Source of the DNA: Hydrolagus affinis
Taxonomy: Eukaryota
NCBI GenBank assembly: GCA_012026655.1
Contig: JAAILG010000680.1
Coordinates: 1 to 64,000, forward strand
Reading direction: 5' to 3'
DNA: 64,000 nt
In this document: in pieces, positions 1-64,000 of the stretch
How positions within the stretch are numbered: the stretch's first letter is position 1
Layout of the letters: each line of letters begins with the position of its first letter
Program-made: the position numbers and the translations under genes
Notes under the pieces: model-generated
What the model was told of the DNA's origin: nothing
Seen by the model: the letters and a program-made list of their open reading frames with translations, nothing else
The model's database searches: none

Positions 1-814
1 ACGTGAAAGGCGCTCTATAAATGTAATTTGTTGTTGTTGTTGTTGTTATAACATAAACAACATGGTTGTCCAGGCCCTCCCTCAAGGTGGGGCTGTTTTT
101 TTTTTATTGGATGTTTGTCTCTCAGCCTTTTCTTATCTAACTTTCAGAAGCGGGAAGGGATGCTCCACACGTCTCACGTTACAGAGGAACTCACCAGCAC
201 GACTGAGTAAGTTACCATTCAGTATCATATCTCTTCCCTCCCCAACATCAATCCTTGTACTAATCCCCACTCCCACCATAATAAAATTGCAAGGACTAGA
301 TCTTTTCAGACAAATTTCTAACCTCACTAGTACTGACTATACAGAAAATATTATATTACAATAAAAACATTGATTGAAAGCATGGGGAGGAAGGCAGTGA
401 GGCAGAGGGGCTGTGCAATGGAGTTCGAGAGATCGAAGGAGAATATCAGAAAGTTCAACTGCAGATTGTGGGGCAGGCAGGCGGAGGACATAAAGCAGGC
501 CATGGCCAGCCGAGTGGAGAGAGCTGCCAGGTCAATAGGATTTGAAGAGGTCAGAGGATAAAGTAGGGGAGAGTCCATGGAGGAATTTTAATGTGAGAAT
601 GAGGATCTTGAATTTGATGGGGTATCCAGTTGTGCTTGACGAGTTGTGAGGGTGACAGGTTCGTGGAGCCTCTTGCGAGAGAGGATATGAGCTGCAGCCT
701 GCGAGGGTGGAGCAGTGATCAGAGCATTGGTATATTAAAGCCTAGACACAGAGTTAATGTACTAACATTGCACCTGTGGTTTGTTATGCCTAACTGACTT
801 GTTCTGCTTTGCAG

Positions 815-3800
815 GTTGATGATGGGGAGGTTTGGTGAGTAAACTGTTATTGTGGAGTCTTTCACGAAGGTTGAATGTGTTGGGTAGTGGAACTGATTTC
901 TGATCAATTCAATTCCATCTGTTCTGTGATTGATTCCCGGTCCCTCAGTAAGTGCACCTTTTGCCCCCAGTTTGCGGATTCCTCTCAAGAGACCGCTGAT
1001 CAGAACCTTCGTCAGAAGCCAGAGAGACCATGGCTGCGTCCTGGCCCACCTTCCTCTGCCCCTTTTCCCCACTGTCAGGTCAGGTGTCCACCCACCACTG
1101 TTGAGTTAAGTGTCTGCCCCATTGTCAAGACAGGGCTTCCCAATCCTTGGGCTAACTTCGGTAGAACTAACCAACCCCCCCCCCCCCCGACCCACTGTTA
1201 CCTAGTCTAGGCAATGAAATTAAACTGATACAGACTGAGATGTCCCTGCCCCCAGCATCCACATTGCTCATCATTGTGATTGAATCCTGCCCATCCAAGT
1301 CCTGCCAATAAGCCAGGCTGGGCTGGGCTGTGATCAGCAGTGCCCTGAAGTACTGTGGACCCACCTGGCTCAGGAACCAGACAAGAACGTCACAGATGGT
1401 GGAATCGATTCTGACATTCTGTTGTCAAACATGTCACCTAGGAGATAACTCAGCCGCAACGAGATCACATTTACCTCCCCAACCCTCTCCACTCCCCAAA
1501 GGACAGTCAATAGTTGGGTCGAAAATAAAGGCATCCAGTTCAGCTTCCATGTCTCCATCCAGCCCATCCTTTTTTCTTCCAGCCCAGAGCAGATTCACGA
1601 ATCAGAAACTTTATCTGCAAAAGTGATGTGAATGAGATGTTGACTCTGATTTATTGCAGAGCGAGATGCATTTGATACGCTGTTTGACCATGCTCCTGAC
1701 AAGCTCAGCGTTGTGAAAAAGGTGATCCTTTGTTCTTCCTTCGTAATCCCGAAGCAGTTTACTGAGACAAATATTTACCATAGTAAGGGGAACACTGAAC
1801 TGCCACAGACCAATACTTCAGGATACACCAAGGCAGAAGAGCAAGAGGACACGGGTTTAGAGATGTAAGGGGCAATTTCAAGACAGACACCAGGAAGTTT
1901 TTCTTTACACAGAAGGATAATTAATGACTGGAACTGGTTGATAGGGAGGGTGTTGAGGCCAGGACATTTAAAAAGCTGCTTGATGCTGTGATGGGGAGAA
2001 GGGTGGTGGTGGGGGTTCTGGAGGGATGAGATCAGATGGGCCAAAAGGTCTTCTTCACTGGAATCTATTTTGTGATCTTGTGTCACATGCAACGAGATGT
2101 CAGTGGAGATTCTGACTGTTTTAATCGAAACACAGAACAGCCATAGTGTTGATTATCATTTCTGTGGAATCAGGAAAACAGGCACAGGAGGCCATTCAGT
2201 CCATCAAGTCCGATTCATTTCAAATATCTGAATTACACAGAACCTTTGAGAATTCCAACCATACCCTGGACTTTCTAATCACGGACTGTGGACTCTTGTT
2301 TCCTCTGTAACAGTGACATTCCCCTAGAGCTGTACAGCTTACCCTTTCAGTGATCATATCATGACAGCACTTTCAATTCTCTGTATTGCACCACATTGAA
2401 GTCTACAAAGAGAAACAGCCCATGAGAAAAACAGAAAGAGGAACAGGAATGTTGCCTTTGGTTTATTGCAACCCATCAAGCCTGTTCCATCAGTCTACTG
2501 GTTGCTGACAATATCTTACTCCAAATGCCTGATCCTTTCACCCCCAATATCTGTCTTTCTCATGGACATTCTTTTTGACTCTGTCCAGTGGAAATAGCCT
2601 ATCTATGTTAACCTTTTTATCAAACCCTTTCATTCACCTTTCTGGGGCAGGGGATTCCGCATCCTTTCTGACCACAGTTCTAACCGTCCCGCTCTTGTGC
2701 TTAACCTTCTGACCTTTGTGTTGACATCATCTCTTAAGATTCACTGCCCTGAAGGACTCTAACCCCAGTCCTAACAGTTTCATAGCTAACACCCCTAAGA
2801 GGTGGAGTCATTGAGTAGGTTTGATGCAATTGGAATGATCCATTGCCTCTGTGGGGGGGCAGGGTGGAGAAAAGACAAGTCTGAAGTGAGTTAATGAGGA
2901 AAATTCTCCAGTTGTCTTCCTGGCAATTGAGAAGCACTTTCATTTTATGAAAACTTTTCTTCCCCAGTCGCTCATCACATTTGTGAACAAACATCTAAAC
3001 AAGCTGAACTTGGAGGTGACTGAGCTGGAGACACAGGTAACAAACTCTCACTGTCTTTTCTGCTTACTTGGACAATGCATGGCGGGATTGCATGACTAAT
3101 GAAGAAAGCTGGCTATCCCTGATGTCGTTGCTAGAGACAGGATTTTTTCCCATGTTTACTAAAGTAAAGTTTTCCTGCGAATCTTTCTATCATCTGCTCT
3201 ATCCTTCTCCATCGCTTTTCTGTTCCATTGCCATTGTTCTTTTCTTTCATTTTCCATTTGTGCCTTTCCTGGCATCTCCCACCCCACTCCACTACCCACA
3301 CCCTTGGCTTCACCATTCTGGCCTTTTGCAAATCACTCGACCTTCCATTCAACTATCAATGGCTGTGCTTTCAGTCACTATGAAGTGAGACTCCGGAACT
3401 CTCTGACTCTGAGTTCTCCACCGTGTCCCCTCTTTGCCAGTCTTCAGATCCCACCACTTTCTGGAACTCTGTCCTCCGCCTCCCTCCCCACCTTTAAACA
3501 CCATCTTAAGACCTTTGTCCCCACGGTTGGGGTCCCTTTTGTGCCCTTCTGCTTCATCTCCCTCTCATCCATCCCAGCTCGGTCTCCAGTTGGCTGTGTG
3601 AAACACTTTGAGCCGTGCTCCCGTGGTGAAAGGCGCTGTGTGAGTGTGAACGTGTTTGGAGAGTAGTGAGTGAGTGGGGCCAGCTGGCTCATGTCCAAAT
3701 GTAACTGGTGCAGTTAGTTTGCAGATGGTGTGTACCTCGTGCTGCTAATGGGGCTTCTGGAGAATTACTTTGTTCCTCTGCACAACTTCTACCTCACACC

Positions 3801-4527
3801 AGAAAGCTTTGATCAGAAGGTTTGTGCTGGCTTGTTCTTCACTCAGAATGGCCATGGGGCCATGGAGGCTGGGAGGAGTGGGGAGTAGGAGGAGTTGACA
3901 TGTTGGGGGTAGGGGCTTGATGGGAAGGGAGGAGAGACATAGACGCCAAGGAGGGGGGTTGGAGACGCATAGGCCGAGGGTCTGAACACAGAAGATGGAT
4001 GGGGGAGAAGAGAAATGGAGGCGCACGGAGGTGGGGGGTGCGGCATGGTTAAATGAATGAAATTAAATGATCGGTTGTTTTGTGCAGGTCCATAACGTTT
4101 CACTGGCCTTCGAGCTGATGCAGGATGGGGGCCTCAAGAAGCCTAAGGCTCGGCCGGAGGGTGAGTGTGAGATGAGAGAGCTAGTCACTGCCACAGCGAA
4201 CTCCCGTACATTGCAGCTTCTCCCCCACACACTGTAGCTCCTTTACACCTGTACCCACGACCTCACTGTACATTGCACTTCTCTATCTGAGCCAAGTGAA
4301 CTCCCTTGCCTCAGTGTGCCAGTTTTGTTGCCTTGCTCTCTCGGTTTATTCCATTTTGGAGTTTGCTGAATCAGTGATACACCTCTCTTTTTCTCTCTGT
4401 TTCTCCTCTCTCTCTGTCCAACTGCCCCACCTCCCCCCGCTCTCTTGCAGATGTGGTGGGCCTGGATCTGAAGTCCACACTGCGAGTCCTATACAACTTG
4501 TTCACCAAGTACAAGAATGTGGAGTAA
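815..4527 (+). CDS. PARVB: beta-parvin, 3' coding exons only (gene begins upstream of the window)
   Basis: Exons 815-834, 1660-1721, 2968-3036, 3718-3819, 4088-4160, 4451-4527 have AG/GT boundaries and consistent phase. They translate to (E)LMMGRFERDAFDTLFDHAPDKLSVVKKSLITFVNKHLNKLNLEVTELETQFADGVYLVLLMGLLENYFVPLHNFYLTPESFDQKVHNVSLAFELMQDGGLKKPKARPEDVVGLDLKSTLRVLYNLFTKYKNVE*, the parvin CH2 domain. MMGRF, KLSVVKK and KARPED indicate beta rather than alpha. Confidence 0.95.
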
Positions 4528-6303
4528 CAGCACTTGCAGTGGCCAAGGGCCAGCACTGCAGGGGCTAGAGCCTTGCTGGTCACCAGGCCCGTTTGGGGGT
4601 GGAGGAGGGGTTAAATTATGAGTCTTGTTCGAATCAGCGAGCGCTGTGTTATTTCTTACCGATTGGGGGACATGGATTCTCTTCGTATCGGTGAGGTGTT
4701 CATAAATTTGCCAAACTATTCCCACAAACATCACTCCCACTTTATAGTGAATCCTGGAAATGTTTTGAGACATCTAGATGATGTGATAAGGCGCTGTATT
4801 AAATGCAAGGTTATTATTATTACTTTCCTGGTAAAGCTTTGACCGGCAACAGCCTGTCTCATTTCAATCAGTGAAAGTCAATGGCTCATGCACTTGCCTT
4901 ACTCCATTTTTGCTCTTGCCTGCGCTCTAAGCTACCTCCTCATTTGGTTGAGGGCTTTTATGTTTTGTTGTTAACCTTTAGGGGAGTGAGGAACTTTCTC
5001 CAGCTCTGTATTGGGCAGCAGGAGTAGGCTTTAACTGTCACTGAATATCTGATTCACACGGTCAGAGATAGGAGTCACAAAGGAACATCTTGATCATTCA
5101 TCACATGCCAGGTCAGTGTTTGGTGCTTATCAGCGTCACTAGTTCCCAAAGAGTTAAGGGCAAACTGCAGCCACTTGACCTGGGTAATTGGCCCCATTTG
5201 CAGCTAGGGGTTGGTAACAAGTCTCATAATTTAACCCCCTCCACCAGCACTCCCATTCCTGTCAAACCACCACCCCATTGGCTGTCACTAATTGGCTTAA
5301 CCGGCCCTACTTACAGCCCTACGTTCAGCCCAATCCCATTCCCTGTCCCAATACAGGACCGTTCACTCTGACAATGGGGCCATCCTGCACGTGTGAGCAG
5401 CCACCAAGGTAATTACGCTGGTGAATTCATTCCTCTCCCCTCGGTTGTCAGGGTCTACCACTGGCTTCCAAGCACCAACCAGCTTTGTGTGATTTCCCCT
5501 CACCCCCTCTCAGTATTCCCCACTGCACTGTCACCACCTGTCATTATCACCGTGAGGTATTTAATGTTGATCAGCTTTAGTTTTGACTGACTCCCTCACC
5601 CACGTGTGGTAACCTCACCTGAATAGTTAGAACGATCTCAACTGTTTCCAAATGTTAATGTGCTGTCAGCCACAGTGCCTGTCTGAAGCCGCTGCATAGA
5701 GCAGACTCGTTTACCTGAAGTGTTTTGTTTAGGGCTTATATTTGAATGGTATATTCTTCCTTCACATTGTTTACAGCAGTATTGTCACTGGAGTGTTTAA
5801 CACACATGTACTTGAAGTATCTGCATTGACCTGCACATCTGCCTTTTGTGAAACTGTGAACCCCTAATAGCAAACCTTATGATCTGGTTTGTCTGGATTT
5901 GTTTATCTTTCCTGTCTGTGTATGCCTGTCTGAGAGAAGTACAATAGTTTCTGGCTGCCCACCAGCAATTGTCCACTCTAGTATTGAGCCTCACCAGAGA
6001 CTTCGGTTGTACAGACAAACCTACACAAAACCCACGATGTGTGAAAAGGTTGATTGGTAGCCCACCATTCACAACATGGGTTGTGAATGAGTTGTTGGGT
6101 ACAGTCAAGTCCTGCACATGACATGACTACCTGACCACTGAGGCACTCGTTCACTGTACTCTGAGGCATTGGGAGTCATTTTGCCCCAGCCTTTGGTCTG
6201 GGTCCAGCTTTCCTGTACAATGTGACTGGTTATCAGATTGAGTGGGTAATACACTGGATATCTTTTCAGTGCCGTATTCATAACAACCCGGCAAATGTCA
6301 CCG

Positions 6304-6403
6304 NNNNNNNNNNNNNNNNNNNNNNNNNNNNNNNNNNNNNNNNNNNNNNNNNNNNNNNNNNNNNNNNNNNNNNNNNNNNNNNNNNNNNNNNNNNNNNNNN
6401 NNN
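6304..6403. other. assembly gap (100 N)
   Basis: Run of 100 n characters, followed by a G run. Confidence 1.
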
Positions 6404-6493
6404 GGGGGGGTGATCAGCAGAGAAGGATGCCCACTCAGGCCCTTATATATGCGTGGTACTGTCAGCTGCAGTTTTAAATTTACTATTTATTCT

Positions 6494-6499
6494 AATAAA
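6494..6499 (+). terminator. candidate PARVB polyadenylation signal
   Basis: AATAAA about 2 kb after the PARVB stop, with a U/GU-rich stretch downstream (gtgtctttgtcttattct). Confidence 0.5.
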
Positions 6500-7790
6500 T
6501 GTCCACTGGCGACCAGATTCAAGTGTCTTTGTCTTATTCTCTCAGCCTGACTGGTCCTCACAGGTCAACCTGATCCTTCACCTTTGAGTTTGGGTCAGGA
6601 ACTTGAAGGTTTGAGCCCAGTCTAGTGCATCCTTTGTTTTGTTAATAGATGCCAGTCAGGAAGCATTTCCTCACACAAGGTTGAGAAGATATTGTTCTGC
6701 CCAGGAAGGTGTAGCGACAGAATCTGAAGGAATATCTGAGAGAGACATAGACGGGGGGGAGTAAATAATTAAGGAGAGTTTTGGAAGGTTTGGACATTGG
6801 GAGCAGGAGATTTCCAGATCTAATAAACTAGTGTTACAGGCTGGATGGGCTGAATGGTTCCCCATGTCCCTGTTTTCCTCATGTTTCTCACTAAAGTTCA
6901 GTGTGGTGCACTGAAATGGAAAGCTATAAAGCTTGTTACAGAGGAAAGAAGTGGTCTGTGATTGGAAAGTCCAAAGTACAGTACTGGTATGATATGAATT
7001 CTCAATTCTGATGTTTGTAATGAACTAGACTTGCTGGGCTGAATGGCCTCCTGCACCTGTTTTCCTGATTCCATGGGAATGATAATCAACACTGGCAGTT
7101 CCATGTTTCCATTAAAACAGCCAGAAACTCCACTGACATCCCATTCTACATGTTACAAGACAGGTTCAGATGAAGAAGCCCGTTCAGCCTATCTGATTTC
7201 ATCCCTACAGAACACTCACTCTACCGTCCACCCATCACAGCATCAAGCAGCTTTTTAAATGAATCCCAGTTTCGTGACGATCTGTTCCAATCATTAATTA
7301 TCCTCTGGGTAAACAAGACTTCCTGTGCTTGTCCTCAAATTCTCCTTTACAACATGTAAAGGTCATGTACCCTTCTACTATCACGATGCATCCTAAAGAA
7401 TTGATCCAGGTTTATTTTTTCAATTCCATTTAAGATATATGAGATCCCCTTTGTGTCTTCTCAAGACTGAAAAGCCAGAGCTTCCTGTTTTCATTTATTA
7501 CTGCAACACACCATCACTGGCTGTAGCGAATGACGAGTAAACGAACACCCTAGACCTCTTTCAGCTTCTCCATTTGCAAGTTCAATCCCATCCATGGCGA
7601 ACTTGTGTTTCCTACTCTCACTTCCTATAGATAGTATATATTGATTAATTTATTAAAAAAACTTAAGAATATGAAAAAAAAATGTATTAATTTGTGGGGC
7701 ATTTTTCAACAGAACTGAGAATTTTTATTACACTACATTACATCTCACACCAGGCTGTTTTCGGCCTGGTTACTCTCTTACACTACCCAT

Positions 7791-7861
7791 TACTCACTTC
7801 AGTTTCCGTTTCTCAGAGCTATCCATCCGATTGCTACAGAAACCCCCTTGAAAGAGGAAGT
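7791..7861 (+). promoter_or_regulatory. ISRE plus PU.1/ETS motif pair upstream of PARVG
   Basis: AGTTTCCGTTTCT (7801-7813) matches the ISRE consensus AGTTTCNNTTTCY; AAAGAGGAAGT (7851-7861) matches the PU.1 consensus. Located 1.7 kb upstream of the PARVG ATG. Confidence 0.45.
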
Positions 7862-9591
7862 TTTATAACCGCCGAAAAAGTGACTGCGCAGCCAGTTTAA
7901 ATCATCAAACAAAATCTCAATCTCCCTTAAACCATCTATTGGGAGCAGGCTGATGGTGTGGGCACCATCAATGTTGCCAGATTGAATAAATTGTAAAGTT
8001 GGTGAATTAAATTACATTTCACAACTTCCCTTTATATCACCGCAGTATTCTGCGAAGCGAACTTGCACACTGAATTCCAGTAACTCATCCGATGAACAGC
8101 TCAAATCTTCTGCTGCTGAAGTGACAAGTCACTACAGAGGTTAGTATCTGCACATGACTATCCATGTCTTTGCTGCCTCTCCCCATGTGTTTTATTATTG
8201 TGAAGCAAACTTCTCTTATCTCTTTACATCTGTTTCCCGTGGTTTCGTGTTCAGCGTACTGTGTTCAGACAGGAACCTCAGTCTGTAAAGAGAGCAAGAT
8301 GGTGTAGCATAATTAGCAAGAATGGACTGTTTTGTTGTCTGGACACACCATTATCATACTAAAGAGTTTCCAAACTAGACCGGAGACTCCATTTCTGGCA
8401 AGCTTCATGCTGCTCTAGCGAGGACTACCCTACCTGTTAGGGTTTTGGCTTGCAGGGTTACCGTTACCGTCTCTGTTTAGCAGGAAATAGAAACTCAGTT
8501 GTTAGTCATTGTGGATCACTTTTCCATGCTAAACCTTCAAGAATAAGTAAATAAATAAATAGAATTTTTTTTCACTCAATCCACATTTGTTTATGGGACA
8601 CTGCTGTGCACATTTGGCTGCCACGTTTCACCCACAAACTTGTCAACTCACTTTAAAGTATATTTTGTGAAGTGCTGCGAGATGCCTTAAAAGGGAAATA
8701 TTAAATTATAAAAGGAGCTGAGTGGGAAGACTCCCCAAGTGACCAGTCTGCCCTTCCATGTCCTGTTGATGAGTCACTCAGGCTGTCATCAGCTGTGCTC
8801 TGGAGCGCTGTTGACCAGCCTGAATCAGGAACCGGACTTGAGACCCTTACAGTGGGTAGACTCAATTCTGTCATTCCATTGCCAGGCACGTCACCTTGAA
8901 GCCAGTTCACTCCCGAGGAGACACCACTTGCCTCCCAGGATAGGTTGAACTGAGTGTGTAATGGAACAACAACATACAATTATATAGCACCCTTCAGACT
9001 GGGAGTGTCTTGTGAACGTCCTGGTCTAGAACTAGTTTTCCCCAGTTTGTTTGAAGTTTGCAGATTAAACTAATTTGAGGACATATTCAGCTACTCTGTA
9101 TAATCTTATTTGATAACAACAACTTGCATTTATATGGCACCATTCACACAGGGTAGAATCCCATAGCACTTAACATTTGTACACCAAATGATTTTGCCTG
9201 CTAATGTGGAATTTCAATCCTCAATAATTGCAGAATCACACAAAGAAGTGTTTTGGAATATCCTCCCAATGTGAAAGGTACTATATAAGTGTATAGTATT
9301 GCAAGAAAAGTCCAACCATCATCCATACAGAACACCCATTCTATCATCCTTCCATAGTAGCTTCGAGCTGTTTCTTAAATGTGTTCAGAGTCCCAGCCTC
9401 AATCACTCTTCCTGGTAATCCTGTTCCAATCTTTAATTGCCCTCTAGTTAATAGTCCTCGACTTTCCTTTCATACCCCTGAATCTTTATCCTCTTACTGA
9501 TATGTCCAAGTGTGCCTTGGCAAATGATCATGGCTGGATGGTGTATAAATGTTAATGTATTTTTTTGGATCTACAGGGAGGAGACTGTAAC

Positions 9592-12500
9592 ATGGATGTC
9601 AGTAACTCTGAAAATGAGCCAGTCAATGACCTTGTTCCGGGTATGTCACTTTATGATCTTTATGGTTAAAAAAAAATATTGATGCAGCATCTGTGACTTC
9701 GAAGCCCTTCACACTAAGCCCTAAGAACATCTCAAAAGGATTCACAACAATTCTGCAAAGTGCAGCAGCTATATTTCAGAGGCAGACCATTTGCACACAG
9801 CAACGGGGTCTTCCTATAGCTGAAATGGATAACTGAAGTCAATCCAGCCTTCTGTTGGTTCTCAGTTGTCCAGTTCCTGAGCCAGGCAGCTCCACAGTAC
9901 TCCAGGGCACAGCTGATGACGGAGCAGCCGAGTCTGGTTCATTGGCTGGACTTGGAAAGGCATCCAGCCACTGTGACAGGGACTTTTTCCCACTCAGCTC
10001 CCATTAGCTCTGCAAGCCAAAACCTTAACGGGTAGGATAGTCCTAGTTGGACAAGTAGTGGGAAGCTTGCCAGACAGTGCTCTCAATGGCAAATTATGTG
10101 GTTTTATATTCGATTGTATTCCAGCAGTTGCCTCAATACACACTCTGGGATCCCCAAGTCTTAGCTCTTGCCACCTGTGCCTAATACTCTCCAGGGGTAT
10201 TTATACTCCAGGGAGAGAGAAAGAGAGAGAGAAAGCACATTCCATCCCAATAAACCTCTATGGAATTTCCATGTATAGATGGGATCCATAGAACTCTGTT
10301 TAGTTTCGCCAGAGATGGGTTTCCGTATTCCACTCAGAGACAAGCCCGACCCCCACCCAGAGGTGTTGATATCAAATCTTACCACTGTGTTGATCCAGTC
10401 AGACTCCTTTCCCCCTGTGCCCCATCCAGCTCCCAGTTACGGAGCTTTCCTCAGTCCACTCCAATTAGTCTTAAGGAAATCCCCTTAGCTTTCCATGCTG
10501 GTTTATTGCTTTAATCGTTACATTTGGACAGCATCTTATCAAGTCAGTCAGGTGTCTCAAAGTGCCTCACAGGATTCACTGCAAAGTGTAGTGTCTGTTT
10601 TCCTGTTTACTTGATTTGGAGTTTTACTGTTTTCACAGAAGAGGCAAGAAATATTTTGCAGCCCAGCTCACTGCTGAGTCCCCAACTACAAGAGCTAAAG
10701 GCGGTAAGATCTCTCTCCTGATGTGAGCAAATTCCCTGTAGTGGCTGATGTCCTGTCAATCACCCAGCAGATCACTCCAACTTCATCCTATGGAGTCCTA
10801 TAGCTCAGTGGTTAGAACACCAGCCTTGCAAGTGAGAGACCTGGGTTCAATTCCAGGCAGGGCGAGACTTTGGGCAAGTTTCCTTACTCCACACTTCTCA
10901 TAATAATCCTTTGGGAAAAAGAAAGAAATTGGTAATTTTCAATCCATGGCTGTTTGTGGGACTCCACTGTGTGCAATTAGCTGTTACGTTTCGCCCACAA
11001 ATATACAGTCAATTTACTTTACAGTATATTCTGTGAAGCGCTTTGGGAAGTCTTCTAGACATCTCTAAGCTCTATGTCCAATGCAAGGATTATTATTATG
11101 ATTATTATTATTATCTCTCTGAAGGTGTCCCGACTTAAATACACTACAATAGTATAACAAGGCAATTATGATGCTGGGCTAGATTGCTAAATCAGTTGTG
11201 TTTTGATCCCCATTTGTCATCCTCAAGCTGTACAGTACTCTAGACAGACTTCACCTTGATTACTGGGTACATCTCTGGTCTCTCACATTTTGCCCAGGCT
11301 AAATCTGACCTGACACTGGTGTGATGTGTAAATGAAAAAACAATTTTTATTAGTAAAATGTTAAGCCTTTGCAAAAGTGCCAAGTTCAGCAGAACCGCGT
11401 GCAGTTTTCATATCTGTAACAGGCTGAATTTCTTGCTTTTAACTGTTTGCAGTTCCTCATTGATTGGATTAATCTTACCCTGAAGCAGGATCACATTGTG
11501 GTCCAGTCACTGGAGGAAGATATGTACGATGGCTTAGTGCTTAATCACCTGCTGGGTAAGGCAACCCCGAGCCCAACCCGAATCTGATCCTGGGGCCAGA
11601 CCCGAGCCAGTCCCAAGCCAGATCCTGACCCAGCCGTGCAAGGTCAGGGGTGCATTGGGAAATGAATGGGGTCCACAGTGCAACCACATTATGATCACCC
11701 AACATATCACATCACCCAACATATCACCCAACATATCACCCAACATATCACCCAACATGACATCACCAGCATGAAAACATCCAGGGTGACATCACTAGTG
11801 TATATGACATTGTCCTGAGTGACATCATCCGGCATATGATATTGACGACATGACATCACTCAACTGCTGAGCACTGCTTTCTCTATTAGTACATTTAGCA
11901 GATGTCAAGCTGGAGGTGAGTGAAATCGCCTTGTCCACCACTGCCCAGAGACAGAAGCTCAACGTTGTGCTGGACTCCATAAATCAGCTGCTCCAAGTGA
12001 CCGATCAATCCAACTCCAAGTGGAATGTTGAGAGTAAGTGCTGTGTACAGACCCAAATCTAATTAGTGTCAGTGGAATGTGTAACATAAGAGGGGTTTCC
12101 GTGTAGCCTAAGTGTCTCCAAGGTGACATGGCTGGCAGTGGAATGTCTGAATCGAGCCTGTGTCTTCAAGTGGGTTGTGTCTTGGGAGTGTTAAATAATG
12201 CACATTTTGACATTGATCCATGGAGAGAGAGGAGATGACTGTAGGCATGGTCAAGCAAGAATGTTTTCAGATGTGAAGGGAGCAAAGTGGAGGAATTGAG
12301 ACAGAGAATTCCAGAGTTTCAGGCAAAATGACTGAAAGTATGGATGATGATAGCAGAGTGGAAAAAACGAGGGATGCACAAATATATACAGTCAAAAAGT
12401 TTACATTAGTTTACAGTATATTCTGTGAAGCGCTTTGGGACGTTGATAAGATGTGGAAAGTGCTATATCAAATGCAAGGATTATTATTATTATATTATAT

Positions 12501-15500
12501 ATATTATAATTGTTTCCTCTGGCTTCTAGACCTCAATTCTCTCAGCAGAGGAAATAATTGCTCGCTGTTCATCCTGTCAATTCCCTTCATAATATTGCAC
12601 ACTTTGATCAGATCAGCCTTCAAACTCCTGAACACGAGAGAATAGAATCAAGGTTTTACATAATTTAGACCTTTCACACCAGGAATCATCCTGGTAAATT
12701 AATGCTGCACTACTCTCACACAATACTACTAAGATGTCCCAAACTGCACACAATTCTCCAAAAGGGTCTGACCAATGTTTTATACAACTGTAATATCACT
12801 TTCTGACTAAACTCTCTTGTGGGTTTCAGAAATCCTTAACAAGGACTTGTTGGCCACACTCCACCTTTTGGTTGCCGTTAACAGGCACTTCAGGCCTGAC
12901 ATGGACCTTCCTAAAAATGTTTACGTGGAAAAAGTAACTTACCAGGTGAGAAACAGTGTGAATTCTGCTGATAATTTGAGGCTCAGGCTGAACACTACCC
13001 ATTGGATACTGGGTTCCACATCACCATAGATAGGTATTTGGAAAGGAAAAATTTGCAGGGGTATGAGAAAATAGTGGCGGGGTGGGACTGATTGGGCAGC
13101 GCTTCCAAAGAGCTGGCACAAATGGGTTGAATGGCCTCCTTTTGTGCTGCAATATTCTATGATCATCCCTCTCTTCCATTATATTATTAATTTAATATTC
13201 CTCTGCCTCAGGGTTCAGTTGACATACCTGAATGTTGGAATTGAGTCCACCCTCTGTGATGGTCTTGAATCCGGTACCTGAGATAGGTGGGTCCACAGTA
13301 CTCCAGGGCACTACTGATGATAGCCTAGTCTAGCCTGGCTTATTGGCAGCCTTAGGGCAGACTAGTGGGGGCAGAGGCTCCTGCCTCTCAACTGTAAGTG
13401 TAGTGCAGTGTTAGTGTAGTTTGGTGTAAAAGGGAAGGTGACTGTGTGTTGGTAGGCAAACGTATGTTTGCTTTTGGAAATGGAAAAGGACTTTGACGCT
13501 GTCATTTGTTAACATTCTTGAGCTTTTTAAGTATCAACCACCTTGCCCCTCTGCACTCCATCCTCCCAATTCCTACCCCCAGCTCGGGTGTGGAATACTA
13601 TCTGTCCAGCAACTTAGGATGTCTTCCAAACGTGAAAGGGTGCTATATAAATGTAATTTTGTTGTTCTTTTTGTTTTCCAGATTGAGAATCAATCAGTAA
13701 AAAGTCAGAAGCATTTGGAATATATCACTGAGATGGGGTAATGCAAACTTTGCATCCACAATGCTTAGAAAAGATGATTTTGATCTGTTTGAAGACTTTC
13801 CCTTTCCCTTATCATTGCTCCCAAAATCCAGAGGTTTTGGGTTCAAGCCTACTCTATGAGTTCTGGACTTGAATTTACATAGTCTAAGATGCCATACCGA
13901 TATAGGGTAGAGATGCCATTCCTTCCCAATACATGGAAATTTGCAAGCAGAATCCTACAGCTCTGTGGTTAGAGCACTCGCCTTGCAAGAGAGAGACCTG
14001 GGTTCAATTTCAGGCAGGACAAAACCTTGGGCAAGTTTCTGTACTTCACAAACCTGATAATAATCCCTCGAACAAAAACAATAATAAATTGATCATTTCA
14101 AACCACGACTATTTGTGGGACACTGCTGTGCGCAATCAGCTGCCACATTTTGCCCACACATAAGCATATTCTGTGAAGCGCTTTGAGATGTCTAGAAGAG
14201 GTTAGCTATCAAATGCAAGGAATATTATAATTATTATTAGCAGTGGAATTATGGAGCTCTCTGTCTAGCTTTGATGCTCTTAGGCCCAGGGGTAGGTTTC
14301 CACATGTGTCAGACACATGACTGACCAGAAAAAAAAATTCAGATGGAAGTTAAGGATTCCACAGCACTATTGGAAAAGAGAAGGAAGGTTCTTTCTCCTG
14401 GTGTCCTGGTAACAATCCCTCATATAAAATTGGCCACTCACTTCACTGATGCTTGTGGGACTTTGTGCAAATTTGCTCCTGTGCTTGGCCACAAATACAG
14501 TCACTATACTTTACAGCTCTGTGAAGTGAATTGAGGCATCCTCCAGGTGTGAAAGATGCTATATCGAATGTAAAGATTATTATTATCGTCATTTCAGCTG
14601 ATTGTTCTCTTTCTTTCTTTTGGAGCAGCGATGAAAAGCCAGCAGGTAAGATGTTGCCTGGTGCTGTCAGGCCTTTCTCACTCACCACTGACACGTGAAG
14701 CATAGATAACAGGCTGCAATGTCCAAGCTAGAAACTAAACAAGGATCAGAATCATGATCACTTGGGGGTTAGTTATTTGGGACAATGGAAACCCATCACC
14801 AGGCGTAAGTGAATTGAAACCAAATTAGGAGTTTATTTACGACACCTACACCTGGAAATTTCCCCGAGTCTGGAATGGAATGCGCTCACCCTGGTGGGAC
14901 ACACCCTGCTTTATCTAATCAACAGGTTGCCAAGAGCCAAGGCTTGGGGATCCCACAGTGTGCGTTGGGATAATTGACAACCAGGGTGGGTTTAGACAGG
15001 ATAGTCCTTGTTTCACCAATCTCATAGATATCTTTGTGTGAAATTGAGCAGTACATGTAGAACAAGGAGGATGATCCCCAGTTTTAGAAGAATGATTTAT
15101 GAGCGACGATTAGACAATTGCAAGCTAGAATTCTCCAGTCTTGAAATGAGAAGTCTCAGAGAGGCCGTTATACAGTAATGTACAAGACAATTTATATAGT
15201 GTCTTATATCAGGAGGACATCTCAAAGTGCTTAGAAGATCTGGTGGATCAAATGAAATTGAAAGTGTAAACTCCGAACAATATTTTGGAGTATTGACATC
15301 AAGACAGTAGATCAATAGGACACAGGTTTAGAGTTGTAAAGGGCAATTTCAGGAAAGACACCAGGAAGTTTTTCTTTGCCCAGAGGGTAATTAACTAAAA
15401 CAGGTTAACAGGAAGGCTGACTCAGGTCAGAGCAATGGAATTGATTTTATAATCAGCTGGATCTCCTCTGAGACAGAGCAACAAAATTACATTTGTACAG

Positions 15501-18500
15501 CGCCTTTCACATTGGGAGGAGGCCCTAAGGCACTAGGAAGGCTAGAGGAATGATAACAGATGGGCCAAAGGGTCTTCTTCACCCAAATTAACAACAACAC
15601 AACAAAATTACACATATAGTGTCTTTCACTTCAGGAGGATCACAATATTTCAATCTGGAAAATTTGGTGTTGAATCCAGTTTGTGTTGATTTCTCCATAC
15701 GCCCCTGTTTACCTGGCAGTAAGTGGGAATCGGGCTACTAGTTGGTTGGTGGGTCAGTTTTTTTGGGTTAATAATTCCTTTCAAAAAAATAATTGGTCAC
15801 TTCAATCCACGACTGTTTGTGGGACACTGATGTGCACAATTGGCTGCCGCATTTCGCCCACAAATTAGCATATTCTGTGATGCTCTTTGAGATGTCTAGA
15901 AGATGTGTTAAAGTACTATATTAAATGCAAGGGTTATTCTTATTAATATTCTTATCAAAAGTGCACCTGAACTGGTGCAGCAGGTGTTCAGTGACCTGGG
16001 CCAGTGGGGGGAAGAGTCAAGATTTCTATCCTCTGATCAGAGAGACCAGTGAATTTAAGGTGTTTATGGGTGACAATATGGCTTAGCTCTGATATCCCAG
16101 TTGACTCATCTGTCCAAAACATGTGTTGGTTTCCGGTGAGGATTGACGACTGGAGGATGTTGGGAGCTTGAGGCATTGTCGTTTAGAGTCAGTGGATCAG
16201 GCGAGTGACAAACCAAAGTGAATGAGAGACACCAACCAGACAGGGACCGACTCTGTCAGGAAGATATTTACTATTTGTTTTCTTGTGTTTGATTTTAGAA
16301 GCTGATGTCATCGAAAATCTATTTAAACTTGGTCCTGATAAAGTGAACACTGTGAAGCAGGTCCTCACCTTTCATTTCTTCCTGTCTCCGCAGCGCTGCT
16401 TCCCCCTCTCCATTCCCACTCACCATTTATTCCCTCCATTCCTGCTCTCCATTCCCCCTCTGCAATCCTCCCCCTCATTCTGCCTTGCTTTTATTACCAC
16501 CATTGAATCTCCTCTGCTGAGGGTGGAAACACATATTGGTGGGGGACAAGCAGGCGACACCAGGGGCCCATTGCACGGGTGGGTGAGTGGGTGAAGGAGA
16601 AACAGTCCAACCTCACTCACCCCAAATCCTTAGGCTGAGTGACCTCTATCTGTGTTACTGTAACAGACTGGCCGGGTTGAGTGATCTCCTGTCCATTCAT
16701 TACTTAGCTCTTTGTTGATGGGTTTATCCACTAGACAACATTCTTCAGAAACAATAGTGTTTGTTTGAATTTCTCCATTAAAAGCATTGACTTGATCTTA
16801 TTGCCAATGTTGAATTTATGTCTTAAATTCAGGCATTGCTTAATTTCACGAATAAGTGGGTGCAGAGACTGGGGATCACCGTGAAGGAGTTTGATTCTCA
16901 GGTCAGTTCTTTCCAGTTTATTGCTGATAAATTCTGACAATTCAGTGTTGTCCATGAACTCAAGCTTTAACAGCTCTGGTCAGACATAACTGTCTCATCG
17001 AAAGGACGGCAGCTCCGATAACGCAACGCTGTCTCAACACTGTGTGTCAGCCTGGACTGTGGGCAAAAATTTCCAATGTGGGGATTGAATTTACAACCTT
17101 TTAAATATTAAATAATTATTATTGCATTTGGTACACTGCCTTTCACATCAGGAGGACATCCCAAATCACTTTACAAGATTTACTACAAAGTGTAGGGACT
17201 GTGTATTTTCTGGGCAAATGCAATTGTAAATTGTTGCATAACAATGTCCCACAAACAGTCATGAAGTGAGTGACAAATTTTATCTGTCAGTCAGAACATT
17301 GCGAGACAGAAACTCCCTTCTCTTTTCGAATAGCACCTCAGGATCATTATCTTCCACCTCAACAGGTACCAGGGTCCTCGGCAACTCTGACAATGCAGCC
17401 AGCCCCCAGCACTGCACTGGAGTGGCAGTCAAGGCTATGAGTTCCAAGTCCCAATGTGGGATTTGATCCCAAAACTTTCACACCCTCAGTCTCACTTTTG
17501 CCTCAGGGGTGAGAGTGCAAGAGACTGAGCCAGGCTGAGACATCAAATGATAAAACACCTCAGTGAACAGGAAGAAGGCCTGAACAGAATATTGCTCTTT
17601 GAAAGCGCGGCATGAATGCTTTTAGCTGAGTGGCAGCACTCTATGCAGTGACACTATAGGGCATGTGATGTGCTCTGACCAGATTCCGTCTGTTGTGTTT
17701 ATCATCAGTTTGCCAATGGTGTGATCCTGATTCTCCTAATTGGACAATTAGAGGGTTACTTTATTCGCCTCAGTGAATATCACCTCAGCCCTTCCAGCCG
17801 GACAGAGATGGTAAGTTCACTGAGCAAATTTTTAAATTAAATTTGTATCGTATCGAATCCTGGTCTCCACACTACAAGAAAGATATAGCGGTGATGAAAA
17901 GAGTACAGCGTAAGCTTATGAGACCTCTGCACACAAGGTCCCGCAAGCCGATCACCCCACCCTCGACCAACTCCACTGGTTCCCATCCATCAGAGGATCG
18001 ATTTCAAGATCTTCATCCTCACGTTTAAATCTCTTCATGATCTCACCCCATCCTACATTTGTGACTGCCCAGCGAGCACCAGCCTGCTTCATGTCAGGTT
18101 TTCAGCTATTCTGAAGCTTACCCCTCTTTCTCCCCTTCCCCTTCACCCCGTTGCCCCACCGTTTGTTCTCCCAGTTAGTTATGTGAAGTGCTTTCAGACA
18201 CCTCTCTACCTCCCCACCACAGTGAAAGGTGCTTTGTGAGTTTGAAGAGGCTTTGATAATGGGTTTTATTGTGTGATTGAATGCTGAAAGACTAAACAAG
18301 AAGGAAGCACACTGTTGCCTGTTTAGCACTTTAGTGCAACTCGCTCTCATCCATTATGTGTTTGTGTGTCACTCTGACACACATATATGCATGTGCATGC
18401 ACCCACACAGGGGAACAGACACATGCACACATGTTTGCATTTGGCACAGTGCACTCGGACATACACCTAAACAAATACACACTCACATATACTTGGACAC

Positions 18501-19526
18501 ATGCTCAGATACACATCCACTCAGTGGCACATACTGGAACACAGGAACACACACTGGTAGATGCAAGCTTGTATACTGTGGTTTCTTTGTGCATTTTATC
18601 CACAGCTTCACAATGTGACTCTTGCACTGGAGATTCTGAAGGAAAATGAAGTGCAGATAGAGTCCGTCACTCCAGAAGGTGGGTGAGCGTTTGGTGGAGG
18701 ATATTTTTTTTAATGATCTGAAAAGGTTGTAAACATTCAGTGCTCTTACTTTGTCAAGTTGTCAGTTGTTTTTCATCTATCTGACAACTAGTTTGTGAGG
18801 TTCTGAGATCTGCAGCACCTTGGCACGTCCTTCTGACCTGAACGGTGCTATACAAATGTAAATTGTTGTTGTTGCTGTTTTCCTCACTCTATCTTCTCCT
18901 GATATCATATTCTACCTCCTCCACCTCAGCCACTCCCGATCATACATAATAATAATAATCCTTACATTTCATACAGCAACTGATCACATTGTTAAAATGT
19001 CTCGAAGCACTTCACCAAACACACTGTAAAGTCCTGACGAAGGGTTGTAGACCCGAAACGTTGACTCTTTTTCCTTTCTCCATGGATGCTGCTTGACCTG
19101 CTGAGCTTCCCCAGCAACCTGTTTTTGTTTCAGATTCCCAGCATCTGTAGTATTTTGTGTTTTGACACTGTAAAGTGCACTGATTGTGCATTTTGTGGAC
19201 CAACGCGGCAGTGAATTTGCATAAATTTCCACAAATCATGGAATAAATTACTCAGGCACACAAGCTGGCTCATTCCCAATGCTTCACTGGAGCATCACCC
19301 TAGACTATAAACTCAAAGTCCCTGACATGGAGGTTGAATCCACAACCTCTTTAAAATAAAAGAATGTAATGAGTATTTCACTTTTCTAAAACTAAAATGT
19401 GCCATCAGACGTTACACCTCACTCACTCAGTGTGCTTTTCTCATGCCACCAGATATTGTAAATATGGACAGAAAAGCCACCTTTCGTGTCTTGTACACCT
19501 TGTTCAAAATGTACAAGAACAAATAA
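9592..19526 (+). CDS. PARVG: gamma-parvin, complete, 12 coding exons, 309 aa
   Basis: Exons 9592-9640, 10639-10703, 11453-11555, 11890-12033, 12830-12945, 13682-13737, 14629-14645, 16299-16360, 16833-16901, 17709-17810, 18606-18678, 19453-19526 sum to 930 nt in frame. Peptides such as FLIDWINLTLKQDHIVVQSLEEDMYDGLVLNHLL, ILNKDLLATLHLLVAV, FANGVILILLIGQLEGYF, LHNVTLALEIL and DIVNMDRKATFRVLYTLF match gamma-parvin. It lies in tandem after PARVB, as in mammals, and shares the 62/69/102/73-nt exon sizes with PARVB. Confidence 0.92.
9868..10300 (+). repeat. unclassified interspersed repeat (multi-copy in the window)
   Basis: Core cacagtactccagggcac(a/t)(g/a)ctgat(g/c)a recurs at about 1299-1382 (-), 13270-13380 (+) and 49190-49480 (-). 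Other segments recur at about 14850-15010, 29200-29362 and 32930-33120. Confidence 0.6.
10795..11115 (+). mobile_element. tRNA-derived SINE (SINE2-1_CM-like), full length
   Basis: A-box tagctcagtgg, B-box ggttcaattcc, Deu-like ctgtgtgcaattagctg, L2-like 3' end, (ATT)n tail. Confidence 0.8.
11694..11860. repeat. 12-bp minisatellite (ATCACCCAACAT)n decaying into GACATCA units
   Basis: Several exact ATCACCCAACAT units in PARVG intron 3. Confidence 0.85.
13951..14240 (+). mobile_element. tRNA-derived SINE (SINE2-1_CM-like)
   Basis: Same head, body and (ATT)n tail as the other copies. Confidence 0.8.
19030..19066 (+). ncRNA. minimal type-I hammerhead ribozyme motif
   Basis: AGTC-CTGACGA-A-GGGT(TGTAG)ACCC-GAAAC-GTT-GACT gives stem I AGTC/GACT, core CUGANGA, stem II GGGU/ACCC, GAAA, loopless palindromic stem III (AACGTT) and a GUU cleavage triplet. 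Confidence 0.7.
19033..19164 (+). mobile_element. short non-autonomous Penelope-type element carrying a hammerhead motif, flanked by direct repeats
   Basis: ACACTGTAAAGT occurs at 19021-19032 and 19165-19176, and the element interrupts a SINE tail. A near-identical copy lies at 31309-31445. Confidence 0.75.
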
Positions 19527-20780
19527 TGAAAGAGACCAGGACCGAGAGATGAGGATTGCAGCACCAAGCCAGAACTTGATTCTAGGATGGACAATGGAAG
19601 GAGAGTATTCTTTGTGGTCACACATTGTCACGGCAGTTCTCAGTACAGTATTTCTTTCACAATCTTTTCCTTTGGCCATTTGCATTTCACATTTGAGCGA
19701 TCCACCCGGCCTTCAGCCACTGTGACCCCTAACCTCTGGAATTCCATTCCGCAGTCCCTCCATCTAGCCTCCTTCGAGTCCCGCCTCAAAACCCTCCTCT
19801 TCGGTGGTCCTTTCGGTCACCCCAAATCCCCTCCTTTCCCTCCACCTGCCCCGATCCCAGCTCGGATCTGAAACATTAACTGTCTACCGCCTTGGGACTC
19901 CTCCTGATGTGAAATGCGCTATAAAAATGTAGACTACTTGTTGCATTCAGAATGTATTTGAGCTAAAATTGTGTTTGGAGCTCAGCTCTGGTGATAAAAC
20001 TGTTTGTAAATAGTTGGACCAGTGCAGACAAAGCTTTGGTATAAAGATTCAATAATCTTGACTTTTGTTTATTGTCAAATACATTTTTGACTTTAAGTTT
20101 TCACTGGAGAGACACTTAATTGCAGAGAGTATTAAGACCAGTTGGTCCGTTGGAGTAATTGCTGCAGGTTAATCAACAAAAAAATGCAGTTTATGATTGA
20201 GTCCATTGTCAGTTTCAAGTGGGTGGGTAAATGAAGAGGCTTGAAGGTGTGTATGCACTTTATTCTGAGAACTGGGGCAGATTAAATGGGCAGAATGACC
20301 TCCTTCTATGATGAATTTTCCAGATATCAAGGGAGATCAGGAGAATCCTCTTCCCAGGTGGTGAAAATGTGGAACTCACTACCAGAAGCTGTGATTGAAG
20401 CAGAACTTAGCATACTTACTGTATTTAAAAGGAACTTTGATACATGAGAGAGAATAGTGGTATGAGGGAGAGGAATGTAACAGGCTCGGTGTGTGGAAAA
20501 CGACGCCACAGGCATAGACTAGTTACGATGAAGGACATTTCTTTGCTGTAATCTGCAGGTCAAAGCTGTAATGGGTAATAGTGGTCCTCAGTGAATAAGC
20601 ATTGGGAATCTTACAAGGCAGTGATGCTGTGTTTGACGGTTAATCTCTAGTACCTTCATCTGAGTAAGTCTGGTTATTAAATATTTATATATATATACAT
20701 AAAATATATGCTCAATGTATATTTTATATGTATATACATGTAAAATATATGCTTAATGTATAATCACTTAACTAATTGGA

Positions 20781-21082
20781 TTCCTGTAGCTCAGTGGTTA
20801 GAGCACTCGCCTTATGTGTGAGACCCGTGTTCGAATCCAGACAGGTCATGGCAAAACCTTAGGCAAGTTTCCTTACTCCACACACCTAATAATAATCCCT
20901 CAAAAAAAAATTTGGTCATCTCACTCCACGACTGCTTGTCGGATATGCTGTGCGCAATTGGGTGCCGCGTTTCGCCCATAAATATAGTCAATGCATACTA
21001 CAGTATATTCTGTGAAGTGCTTTGAGATGTCTAGAAGCTGTGAAAAGCACTATACCAAATGCAAGGATTATTATTATTATTA
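20781..21082 (+). mobile_element. tRNA-derived SINE (SINE2-1_CM-like)
   Basis: tcctgtagctcagtggttagagcac...gttcgaatcc...gcaaggattattattatt. Confidence 0.85.
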
Positions 21083-21906
21083 TGTTTTCTGAAATTAGGT
21101 AGGGAGAAAACATTTCATATTCCATTCCAAACATGGAAATTTCCAGGTGTTGATTTGATGTATGGGTTGAATATCCAGAGTGTATGGGACAGCAGTGAAT
21201 CCAACAACTAGCTGACCAAAACCCCATCCGTGCTATAAGACATGCACTCGTCTTCAAATCCCTTCATACCCAGGTACACCCCCACCTGTCCGATCTGCTT
21301 ACTTCGCAGACCCACTAGCCGTTGCCTCCGCAACTTGAGTGATGGGTCAGCCTAGACCTGCAAAGTGATCTTAAAGTCCCAACATGGGGTTTGAACCCAC
21401 AATTTCTGATTCAGACATGAGAGTGGTACCAACTGAGTCAGGTTGGCACTACAAATTTCAGGAGATGAGAACAAATGGGCTGAGAGGCAAACTGTTCCTG
21501 AAATTCATGGATTTGTATCTGACTGAAGCAACAGACATGTACAGTTGCTAATTTTAATGATTTCAGTTATAAACATCAACTGCTAAGCATCACATCAACG
21601 CAATGAGCAGGCAACTCATTGCCAAATTAGGTTAGATTCAGTGTGTTAGTCAGGACAAGACTGTAACAAATTGGTTACCGGTTCTAAACATTCATAAAAC
21701 ATTGCTGTATGCACCTAGAATTTCAGGAAATCAAGTTACTGCAGCAAAATAGGGAATAAATAGTCAAAACATGTTTAAGGCTCTCAGATCACAGAGCACC
21801 AGAGACACATGGAACAATACAGCAGGTTACTGAGCTGTTCTCTCCTCTCGCCACCCCCGCAGACACCATAGCTCTTCTCCAGTCCCACTCATAGATGTTG
21901 CCAGCT

Positions 21907-24900
21907 TCAGCTGTATGGTTTTTGTGCCAGTAGAGTAGTCAGCTTGATCTTGCCATCCATGGAAGCTGTCAGGCAGGTGCCACAATCCAACGCGGTACAC
22001 CAGTCCACAGTGACCACTGGAGCTCTATGCCCCCCCAGAGATAGGCAGGTTTCCAGACTTCCTTCAGCACCCGCCAGCTGAAAGGGAAATCAATCCAGGG
22101 TTTACAATGGCTCTGCAACAATTTCAGAGTGGCCAGCAATAAACCCTCAATGTTCCCGGTCCCCTTGTCACTCCCCAGCAAATATCTCCCCTCCCCCACC
22201 AGCAGACATTCAACCTGCCCCACCACCCACGAGCAGATACCTCCCCCACTCCACCCACCAGCAGACATCTCTCCCATCCACCAGCAGTCACCTCCCCCTC
22301 CTACCAGCAGACACCTCCCCCACACCCATCCCAGTAGATGCCTTACCTTGTGAATGATACCACCAGTAGAGGAGCAGGTGAGGACATAGTTTCCCTCTGA
22401 ATCAAAGGCAAACAGTCTTCCTCGCGGCACCTGGACCTGCCTGTAGCCGCTGTATCCTGACAGCACGAAGGGGCCGATAGCATCAGCCTGCACCACACAT
22501 TCAGAAACCTTCTCTCCGCTCTTATGGATGTTCCACTGAATGAACTGGGTCAGGGAGAGAGTAAAGCAGTCACTGGACTCTACGCACACCAAGTGAAATC
22601 ACTCACAAAATATACTGAGCCCCGCGATCATTACAATGTGATCAGCAGCCGGCCAATTACTGCGGTAAGAGAAATGAGGAGTAGTGTGAGAGGGAGAGCC
22701 AGGGAAGGAAAGAAAGAGAGAGAGCTTGAGAGGATGAGCCGGGGACAGAGCAAGAGCGTGTGAGGGAGAGCTGAAAAGAGAAGGCCCAAGTCATGTGGGG
22801 GAAAAGAGAGAAAGTGAGTGAGATAGATAAGCCGGAGAGAGAGATCGTCCCCACAACCCCAAAAGGATAGTTAGCAATTTGAGTTCTGACAAGCATGGAG
22901 TTGAGCCCTCACTGGGTGAATGGCAGGTCAGTACCTGCTGTGACCTACCTTCCCATCTTCCCCAATACTGTAAACCGAGTTTTCATCGTAGCTGAACTCC
23001 ACAGAGTAAACCTCCCCAGAGTGAGAGTGCCAGCTCATGGCACAGTCATACCTCTGCATGTCTGAGAGAGAACAGAAAAAACTCAACCTCCACACTCTGC
23101 ATACTCAATGGGACCATTTTAAATAATAATAATCCTTCCATTTGATACAGTGCTTTTCATGCTGGGTTGATGTCCTAAAGAGCTTCACAGCCAACTGTAA
23201 AATGTAGTGACCGTGTGTTTTGTGAGCAAACACAACAGCCAATTTGCCCCAGCAACATCCCACAAACAGCTACAAAGTAACCAATTGTATCTGGAGGATT
23301 GTTGGCCAATACACCTGGAGAGAGACTCCCATTACTTTATAAAATGTACCACAGGATCTTCAAAGTCCATCTGAACAGCCATGGATGGGATCTCAGTTTA
23401 AAGTCTCATCTGAAGTATGGCACCTCCAACAATGCAGCACTCCCCAGCACTGCACTGGAGTGTCACCTTAGACTGTATGAGTTCCAAGTCCCCAATGTGG
23501 GAATTGTCATCACAATCTTCTGACTCAGAGGTTAGAGTACATGTGACTGAGCCAGGCTGACATCGAGTAGGGTCAGTGTTCTTGGTTCATTAAAATATTC
23601 CTTTATTTTTCTTTACAAATCATATTTTCTTGATCACTTCCTAAGGAAAACCCCCCCCAAAATTCCATTCCTCTCAAGAGACCCGTCTGAGTGAAGCAAA
23701 CACTTGTTTGGATCAGCCTGGCAAGTCTGATTCTTGAATCCCTTTGATTCCCCCGAGAGAGATTCTCATCTTACCAAACAGCCTGATAATACCGTCAGCA
23801 GTCCCAGTGACCAGCAGGTTTCCGTTATGGTTGAAAGCTGTACAGTTGATGGCAATGGGATCAGGATCCAGACAGAACAAATGCTGGGGACAAAACAGAA
23901 TGATTGCGTTGTGGTCCCAGTCCAACTCGCTGGAAATCTTACATACTTTACAAAGCAACAACAATTTGTATTCAATATAGGATCTTTCACACGGGGTTGT
24001 GCCTCAGAGCTCTTAAACCATACCACCAGCAAATATCACAGCTTTATTCTGGTTGGGTGTTTCATGTGGTGAGACTCTGCGAGTTTGAATTCATTTCCCC
24101 CCATGCCCCACAAATCCACTGTCAGTACTGGCCCCTGTGTAACCTGAATACGAACAATGACCAAAGTTGGAACAAACATGCTTAATTAGCCTCCACACCA
24201 TCACCTCTAACCCTACCCCTCCATTCCTTCTTCCTCCCTGCATGACAAACCTAGTACTCAAAGCATTTCTGGTCAGGTGAGGCTGGTCCATACCTGTTGT
24301 TTCATGGTCTTGGTGTCCCAAAGAAGCAGTTTCCCTGGAACCAGATTCAGCCCCTTTCCTCCCATCTCTGATACTGTTCCTGTCCGTATGCTTGGAGCTG
24401 CTGAGGAGCACACAAAGGATGTGCCACTGGGACTACACGCCAGGGATAAAATTCTGGGAAGCAGAAAGGGAGAAGAGACTCACCATGTGAACCCGGATTT
24501 AGTGCAGCCACTGAGGCTGCCTTTTACTCATTTCCTATTTCATGTCCTATTCTTCAGTAAACAGTGTGCCTGGCTCAGTTGGTAGCATGCTTGTCTTTGC
24601 GTTAGAAGGTTGTGGGCTCAAGCCCCACATTGGGTCTTGAAGTCATAGTTAAAGAGATTCCGGCTGGTCAATTCACTCTACAGTACATTCTGTGAAGCGC
24701 GTTGAGACATCTGGAAAGTGCTATATCAAATACCAGGATTATTATTTATTATTATATGTATGGTTGAAAAGCTAAACCTTAAAGTAAGATATTAAGGCAG
24801 ATAAAGAGATCTTAAGGCTGGGAGTTCCAGAGGTTAGAGATGTAGTGATTGAAGGCACGGTTACTGATGGTGGCACAGTCGGGGACGACCACTCTTTGTA

Positions 24901-27900
24901 AACTCAAGTGGTCATACAGGGGGTATTGTGTGTTAATGTACAGGGAACTTCACTGAGCTGTGTAATAGTTGGTGATATCTTGCCTGGGACAGGACTCATC
25001 GATGGTCAATTCATAAAGACTCTTCTTAGCTTCAGTATCGTACAGACGAACGATTCCCACTGCACTGCCCAGCAACAGCTGCAGGAGATGAACACATTGA
25101 AAAGACCAGCATCAACACACAGGTAAAGCTTCCTCAGTCAATAGGCATTTGCTCCTCCAAGAAGCCGTCCTTCCTAATCCTAATCCCAGTCCCTGCCATT
25201 TACTTTCTAATCCCTTTAATTGTCCAGTGTTTTAAATTGGTTCTAACGGAAGATTGTCTGAAATTCTGCTTTTACTTCAGGAAACCCAACTGGGAATGCT
25301 AATATTTGTTATCTCGACTTGATCTCCTTTGTCCATGACAGCAGCACTCAGCGTGTCACCGATGGCACTGTGACCCAGCTAGCAGAAGCCGTCGCTTAGA
25401 CCCTTCCCAATGCACACTGAGTGACTGAGAAAAACAATTCCTAGGTCCCCGTCACTCCACACTGTCACATGTACAACCCCGTCACTTTTTATTGTTACAC
25501 TGCACTAAACCACTCAGCATTTTATTCTGTTGAATATTGGGTAAGAAACAGAGCACATGAGAAAAGCAGCAGCAGCTTCTCACCAGTCGGTCTGGCTTTG
25601 TGGCCCACTCCAAGGAAAGCAACGGTGACTTTGACATTATGGTGGCCTTGGTCTGCATTGGGGGGGTTAAAGACCACACTTTGACGACTCCATCGATATC
25701 CAGGCTGGCCACTCTCCTCCCAGAGCAATCCACCCTGCAACACACAATATTTTCAGAAGCAGCCACTGCTAAGACCATCTCTGGCAATGTACACATCATC
25801 AGCACAGTGAGAGGCCATTTGTTCAACTCTCACTCTCCAGAAGTGGATCTCTCTCTCTAGAAAATTATCTGGCCCTCCCTCCAGCAAGTGAATCTCTTGC
25901 TACCTGTAAAAGTGGACCCCTCTTGGAAGTGAATCTCCTCCTCTCACTAGCAACACAATATCTTTCTCTCTCTACATCAAGTTGATCTTTCAATCTCCAC
26001 GAAGACCACCCACCCTGCACAACGCTTTCCCACCACCAACTTTCTCTCTCCCCCATCCTCTCTCTCCCTTCCTCCTGCAATGTGATTTCCCTGTTTCAGG
26101 TCTCGGGCCCACCAATACACCACTCACCTGCAGTGCATGATTGAGGAGTGGTGCTCTGCATACTCTTCCTGACTCAGGACAATGAATGGCTGCTCTGGCT
26201 TCCCCATCTCCGGGCAGGATTTCACTGATTTTGTTGGAGAGTCCAGTTGATCTGTAACTACCTCAGGTGTGCCTGTAATCTCAGGCTCTGAGCTGGCACC
26301 ATCAGGGTTCTGCCAATAGGGAAGGGCAAACAGTCACTCAGGACAAAATGGTGACATTATAGAATCTTGTCCAGCTAGATGCTACATTTTATTACTATTT
26401 TGCTGCTTTACTGTTTGTTGCCAGAAAAGCAAAGATCTCCAGCACAGAAGTGGGGCCTTTCAGTCCATTGTGTTTGTGCCACCTTCAACCTGAACAAATG
26501 GAAATATTGGATTCATCTGTTAGCATCATTAACGTCTTCAAATCAGGACTAGAAAAGATGTTCTGTTTTTAACTTTTATAAGCAATTTTGTGCAAGGAAT
26601 GGTATCCAGGAAATGGGACTCTCCAAGATACCTGGATGAAAGGGCCAAGCTCTGAAGGGAGGCTTGGCAGACTGGAGTTATTCTCCTTAGCACAAAGGAG
26701 GTTAAAGGTGATTTACATACACAGATTTACATATTTGATTCAAGTGTATAAAATAATGAAAGGGATTGACAGGTTAGAGAGTGGTATCTCTGGTAAAGGG
26801 ATTGCTAGAGAGGGCAGAGCCTGAAACTCAAGCGAGCCAGGACGTTAGAACCGAGGTCAGGAACCATTGTGAAGAATCGGAGCGCTCGACCCCAGAGAGT
26901 TACGTAGCCACAATCAATAGGAATGTTTAAAAGAGAGAGACTTGGGTAGTAGAGGTACAAAGAGATGTAGTAAAACGGTGGGGCATTGGGATTATGAGAT
27001 TGAACTCATTGGCTTCCTCCTCTTCCTGTTTTCCTATGATTCACGTGATCCTTCAGAAGAGAGAGAGCTCGGTATTGTCATGTGCTCTCTGTAGATCCAA
27101 GGTGTTAAAAGACTAATCTACTACTTTAATCCACTAATACAGGACCCAGGTCTGGTACATGCTTTTTACCACATGCCCAATATAAAGAAACTGCCAGCAG
27201 TGCCCTAACCTGAAGCATTGTCTTGCACTATGTTGGCTGGATCAGAAACCAACAGTCCAATGCCATACCAACTGGACTTCAACAGGGCCACACAAAGCTC
27301 TCCTGAAGATCTGGAAGATCTGGGCTGTGCCCATGTTACCTGGAAGGCAGTTTTGGATAAGAGCTCCTTCCGTTCTTTCTCGTGCTCCTGCTGCCTCCTC
27401 TTTCGCTGTTGCACGGTGCCAGGATCAACATTTGCGTTCGGCTGCACTTTGCTTTCTTTGGCAGCTGCGGACAACTCTTTGACTTTGATGGGCTAGAGGT
27501 TGTGGAGAAACAACAATCAGAGCCATTCTGTACACATCAGTGGGCTCCTGCTGCACTTCGCATCTCTGTCCTATTCCCGTCCAGAGCTGCACAAAACGTT
27601 CTTGCTAACTACCTCCTGACATCTTTGGTTTGTTACAGGACTTGCGTTTGAGATGTCTCAAAACACTTCACAGAAAATACTGCAAAGTGAATTAATTGCA
27701 TATTTTGTGGGCGAAATGTTGTTTAGGAACTACTGGGCTCAGATAACCACTGGACAGACTGCCACTCCAAATGACAGCCACACACACTTTCTGTGGGTTA
27801 TCTCACCCAGGAACAGCAAGACCAACCACGAGATGGGAACACACTATCTATGAAGAAACACATCTCAACTGTGTAGAATATTAGTCTATGCACTAAGTAT

Positions 27901-30900
27901 CTGAAGCACACAGCCTGTTCCATTATCAGTTATCAACATAGCCACACTTGGGACCCTAGTGGTTCCTTCTCGCTTCCGTCCACTGGGCATTAATATAGCA
28001 CCGCAGCTCATCTCTCCAATGCCCTGCCTATCACCAGCGGGTCACTGTCTGACCTTTTTCAGCACTGGAGCTACTCACTAACTCCACCCCACCCCCCCAC
28101 CTACCCCAATACAAAATTCACCCATATCAACATACTCCAGGCTTATCCGTGAGTATCTTCCAAAACACGTCGCCCACTGGCAATCGCTGAACATATTCAT
28201 CCCCTCGTAGAAAAGCGGCTCGATTGGAATCTGTTCCGTTCTCTGAACGTCTGGCTTCAGTCGTGGACTTACTGATTGTATGAAACATGCAACTGGTCTC
28301 CACGCCGTTATCAATCCCGAAATATGATCACATCTAAATCTGATTTTCTTCATTGGAAACACACTGCCAAGGATTTAAGAATTCCAATGACTAATTTGAT
28401 TGCCATGTATGCGCCCTCTCCACTGCTTTCAACCCAGTGATAAGTTGAATCAGATCTGGTCAGAATTCTGCAGTGTGGATCACAGCACTTTGTGAACAGA
28501 TGATCACTTCCTTTCAGTCCATCTCTTGATGTAGAAATCTTGCTCACTCTCCTCATTGCTGCCACACACTGTATTGATGGAATCAATGAGCTATCTGTAA
28601 ACTATCCCCAGATCCTTCTCCTGGGTTGTGTCCTGCAGCTTCTAATGTTAAGTGTACGTTTCTGCAGCTCATTTTCCAGTCAGTCTTATCACTTTACCTC
28701 AGCATCCATTTGTCAATCCGTTGTGTACTCCACCAAGTTCCCTCAAAATTCAGTTCACTTGCTTTCCATTAGCAAAATTCATACAATTTCACAGCATTGG
28801 CAAATGTAGACACTTTTTGGCTCACATTCCAACCAATTTCCATGCACTTTAAGAAATTCCAGCACAAACTCAAGGCCCCTAAATTATCTTTCACATAGAA
28901 TAACTATTTTGTATCCTTCACTAAGAAGGGCAGAAGACATCAGTGAATTTATAGATGTTGACCAAAAACACATGTTTAAGAGGGTTTTGGAAGCAGGGAG
29001 AGAAGCAGCAAATTAAAGAGGTTTGGGGAGAGTTTAAGAGTGGGGGTATGGGCACCAAGTTTGGAAAGGAATCTGTGAGGCTCATTCAGCAGGTGAGAGG
29101 CAAAAGAGTGGATGAAACTGGAGAGCAAAGATCCAGAGAAGATGTCAAAGATTAAAAAAAAATTGATCCTTGGATGTCTGATACATCCATGCTTAAGAGT
29201 ATCCAATACCAGATAAGTTCCATGCATGCCATCTACAAATGGGAAGTTTTCATGTCTGAAATGGAACACACTCCACCAATGTGCGTTGAGGTAACTGCAG
29301 GTGTCTAACCAGCTAAATCCGCATAGCTTGCCATTATGAGCACTGCCTGGCAAGCTTTCCCGTTCCTTATTATCAGGCATGTGGAGTAAGGAAACTTGAC
29401 CAAGGTTTCGCCCTGACTTGCTGGACATCTGATTTCAATGTGATGGGAAGATGGTTATAGGGCCCTTTGACATGTCGGCCACTTGATGTAGTTAAGGTCC
29501 AAGTTTAATGCACCAGAGGCCTAAACCATTGTGCTTCAAAGAAACTCATTGGGTGTAAGTTTTAAGATTTTTGTTATGTGATCATGTGCATTCCGACAGG
29601 TTGATTTTACAAGAGAATTTGTTCTGGTTTTTCACCTGATTGTTGGATCCGTCTTTCTTTCCCAAGGCCCCGGGGCTCTGTGGCAGCTGTGACAAGCCTG
29701 TGTGCAGCGAGCTTTTTGAAGGTACCTTTTTGCTCTGTGGAAGAAATGATGAGAGGAACGAGCCTGTTTTTGGCTGAGACAGCGCCAGTAAGCCCCTCTG
29801 ACTGGATAATAAGTCTCTGAAAATAAACAACATTGCATGTTGAAGACAAAAATAATCCTTACTTTTCATATAGAGCCTTATCATGCCTTCTTAAAGTGCT
29901 TCACAGTATATATTGTAAAGTGAATTTACTGTATATTATAGGAAAAATGGAGCAGCCAATTGCACATGGCAGTGTCCCACAAATAGTCGGTCAATTGAAA
30001 TGATCAATTTATTATTATTACTACTTTTTTGAACGGAATTATTAGCCAAGGAATAGTGACCCATCAATCAACTAACAACCGGGTTCCTACCCGGTAAACA
30101 GAGGTGTGTGGAGTAAGCAAACTTGCTCAACATTTCGGCCTGCCAGGAATCAAACCCAGGTCTATCTCTCACTTGCAAGGCAAGTGCTCTAACCATTGAG
30201 CTACAGCATTCCACGTGTTAACGGGGTTGATGTGAGCATGCGACCAACCAACCCTCTGACAAACTGGCCCAAGCGAACAACCCTACCTCTGACTGACTGA
30301 CTGACTGATTGAATGAGGATGGACTGACTGATCTTGACTGCACTAGCCTGAACAAACAAGCAACCTTATCAATCAAATGACTGATGTTAGTTGAGCAGGT
30401 CTGAGAAAGCAACATTGGCCGAGCTGGGCTGAGTGACTAATCCCAGCCAGGGTAGCAGTTGGCAAACCTACAATCAGGGGATTTCAGTTGAAACTGAAAA
30501 TCAGAAACCCTCCACATATTACACAGAGTGGTTCAAGATAATTGTATCCTGGCCAACAATCCCCCAAGACAAAATCAGTCTTTCGCTTCCTGGTTGATTG
30601 TGGGACACTGCTGTATACAAATTGGATGAAACATTTAGCTACAAAATACACTTTACGTTAACTGCCGGGAACCGCTTTAGGATGTCCTCTTGGCTTGATG
30701 GGCGCTGTGCAAAATGCAAGGATTACTATGATAGATAAGATGTTCAACTGGAATCAGATTCAGCAAGAAAATTGATTTAATGCTTTGGATTTAAGTGGTT
30801 AGAATGTTTATTGTCTGTTTTCTAGTGGGAGAACCCACTTCTGTTTGACTGCCTTTTATTTATGTTACTTACAATTCTGTGTCTCCAAGACGGTCCATGT

Positions 30901-33900
30901 TTTGTACGTAGTTAGGCAGTTTATGATGGATCATCTCCTCCTCCGATTTCTTCATTTTCTGTTCTGTTTGCATAGCAAACAGCTGCGGGAGAAAGACGGA
31001 ACGGCACTCTGATCAACACAGCTTAAAACATGACAGCCTCAATCAATTTCTAAGTTAATAGAAGCTTGAAGTGCACCAATGTGTGAGTCAGAGCAATTTG
31101 TTGTGTTAATCTAGTTTATTCACTTCACGGCCTTTGGTTTAAGAGATTTATTTGTCCCAAGAGATTTATTTGGCCACCGATCACTTGCTGGCATTATGGT
31201 CACAAAGATAGTTCATACTGTTATTTTGTGCTCCAACTTGGCTCAATTGATAGCACTCTCACCCAAATAAGAAAGTTGTGGGTCTACAACCCTTCGTCAG
31301 AACTTCCCAGTTCTGACGAAGGGTTGTAGACCCGAATCGTTGACTCTTTTTCCTTTCTCCATGGATGCTGCTTGACCTGCTGAGTTTCCCCAGCAACTTT
31401 TGTTTTTGTTTCAGATTCCCAGCATCTGTAGTATTTTGTGTTTTGTCTACAAATAAAATTGGTCATTTACTTTATGGCTGTTGTGGGACATTGCTGTGCG
31501 CAAATTGGTTGCCGCATTCACCCACTGTAGTCTATCCTGTGAACTTCTTTTGAGATGTCATGACAACATAAGACAATGTACCAAATGCAAAGATTATTGT
31601 TATTATCATGGATTACTGCAATTTAGTGGTTAGAGCTTTTGCCTCGCAAGCAAGAGGACCTGGAATCGATTCCCAGCAGGGCGAAACACTGGGCAAGTTT
31701 CCTTATTGCAAAGCATCTGTTTACCTAGCAGTAAGTAGGAACCCAACTGTTAGTTGATTGGTGAATTGCTTTTCCAGGGCTAATAATCCCTTCCAAAAAC
31801 AATAATAATAATTTGATCAATCAATTGGCTGCCACATTTCACCCACAAAAAGTCAATTCATTTTATATTATATTCTATGAAGCCACTTTGAGACTTCTCA
31901 GACGTATGCCGCTATATCAAATGGAAGGATTATTATTATTACCTCCTGCCCACTCACCACAAAACCCACAAGCCCCCCAAACTCTGGCCTGCTCGCACCA
32001 AACTCTAAGAGATTCAACTAAATTCTGTCTAAAGGACCAGTCACTTCTTTCTAGGAAACGTTCAATTGCACCGCTCTCTCTGTTGTTAAAAGAAACCATG
32101 AAGTGGTAAACATTGACACAAAATATAATGGGCCAAATGGCCTCCTGTGTGGCACATTTCTATGGTTTAAAGGCATCAAGTCCTACAAATGAACTCCTGA
32201 GTAACACTAATCAGTAGGAACCGTGGATCATGTCGGGTCCGAGTCCCAGAATTAAAGGGAATTCACGGCATTCTACAATAATCACTTGGCTAATGAACAC
32301 CACAAATTAGACCCTGATAATATTTCCAGCCCCACAAGATGTTACATTGAATATTTTGTAATGAGAACAACTTGCATTTTCTTTTTAATTTTAATCAAAG
32401 AATAACATCAATTTACAGGGCCATAGGAGGCCATTTGGTCCATCGAGTCTGCAATGGCTCTCCAAACAAAAAGTGAACTTTCAACTCCATCACCCTGCCC
32501 CATTCCCAAACCCCCTTCAAGCCTCTCATCCTTGCATTTGGTTGTGCATTCTTTCATATCTGGAAGACGTCACAAAGTGTTTTGCAGAATCCACTGTCAA
32601 GTGTAGCATCTGACTTTGCAGGCAAATGATCTGACACATGTAGAATCTTCAATGATACATCCACGGTTTCTGTTTCTTCCCTTCCCAACATTTCTGATTC
32701 CAGAGAGCTATTTTGGTCTGACACACGAAAACCCATCACCATTCCTAAGAGATTCCAAACTAGAAGTTTCATATGTGCATGGAAATTTCCCCATTTCTGA
32801 CATGTAACGCACTCTTGAGGGATGCACTTTGCTTATTTAATTTCAGAGAGTGGCCCAAGTTGGTGAGAACAAGGCTGAACAAGGCTTAGATACCCTAGAG
32901 TACATGTTCAGAAAAGTGCAGCAGTTTATCCAGGTAACATCAACATTGAGACTACTAAGTGGCAGGCTTGTCTAGCTGGGACCACTCTATCTATTAAGGT
33001 TTTGACATGCTGGGTTAACAGGAGACCAAGTAGAAACAATCCTTTTCCCAATTTCTGTGGATGAGCCAGGCTGTCCTGTGACATGCGGAGTGTTGCAGGT
33101 CCACCCAGCTCAGGAACCAGGATATTCATCGAGTACACAGGGAAGGGTTGATTCAATTCATTTGTTCCACTGGAGGCCTCCAACGTTTGCAATTCTGTGA
33201 AGAAAAGGACAGCCTTACCTTCTGAAGCAGGCTTTCATTTTCTTCCTGCAGTTGGAATGTCCGCTGCATTTCTGCATCAAAGTTCAGCAACACAGGAACA
33301 GGTAATGTAATATTAAAGAAATCAAGTACATTAAAAGCAATCTTATGGTCCAGCTTAATGACAATCTTGAAGGTGAACCTCCACATTCCTGGACTCAGTT
33401 AATGAAATATATAGGTTAGCTGACCAGTCCTCAGTTCCTTCCTCATTAATGTAACTGTAATCTTGGAGCTTGTCCAGTGATGGTTGACCAAATTAATACC
33501 TGGCTTGAAGGGCTAAGCTATGTGTGGCCTGGGTTTATACTGGTCAGAGTAGAGGTAGGTAAGATAGTAAACTACCCTATGGTAGAGAGATCATTACAAG
33601 TGGCAAAGCCTTAAACTCAGAGCCAGGACGGTTAGATGTTTAAAAAAGATAAACAGAAAGAGACTTGGGTAGTGGAAGTATTAAGGTGAAAGGAATGTGT
33701 GGTGCTGGGATTGAAAGATTGGGCAAGACCTAATAAACAGGCTTTTGATGGGATGAATAGCCTATATTTTTAAGTAAGCAAGTCTCCCTTCTATTTGCTC
33801 AAGCACAAGTCTCCTTTTCTCCTTTTTCCTCCCTTAGCGCACACCCACCTCCCACAATAACAGATAACAGCACACAAAGGATATGCATGCACTGGAACAA

Positions 33901-36460
33901 GACACTCAGGAAGTTGTGTAGTGACACCAAGAAGGTCTCTGCCCACTGTTTAGAGAAGTAAGTGGCAAAACCTGGGTTGGTCTCTGGGTTTGGAACAAAG
34001 GGGAGAATAAACCATTCCTTCCATTCCGGCTGGTTCTGCAACTCCAAGGCCAGTTTCTGGAAGAATTCATGTGTTTTATCAATCCGATTTGTCTGAAACA
34101 ACCAAAGGATATTCATTGTACCAAAAGCCCCAACAACATCATTCACTTACACAGCGCCCTTCATATAGACTAACATGGGGGGGGCTTCATAGAAATGGTG
34201 TTAGACATTGAACCTGAGAGGAAGGGGTAGGTGTCCATCGGTAAGAGTTTTTAGGTAGAATTTAAAGACAGTTGCACTTTCCTATAAAACATCCAGCCAC
34301 AGCATCTCTACTGAATCAAGGACAGTTGGAGCTGCATTGGAGAGTTTCGGGTTATGAACTCTTAAGCTCACTGGGGGTTCAGACTTTCTCAATGTCACTT
34401 TGGAGACCTGAGAAGTCTTTGTAGACCCTCTTAGGGACAAAATACTGTGGTAAACGGCATCAGAGAACTTGCTCCAAATGGTTGGCATGCAAATGGAGAA
34501 TTATAATTGAAGGTCAGCCTGATTCAGTCATTCTCACTCTCATCTCTCAGTCATTTGTACCTGGATTTCCTACAGCTTAGACTAAGATTTTAATGGAGTA
34601 CTGCATTATCAAAGGAACTGACTTTCGGATAAGACTTCATCCATCTTTGCTGTTCAGGTGAACGTTAAATGTTTCCCCGAGGTCCCAGCCAACAATATCC
34701 CAGCCAACAATATCCCACTCCCGCCACCCGATAAAATTAATCATTCACTTCATAGCTGTTAGTGAGACACTGCTGTGGTGCAAATTGGCTGCTGCGTTCG
34801 TCCACAAAATACAGGCATTACATTTTACAGCAACTCGTGTGAAGCACTTTGTGATGCCTTATAGTGAGAAAGCCTATGGTGGGGTACCTGGGCAGTGTGG
34901 ATCAGGTAGTGACGGTACAGGCTGGTCTTCAGTTTGTTGACGGTGTGACGATACACATCTTCCAGCCGCCTGAAAAGCTTGCGGTCCAGGTAGCTCCAAT
35001 AATCCCGTAAACCGTTCAGGTCATAATTCTGAATAAAATACTGCAGTTGCTCGACAATCTTATCAACCTGAATATAAAAACACAGAAGTCACAAGCCACT
35101 CAATAGGGCAAAACATGCACAAAATCTCCCCCACCCAACTCCCACAAATAAATTCTCCTGTAAACTATACTCGGTGTGCAATTCAGAGATAGCACCTGCC
35201 TTTTCAGTGGATATTAAAGATGCTACAACATTACTCAAAAAGAGAAGGGAGTTTCTCTCTCCCATTGTGCTGGCCACAATCCCCCAGATAAAACTGTTGA
35301 TTCACTCCATGGCTGTTTGTGGGAAACTACTGTGTGCCAATTGCCTGCTGCAATTACCTACAAAAATTGCTCCACTACACTTAACCCTGCGAAGCAATTT
35401 CAGATGTCCACTTGATGTGCTGTATCAAAGGTGAGGATTTATTATTTTATAAATTTTTGGATTAAAATATATAATAATCTACATTTGATACCACTGCTTC
35501 AGTTGCGACATCTCAAGGCACTTTGCACAATTTAGTATAAAGTGTAGAAAGTAAATACAGCAGCCAATCTGCACACATCAATATCCCACAAAATGTGAAC
35601 ATGACACCGCAAGAGAAACTCCGTTCACTGATCCAAGAGCATTATGGATCTTTAATGCCTGCAAAAACAGCAAAATTACATTTGTTTAGCACCTCTCATG
35701 TCAGGAGAACGTCTCAAGGCGCTGGACAGTTACTGCTTCAGACCCGAGCTAATGACAGGTGGGGTAGGGAAGGGGGGGCAAGGGCGGGCCTACCTATCAA
35801 TCACCGATAAATTACTAAGGATGGCATCCTGACAAATTAACAACCCTTCCCCCAGCCAGTATTGTACGAGAGTATCATCTTAGACTACGTGAGTTCAAGT
35901 CCGGATGTGGGGAATCTGTCAAGACCTCATAAACAAACATTGACGAATTGGCCTGATTTCATGGGCTGCTTCCATACAGTCCTGTAGCTCAGTGGTTACA
36001 GCAATCGCCTCATAAGTAAGAGACTTGGTGTCAATTCCCAGCAGGGCATTGGCAAGAAACCATGGGCAAGTTTCATTACTCCACATGCCTGATAATAATT
36101 CCTCAAGAAAAAAAATTGCTCACTTCAATCCACGAATGTTTGTGGGACACTGCTGTGCGCAATTGGCTGCCGCGTTTCGCCCACAAACATAAAGTCAATT
36201 CACTTTACAGTATATTCCGCGAAGCGCTTTGAGACGTCTAGAAGACGTGAAAAGCGCTGTATCAAATGCAAGGATTATTATTATTGTAAGTGATTGACCA
36301 GCCGCCACCGCAATCTCAAACCACATGCTGTACTCACTCGAAATCCTTTCTCTTTGTCCAATTTGCTCTCGGTCTCAAAGGCTTTGAAAGTGCTGGTGAA
36401 GCCTCGGTGAAGGAGGTACTCGCGGACAAGCGCGTCCGTGCGCTCCACTGCCGCGGCCAT
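21907..36460 (-). CDS. WDR91: WD repeat-containing protein 91 (endosomal Rab7 effector), complete, 15 coding exons, 738 aa
   Basis: Minus-strand exons 36338-36460, 34888-35067, 33885-34092, 33219-33301, 30873-30982, 29636-29816, 27340-27492, 26128-26309, 25584-25734, 24984-25078, 24294-24453, 23775-23883, 22949-23061, 22347-22544, 21907-22077 sum to 2217 nt in frame. Starts [21 protein letters not shown], contains [25 protein letters not shown] and [21 protein letters not shown], ends [20 protein letters not shown]. Confidence 0.96.
22170..22340. repeat. C-rich minisatellite (cccaccagcagaca...) in the last WDR91 intron
   Basis: About 6-7 imperfect units containing ccagcagac. Confidence 0.75.
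23122..23561 (-). mobile_element. Deu-domain SINE (SacSINE1-like), full length
   Basis: Minus strand: tRNA-like head (ggctcagt...ctctgagtcagaagattgtg), Deu core (ccagtgcagtgctggggagtgctgcattgttggaggtgcc...tcagatgagac), L2-like tail. Related copies at about 17110-17540, 39110-39450, 51330-51610 and 52115-52516. Confidence 0.75.
26600..27040 (+). mobile_element. CR1 LINE 3' fragment
   Basis: [15 protein letters not shown]...[13 protein letters not shown], typical of the CR1 RT C-terminus. Similar pieces at about 1780-2075, 12520-12800 (-) and 54430-54910 (-). Confidence 0.7.
29855..30210 (-). mobile_element. tRNA-derived SINE, long variant with an extra internal segment
   Basis: Reverse-orientation SINE containing ctgtttacc...ggaacccggttgttagttgattg, which the short copies lack. 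Confidence 0.7.
31280..31445 (+). mobile_element. second copy of the Penelope-type hammerhead element, with an inverted 5' duplication
   Basis: Near-identical to 19033-19164. Perfect 25-bp inverted repeat 31280-31304 / 31309-31333. Core GAAA is changed to GAAT (31334-31337). Confidence 0.75.
31615..31940 (+). mobile_element. tRNA-derived SINE, long variant with an extra internal segment
   Basis: tRNA head, ctgtttacctagcagtaagtaggaacc segment, Deu-like and L2-like tail. Confidence 0.7.
33302..33884 (-). other. U12-type (minor spliceosome) AT-AC intron of WDR91
   Basis: Minus-strand 5' splice site ATATCCTTTG, branch-point-like TTCTTTAAT about 10-20 nt before a terminal AC. Joining restores the conserved ...[15 protein letters not shown]. 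Confidence 0.9.
35978..36285 (+). mobile_element. tRNA-derived SINE (SINE2-1_CM-like), young CpG-rich copy
   Basis: Full-length copy ending about 50 nt from the donor of the first WDR91 coding exon. Confidence 0.85.
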
Positions 36461-36959
36461 TCCTCAGCTCTCAGTTCTGCACGTTGAAGAATCAAGAGGT
36501 TCATACGAGGCGTGTGTCACTCTCTCCCACTCCCCCCCCCCCCCCTCTGGTTCACTCTCTCTCACACACACACACAAACTTGTGCACGTATTCATGCACT
36601 TATTCCGGCACGCCGACTTGCAGTTAGATACAGTGCCCCTCACACAGGGTAGCTAGCGTTCCATAGCGCTGGACAGTGGCGGAAACACAGCGCCAGGCCA
36701 GGGGGGGGGGGGGGAGAGGGAGGGAGGTGACCGTAGGCTCGGTCGAAAAGGGAAGGTCTTCGGCTTGTGACACGAAGCTGGGAAAGGAAGGGGTTAAAAC
36801 GGAGGGATAGTGAAAAGAGAGTTCCAGAGGCGTCCCAGAGAGAGTGGGCAACTGTATCACACGCTCCCTCCCTCTCCCTCCCTCCCTCCCTCCGACTCAC
36901 ACCCTCTGACCCACACACTCACCCCGCCCTCTCTCCCCACGCTCAGGCTGTTGACACTC

Positions 36960-37100
36960 GGGGACGGTGACCAAAGGTCACATGCCGGGGAACCGGCCAA
37001 TGACCGAGCTCCTCCCGAGCTGCCGTCACCTGATCACGTAGAGCGCGGCATCGCCCCCATCACGTGACGCGTGTTATTGTTTTTCCCTGTCACATGACAG
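36960..37100 (-). promoter_or_regulatory. CpG-rich WDR91 promoter with clustered E-box/CLEAR motifs and a CCAAT
   Basis: GTCACATG 36977-36984, CCAAT 36997-37001, GTCACCTGAT 37025-37034, ATCACGTGAC 37059-37068, GTCACATGAC 37089-37098. CpG enrichment from about 36400 to 37070. An acceptor at 36477 and GTGAGT donors near 36895-36922 imply a non-coding first exon. Confidence 0.65.
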
Positions 37101-37434
37101 CTCCTATTCCATCAACCAGCCCAGAGCCTGGATAGAGCAGCGCCCATGTTAATAGCGTTAGAATCATCATCATCATAATAATGCTTGCATGTGATATAGC
37201 ACCTCATTTACGTCTTCTAGACGTCTCAAAGCGCTTCACAGAATACACCGTAAAGTGAATTGATTGTATATTTTGTGGGCGAAACGCGGCACAGCAGTGT
37301 CCAGCCAACCAGCAGAACACATGCCACAAGGTGGCAGCCACAACCTTGGTTCTTATGACTGGAGGTCACTGGCTGGAAGTTGCTGCTCCCTGGGAACCCC
37401 CTCATCGCCCCCCCCTCTTCCGTGATCACTAGGA

Positions 37435-37640
37435 GTGTGTGTGTGTGTGATTGTGTGTGAATGTGACAGTGTATGTGAGTGACTATGTGACTGCATGTCT
37501 GATTGTGATTGTGTGACTGAATGTGATTGTGTGTGAATGTGACAGTGTATGTGAGTGACTGTATGTGACTGCGTGTGTGATTGTGTGACTGAGTGTGTAG
37601 ATGTAACTGAGTGTGTATATGTGACTGTGTGTGCGTGACT
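37435..37640. repeat. TG-rich simple repeat/minisatellite
   Basis: gtgtgattgtgtgtgaatgtgacagtgtatgtgagtgact repeated. Confidence 0.85.
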
Positions 37641-39648
37641 AAATCCAGCACCTTGGAATGTCCTCATGTGAAAGACCCTACACAAATGTAATTTTGTTGC
37701 TATTGTTGTAAATCAAATACAGGGATTATTATTACTATATTATCACCTTAACATCACTGCCATACTCAAAACTGAAACCAAATATTGAAGATACATATCA
37801 TGAAATAAATAAAAACTCAGAAGCCTCGTTAAGTAATTAGTTTGATATTTTATTGTGAATTTCTTAATAACTGCAACTTTTGCAGTAATATTCATCTTTT
37901 AGTATTTTTTTTTGTTGGCGCACTGATGTCTTGGGTTCACCTTAGGTTGACCACAACTGATCTAGCGCTCTAAGCGCTCTGAGACGCCATCCAGTGTGGA
38001 GGGTGCTGTATAAATCAAAGTTGTTGTTGTTGACCACCACTGATCTATACAGTCAATGGTTGATAGCTATTAATAATATAACAAAACTATGTTAAGGTGT
38101 ACTGAATACCTCTGTAAATCTGCCTCGATCCCTCTGGCTTTTACTCTCTTTATCCATTCAGATCACCTCTTGACCTTGCTGTTTCACTGTGCCTATGGAC
38201 ACGTCCCCTCACTTATCCAGCTCAGTTTGAAACTCCGACACAAGACGCTGCTTCATGTGAAGGGGCGCTGTGTAAATATAAGTTATTATTGTGCGTGTGT
38301 CAAAATAGATCTGTGGCACAAGAAAATCAAAGACTTTTCCCTTTTATTTTAATGACCAAAAGAGTATTTATTAATAATGACATCCATCAGTCACAATTGG
38401 GTTACTTGTCCAATTTCCAAATCTGATGCCAGCATGGAGACAACAACAAAAACAAAAACAATAAATTGCATTTATATAGCACCCTCACAATGGGAGGACG
38501 TCCCGAAGCGCTGGGCAGTGAGGGGTTTGCACCCGAGCTGCCGGTTGGGATCAGGACGAAAAATGACTGAAGGCACAGTAGTATTTGAGTATTTTATTTG
38601 GTATTTGGATGTTTGTAGTGTTTAACTATAACTGGTACATGGTTGACACTAAATAATGAGCTTTATTATGGTTCATCACATAAACCACGTGTGCAAGGCT
38701 GCTCAGCAGGCATCTCAGTGCCCTCTCTCCCAAACGCCTCTCCCATATGTCCTCCTGATGTGTTAAAAATTTAAGACTTATATTGCTTCACCTCCTCTCC
38801 ATCAGTCTTTAAACACCTGGTTCTCCGAGTGTGCCTACGGTCACCTTTCCTCCTTCTCTTTCCTTGTACGGTGCCCTTGGGATGCCTTGCAGTGTCCTCC
38901 TGACATGAAAGGCGCTCTATGAATATAATTTGGTATTGTATTGTCCCACACCTGTATGTCTGTGACACCGAGGGACACACTTGAATGGTGTACCTTGTTA
39001 GTCGGGCCACCAGGGGCCAATGGTGCAACCACTGAGCTACCCTACAATGTCATCGGTTGGTGGTAACCTGGAACGGGAGAGTAGCGTGACATAACTTCTT
39101 GATGGTAATAAATAATCCTTGCATTTGATACAACATGATCGAGATGTTACTCTGAAATTGTAGTGACTGATTGTTTTAAGGTGAATGCAGCAGCCAATTT
39201 ATTATTATTAATTTTGCACACAGCAACATCCAACTAAAAAATATCATGGAGCAAACAACCAATTTTAAAGTCCATCTGAACAGGCACAAATGGGACCCTG
39301 GTTTAACATCTCATCCGAAGGCAACTGGGACATGCAAGCACTACATTGGGGGTCAGCCTAGATTGTGTGAGCAAAGTGTCACCAACATGGGACTTTAACC
39401 CACAACATTTTGTTTCAGAGGGCAGAGTACCAGTGACTGAGCCGGGCTACCAATGTACACTGAATGGAGGAGTACAGTGGAGGAGTACAGTATTATTATG
39501 TACATTTAACTAAATAAATTGTGCTTATCATTTCAAATAATGAATTGCTGTAATGATATAAAATTGACAGGAATTGATCAAAATAATACAAATGTGTAAA
39601 GCGCAACTGCGTGATAGTTCAGTGTTAAGAGTTGCTCTCGCTCTGTGA

Positions 39649-40805
39649 TCACACAGAAACCCTCAGTCCACGCCTTGATTTCCGTAGTGACCTCAGTTCT
39701 TTCACACCTTCTGTACTGAACCGATGCTCGCTCAGCCTGAAACCATTTTAACAAAAGTTAAAACCGAAAATAAACCAACATCATAAACATTTATACGTTT
39801 TGTTGTTTCCAGAATCACCTAATACACAGAAGTTCCTGACTGAAACTCAATTATTTATATAGTGATACAGGCCAAGTTTGTATACTTCACAAAACAATCC
39901 TTCACCCCTCTAGTCTCCTCCCCTCTACTATACCCTTCTATTCCCTGCTCACTTGTCTCTGTATTAACTTTTCTCTTAAATACATTCCCGCTCTTTGTTT
40001 TAACCACAGCTCCGGGCAGTGAATTCCACAGTGTAAAAAAGTTCCTCCTAAACTCCCAAGTAAATCTGTTTCTATCTATCTAATATTTATACCCTCTCAT
40101 TATAGACTCACCAACAAATGGAAATAGCCTATTAACATCTTCCACATTACCCAATCCTTTCATAATCTTTAAACCACTCGATCGGTTCCGCTGTCAATCG
40201 TATCAATTTGAAAGAGAAAATCTCTGATCTGTTAGTCTTCCCTGATTGCTGGATCCACTCATATGTGGGAACATCCTGACAAACAAACCCACTTTTTGTG
40301 TGTTTAGTTGCATAGACTTACAATGGCAAACACTCACCAGATCCGCTCGAGGTAAGTGGAGCTCAGCAAGAGAGCACGGAGAGGGGGCACGGACATGTCT
40401 GTGAAAGAGTTTGTTCCCAGTACTAGGTGCTTCAGGGAGCGGTTTGAGATGAGAGAGGATGTGAGATCCTCGATACAAACATCAGTCAGACCGACATTAT
40501 TGAGTCTGTAGATGAAAATTATTATTAGCCATTTTAATAATAATTTTAAATTTGATACACCGCCTTTGATTTCAGGAGAATGTCCTAGAGCACTTTACAG
40601 GTAATACTGTAAAGTGGAGTGACTGTATAACTTGTAAATGACCGGCTTCCAATGTGCGCATAGCATAGCCCCACAATCAGCCATGGAGTGAATGACTGAT
40701 TTTATTTGTGGGATTGTTGGCCAGGACACTAGGAGAAAGAAACTCGCTTCACTTTACCAAGAGCACAATGGGGTCTTTAACATCCTCCTGAACAGGCAGA
40801 CAGGT

Positions 40806-40836
<31 letters not shown>

Positions 40837-43800
40837 TACCTCTGACAATGAAACACACCAGCAGCACTCGCTGGAGGGTAAACTTAGATTCTGTGAGTTA
40901 CACGTCCTAATGTGCGGCTTGAACCCACAACCTTCTGTCTCGAAGGCGAGAGAGTAATTGATCGAGCCGGGCTGACTGAATAAGAGTCAGAATAATCACA
41001 TTAATCTACAATCAGTTGCTAACACAATTTTACAGAATGTTGCTTACTCCAAATTCTGGATTTTACAGTTGGGGTTCCTCAGAGCCACAGACAGTTGTTT
41101 CATGCCCGAGTCTCCCAAGTTATTATTGTTCAGGTTCAGCTTAGTTAGTGAAAGGTTAGTACTGAGAGCGGAGACGAGGTCCTCAATACAGTCAGCTGTC
41201 AGACTGTTACCTTCCAACCTGGATATCAGAGAAATAACAGTGCATAAATTAAGCATTAATCCTCGCATTTGATACACCATTTTGGGGAGGAGGACTTCAC
41301 AAGTACACAGAATATGCTGTAAAGTGTAGTGACTGTGTGTTTGTAGACAACCATGGCCAATTTGCACAAAGCAATGTCCCACAAACAGCCATAAAGTGAA
41401 TTACTTATTTATCTGGGATATTGTCGGGACACCAGCGGAAGCTCTCTCAGGTACTGACAGCATCAACATCCAAGGATGCACACCCCATCTCACTAAGCCA
41501 GTTTGGAACCTTGGTGTCTTGTTTGACCCTCAACTATCCTTCCTACCCCACACCCGTACCATATCCCATCCTCGTCCAACTCCACTGGCTTCCCATCACA
41601 CAGAAGATACAGTTCAAGATCTTGGTGCTCACCTTTAAAGTGCTTCATGGTCTTTCTCCCCCACCTCTGTGACCTCCTAACCCTCTACCAACCTGCTGAC
41701 TCCCTCCACTCAACAGGCTCCGGTCTGCTTCATGACCCCTGCCTTGAATGCCACCATAGGCCAGCGAGTCTTCAGCCACTCTGCCCCCACCCTCTGGTAC
41801 ATCCTGCAGTCCCTCCAGCTTGCTCCCTCCCTTATCTCCTTCAAGACCCATCTCAAAACCATCCTCTTCAACTGTGCCTTCAGTCACCCTCTTTCCACCC
41901 CTACTCTCCATCCTCCCCGATCCCGCCCCCTAGCTCAAATCTGAAACACTGACTGTTCAGTGGGACGTCTTGGGACGTCCTCCCGACGTGAAAGGAGCTA
42001 TACAATTTTTGTAATGTAATCTTTGTTGTTGTTGTTGTTATTAGCTCAGTTTGTAGCACTTTTGCTTCTGGGTCAGAAGGCTATGGATTCAAGGCCCAAC
42101 TTGGGAGTTGGAACCCATACAGTCCAAGCTGGCAATCCAGTGCAGTGTTGGGGGATTCGAGAGGTCGAGGGATGTGCTGGAGACTAGAACCAGATGAGCA
42201 AAAGGCATGGGGAGTTGAGTGGGGTGTGAACAGGTGCGAAGTGGAGTGACAAAGTGTGAATTGATTTGTAGGTGGGTGTGAAGAGCTTGAAATCGATGAT
42301 CAATGCTCTCAACTATTTCAGAGCACTTTGGGTGACGGTATTTCACCTCACAGTTTTGCTTACCCCAGATTCTGTATTTTACACTCAGAGTTCCTCAGAG
42401 CCACAGCTAGTCCCTTCACTCCCAAGTCTCTCAGGTTATTATAATCCAAGAACAGTTCAATCAGTGACAGGTTTACACTGAGAGCGGAGACAAGGTCCTC
42501 GGTACATGCAGCTGTCAGTCCATTACTTGATAAACTAGACATTAGAGACATAAAGAAATACAACATGTTTACATTTCCCCAATGCCTTTCATGGGGACGT
42601 CTCGAGGACCCTTTCAATCCTGGCCATCAGCTTGAGCTAATGTAATTTTGTTGTTGTTGGTCTGCAGCCCGTGGAAGAAGGAGTTGGAAAATTTGGCAAG
42701 CAGGGAGTTAGTATAGAAAAGCGTGAAGCATAGTCAACATGTGAAGGCTGTATATAAATTTAAGTTGTTCTTGAGAGTTTAACAGATGAGTGAAATGTTT
42801 GCTCCAGATTTTATTATAACCAGTGATTGCCACAACCTCACACAGTGAGTGACTTACCACAGTTTCTGTATGTGACACTCTGGGTTCTTTAGAGCTGCGG
42901 ACAGTCGTTTTACTCCTGAATCTCCCAGGTTATTGCCCCATAAACTGAACACAGACAGAATCAGAATCAGAATAATCTTTGCATTTGAAATAACGCCTCA
43001 TCATGTCATTGAGATGTCTCAAAACCCTTCACAGAAATTAATGTAAAATGTAGTGACTGTTTTATAGGGGGACGCAGCAGCAAGTTGGCACGCAGCTTCC
43101 TGCAAACAGCCATAAAGTGAGTGATTGATTTGGGGGATTGTCAGCCAGGATATCAGAAGAGAGAAATTCCCTTCTCTTTTCTAATAATGCGGCGAGATCT
43201 TTAACATCGACCTGAACAGGCACAGATATGAGTTTGGTTTAATGTCTTATCCAAAAGATGTGACTCCGACATTGCAGTTCTCCCTCCAGCACTGTGCTGG
43301 AGCTTCAGCCTGGACTATATGAGTTCCAACTGGATTTGAACACACAACCTTCTGACTCAAAGGTGAAATGCTACCAACTGAGCCACACTGGTACCCAGAA
43401 CATGAGGGAATTATTGAAGGCATAGAAACTGTGTACCAGTACTCTATAGTGGGATAAGCATGGAATGAGTAATATTGGAACATAGAAAGATATAATATTA
43501 TTATTATACTGTAGAAGGATATACTGTACTTCAGGTTTGTGCACTTGTGAATCGTGGGGAGCAATCGCTGGATCCCTTCAGCTTGAACCAAGCAGTTACT
43601 GAAATACATCTCTCCCACAGTGTCACAGGGCTCCATGATTCTTGCCAGCACAAAGCAGTCAACCACACTCAGATGCAGGGCTTCCTCTGGGTATGTGTCC
43701 CCAAAGTTCAGGGCTTCTAACGACCTCATTGTTTGCCGCATCAGCTCCACATCCTGACTCTCAGACAGAAAGTGGAACAAGTCCATCAAATCCCTCTTGC

Positions 43801-46800
43801 TGCTCACATCATCCAGGTTGTGGGGCCGCTTCTCCAACTCTTTGCTCAGCCAGGCAGAGACGTTGGAGGCCATCTCTGGACAAAGTGGACCTACCAAGTC
43901 CTCAATGCGTCCCGACGTGTGGGCGCTGAGGCCGATAAGGAAATGGATAAAGGGGTGGAATGGACAGTGCGAACTCAGTTGATCCAGGAGTGCCTCTACC
44001 GCTGGTGGTTCTGGGGTCAGGTAATGACCAAGTGCGGCCAAGTACTCCTGGAAAGCGAGGCGATGGAGCATGTACACACCGCTCTCTGCCCCCTCATCCA
44101 TCTCAAGGATGTTCATCCCAAGTCCTGAGATGAGGTCCCGGTGGTCCTCAGTGAAGTCAGTGCATGGCTTCCATCCTCCTTCATTCACCGCCCCCGCAGC
44201 TCGGAGCAAAGCCTCCCGCGCGGTCTCCTTCCCTCTGAGGCCTTGGTCATCTTTTAAGACATTGCAAATGAAATTTGAAAAGACCTGCGTAGCTGTTTGC
44301 AGGAGCTGGGGATTGCCCTTCAGTTGGGTGAAGACAGGAGGCAGTGATTTGCAGATAATCCGGTCTCCAGAAGGGTCAAAGCCCATTGTGTAGAGGATAT
44401 CAGTCTCCTTCGCCCGTTTCAATGCCACTAAGTTCTCATCACTGAAATGGCAACTCAGGTGATCCTCTCTACCTTTGTCGAAGAAGATGTCTGCCCACAG
44501 ATCAAGCTGTGCCTGACGCAGAGTCTCCAGGGCTTCTGGTCGGCTTGTGATCAAGACGGAACAGCCTCTCAGCATCGTTCCCCACACTAGACAGTGTACA
44601 ATGTCAGCTACCTCACAGTCCCCCTCAGGACCAGGGAAGTGAGTCTCAGTGCCTGCCTTTCTTTCCTTGTTTCCAAAATCAACCTTCACCTTGAACTGAT
44701 CCAATCCATCGAAGATGAAGAGAAGGTTCTCTGGGGAATCCCACACGTCCTCAAGTTCCTTTCCGAAGTGAGGATAGTAATTGCGGACCATGGTGCTCAA
44801 GTTCGTTTTCCCCTCAATGATATTCAAGTCTTGGAACATGAACCAGAAGACAAAGTGAAACTGGAGATATTTACTCCCTGAGACCCAGTCGTGGACTATT
44901 TTCCTCACCATGGTACTCTTCCCGATTCCTGCCGCCCCACTGACCACTGAAGTCCCCCCTTTGTCTCTGAACAAGCCACCAATTTGCAGTCTTTCGAGCT
45001 CCTCATTGTGTTTCTTCAGGCATTCTTCAACGTCTCTGTAATAATAATTTGAATCAGATCAAAATTAATCCTTGGATCCCAGGATGTCACTGGCTTCCGT
45101 TTTCACACAAAGCACACAATTGCTTCACTTTACAGTAAAATCCTTTGAAGCTCTTTTAGATGGCTCAACAATGTGATAAGGCATTGTATCAAATGCAATA
45201 ATAATGATTCATTTTATTATTATTAAGAATATTATTATTTGATATAACATTTAACATATCATCAAAATGTCTCAAGGGAAGTAAAGTGACTGATTTGTGA
45301 ATACAGCAGCAATTTGTGCACAGCAACTTCCACAGCAACAAACAGCAATGAGGTGAATGGTTGATTTACTCTCAGGAATTGTCAGCCAAGACACTGGGAC
45401 AGAGAAGTTCTTCTCTTTTCCAATAGCATTGCGGGATCTTTAATGTCTACCATACAATACGTCATGCATTTGATACAGCACTTTATCACATCGTTGAGAT
45501 GTCTCAAAGCACTTCACAGAAACATACTGTACTGTAAAGGGTGTGCTTTGTTGGCAAAGTGACTGTAATAATAATGATTTGATATACCTTTTCACGTCTT
45601 CTAGATGTCTCAAAGCGCTTCAGAATATATCTGTATTTAAACACTAATCATAAGGTCAGTGGAAAGCACTGAACACAGAAGGATCTCTAGTTTATGCTTT
45701 TCTGCAGCAAGTCAATTTTTCGTCTCTTGCACAAATACATTTCCTCTTCCTCTTCCTCCCCCTCTCCCCCACCCCCACCAAAAGGGAAAGAAGATGGCAA
45801 CTTGTGTGGACAATGTGACAGTGGAAGGCACACAAAGGTTTCAACTTACATCTGCCACTCCATCTTTGTACACACAGACATGAGGGGATTCAGAACCATC
45901 ACGTTGTCTGATCCCATTAACCAGGCAGATCAGCTGCTGAGTAAGACTTACAGAAACATCTGATCAGTAGTTACCCGCCTTAAAAGCGTGAGACCTGTTT
46001 TTGAATCCAGGCAGATTAGGGCGAAACCTTGGGCAAGTTTCCTTACTTCACACACATGCCTAATAATAATCCCTCCAAACAAAAAATAATAATAAAATTG
46101 GTCATTTCAATCCATGACTGTTTGTGGGACACTGTTGTGCACAATTGGCTGCTGCATTTCGCCCACAAATGTACAGGCATTACAGCATTATAAATTTACA
46201 GTATGTTCTGTGAAGTGCTTTGAGACGTCTAGAAGACTTGAAAAGCGTTATATCAAATGCAAGGATTATTATTATTATTATAACAGTACATTTATAGAAA
46301 ATATTGTAAAGCACCACCTTTGGTTATTGAATGGAATCCCATTCAGTTTATTTTATTTGTATCCATATGTACCACATTTTACACTAGTCATGAGCAACAG
46401 TTCGTTCGGGAGCTTATAGAAATTGATTTCTTATACCTTTATCATGCAGTTCAGAGAGCACGACTACACAAAACCTTAACAAGCAAACAATTCAGTTCAA
46501 TGTTTCATTGGAAGACCACACCTCTGACAATGTGATACTCCCCCAAATACTTCACTTGAACCCATAAACTTCCAAATTAGAGTCAGTGTGAGTGACTGAG
46601 CCAGACTGAGATGATCTTTTCTTTGCTTCACGACTACCCATTCATAACTACCCGAATCTGAGCTCATTCGAAGGTCCACAGTGAGTGTGCTGAGGGCAGA
46701 CTGTTCACCACTCACCTCTCACATTCCGCTCGCAGGCAAACTTTGTGCTGATGATGAATATCTGCATTAAAAAAATTAAAGAAAATATTTACCTAAGACA

Positions 46801-47774
46801 GTAATGCAAGGAATAATTTATATTGAACATAATTCTTGCATATGTGAAAGGCGCTACACAATGTAATTTTGTTGTTGCTGTTTACAATAAATCCAGTCAG
46901 ATGTCCTCATTTTGTGTCAGCAGGATATCTGACTGGATTTTCTGTAAAATAAGAACATAAGAAATGCTAGACCAAAAAAGACCAAGGTCCATTGTAGAGT
47001 GTAAAGGTATAGTGACTGGATGTTTTGTGGGTGAATGTCACAGGCAATTTGTACACAGCCCGCGAACTGCCGTGAAGCGTCGATCTGGAAACCGGGAAAG
47101 AGAAACTCCCTTCTCTTTTGCAATAGTGTTGCGTGATCTTTAATGCCCATCTGAACAGGAATAGACGAGTTCTGGGTTTTACATCTCGTCGGAAAGATGG
47201 CACCTCTGACAATGGGATGCTCCCCTCAACACTACGGTCAAGTTGAAGGAACAACAACAAATTACATTGATAGAAATGACACTGCATTGTCAGAAGTGAA
47301 CCAAGTAAACCAAGACACGATTTCATCCACTTCATGGCTGTTCGGGGATGTTACTGAGCACGAGGTTTGTCTTTGACTATAGTGTGGTACTGGAGTGAGC
47401 ACCACACTGTCAGAGTGTCTGTAGACTGTGAGACTTTTTGTTCGGACGTGGGTTCTTGAAACCACAACCTTTTGACTGAGAGACGAGAGTGCGAGTGACT
47501 AAGTTAGGCGGACACTTACAGAGATGGCAATTGAAATTGTAAACTCCCTTCTCTTTTCCAATATTGTTGTGGGAATTCTAACGTCCACCTGGACAGGCAA
47601 CAACCACAACAACAAAATTACACTTGTATAGCGCATTTCACGTCTGGAGGATGACCCAAGGCGCTGAACGGGACCTCAGTTTAACATCTCATCTGAAGAA
47701 ATTCTCAACATACCTGTGCCAGCTCTTTCTTCATGCCCTCTTGATGGACATTTAAGACTTGGATCCTCAGCCAT
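39649..47774 (-). CDS. NACHT-LRR (NLR family, NLRP3/NLRC3-like) protein, about 765 aa, no N-terminal death-fold domain detected
   Basis: Minus-strand exons 47714-47774 (MAEDPSLK...), 46716-46761, 43530-45035 (NACHT: Walker A GAAGIGKST, Walker B LLFIFDGLDQ, sensor-1 ITSRP, FQEYLAA), ribonuclease-inhibitor-like LRR exons 42858-42944, 42364-42534, 41048-41218, 40338-40505 (NNLGDSGVKRLSAAL type), and terminal exon 39649-39736 (...RRGLRVSV*). Total 2298 nt in frame. The two small 5' exons are less certain than the rest. Confidence 0.85.
40534..40976 (-). mobile_element. Deu-domain SINE (SacSINE1-like)
   Basis: Same Deu core and tRNA head in reverse orientation. Confidence 0.7.
41465..42040 (+). 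mobile_element. L2 LINE 3' fragment
   Basis: Decayed RT C-terminus [30 protein letters not shown] and SFKTHLKT, plus a (GTT)n tail. Similar L2 pieces at about 365-640 (-), 17925-18250, 53090-53440 and 57870-58060 (-). Confidence 0.75.
42972..43390 (-). mobile_element. Deu-domain SINE (SacSINE1-like)
   Basis: Accounts for the non-NLR C-terminal tail of ORF 43247..44974 (…[16 protein letters not shown]…). Confidence 0.75.
45960..46282 (+). mobile_element. tRNA-derived SINE (SINE2-1_CM-like)
   Basis: Degenerate head, conserved ttgggcaagtttccttact body, (ATT)n tail. Confidence 0.8.
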
Positions 47775-49790
47775 CGTGGTTACAAATGGTTATGTGGTTC
47801 TATCATGCCCTGCAATAATGTCACAATTTAGCTGGTCAATTTTCACTTAACATATCAGCACATTTGATAATTTTGTATTATAAACTTATGAGTTTCTTGA
47901 GTTTATTTGGAGCAAGCCTACATGTGAGGAAAACATATTTTAAAGGTAAGTTTGGGGCAGGTGGAAAGCAGGGAAATGGCAGTGAGAGAGTTAACAATCT
48001 GAGCACTTCACTTGTGGCAGAAACATGTGATTCTGACTATTTTTGAAGGAAAAAAAATTAAATAACCAAAAGGTGTTATATAATTGCAAATGATTGATTA
48101 CCTGTAAAGAATGTACTAAAAACAGACATAAAGAGGGCAGAGTTCACTGCAACACACTGAGGCAGGATCCTGGAACGGTGAAATCAAGTAGGCTGAGATC
48201 AGTTGTACTGTGATCCTCACATGATCAGATCCTCCATGTTTGTCCCTGTTTTTTTGGGTGAGCCCAACTGACCTACTGAGGATTATGTACAGTAATTAGA
48301 CAGACAGAACAGTCAATCCCTGTATAAGTAGGCATGTAATTGACTGACAAAGAGAGCGAGTGAACAAGCAAGCTCTGGCATCAGACCAACACGACAGCTT
48401 GTAGTGTACTCACTCTGGATGTCCCGGATCTTGCTGGCTGGCATTCCCGGGAGAATGTGATTTGTGGAGTCGCTTGCTCTGCTCAGTACTGACTCCTCCT
48501 CTCACTTTCCTTACTGTGTCTCTGACATGACCCTGAGAGACTGATGTTTCACAATCACGGAAGCACAGCGTACAACACATTCATTGTTTCACAACAGCCA
48601 GGATATGCAGACTGCAAACCAGACTAAGCCCAGCTCTAGGTGTGTTCAGTGGATTGTGGGCAGTGAAGTAAGTTACAGTATCAGACCATTAAAGAGATTT
48701 CAAACTGAACTCACCATTGGCTCTGTGTGGTAAGGTTAATAGGTACTTTTCCACTTGATGGTGAGAGTCAAAAGAGGCACAATAAAACAGTTGCAGTTAT
48801 ATTACCTTTATACAGTAACAGATCTAAAGGAGTTTAGGAAGCATTTCTTCACACAGGTTGTGAAATTGCAGAACTCACTGTCGGAAGCTGTGGTAGAAAC
48901 AAAAACATAAATGTGAGAGAAACATTCATACAGAGACGAGGAAGAGGGGATTAAAGGGGTATATGAGAGGGGTGTTGGGAAGGGGAGTAGGAAGATGTAG
49001 GAGTGGAGAATAGAAGGGTGTAGGAGAGGGGGAAAGAGGAGTGTAGGGAGAGGGCATGCAGGAAAGGGCAGTAGAGTGGGGGGGTTAGGGTAGGGGAATA
49101 GAGGGATGGGGCTCGTGTGGAGTATAAACACGGCACTGTCCTCGCTGGATGGATATGTACTTCTTACCTGATATTGGAAAGTATTGGGCTCAGGTTGGCA
49201 AGAGCCAAAGCTTGGTTGCGGACTCCAGAGTGCACGTTGAGGTACTCCTGGAGTCCAACCGGTTAAAACCATATAGCTTGCCAGCATATTGCGGTTGAAC
49301 AAGCTTTACCACCCTATCCATTGGGACTATGGATTGCAGGATTAACAGCAGCTGAGTGGAATAACTCCCTGTCCCCAGTGATGGTCTGCCCTTACAGGTC
49401 GTGCCAATAAGCCAAGGTGGCTGAGCTGTCATCAGCAGTGCCCTGGAATACTGCAGACCCGCCTGGTTGAGGAACCAGACTAGAGACTAGAGACCTCTAC
49501 AGCTGACAAATCATTGCTAGGAATGGCACCTTGGAAAACCCCCTAAGTGGGGTCTTCCAAGCAGACCCCACTTAGGCACAAACTATGGTTGGGCCAAACA
49601 GCCTGTGGCTGTGCTGTAGTTCTCTGGCTCCACTGATGAAGAGAGACGGTATCAGTGAAGGCTCACAGCCTGAACAGGTACATGGATTATCCAGCAACAA
49701 AGCAGGTAAAGCAAAAAAAATCCTTGTTTTTAATCAATCACACAAGGCAAAGAGTGACATATACACACACCAGCAAGTCACAGACAACAT

Positions 49791-49796
49791 TTTATT
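49791..49796 (-). terminator. candidate polyadenylation signal of the sortilin-like gene
   Basis: TTTATT on + (AATAAA on -) about 900 nt beyond the stop, followed on the minus strand by GU-rich sequence. Confidence 0.55.
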
Positions 49797-50706
49797 TAGA
49801 ATGAAATTACAGGAATTGTCTGTCTCAGACCATTCCACAAGCAGAGACACTCATATATTTACAGTGTCTTTCACATAGGAAGGGTGTCTCGAAGGCTTCA
49901 TTCACACTGCTGACTGGGTGCCTGAGCAGATGGAAGTGGTGGCTGAAAGCATTGTCCAAAAGATCGGACTTGAGTTGAAGAGACAGGCAGGCACGGAGGA
50001 AAACAGGCAGGCGCAGAGAAACACGCAGGAACGGAGAAAAACAGGGAGACACGGAGAAACAGGCAGACACAGAGAAACAAACAGACATGGAGAGACTCAT
50101 GGACACGCAGAGACAAGCAGACCCAGAGGATCAAGCAGGCCGAAGGTTAAGCAGACAGATGGAGGGAAAGAGGGACAGACATTGTTCTTGCTCACATCAG
50201 AAACACTCATTCCTAATAAACAAATAATAGGTTCGAGATTGGGGTTTCTAGTTTTGAAATCACACAGGTCTGAAGTGGAACTTAAGGCAGGCAACGAGTC
50301 AGACACAGTAACAGAGAAGTTCACTCCATGTTTCAGTGACTGTACTCGTTCTCCACACCACCACCTGCTGCTTAAAGATACGAGGAGAGGCAGCTGCCAT
50401 AGAAACAAAAGACGTTTGGACTTTTTAATTATCGGGACAGTAAAACATTTAGATTTGCACAGATGAATGTCATAAAAAAAGAAACTGTGGAGTATGTGAG
50501 GAAGAAGTCTCTGGTGTCTGTGCATGAGGAGTATTTGCACAAAGACTATTTTGTACGAATCCAGGTTTGCACGAGGGCTATTTTGCCTGAGGACTGTTTT
50601 ACACAAGGACTCTTGCATAAGGATTGTTTTGCATGAGGTTGCACTTCATAAACAAACCAGTTTGCAGTTTGGCAACTAATTGCTTGCTGATGTGAAATTT
50701 AATGGC

Positions 50707-53700
50707 TCAGTCGAGTAGATCCTAGTGGGGGGGGGGAAAAAAAACATTGAATATTTAACTTCTATGAAAAGGGTCTCTTGTGACCAAACATAGAAATAGA
50801 TGTACAACAGAGGCTGTGCTGACTCTCGGTGTATGCTGCCCTGCTCAATTCCTATCCAGCAGTGAGTTATCATGAATACTGTCAGCAACAATTTGCATTC
50901 ATATAGTGGCCCTCACACAGGGTAGAGTCCCAATGCTTAGAGGGGTGAAAGGATCAAGACTTAAATAACAATCTTATAATTGACACAGTGATTTTCACAT
51001 CAGGAGGAGATCCGAAAGAACTCCACAGGATATACTGTAAAGTGAAATGACTGCATTTCATGGGATTGTGGCAGTCCAATTTGTGCATTCACGGAATGAG
51101 TGACCATTTTATAATAATAATAATCCACGCAATTGATATTGCACTTTATCACGTCTTCGAAACATCTCCAAGCACAGAATACACTATAAAGTGAATTGAC
51201 TGTATATTTTGTCGGCAGAGGTAGCACAGCAGTTTTGGGAGTTCCCAGAGACTTCTGTTTTTGTTTCAGATTTCCAGCATTTTGCTTTTTCTCCACAAAC
51301 AATTGTGGTTTGAGGGACCTAATTAATATTATTATTTATCTGGGGGATTGTTGGCCAGGACACCAGGAGTGAGAAACTTTAGTATCTTTTTTGAATAGAA
51401 TCATGGAATCGTTAACATCCACCTGAACAAGTATACATGGGACCTTGGTTTAAAGTCTCATATGAAGGACTGTCACTAACATTACAATGATCTCCCAGCA
51501 CTGCAATAGAGCATCAGCTGAGAGTATCTGGACTTCCAAGTCCCACCATTGGGCTTTGAATCCACAACTTTCTGACTCAGAGGGCTACTAATTTAACCGG
51601 GCTGACACACACTAAGGCGGGCTGACACGCACTGAGCCAGGCGGACATACAGGCTAAATCAAACCAGGTAACTTACAACATCGGAATCGTCGTGGTAAAC
51701 TCTTTCTGTGTTTGACCTTCTGCTGTCCAGATCATCAGCGATGCACACCTCATCATTGCTACTCTGCAGCACCGAGTAACGGTAAACAAGACTCCTAGAA
51801 AATACATCACAGTGAGGGGAGAGACTCTGTGGAGGGCCTAACTTCCTTTCACATCAATAGGTCACCACTGACACCTCTTTCCATACATTGTGCTGTACAC
51901 CAAAGGTGGTGTCTATGTGAGCGACAGACCCTGAAGTTGATGATTGTCAAGTCTATCAAGAGCGTGAGGGGAGCAAGTGGCACCTGTGCAGTGAATGTGC
52001 ATCGCATACGCGTTACAACTGATCCTGCGTTCTCCCAGAACCAGGTTGCATAAAGCTCTGTATTTTAATTTCTGGGGCAAAGTACTCTCTCATCTATTCT
52101 TGCCCCACACATCCTAATAATATTTCTTTGCATTTTATATAGTGCCTTTTCACATAGCAAGACGTCTCAAAGAGTTTAAAAGATTTAATGTAATGCATGG
52201 TGACTATATTTTGTGGATCAAATGTGGCAGCAGCCAGCTTGCACACAGCAATGCCCCACAGACAGCCATGGAGTGAGTGACCAATTTTATTTGGGGGATT
52301 ATCGGCAAGGAATCTGGGAGAAACTCTTGTCTCTTTTTGAATAGTGCCATGGGACCTTTAAAGTCTACCTGAACAGGCAGATTGAACCACGGATTATCCT
52401 ATCAGCACTGTACTGGAGTGTCAGATAGGGACTATGTGATTCCATGTACTGACATGTGAGTTTGAACCCACAACCTTCTAATTCAGAAGCAAGAATGCTA
52501 CCACTGCGCCAGGCTGATCTTTGTGCACAAAAGAAGGCTGTAAACAGTGTGAAAGGTCACAAGCCTGATCTGGCTCAGTGGATTCTCTGTGAAGTGGCCA
52601 GGTTAGGGCCAAGGCACCAAATGAGATTGACAATGCTGGTCCACTCACCTCCCTCCGCACACATATTTCTTGCAAATTATGACAGCGCCTCCAATCATCA
52701 ATATTGACACGACCAACACGCAGAGAACAACGATGACCACAGAAGTCTTGGGTATCTGGAAATCCATCATCAAAAAAAATCTGACTGAGTTAACCAGCAA
52801 CAATCTACAGTATTACACTAGTGACAACACTTGGCAGTTTTCATCTTTAACCCCACAGAGCGTGTGAATATCAGCAGAAATACTTCCTGCTCTTTAAACA
52901 ATAACAACCCGCATTTATGAAGTGCCCTTCGCACAGGTGCCTTTCATGGCAGGAGGATATTTTAAAGTACTTCACAGAATAATCTGTGAAGTTAATTGAT
53001 TGTATGTTTTGTGGATGTGAATAGTGAAGTAGGTGATCAATTTGTAAGTGATCTGGAAGACTGTCCATCAGTAGACAGAAAGTCCCCTCTCTTTTCGGAA
53101 ACTACGGGAACTCTCTCCTCATCTGCCTCCCCAGCTCCTCCCTTCACAGGCTGCAGATCATTCAGAATTCTGCAGCTCGTGTACTCTCCCCATACCAGGC
53201 TTCGCGACCACATCACTCTCACCTCTCCCGTCTCCACTGGCTCCCATCCCCCAGAGGATCGAATTCAAGATCCTCGTCCTCACTTTCAAGGCCTATCTCT
53301 CTGACCTGCTGTCTTCCTATCAGCCTGCCCGTACCCTCCGTTCAGCAGACTCAGGCCTGCTCTGCGTCCACCGCCCTGACCACCCAACCACCGGTGGCCG
53401 AGCATTCAGCCTCTCTGCTCCCACACTGTGGATCTCCATCCCGCTTTTCAGAGGCTAGAGGCATAGAATTGGAAAGCTGGACCATAGACGGAGGGTGGGG
53501 GTCAGGGCAGGGGATGTAGAGCCAGCCCAGGTTAATTAATTGGAAGGGGAGGAGTGGGGTAAGAGATGTTTGGGAAAGTCCAGATTTAACAACAGCAAAA
53601 ACATCTTGCATTTATACAGTGGTCTTTATGCAGAGTAGCACCACTGACTGCTTAACAGTGCGGAACCTGATGCTGAGCCGGGGGAGGGATGAGTTGATCA

Positions 53701-56700
53701 TAGGTACAGACAAAAAGGAAGGTCTTCCGGTGTGATCTTAAGATGGGCACAGAGAAGGCAATCGGAAGGATTGGGGCACAGAGTTTCAGTGTAATGCCAG
53801 ACATCAATTATGGAAAGGAGGGGACATGGAGATTAGATGACTTACTGTCTCTTTCACAGCCAAAAACTCTTCACAGTTTATATTGGTGACACTTTCGGAG
53901 CGAGTCGGCATGAAACCACCTTCGCACCTGTCCCCAGGAATCTTCCGATATCTGAGTAACGAGCAGGCCAAATAAAAGTTATTGTTGTCCATCAATTTTC
54001 ACAATAGATAAGAATAATCCTTACATTTAATATAGTGCTTGTCTCGAATTCTAGACGTCACTAAGCGCTTCACAGACTATAATGGAAAGTGAATTAACTG
54101 CATATTTGTGAGCGAAACGCAGCAGCCAATTGTGTCCAACAGAGTGCTCTAACCACTGAGCTAAAGGACTGCACTACGTGCAATAGTAGGTCAAAGTGAA
54201 CCCACATTGTAACAAAGGACATCACAACAGGGTTCCCCTGTATTTCACTTCATTCTTAGGAAGCTCAGTCGCTAGTTCTCTCGTCTCCGGGTCAGAAGGT
54301 TGTGGATTCAAGTCCTACATCAGGATGTTGGGGTTAAAGATTGGTTTTCCAGCCCAGTGCTGGGGGTGGGGACTGCAATGTCAGAGATACAAGCCTTCAG
54401 AGAGATGTTAAATATAATTCCAAGATCACCAGGTTGAATTTGATGAAGAAGATTCCAGAAAAGCTACCCCCCCATCACAGCATCAAGATGTTTTTTAAAT
54501 GAGTCCCAGTGTCATGGCTTCAACCACCCTTTCTGGCAACCTGTTCCAGGTGCTAATGATCTGGGTAAAAAAAGCTTCCTGCTTGCTGACTGTCCTGAAA
54601 TTTCCCTTTACAATTCTAAAATGTTGTACTGTCTCAGTGCATCAGAAAGAATTGATCTGGGATTCCTCTTTCAATCCGATTTAAAATGTTACACCTCTCT
54701 ATAAGGGCTTGTCTGAATCATATTCTCTCAAGACTGAAGAGCCCTAGCTTGTTTAATCGTTGTTCATAGCGCATTCCTCTAAGGAATGACCTATGATGGG
54801 GATAATCCTTGTTGCTCTCCTCTGCACTGCGTCCAAGTCCTGGGCAGCCCACTAATGTCTTGGTGTCCAGAGCTGTAAGTAGTATTCAAGGTGAGGTATT
54901 CCCAGAGCACGGCAGGTGTTTCCGTACATTGGTGATATTGGTTTAGCAAGAAGGTATAAAAACTATGTCTCAAATAACTCACCCTTGTGTATTGAGTAAC
55001 TCCTCTTTCCCTTTCAAGCAGAACTCGAGTACCTTGTCTTTCAGGTCAGGTTGCTCTATACATTCTTCACTGTTTCCCACACGATAATATCCAAAATCAC
55101 TAGGGTCAAAGCAAAACAAGACAGGCTGTTGAAAGGCAGATGCTATATTTCTAACCAGGTTTTATCTTGAATCAGGCACTCAGTCTCTCGCCTCTGAGTC
55201 AGAAAGCTGTATTGGCACTTAGAATTCATATATTCTATGCTTCAGTGCAGTGCTGGGAGAGCACTGCATTGTTGGAGCTGCCGTCCTTCAGCTCAGATGT
55301 TAAACTGAAGTCCCAAATACTCCTGTTCAGGTGGATATTAGAGATCCTGTGGCACTATTGGAAAAGAGAATGGAGTTTCTCTCTCCCGGTGTGCTGGCCA
55401 ACAACCCCCCTAGTTACTGTATAAAAGTCTCTTACTCTATGGCAGTTTGTGGGACATTGCTATTCGCAAATTGATGTGTTCACCTACTAAATACAAAGTC
55501 ACTACATTTTACCATGAATCCCCAAAGCGCTTTGAGACATTTTGATGACCTGATAAGGTGCTGTATCATCTAAACAAATTATTATGATTATATAATTATA
55601 AATATACACCCCTTCCAAGCTTCTCTACAAGGTTTGCTTGACTACCAACATGCCATGCCTCAGCAACAGTGAGATCTCACAAAATGTAAATACATCTACA
55701 GTCAAAACCTGTCTAAATCCCCATTTCTTTGAGGGGATAGTAACTTTGGCTTGTGACATACCACATATAATCGCTCTTGGTGCACTGGCAGAAAGCTTGC
55801 TCTTTAGTGAGCTGGTAGTCTCGTCCGTTCCGGCACACCGAGGACTTGGCCAGTCGCTGGAATCTTTCTTTACAGCCCAAGACACAACCGTCAGTTATAC
55901 TGCCAAAATCGGTGGAATGTGCCAGCCACGTCACATAATCTCGTTCGTCACCTGGAAGAGAGGCATTTACCATGTGAGAATGATCACTGCATTGCGGTCA
56001 GCAATGTGTGCGAGTAAACAATGTGTGACAGAGTCTCTCTTCCCATTAGAGAAGATGTAGGATTCCATTTATTTCTTGGCAAGATTTATAATACTAATAA
56101 TCTTACATTTGATAAGTGTCTTTCACTTCAATAATAATAATAACCCTTGCGTTTGATATAATGCTTTTCATGTCTTCTAGACATGTTGAATTTGTGGATG
56201 AAACACAGCAGCCAATTGCACACAGCAGTATCCCACAAACAGTCGTGAATTGAAATGACCAAATTATTATTGCTTTTTTGAAGGATTATTATCAGGCGTG
56301 TGGAGTAAGGAAACTTGTCCAAGGTTTCATCCAGCCTTGTGTCAAGAGGACGCTTCACGAGATTACTGTAAATTATAGTGATTGCATTTGTGGGCAAACA
56401 CAGCACGCAATTTGCACAGCAACGTCCCACAAACAGCCATAAAGTGATTGATCGATTTTATCTGGGGGATTGTCAGCCAGATACTGGGAGAGAGAAACTT
56501 TCTTCTCTTTTCCAATAGTTCTGCAGGATCTTGAATGTTTTGGGGATGGGAAGGGGCACCATTGGGGATATGGCCTTAGATTGATGCACAATGAGTGAGC
56601 AGCCCATAGGGAGGAAAGTAGAACAGTGAGCTGTTAATAGCAATTCAGAATATCTGGTAGTGAATCAGGTTAAACACATCCAAGAATGAGGACACCGAGG

Positions 56701-59700
56701 AGAGGATTACAATAGTAATATTCCTTGCATTTATAATAGTATACTATAATAGCAATGATAATTATTATTATAGTAGATTATAATAGTAATATTCCAGTGC
56801 CTTGTGACGTCCTCCCAGTAGTTATTTTGTTGTTGCATTTGATAATGCACCTTATCACATCTTCGAAATGCCTCAAAGTACTTCACAGAACATACCATAA
56901 AGCAAAGTTACTGTATATTTTTGTCGGGTGTAAGGGAAATCTTGCTAAATACCAGGTTGTATCAAAGAAGCACTGGACATTAACTAAAATGAGTAATTCC
57001 AATCTGGAGAATTAGCAATCACACATGCATACCACACATGCACACAGTTAAACAGGCGCACTCCCAACACAGACACACAAGCAACAACAACTTGCATTTA
57101 TATAATGCCTCGCACATGGGGTAGCATTACAGAGTGCGTGTGTATGTAATGTTGACCCGCTCCCACTCACGCACACAAACACACCAGTACATTACTTGCT
57201 TGCTTTGTCACAATGCCAGATCTTGCCTGTACCAACTCCACAAGTGTTTATAACACAATAGCACACAGAGTCTTTCACAGCACATCACACCACTCACAGT
57301 CTCGGGTCAGAAGTTCGTTGAAATCAATGGTGTAGGAAAGCCACGTAGTTTTGTAAAAGCTCTCCTGTTTATAGCCCCACAGACTCACATTCATGGACTT
57401 GGTCCCTGGCTCGGACACCAGTCCCACAAACATGAAGGTCTCATTAGTGAAGTTATAGCTGTGCCAGCACTGACCTTCGTCCGTTGAGTATCTTTGTTGG
57501 AAAAGAGGAAAAGAGTGAAGGACAACCTTATTGTCAGTGGCTCCAATAATGCTTCTTACATGTTAACACTGAACGAGCACGTGCCAGGAATGCTATCTGA
57601 AAGTACTACCTGGGAATACTTGAATCTCTAATGAAGTGACCAAGGATTTTGCCAAGACATATCCATCTTCTCGTTCATTAAAACTGTGAGTGTATTCTCC
57701 AAATACTGAAGAGCTGACTTGCATCACTTCCATTTCTTGGAACAACAAGCATCTCCAAACCAATCCCTTGAGCCAGACTGATATGACACTTGCCAACATC
57801 GGTCTATTACCCAGGGGGATTATGTAATCAGGGGAAATTTTCACGCAGATGTGGAACTCTCAAAACAAAGAGAGCAGATAAAAGAGTGGAGTATGAGCAA
57901 GTCAGAGACATAGGGGGTTGCTAGGTCATGAATTGATTTATTCGTCAGTATGAGGATCTTGAAATTGATCCGTTCTGTGTCAGGGAGCCAGTAAAGCTTG
58001 GTAAGGACTGGGGTGATGGGTGTACAGTTTGGTGAGGGCAAGGACACAGGTGGAGTTTTGATCTTTGTGAACAGTGGAGCTGGGGGGACCAGTGAGTGTT
58101 TGGTTAAGACCTTGGTTACATCACATACTTTATAACCTGTACTGCCCTGTCAGGGTGAGACTCCAAAGCCACGATCAGCCCTCCAGAATCCAACATCGTA
58201 TAAAAGTGAGGCCCATTCAGAGCTTTCCACCATGTATAGCCTCCATCATCAGACACATAGACATCCGGAGGCAAGGTGGAGATGACATCACCAACACTGC
58301 CTGTCAAAACAACAACAAATGGCATTTATTTCACATCAGGAGGATCTGATAAGGTGCTGGACAGTCAAGAATTTTGAACCCGATTTGAGGCTTGTAGTCA
58401 AGAGTGGTGGAGGGCAAGGTGGATGGGAAGATGCCCTAAGGCATGGTCAAATAGGAAGGTCTCAAGTTTCTAACCCTAACCCTTGAAATAGGGAAGGGAG
58501 GGGCACGGTGGAGGGGCTCCAGTATGGATATTGAGAGGGTTGGGGCAGAAAGACTGAAGGTCTGACTGCTGATGGTTGAACAGGCAGGACAAGGGTCATG
58601 GAGAGGGCCAATGCCCACTGAACAGAGGGAGTGTTTTTAGAAGGTCACAAGAGGAGAAAGGCTCAGCTTCTGGCATCTTACTTTATAGACGTCCAATTCC
58701 ACGCCCCTTGTGACATGCACACACTCACTGAAAAAATCCAGACTCACCATGAGCAATCACCACACCCACTGCGTTTGGTGCAGTGAGTGGGAGAACTGGC
58801 ACGTCCACTTTCTGAGATATGCTGTAGGCGGCGTGAATGTGGAGATTACACTGCAAACAAAAACAAAGAATCAGTAGCAGGGATGTAAATTTAAACCCTT
58901 ATCGGGGACTCTGAGCTCACAGTCCAGGCTGATGCTCCAGTGCAGTGCTGGAGGGAATCTCCCCATTGTCAGAGACACAGTCTTGCAGATGAAACATTAA
59001 ACAGTGTGCCATCTGTACTTGTTCAAGAGGACATCAAAGAACCTCTGGCATTAGTGCGAAATAGAAGGGAGTTTCTTTTTTCTCTGTGTCCTGTGTCCAG
59101 ACAATCCTCCAGATAAAACTGGTCACTCACTTTTTATGGCTGTTTGTGGGAAGGTAGTTTGTGCAAATTGGCTGGTATGTTCACCTTCAAAACTCGGTAA
59201 CTGTACTTTATAGTCTATCCTCTGAAGTATTTTGAGTCGTTGTCTGGTCATTCTGAGGATCTATGCGGGAATTACATTGCCCAAGAGATGCTAACATTTA
59301 TTAACCATTAGATAACTGGGGATCCAATGCTATAAAACCCTCTGTGTTGGATTGAGCAAGTAGAGGACTCCGAGACAAGGGGATAACAGGACACAGGGTC
59401 AGACACAGGATCAGGATGGACATATTTCTTTACACAAATAATAATTACAAGAGGGTTGCCTGGACGGGGAGTTGGGCAAGGACACAACTCCTTTTGGAAA
59501 CACTGCAGCTTACACTGCACACATTCTATCTTGCTCATACACTCTCACTCATGTTCATTCATCCTCTCTCATTCACACTGACCTGCTCAAAAATTTTGGT
59601 TGTCTTATCACACTGACTGTTGGCTGGTCTCTGCAATGCTGTCCACTCCCCTCCACTGTCGAAGGTGATCACTGATCGGATACTGTTGTCTATCAGCAAA

Positions 59701-62700
59701 GGAGCAATAACAAGCATTCGGGTTACAAACATAGAAATAAATGAGATTCACCCACGGTACACATTCCCCTCAGTTATCGGGTGTCAAAGTGTCAGTGCCC
59801 TTGACCATCCAGTCGGTTGATTGTAAAGTACAGTGACTCTGTAGACAAACGCGGTAGCCAATTTGCGCACAACGACGTCCCACAAACAGCCATGAAATTG
59901 GGACCAATTTTATCTGGGAAATTGTTGGTTAGGACACTGGGAAACTCCCTTTGCACTACACTTTAGTAATAATCTTTGCATTTGATATAATAATAATAAT
60001 AATCCTTAAATTTATGTAGCGCTTTCCATATCTTAAAGACGTCTCAAAGCACTTCACAGAAACAACAACGTCCCAAGGTTGGGACCAGAGCAGGGGAGGA
60101 GGGAGAAGACAAGAGGAAAGAAAGGGAGGAAAGAGGTAGGGACCAGAGCAAGGTGGGGAGGGGTCGTGGTTGGGGGAAAGAAAGTAGGAAAATTGACTGT
60201 ATATTTGTGGGAGAAACGCGGCAGCCAAATTGTGCACCACAGTGTCTCACAAACAGTCGTGGAAGTGGGGCCAGGGGAGAAAGTGGGAAAAGAGGATAAG
60301 GAGGGAGAGGGAGGTAAAGGTGGGGTAAAATCAGGGAGGAAAAGGGGAGAGAAAGAGAGTTAAGGGGGGAGAGGGAGAGAAAGGTGCCTTGATATATACT
60401 AATATATATATAGATATATATAAATATATATATGTAGATATATATATATATATATATTGCGTTATCAAGTCTTAGAGACATCTCAAAGTGCTCCACAGAA
60501 TCTACTGTAATGTAATTGACTATGTTTTGCGGGCGAAAGCTGAAATACAAATTGATTCAAATTCAGCACCTTGAAACTGAAACACAAATTGATATTTATA
60601 GTGCCTTTCATGTCTGGAGGAGATCCTAACGTGCTTAGCAATCCTATCTGTGCTCCTGAGCTGGCGGTGGGAGCCAAGCAGGAGTTCAGTGGGAGGGAGA
60701 GGTGAGAGGGGCAAAGGGATGGTCAAAGATATAGGTCCTGAGATAAACATTGAACAAGGTGAGGGAGGGAGTCGGAGTAATTTCAAGAGGGAGTTGTAGA
60801 GAGTAGGGACAGAATGATTGAAACCTCAGCCCCTAATGGTTGCAGATCATACTCGTGCCTGCTGAGCGAGAGGAGGGGTGGGTAGCTAGTAGCATTGCTG
60901 TGAAGGCCGAGGGAAAGAGTGCGTGTGATTACTTTTGTCCAGGATGTTGGTGATGTAGACTCCCCGCAGGGAGGTCACGTTGGTGAAATCAGTGGCTCCG
61001 CTGGAATCTATGAACAAATGGCGCTCCAGAGATTTAGAATAGAGGATCCCACGATCGTCAGATGTGTAGATGGTGCCAAAGCCCGTGTCTGAAAGGGAAC
61101 AAGCACAAAACATGAGATGATCATGCAAGGCACATGCTGGGTCACAGGAGGCAGGAGGAGGGGTGTCAGGCGAGGTAGGAGGGGGGGGTTCAGGTGAGGT
61201 AGGAGGAGGCGGGATCAGGTGAGGTAGGAGGGGGCGTGGGCGGTCCAAGCAGGATGGGGCGCGGTCGGGCGAGGCAGGAGGTGGTGGGGGGGGAAATCAG
61301 GTGAGGTGGGGTGGTCATGCGAGGCAGGAGGGGGTAACAGTACTCACTCCCGGGCTCATCCACGTGCATGAAAATCATCTCATGGTCAGCCCCGAGTATG
61401 GAGTAGAACTGGAAAGAACAGACACTGCAGTTATGCGAGATTGTTCGTATCTTTACCTTCACCTCTTCCACATGTCAAACACGCATATATGGAGTACTGT
61501 AACTCAGTGGAGCATTCAACAACAACAAATCTTACAAGCGTGAGACCTGGGTTCAAGTCCAGGCAAGGTAAAACCATGGCCAAGTTTCCGTACTCCACAC
61601 GCCTAATTATATATAATTCCTTCAACATAACAATAATAAATTGGTCATTTCAATCCACGACTATTTGTGGGACACTGCTGTGTACAATTGGCCATGTTTT
61701 GCCCATAAATATACAGTCAATTCACTTTACGGTATATTCTGTGAAGCACTTTGAGATGTCTAAAAGTGGAAAGCTCTGTATAAATGCAAGGATTATTATT
61801 ATTATATGCAACACAAAAATTGCACGCCAAGCACACAGATATGGCTGAACAATTCCCCCCACCACAAACATGCATTGAACAATGCACACACTAAAAATAC
61901 ACTACTCCTTACATCACCAACATGCACACATATATTGCATTTTGTGAGCACAAGTGACAAATGACTTACATCCCACAAGCAGCCATGAAGGGAGTGATCA
62001 CAGGACACAGAGACACAGACCAGGACACAGGCCAGGAAACAGAGAGATAGAGAGAGACAGAGATAAACTCCCTTCTCTTTTCAGTACTGCAGGATCTTTA
62101 TCATCCAACTGGTCCTTGCTTTAACATCTCACTTGAAGTACAGCATCTCTGACAATGCAGCGCTTCCCAAACACTATGCGCTGGAGCATCAGCCTAGACT
62201 GCGAGCTCAAAGCCCCAAACATAAGGCTTGATCAAATCCACAATCTTCTGACTCAGAGACATTTCTGGCTTTTTGTACATTGAGAAATTTGAGTTTCACA
62301 AATAGAAACAGGTAGTATTTCAAAGCATCCTAATAGGATTATTGTTAGATGATAATAAATAATAATCCTTGCATTTGATATAGTGCTTTTCACATCTTAT
62401 CAATGTCCCAAAGCGCTTCACAGAATATACTGTAAAGTGAATTGATTGTATATTTGTGGGCGAATCGCGGCAGCCAATTGCGCACAGCAGTGTCCCACAA
62501 ACAGTCGTGGATTGAAATGACCAATTTTATTATTGTGATTTTTTTGGATGGATTATTATTAGGCATGTGGAGTAAGGAAACTTGCCCAAGGTTTCGCCCT
62601 GACCTGCCTGGATTCGAACACAGGTCTCCATAGCTTGCAAGACAAGTGCTCTAACCAATAAGGAGTTCCAGATTATAGACTCAGAGAGCAGAACACCAAA

Positions 62701-63932
62701 GCAATCTACAGCACAGAAGAAGGCCATTCAGCCTATCGTGTCTATGCTGCTCCCTCAAGTGTCCCATTGACCTGCCCTTCTCCCCACACTCTTGTAGCTC
62801 ACTCTCTGGTTACTGGAAATAATTGCAATGTGTGACTGGGAAATTTCCTGTTGGGAATGGCTCTGATCTCCAATCCAGTGAGATTCTCCTGAATTAGGAT
62901 TGGATCCTACACCCAGGGTGTTAAGGCCAAGAAATCCCTTCGGCCCTGCAGGCTGGACACCAGCTCTGAGATTGGGAGCACAAAGAGCAAGAGCGCTGGA
63001 ATTAGGGTCAGACCCCATATATTGTACCTGTTTGTGACCAACTGGAGGCAGTTGAGCTTCGTTCCATGTGTTGCCCTGGTCAATAGACACGAGGATAGAC
63101 CTTGGGAGACTCTGAGGAGAACAAGCACATTATGTTATGCTTCACAGTTTGCTCTTGACAACTGGGTCACATATCTTCTCAACCTTCTCTTTTCCAATTA
63201 ACCATAAAGTCCACCTTAACGGACACAGATGGGGAGCGCAGTTTAATGTCTCATCCAAAGGACGGTGTCTTCCTAAGCACTGCACTGGAGCGTGAGTCAG
63301 CTGAGACTATGTGATTCCAAGTCCTGACGCGGAGCTTGAACCCACAATCCTTTGACCAGAAGCGAGAGTGCTACCATAGCGCCATGCAGACACTAAACAG
63401 AGCATTACCCTAGCATTGGTTACGCTTACAGGACTTTGTGTACCAGTAGAAAAATAATCACTTCAACAATAACTGGTATTTAAATAGGCCCTTCACACAG
63501 GGTAGCATCTCAGAGCACTTAGATAAGAAGCTGTCCAGCACTTAGTTATTTTAGCAAGAGCCGTTATCCTACAACAACAACAACAACAAAATTACACTTG
63601 TATAGCACCTTTTTGGTCAGGACTGCCACTGGTAATTCAGCAAACAGAGTTATCCCTCCACTAGTTATTTTAGCAAGACTAGTAATCCTATCAGTAGTTA
63701 TTTTAGCAGATTATTATCATTACTATTATCTAAATATCCAAACACTAGAAATCGAATTAGCTATCACTAGTTACCAGTACGAAGAGTTATCTTACCTGGT
63801 TATGAATAACAGAACTGAAGAGAAATCGCCCGGCGAAGCCGAAGGAATAGATGTTGCTGTGGAGTTTGGTGTTGGACTTGCCCAGGTCAGTCGTCCTGTG
63901 CAGGTATAGGCTTCCTCTGGCACTCACATCAT
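50707..63932 (-). CDS. sortilin-like Vps10p-domain receptor, last 14 coding exons (5' end lies beyond the window)
   Basis: Minus-strand exons 63796-63932, 63028-63111, 61348-61408, 60933-61088, 59583-59689, 58748-58850, 58129-58300, 57298-57491, 55762-55951, 54983-55099, 53846-53951, 52649-52755 (TM), 51677-51794, 50707-50721 are all in phase. Peptides [71 protein letters not shown] and YHDDSDVDLLD* are clearly sortilin family. Symbol left blank because ortholog versus paralog status is unresolved. Confidence 0.93.
55175..55590 (+). mobile_element. Deu-domain SINE (SacSINE1-like)
   Basis: ctctcgcctctgagtcagaa...cagtgcagtgctgggagagcactgcattgttggagctgccgtc...ctgttcaggtgga. Confidence 0.75.
60392..60457. 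repeat. (TA)n microsatellite
   Basis: Imperfect TA run. Confidence 0.9.
61145..61335. repeat. G-rich minisatellite (caggtgaggtaggagg...)
   Basis: About 6-7 imperfect units filling a short intron of the sortilin-like gene. Confidence 0.75.
61494..61805 (+). mobile_element. tRNA-derived SINE (SINE2-1_CM-like)
   Basis: Head gtaactcagtgg...ggttcaagtcc, body and (ATT)n tail. Confidence 0.8.
62358..62660 (-). mobile_element. tRNA-derived SINE (SINE2-1_CM-like), reverse orientation
   Basis: Reverse complement of the same SINE consensus. Confidence 0.85.
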
Positions 63933-64000
63933 CTAAACAACATGGTACAACCTATCACTGGGGTCAGAGGGGTGAGACACTGAGGAGGCTAATGCCAGGG

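Follow-up and report, generated by a model that had tools for sequence, protein, structure and literature searches.

A complete minimal hammerhead motif at the 5′ tip of a high-copy insertion, likely a truncated Penelope-like terminal repeat, in the last intron of a parvin gene

The last intron of a parvin gene in the 64-kb window (the whole stretch of DNA that was analysed) carries, in sense orientation, a short sequence resembling a self-cleaving hammerhead ribozyme. Does this motif act on the parvin pre-mRNA, or was it simply left there by a mobile element? Our answer, which we hold with a probability of roughly 0.85, is that a complete minimal hammerhead sequence forms the 5′ tip of a high-copy insertion of 132 nt, likely a truncated Penelope-like terminal repeat, and that in the parvin pre-mRNA the motif is predicted to be silent.

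The motif lies in the last intron of a gene that is likely PARVG

The exons and the intron concerned are as follows.

18606..18678 (+): penultimate parvin coding exon, in the joined reading frame; RNA depth 7.4, sense read class
18679..19452 (+): last parvin intron, 774 nt, GT..AG; distance of the predicted cut site 384 nt to the donor, 390 nt to the acceptor
19453..19526 (+): last parvin coding exon (likely PARVG), in frame and with a structure match; RNA depth about 10

Joined across the 774-nt intron, the two exons form one open frame that ends at a stop codon. Among solved structures, the last exon hits parvins (best E 0.00065); a search with the 24-residue exon peptide matched none. Because the gene lies downstream of another parvin last exon (about 4450-4530), we presume from synteny that it is PARVG. 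A first-pass annotation of this DNA had placed the motif in sense orientation in the last PARVG intron. The sense orientation and the last parvin intron are borne out by the GT..AG boundaries and the in-frame exons, and the gene name is only likely. Within the parvin gene, we found neither a second copy of the element described below nor another intact motif, and an assembly gap of about 100 N (about 6305-6403), which lies between coding exons of two parvin genes, may hide some.

Four of the 16 listed public runs were compared (likeness 85): three DNA runs (X1, X2 and X10) and one RNA run (X15). X15 is a poly(A) short-read single-cell library of a related organism (organism A), and 27 in 100 of the run was read. 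In this library, the parvin exons had a depth of 7-10, with all reads in the class expected of + strand RNA, and the unique intron bins had a depth of 0-1. The 15 joints listed (a further 228 were present) did not include the one between the two exons. Judged from the RNA depth, the intron is likely spliced out normally. Positions 19118-19132, in sense within the element, form a pyrimidine-rich run ending in CAG, which resembles a splice acceptor; RNA depth in the unique intron beyond it is close to nil and thus gives no sign of its use.

The motif possesses the complete core of the minimal type-I class

19030..19066 (+): minimal type-I hammerhead motif, core complete; predicted cut 19062/19063

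By hammerhead numbering of the sequence, stem I is formed by 19030-33 with 19063-66 (four Watson-Crick pairs). C3-A9 correspond to 19034-40 and are followed by an extra A at 19041. G10.1 (19042) pairs with C11.1 (19054) and closes stem II, which has 4 bp, or 5 bp if a U-G wobble with a 3-nt loop is counted. G12-A14 are 19055-57, A15.1 C15.2 G16.2 U16.1 are 19058-61 and H17 is U19062. The first-pass annotation had claimed an intact minimal hammerhead at 19030-19066 with stem I, both core boxes, a 4-bp stem II and an NUH triplet, cleaved after 19062. The numbering locates every one of these parts and gives the same cleavage position. The palindrome AACGUU, which had been taken as stem III, is also present. 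However, the helix III useful in a dimer is the inner ACGU (4 bp), because the outer A14-U17 pair would engage core residues.

A type-I minimal-hammerhead descriptor, the use of which the annotation had proposed, was run on both strands of the 64-kb window, and the only intact match was 19030-19066. None of 1000 dinucleotide shuffles gave a match to the full descriptor; the core pattern alone was present in 3 of 100 shuffles. None of the 9 Rfam matches up to E 10 is to a hammerhead family, and neither are the 2 matches at gathering score. Features of canonical type-I hammerheads are absent from the motif: helix I is only 4 bp, in contrast to the 6-bp helix with loop 1-loop 2 contacts, and there is no loop 3. 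We conclude that the motif is real and intact, that it is a sequence of an already-described kind, and that it is predicted to be inactive alone.

This kind is the min-HHR class of Penelope-like elements, described in 2014 by Cervera and De la Pena (PMC4209133). As described there, the class has a nucleotide added after A9, a G10.1-C11.1 pair and a palindromic 15.2-16.2, and occurs mostly as single dispersed motifs. Like the members of this class, our motif has the conserved core CUGANGA / GAAA / NUH, an unpaired A19041 between A9 and 10.1, the G19042-C19054 pair, a helix III shrunk to the palindromic 15.2-16.2 (C19059 and G19060), no loop 3 and a short helix I (PMC4209133). By our own count, C-G-U-U follows GAAA in 15 of the 56 published examples, as it does here (PMC4209133). 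The extra A before G10.1, which the annotation had noted as tolerated in a viroid hammerhead, is present and is no oddity but part of the class consensus, and the match to this consensus supports the earlier assignment to the Penelope-type minimal type-I hammerheads (PMC4209133). Our motif also shares with the class its membership of a large dispersed family, in which single copies come from truncated elements (PMC4209133). In contrast, no cartilaginous fish is represented among the 56 examples in the available portion of that paper. Helix II (4-5 bp) is at the short end of the class, and for this family the link to a Penelope ORF is presumed.

The motif is the 5′ end of an insert flanked by a target-site duplication

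19033..19164 (+): 132-nt insert, likely a 5′-truncated Penelope-like terminal repeat; ends 102 nt after the cut site, no poly(A)
19021..19032 (+): 12-bp target-site duplication, left copy; its last 3 nt are most of the stem I 5′ strand
19165..19176 (+): 12-bp target-site duplication, right copy
18946..19220 (+): old SINE-like repeat into which the insert landed; uninterrupted in three further copies

The three other SINE-like copies can be aligned on either side of the insert, and the interrupted copy is longer than they are by exactly 144 nt, which equals the 132-nt insert plus one extra 12-bp duplicate. The hammerhead is the 5′ end of this insert and is not free-standing. That the motif is the tip of an insert flanked by a target-site duplication, with a second copy in the window, was not in the first-pass annotation. 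Likeness to the family begins at 19030, which gives a 3-nt overlap with the left target duplicate, and these last 3 bases of the duplicate are also matched by family members (copy 2, and loose ends at 19030). The most parsimonious explanation is that 5′ truncation occurred at a match of 3 nt and so spared stem I. We considered, and rejected, the loose ends at 19030 as the family 5′ end; they mark the truncation of this copy.

Other pieces of the element are present in the window.

31309..31445 (+): second element copy (copy 2), 95.6% identical; 4 substitutions and one 2-nt indel
31280..31304 (-): inverted duplicate of the 5′ part of copy 2, perfect over 25 bp; fold-back, 4 nt away from copy 2
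51244..51280 (+): diverged 3′-part fragment, without the hammerhead

The 64 kb therefore contains two copies and one fragment. Copy 2 and the 19033-19164 insert end at the identical 3′ base. In copy 2, U replaces A15.1, and thus its core is broken. Together with its inverted duplicate, copy 2 would give a hairpin at 31280-31333 that is perfect over 25 bp (about -49 kcal/mol for 31275-31350) and would unfold the hammerhead. A clear target duplication was looked for around the copy 2 fold-back and was not found. On its left, the fold-back abuts an apparent SINE head. There is no tandem array at either copy, and a motif scan of the 64-kb window detected no clear remnant of a Penelope reverse transcriptase or GIY-YIG domain. 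The alignment of family members covered these two copies. In the public runs described above, no position of 19030-19066 appears among the 40 listed of 163 variant rows.

Two Rfam tRNA matches, 30140-30206 (-) and 35978-36049 (+), head a dense SINE-like family and are likely SINE heads, not tRNA genes. One segment of this family recurs 16 times in the 64 kb. The element pieces (19021-19176, 31260-31520 and 51190-51330) are all in or beside SINE-like repeats; this may be chance, because such repeats are dense here.

The family is very abundant and the insertion appears to be shared by related lineages

The summed contig depth over 19040-19099 was 3.4 million in X1, 2.0 million in X2 and 43,000 in X10, as compared with about 80, about 33 and 2-3, respectively, in the unique flanks. 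In all three DNA runs, the element depth was about four orders of magnitude above that of the flanks, where summed depth is not equivalent to copy number. The element family is a very abundant repeat. In the DNA runs, loose ends pile up at 19163/19164, and their continuations are mixed, A/T-rich and of low agreement. This pile marks the family 3′ end, 102 nt after the cut site. Longer family copies extend upstream past 19030, and the upstream sequence, which is partly shared, is absent from the window. In X2, a 1557-nt contig (record 19) contains the element at record positions 1419-1555, and its remainder could hold an upstream ORF.

In both X1 and X2, contigs of single-copy depth connect the unique flanks with the element, and the flanks in these runs diverge roughly 1-2% from the window. 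Because single-copy contigs cross the junctions in two lineages with this divergence, the insertion is likely shared; it appears to have been retained in two related lineages. Under a 31-letter rule, one of the four insertion-junction contigs counts (X1 record 6), and the others enter the element by 19-29 letters. X2 and the window do not differ over 18949-19057, of which the motif part is only 28 nt, too short for showing selection.

A lone motif is predicted to bury its core

Folding was predicted with energies that omit Mg2+, tertiary contacts and proteins. The bare motif folds as a rod (-10.8 kcal/mol, versus -7.5 kcal/mol for the open form), in which G5-G8 are paired with 15.2-17 at a probability of 0.82-0.98; the probability is about 0.5 in the whole intron. 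The active double hammerhead (-13.3 kcal/mol) is about 9 kcal/mol worse than two monomers (-22.6 kcal/mol). When the A14-U17 palindrome pairs are added, the double hammerhead reaches -15.9 kcal/mol, but the core residues are tied up. The fold of the 61-nt region is not more stable than that of shuffles (z 0.13).

Sequence collections gave the hammerhead pattern in one metagenome contig (L001) and in no viral sequence. L001 has an intact minimal hammerhead at 735-771 (-), between two ORFs, which has a 6-bp stem II, is 86% alike over 37 nt and passes the descriptor. This sole comparator is predicted to form the same rod, which may thus be the usual fold of the class. L001 was dropped as support for the Penelope link, as Pfam and Atlas named neither flanking ORF. 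A downstream 21-nt pattern was found in no viral and 3 bacterial loci; the bacterial loci were dropped as chance, the likeness being confined to 21-26 nt.

When min-HHRs were tested, a monomer showed no cleavage and dimers cleaved weakly (PMC4209133). The first-pass expectation that the motif is weak as a monomer thus agrees both with the predicted core-burying fold and with the published monomers (PMC4209133). On the folding model, we predict that the lone motif, with its core buried and no partner, is silent in the parvin pre-mRNA.

Reads of the element in X15 were equal on both strands (906/1045 and 822/812), and 89 in 100 of them continue into unlike sequence. Both features are as expected of passive read-through at many loci. 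Read beginnings or ends did not pile up at any place in X15, a type of library that seldom keeps cleavage ends and that has almost no intron reads at this locus.

The parent element is likely Penelope-like

In Penelope-like elements, neighbouring inverted 5′-truncated copies are typical (PMC8557442). Our element resembles them in its 5′ truncation with an adjacent inverted 5′ copy (copy 2, 25 bp) (PMC8557442). Further likenesses are a defined 3′ end without poly(A) and A/T-rich targets. Taken from such sequence features, the parent element is likely a Penelope-like retroelement. The hammerhead of the anole Poseidon element PAc cut only with the element protein in vitro (Frangieh et al. 2024, PMC11167929). 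In the available portion of that report, this hammerhead was dispensable for insertion in vitro and RNA-seq ends were not seen at the cut site; reverse transcription starts 111-118 nt into the ORF, and the cut site is at +26 (PMC11167929). As in PAc, the hammerhead here lies roughly 90-100 nt before the element 3′ end, a similar spacing, the targets are A/T-rich, and the RNA data (here one weak RNA run) have no read ends at the cut site (PMC11167929). In contrast to PAc, which is a full element with a cleavage-assisting protein, only a 132-nt end fragment is present here (PMC11167929).

We propose that a Penelope-like reverse transcriptase began copying at a point about 100 nt downstream of the hammerhead and proceeded backwards. 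It would have stopped at the 3-nt target match at the start of stem I, so that the motif survived intact by chance. Within the parent element, motifs of this kind may cut tandem transcripts as dimers or with the element protein. In the parvin intron, where the motif would have no partner and the rod would pair G5-G8 with the cleavage-site bases, it likely does nothing. The window motif is most likely a passenger.

Alternative explanations

With the same origin, the motif might nevertheless cleave parvin pre-mRNA, at a low rate and either in trans with other family copies or with the help of the element protein, without benefit to the host. We regard this as unlikely. The possible activity on the parvin pre-mRNA that the first-pass annotation had raised fares poorly: introns are short-lived, the gene has no partner copy, the dimer fold is predicted to be disfavoured, and no read-end pile is seen in X15, one RNA run and a weak test. 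Read ends did not pile up in the anole RNA-seq either, within the available portion of that report (PMC11167929), and even tandem dimers were cleaved weakly (PMC4209133). On the other side, the core is complete, partners exist, given the abundance of family RNA from both strands, and protein-assisted cleavage occurs in vitro for the anole element (PMC11167929). A wider version, in which core-intact sense copies are latent pre-mRNA cut sites that are switched on by the element protein or by ACGU pairing of two transcripts, is highly improbable. If it were true, the retrotransposon would cleave many host transcripts in trans, PARVG among them.

It is very unlikely that we are dealing with a different type of non-autonomous hammerhead element (retrozyme-like or SINE-like) instead of a Penelope terminal repeat. 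The insert is short, has a target duplication and is known here without an ORF. Animal non-LTR retrozymes, however, are 150-450 bp tandems with canonical motifs and abundant circular RNA (Cervera and De la Pena 2020, PMC7229834); our element resembles them as a short non-coding repeat with a type-I hammerhead, and differs from them in that it is not tandem and its motif is minimal (PMC7229834). Transcripts in X15 have no strand bias, in contrast to the one-strand RNA of the retrozyme type, and the poly(A) library would miss circles. The fold-back duplicate of a 5′ part and the partly shared upstream sequence of the longer copies also argue against an element of another kind. That the motif is a domesticated intronic ribozyme regulating PARVG, like the conserved intronic hammerheads of amniotes (RECK and others), which have the same type-I topology in a host intron (PMC6155905), is hardly credible. 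The sense orientation, the intact core and the insertion apparently common to related lineages would fit such a role. Yet sense orientation is a coin toss, this is one of very many copies, and the motif lacks the long stem I and the stable stem III that canonical hammerheads have, and matches no Rfam hammerhead. The insertion is young (95.6% identity to copy 2), and the core of copy 2 has decayed. The amniote hammerheads are canonical and kept across whole classes, whereas our motif is minimal and lies in a young high-copy repeat (PMC6155905). Thus, we retain the reading of a passenger motif at the tip of a truncated Penelope-like repeat.

As found, the element has little significance: a class known since 2014 gains one further family, from what is likely a cartilaginous fish. 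It would gain importance if intronic copies were to cleave host transcripts in vivo; the cellular role of these motifs is still open in the available portions of both reports (PMC4209133 and PMC11167929). We found no paper on such motifs in cartilaginous fish in a literature coverage that lies outside most subscription papers and the repeat databases.

Neighbouring loci

A coding-like exon at 21969-22598 (-), which gave no Pfam match, is one that we take to be WDR91-like. At 43247-45058 (-), a long single-exon frame contains NACHT and NLRC4_HD2 domains (Pfam) and is an NLR gene, the best relatives of which are only 39% identical. Of 14 hits to this frame, the top 4 belong to cartilaginous fish, and the host of the window DNA is thus likely a member of that group. 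The segment 60886-61296 (-) is a sortilin/Vps10 exon (Pfam).

Follow-up and report, generated by a model that had tools for sequence, protein, structure and literature searches.

A 64,000-nucleotide stretch of the Hydrolagus affinis genome (contig JAAILG010000680.1, positions 1 to 64,000; hereafter the window) carries a real, spliced and expressed NLR gene that encodes no death fold. Comparison with relatives indicates that this headless NLR lost the CARD-like head of its family. The motifs of its nucleotide switch are also altered, and a second chimaera, Callorhinchus milii, has the same changes.

The gene model has eight exons on the minus strand. Together these encode 765 amino acids, with a terminal stop only and no internal stop. 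Each of the seven introns is GT-AG, and all keep the phase. The features, with the evidence for each, are as follows.

48400..48735, minus strand: likely transcription start region and candidate non-coding first exon (fall in RNA depth; GT donor near 48414)
47714..47809, minus strand: exon 1; 5' UTR containing an in-frame stop, then the start codon at 47774 (RNA junction; C. milii N-terminus)
46762..47713, minus strand: intron 1, 952 nt (RNA junction to both flanking exons)
46716..46761, minus strand: exon 2, 46 nt (both junctions in RNA; paralog homology)
45036..46715, minus strand: intron 2, 1680 nt (nine junction reads; absent from paralogs)
43530..45035, minus strand: NACHT exon, with NBD, HD1, WHD, HD2 and transition LRR (Pfam NACHT 4.5e-26, HD2 5.7e-9)
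42858..42944, minus strand: LRR exon 1, 87 nt (phase; agrees with C. milii model)
42364..42534, minus strand: LRR exon 2, 171 nt (phase; agrees with C. milii model)
41048..41218, minus strand: LRR exon 3, 171 nt (phase; agrees with C. milii model)
40338..40505, minus strand: LRR exon 4, 168 nt (phase; agrees with C. milii model)
39649..39736, minus strand: last coding exon, with stop codon (phase; agrees with C. milii model)

An earlier note on this DNA, made from the letters alone, had proposed a phase-consistent path from a 20-aa start exon through a 46-nt exon into the NACHT exon, and had named RNA-seq as a check. RNA reads confirm both 5' junctions exactly. Junction 46761^47714 is crossed by seven reads (3+0+4 over three runs) and junction 45035^46716 by nine (3+2+4). 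In all of these reads the first mate lies on the plus strand, as expected for minus-strand RNA. The reads come from three runs of one sample, in one study of a closely related organism, with 27-30% of each run used. Placed reads are mostly 99% alike to the window; with the limit at 85%, repeats dominated the placements. The LRR junctions, which are not among the 15 of 38 RNA joints listed, rest on phase and on the C. milii model. RNA depth over the gene is low (about 1-5). It falls to 0.03-0.3 at 48400..48735 and is zero at 48736-49400 in all three runs. A broken frame or a lack of transcription would mark a pseudogene, and neither is found.

The coding part of exon 1 (47774-47714) comprises 20 codons plus 1 nt. 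An in-frame TAA lies 15-18 nt 5' of the ATG, within the same exon. Hence, the open reading frame cannot extend further 5'. Comparison of exon 1 with the first exons of paralogs gave no match (best E 0.12). A promoter motif scan returned one IRF-like 8-mer, which has no meaning on its own. The two 5' introns had been described as mostly SINE, which needs correcting: DNA repeated within the window covers at least 47% of intron 1 and at least 45% of intron 2.

The PF05729 NACHT match (E 4.5e-26) places the protein among NLRs. At the C-terminus are seven LxxLxLxxN repeats and a cap, and Pfam detects LRR_6 in the C. milii protein. The stop codon directly follows the last LRR, and there is no C-terminal B30.2/SPRY domain. 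The lack of B30.2 had been listed among the gene's peculiarities; it is genuine but not distinctive, as B30.2 occurs in 0 of 30 family proteins scanned with Pfam and is absent from the C. milii protein.

Upstream of the gene is a sortilin gene, with an AATAAA at 49796. Downstream is a gene with CTLH and WD40 domains, which we take to be WDR91. The description of a singleton between two genes therefore stands. The headless NLR is single-copy among the candidates scored in the genome, its next paralog shares 52% identity over the NBD and about 40% over HD1-WHD, and no paralog cluster surrounds it within the window.

We searched for a missed head at several levels. None of 77 minus-strand ORFs of at least 28 aa between 45000 and 51900 has a death-fold Pfam match. 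Genome-wide searches for CARD, PYRIN and Death gave 33, 1 and 30 matches, respectively, against 349 NACHT candidates, with no match in the window. The sole PYRIN match is on another contig, and the headless NLR has no Pyrin domain. Pfam also found no PYD, CARD, Death or B30.2 in any of 29 relatives. Many of the relatives do carry a head. Hence, Pfam is blind to the death fold of this family, and its silence says nothing about headlessness. The HMMER check recommended in the earlier note (PYD, CARD, Death) returns the expected absence but has no power here, and we rejected the Pfam scan as a test.

The head of the relatives is a helical N-terminal domain of ~110 aa, shared by many of them and silent in Pfam. 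We built a head HMM from 49 database sequences. This finds the domain in 55 of 161 proteins, many of the 161 being fragments. Of the 120 relatives of a headed query, a set whose ranking favours headed proteins, 115 carry it. Among same-genome paralogs the head is present in 20 of 20, with both of its exons in 18. These 20 comprise all 19 plus-strand matches with more than 6 kb upstream and one minus-strand match. A C. milii paralog also carries the head (98 bits). The predicted model of the domain has a pLDDT of 95.7. In structural comparison (VIA) it matches the NLRC4 CARD with Z 12.8 (rmsd 3.0 over 89 residues), and unrelated folds with Z 3.7 or less. The best 15 Foldseek matches listed are all CARDs, with weak E values (0.13 at best). 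The Atlas result agrees with a CARD fold. We conclude from these models that the NLR family has a predicted CARD-fold head, hidden from Pfam and encoded by two exons.

Over six frames of the window, the best score of the head HMM is 3.7 bits, which is no match, and DNA profiles of the two head exons detect no remnant near the gene. Judging from the exon order of paralogs, intron 1 is the inferred site of the two missing exons. The claim that the 5' introns hold no death-fold exon is thus borne out by the ORF scan, the head HMM and the DNA profiles alike. In the predicted model of the C. milii protein, residues 1-49 have pLDDT under 50 and form one helix. The head is present in all 20 paralogs and nowhere in the window. 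Hence, its loss from this gene is real and derived.

A second segment is missing close to the first. The 46-nt exon corresponds by homology to codons 1-15 of the single FISNA-NACHT exon of paralogs, and its profile score is equalled at 3e-5 of window positions. From the HK motif to Walker A, the single open frame of 22 paralog loci spans 93-123 aa, against 50 aa in the headless NLR. At least 43 aa of FISNA (about 45-50), the RYT motif among them, are missing, and intron 2 stands there instead. In paralogs the deleted segment aligns to the RYT of NLRP3, where Y168/T169 lie within the nucleotide pocket in simulations; FISNA is also tied to NLRP3 conformational change (10.1101/2023.05.03.539258). 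This is an apparent intron gain inside a coding exon that removed a functional motif. Among vertebrates, intron gains are described as rare (PMC12357937). The 13 nt behind the intron 2 donor agree in register with the codons of paralogs; p is about 0.001 for this part, chosen post hoc, and about 0.03 for the donor side with the donor bases included. Neither nhmmer nor tblastn finds a remnant of the deleted FISNA DNA, and there is none on the acceptor side. Because profile searches find no remnant, intronisation of FISNA coding DNA is suggestive only.

The earlier note also called the NACHT complete. This holds for Walker A (GAAGIGKS, K75/S76), Walker B D145/D148, sensor-1 R201 and HD1 P257. 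It does not hold for FISNA or for five diagnostic motifs, which are altered. Briefly, R is changed to Q104 and E to Q149, and a 2-aa deletion in EIxGF removes the glycine. In PhhCW, C becomes D260 and W becomes R261 (PSGDR in the window and in C. milii). The histidine of WHD FxHxxxQE is replaced by R361 (LHRLAFQEY in the window, LHRLAFREY in C. milii). The WHD also has an 8-9-aa deletion, and NOD2_WH has no Pfam match in the C. milii protein. Same-genome paralogs that cover these sites all keep R, E, G, C and H (29, 29, 28, 24 and 17 of 29 cover them, respectively). All five motifs are changed in 2 of 237 proteins, the window gene and its C. milii counterpart; none is changed in 182. Q at the Walker B position also occurs in 13 of 144 database relatives.

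The motifs concerned have roles in nucleotide binding and in autoinhibition. ATP may still be bound, since Walker A, the two Walker B aspartates, the sensor-1 arginine and the HD1 proline are all retained. The WHD histidine is also reported missing from NAIP, NLRP6 and NLRP8, which nevertheless bind or need ATP (PMC7583971). A register shift might allow H360, beside R361, to take over the histidine's role. In the predicted model of the C. milii protein the NBD, HD2 and LRRs fold well, and parts of HD1 and WHD are of low confidence.

The C. milii protein (XP_007892800.1 / A0A4W3IM09; 762 aa) is 80.8% identical to the window protein and has the same headless N-terminus, deletions and motif changes. 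At the junction of exons 2 and 3 it has 3 aa fewer. We consider it the likely orthologue. Its automatic name, 'NACHT, LRR and PYD domains-containing protein 3'-like, misleads with regard to PYD. Among open-access papers, we found none on this protein or on the CARD of the family. Identity between the two chimaeras climbs towards the C-terminus (NBD 78%, HD2 83%, LRR 85%), and the predicted ligand face of the LRRs is largely the same in both. Compared with paralogs, the LRRs are about 65% identical and HD1-WHD about 40%. In C. milii, the three isoforms that bear later RefSeq accessions have no sequence ahead of HD1.

At 228 columns conserved in 149 family members, the two chimaera proteins both differ at 78, and at 62 of these they share the same new residue or gap. 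Five ordinary members depart at 11-23 of the 228. In the tree, the chimaera pair has a stem of 0.82 and tips of 0.16 and 0.08. We read the long stem and short tips as a burst of change followed by conservation. In another tree, the tips are about 1.5x those of a canonical pair (0.146+0.114 vs 0.088+0.087). In neutral simulations run to the same protein identity, both copies remained stop-free in 1 of 2000 runs (substitutions only), so that neutral decay is unlikely. Coding differences to the RNA organism (seven synonymous, eight nonsynonymous) give p 0.035 by site counts and 0.14 by transitions alone, weak signs of constraint.

In trees the gene nests within a chondrichthyan NLRP3-like expanded family. 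No elasmobranch protein among the database matches exceeds about 45% identity over the NACHT exon. Headless models also occur in sharks (Scyliorhinus XP_072356504, Heterodontus XP_067916139). Three headless shark proteins (P0058, P0068 and P0281) join the chimaera gene in simpler-model trees and stand apart from it in a 34-row site-heterogeneous tree. In a 17-row tree, headless shark proteins are weakly joined to it (77). One origin of all six headless rows is not rejected (p-AU 0.079). The shark members, like the remodelled NACHT switch and the Pfam-silent CARD head, had escaped the earlier note.

What might such a protein do? The gene lacks a death fold, its switch is altered and its HD2-LRR half is conserved. 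Hence, a non-signalling decoy, kept as a conserved single copy and dampening hundreds of CARD-bearing paralogs, is the reading we favour, tentatively and at a little under even chances. Without a death fold, the protein would recruit neither caspase nor adaptor. Changes to the RYT strand, the EIxGF glycine, PxxCW and the WHD histidine would deny it a normal ADP/ATP switch and an active ring. The better-kept HD2-LRR half would still bind the ligand or partner that triggers activation, or a paralog already activated, and would sequester or cap that target, as in plant NRG1C. A separate complex prediction, run without alignments on residues 20-375 of the C. milii orthologue and 168-590 of a C. 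milii paralog, scored 0.00, which speaks neither for nor against binding.

Several observations count against the decoy: the retained ATP-binding residues, H360 as a possible substitute for the histidine, the Walker B Q in 13 other relatives, the lack of a paralog cluster around the gene in the window, and the weak signs of constraint relative to the RNA organism. In addition, loss of the WHD histidine activates NLRC4 rather than silencing it (PMC7583971), and so fits a sensor or nucleator equally well. A NAIP-like sensor would bind ligand, open and nucleate a ring of a CARD-bearing paralog that signals. For this speak the P-loop, which is kept, the hundreds of CARD-like paralogs available as possible helpers (349 and 518 candidates), and the absence of the histidine in NAIPs too, its loss favouring the open state in NLRC4 (PMC7583971). 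However, FISNA, tied to conformational change in NLRP3, is partly deleted, the gene has no BIR domains, and a single copy with a shared LRR face would be unlike fast-turnover sensors. We regard a sensor as rather unlikely. Less likely still is a scaffold or adaptor outside inflammasome signalling, with HD2-LRR holding another protein in the manner of mammalian maternal NLRP5 and NLRP14. Among solved structures, the orthologue's sequence best matches NLRP14 chains, and HD2-LRR is its best-conserved and best-modelled part; NLRP14 is reported to bind UHRF1 and KDM2A and, in mouse, to have a flexible NBD (PMC13237083). However, the NLRP14 match is LRR-driven and only slightly above NLRP3, and the gene's place in the trees is within an expanded family of immune type. 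Relaxed selection and slow decay would account for the many in-frame deletions and motif losses, the tip lengths, the low RNA depth and the C. milii isoforms beginning at HD1, but is highly improbable given open frames and splice sites intact in both species, the simulations and the conservation of the derived residues themselves (62 columns).

The decoy reading can be extended to the whole family, though we doubt that every part of the extension will hold. Chimaeras would possess an NLR system of several hundred members, with Pfam-invisible CARDs that could recruit caspase-1 without ASC. Through deletion of the CARD exons and conversion of a nucleotide-contacting FISNA strand to intron, the headless gene would have become its dedicated pseudo-ATPase brake, the animal equivalent of NRG1C.

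Against known systems, the headless NLR is a more specific oddity than first noted, and precedents exist. It shares with the chondrichthyan NLRP3-like family the NACHT-HD2-LRR plan and about 40-53% identity. Family members differ in having the two-exon CARD head, intact FISNA and canonical motifs. Its closest solved folds by Foldseek are NLRP3, NLRP14 and NOD2 (E 1e-34 to 1e-33), with which its motifs align. NLRP3 differs in having a PYD and full FISNA, whereas the headless NLR has no death fold, a remodelled pocket and seven LRRs plus a cap. Mouse NLRP14 and NLRP5 are not known to carry a PYD. NAIP, which belongs to a different NLR clade, is like the headless NLR in lacking the WHD histidine and is not known to have its own CARD; unlike the headless NLR, it has BIR domains.

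Whale shark has an 'NLRP-related' expansion (PMC8455134) that probably corresponds to this family, and Rhincodon proteins are among the family's matches. Cartilaginous fishes are described in the same paper as without orthologues of human NLRP inflammasome sensors. For C. milii, a 2026 preprint reports that ASC is missing and that none of 98 NLRs contains a CARD (10.64898/2026.07.03.736391). With a predicted CARD-fold head in H. affinis paralogs and in one from C. milii, that question is open again, and direct coupling of NLRs to caspase-1 becomes testable. A conserved, headless and switch-eroded member is a candidate for keeping such a large receptor family in check. A parallel is Arabidopsis NRG1C, a paralog of signalling NLRs that has lost N-terminal sequence, retains WHD-LRR and inhibits by competition (10.1101/2021.01.27.428547; PMC12177489). 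Both proteins are truncated N-terminally relative to signalling paralogs. NRG1C differs in belonging to the plant NB-ARC lineage, in having lost most of its NB domain and in lying beside its targets. The likeness is one of analogy only, as inhibition is established for NRG1C and the headless NLR is known from sequence and RNA. If the decoy reading is true, animals and plants reached the same truncated-inhibitor solution.

The two-exon N-terminal domain, silent in Pfam searches and predicted to fold as a CARD, is a feature of the expanded chondrichthyan NLRP3-like family, being found at 20 same-genome paralog loci (L037-L056) and in the database relatives P0268 and P0037. In the source genome (G000), there are 518 candidates for this head-bearing family. 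Some members carry the head in tandem, as two or three CARD-like copies (database relatives P0070 and P0096, and paralog L041). At paralog L039 (G000:C7732:19900-29800) the head exon is still present. This locus, with its NACHT exon broken across frames, is likely a pseudogene. The sole PYRIN match in a search of the whole genome was at G000:C218783:406-570 (one of three candidates scored).

Other relatives may also lack the head. No match to the head HMM was found in the shark and skate family members P0281, P0058, P0068, P0040, P0282, P0044 and P0078. Incomplete gene models are a possible explanation. In some such members the Walker B and WHD motifs are eroded. Two Heterodontus models without a match have, at their start, a glycine at position 2, which may be lipidated.

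Raw RNA reads from a close relative were mapped to the window. At 85% likeness, thousands of stranded reads (42237-42803) match part of LRR exon 2 (42364..42534, minus strand) of the headless NLR gene, then run into common foreign sequence. These reads probably derive from a highly expressed paralog. At position 39736, the first base of the last coding exon (39649..39736, minus strand), all seven reads differ, giving W737C. The window residue is common to Callorhinchus milii. The headless gene has the following neighbour:

49780-64000, minus strand, sortilin (Vps10) gene, adjoining a WDR91-like gene

Human sortilin and WDR91 lie on separate chromosomes. Therefore, this Vps10 gene may be a sortilin paralog.

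The predicted CARD-fold head possibly provides an ASC-free path to caspase-1. It is present in C. milii too, a species for which a 2026 preprint (10.64898/2026.07.03.736391) reports CARD-containing NLRs to be absent.
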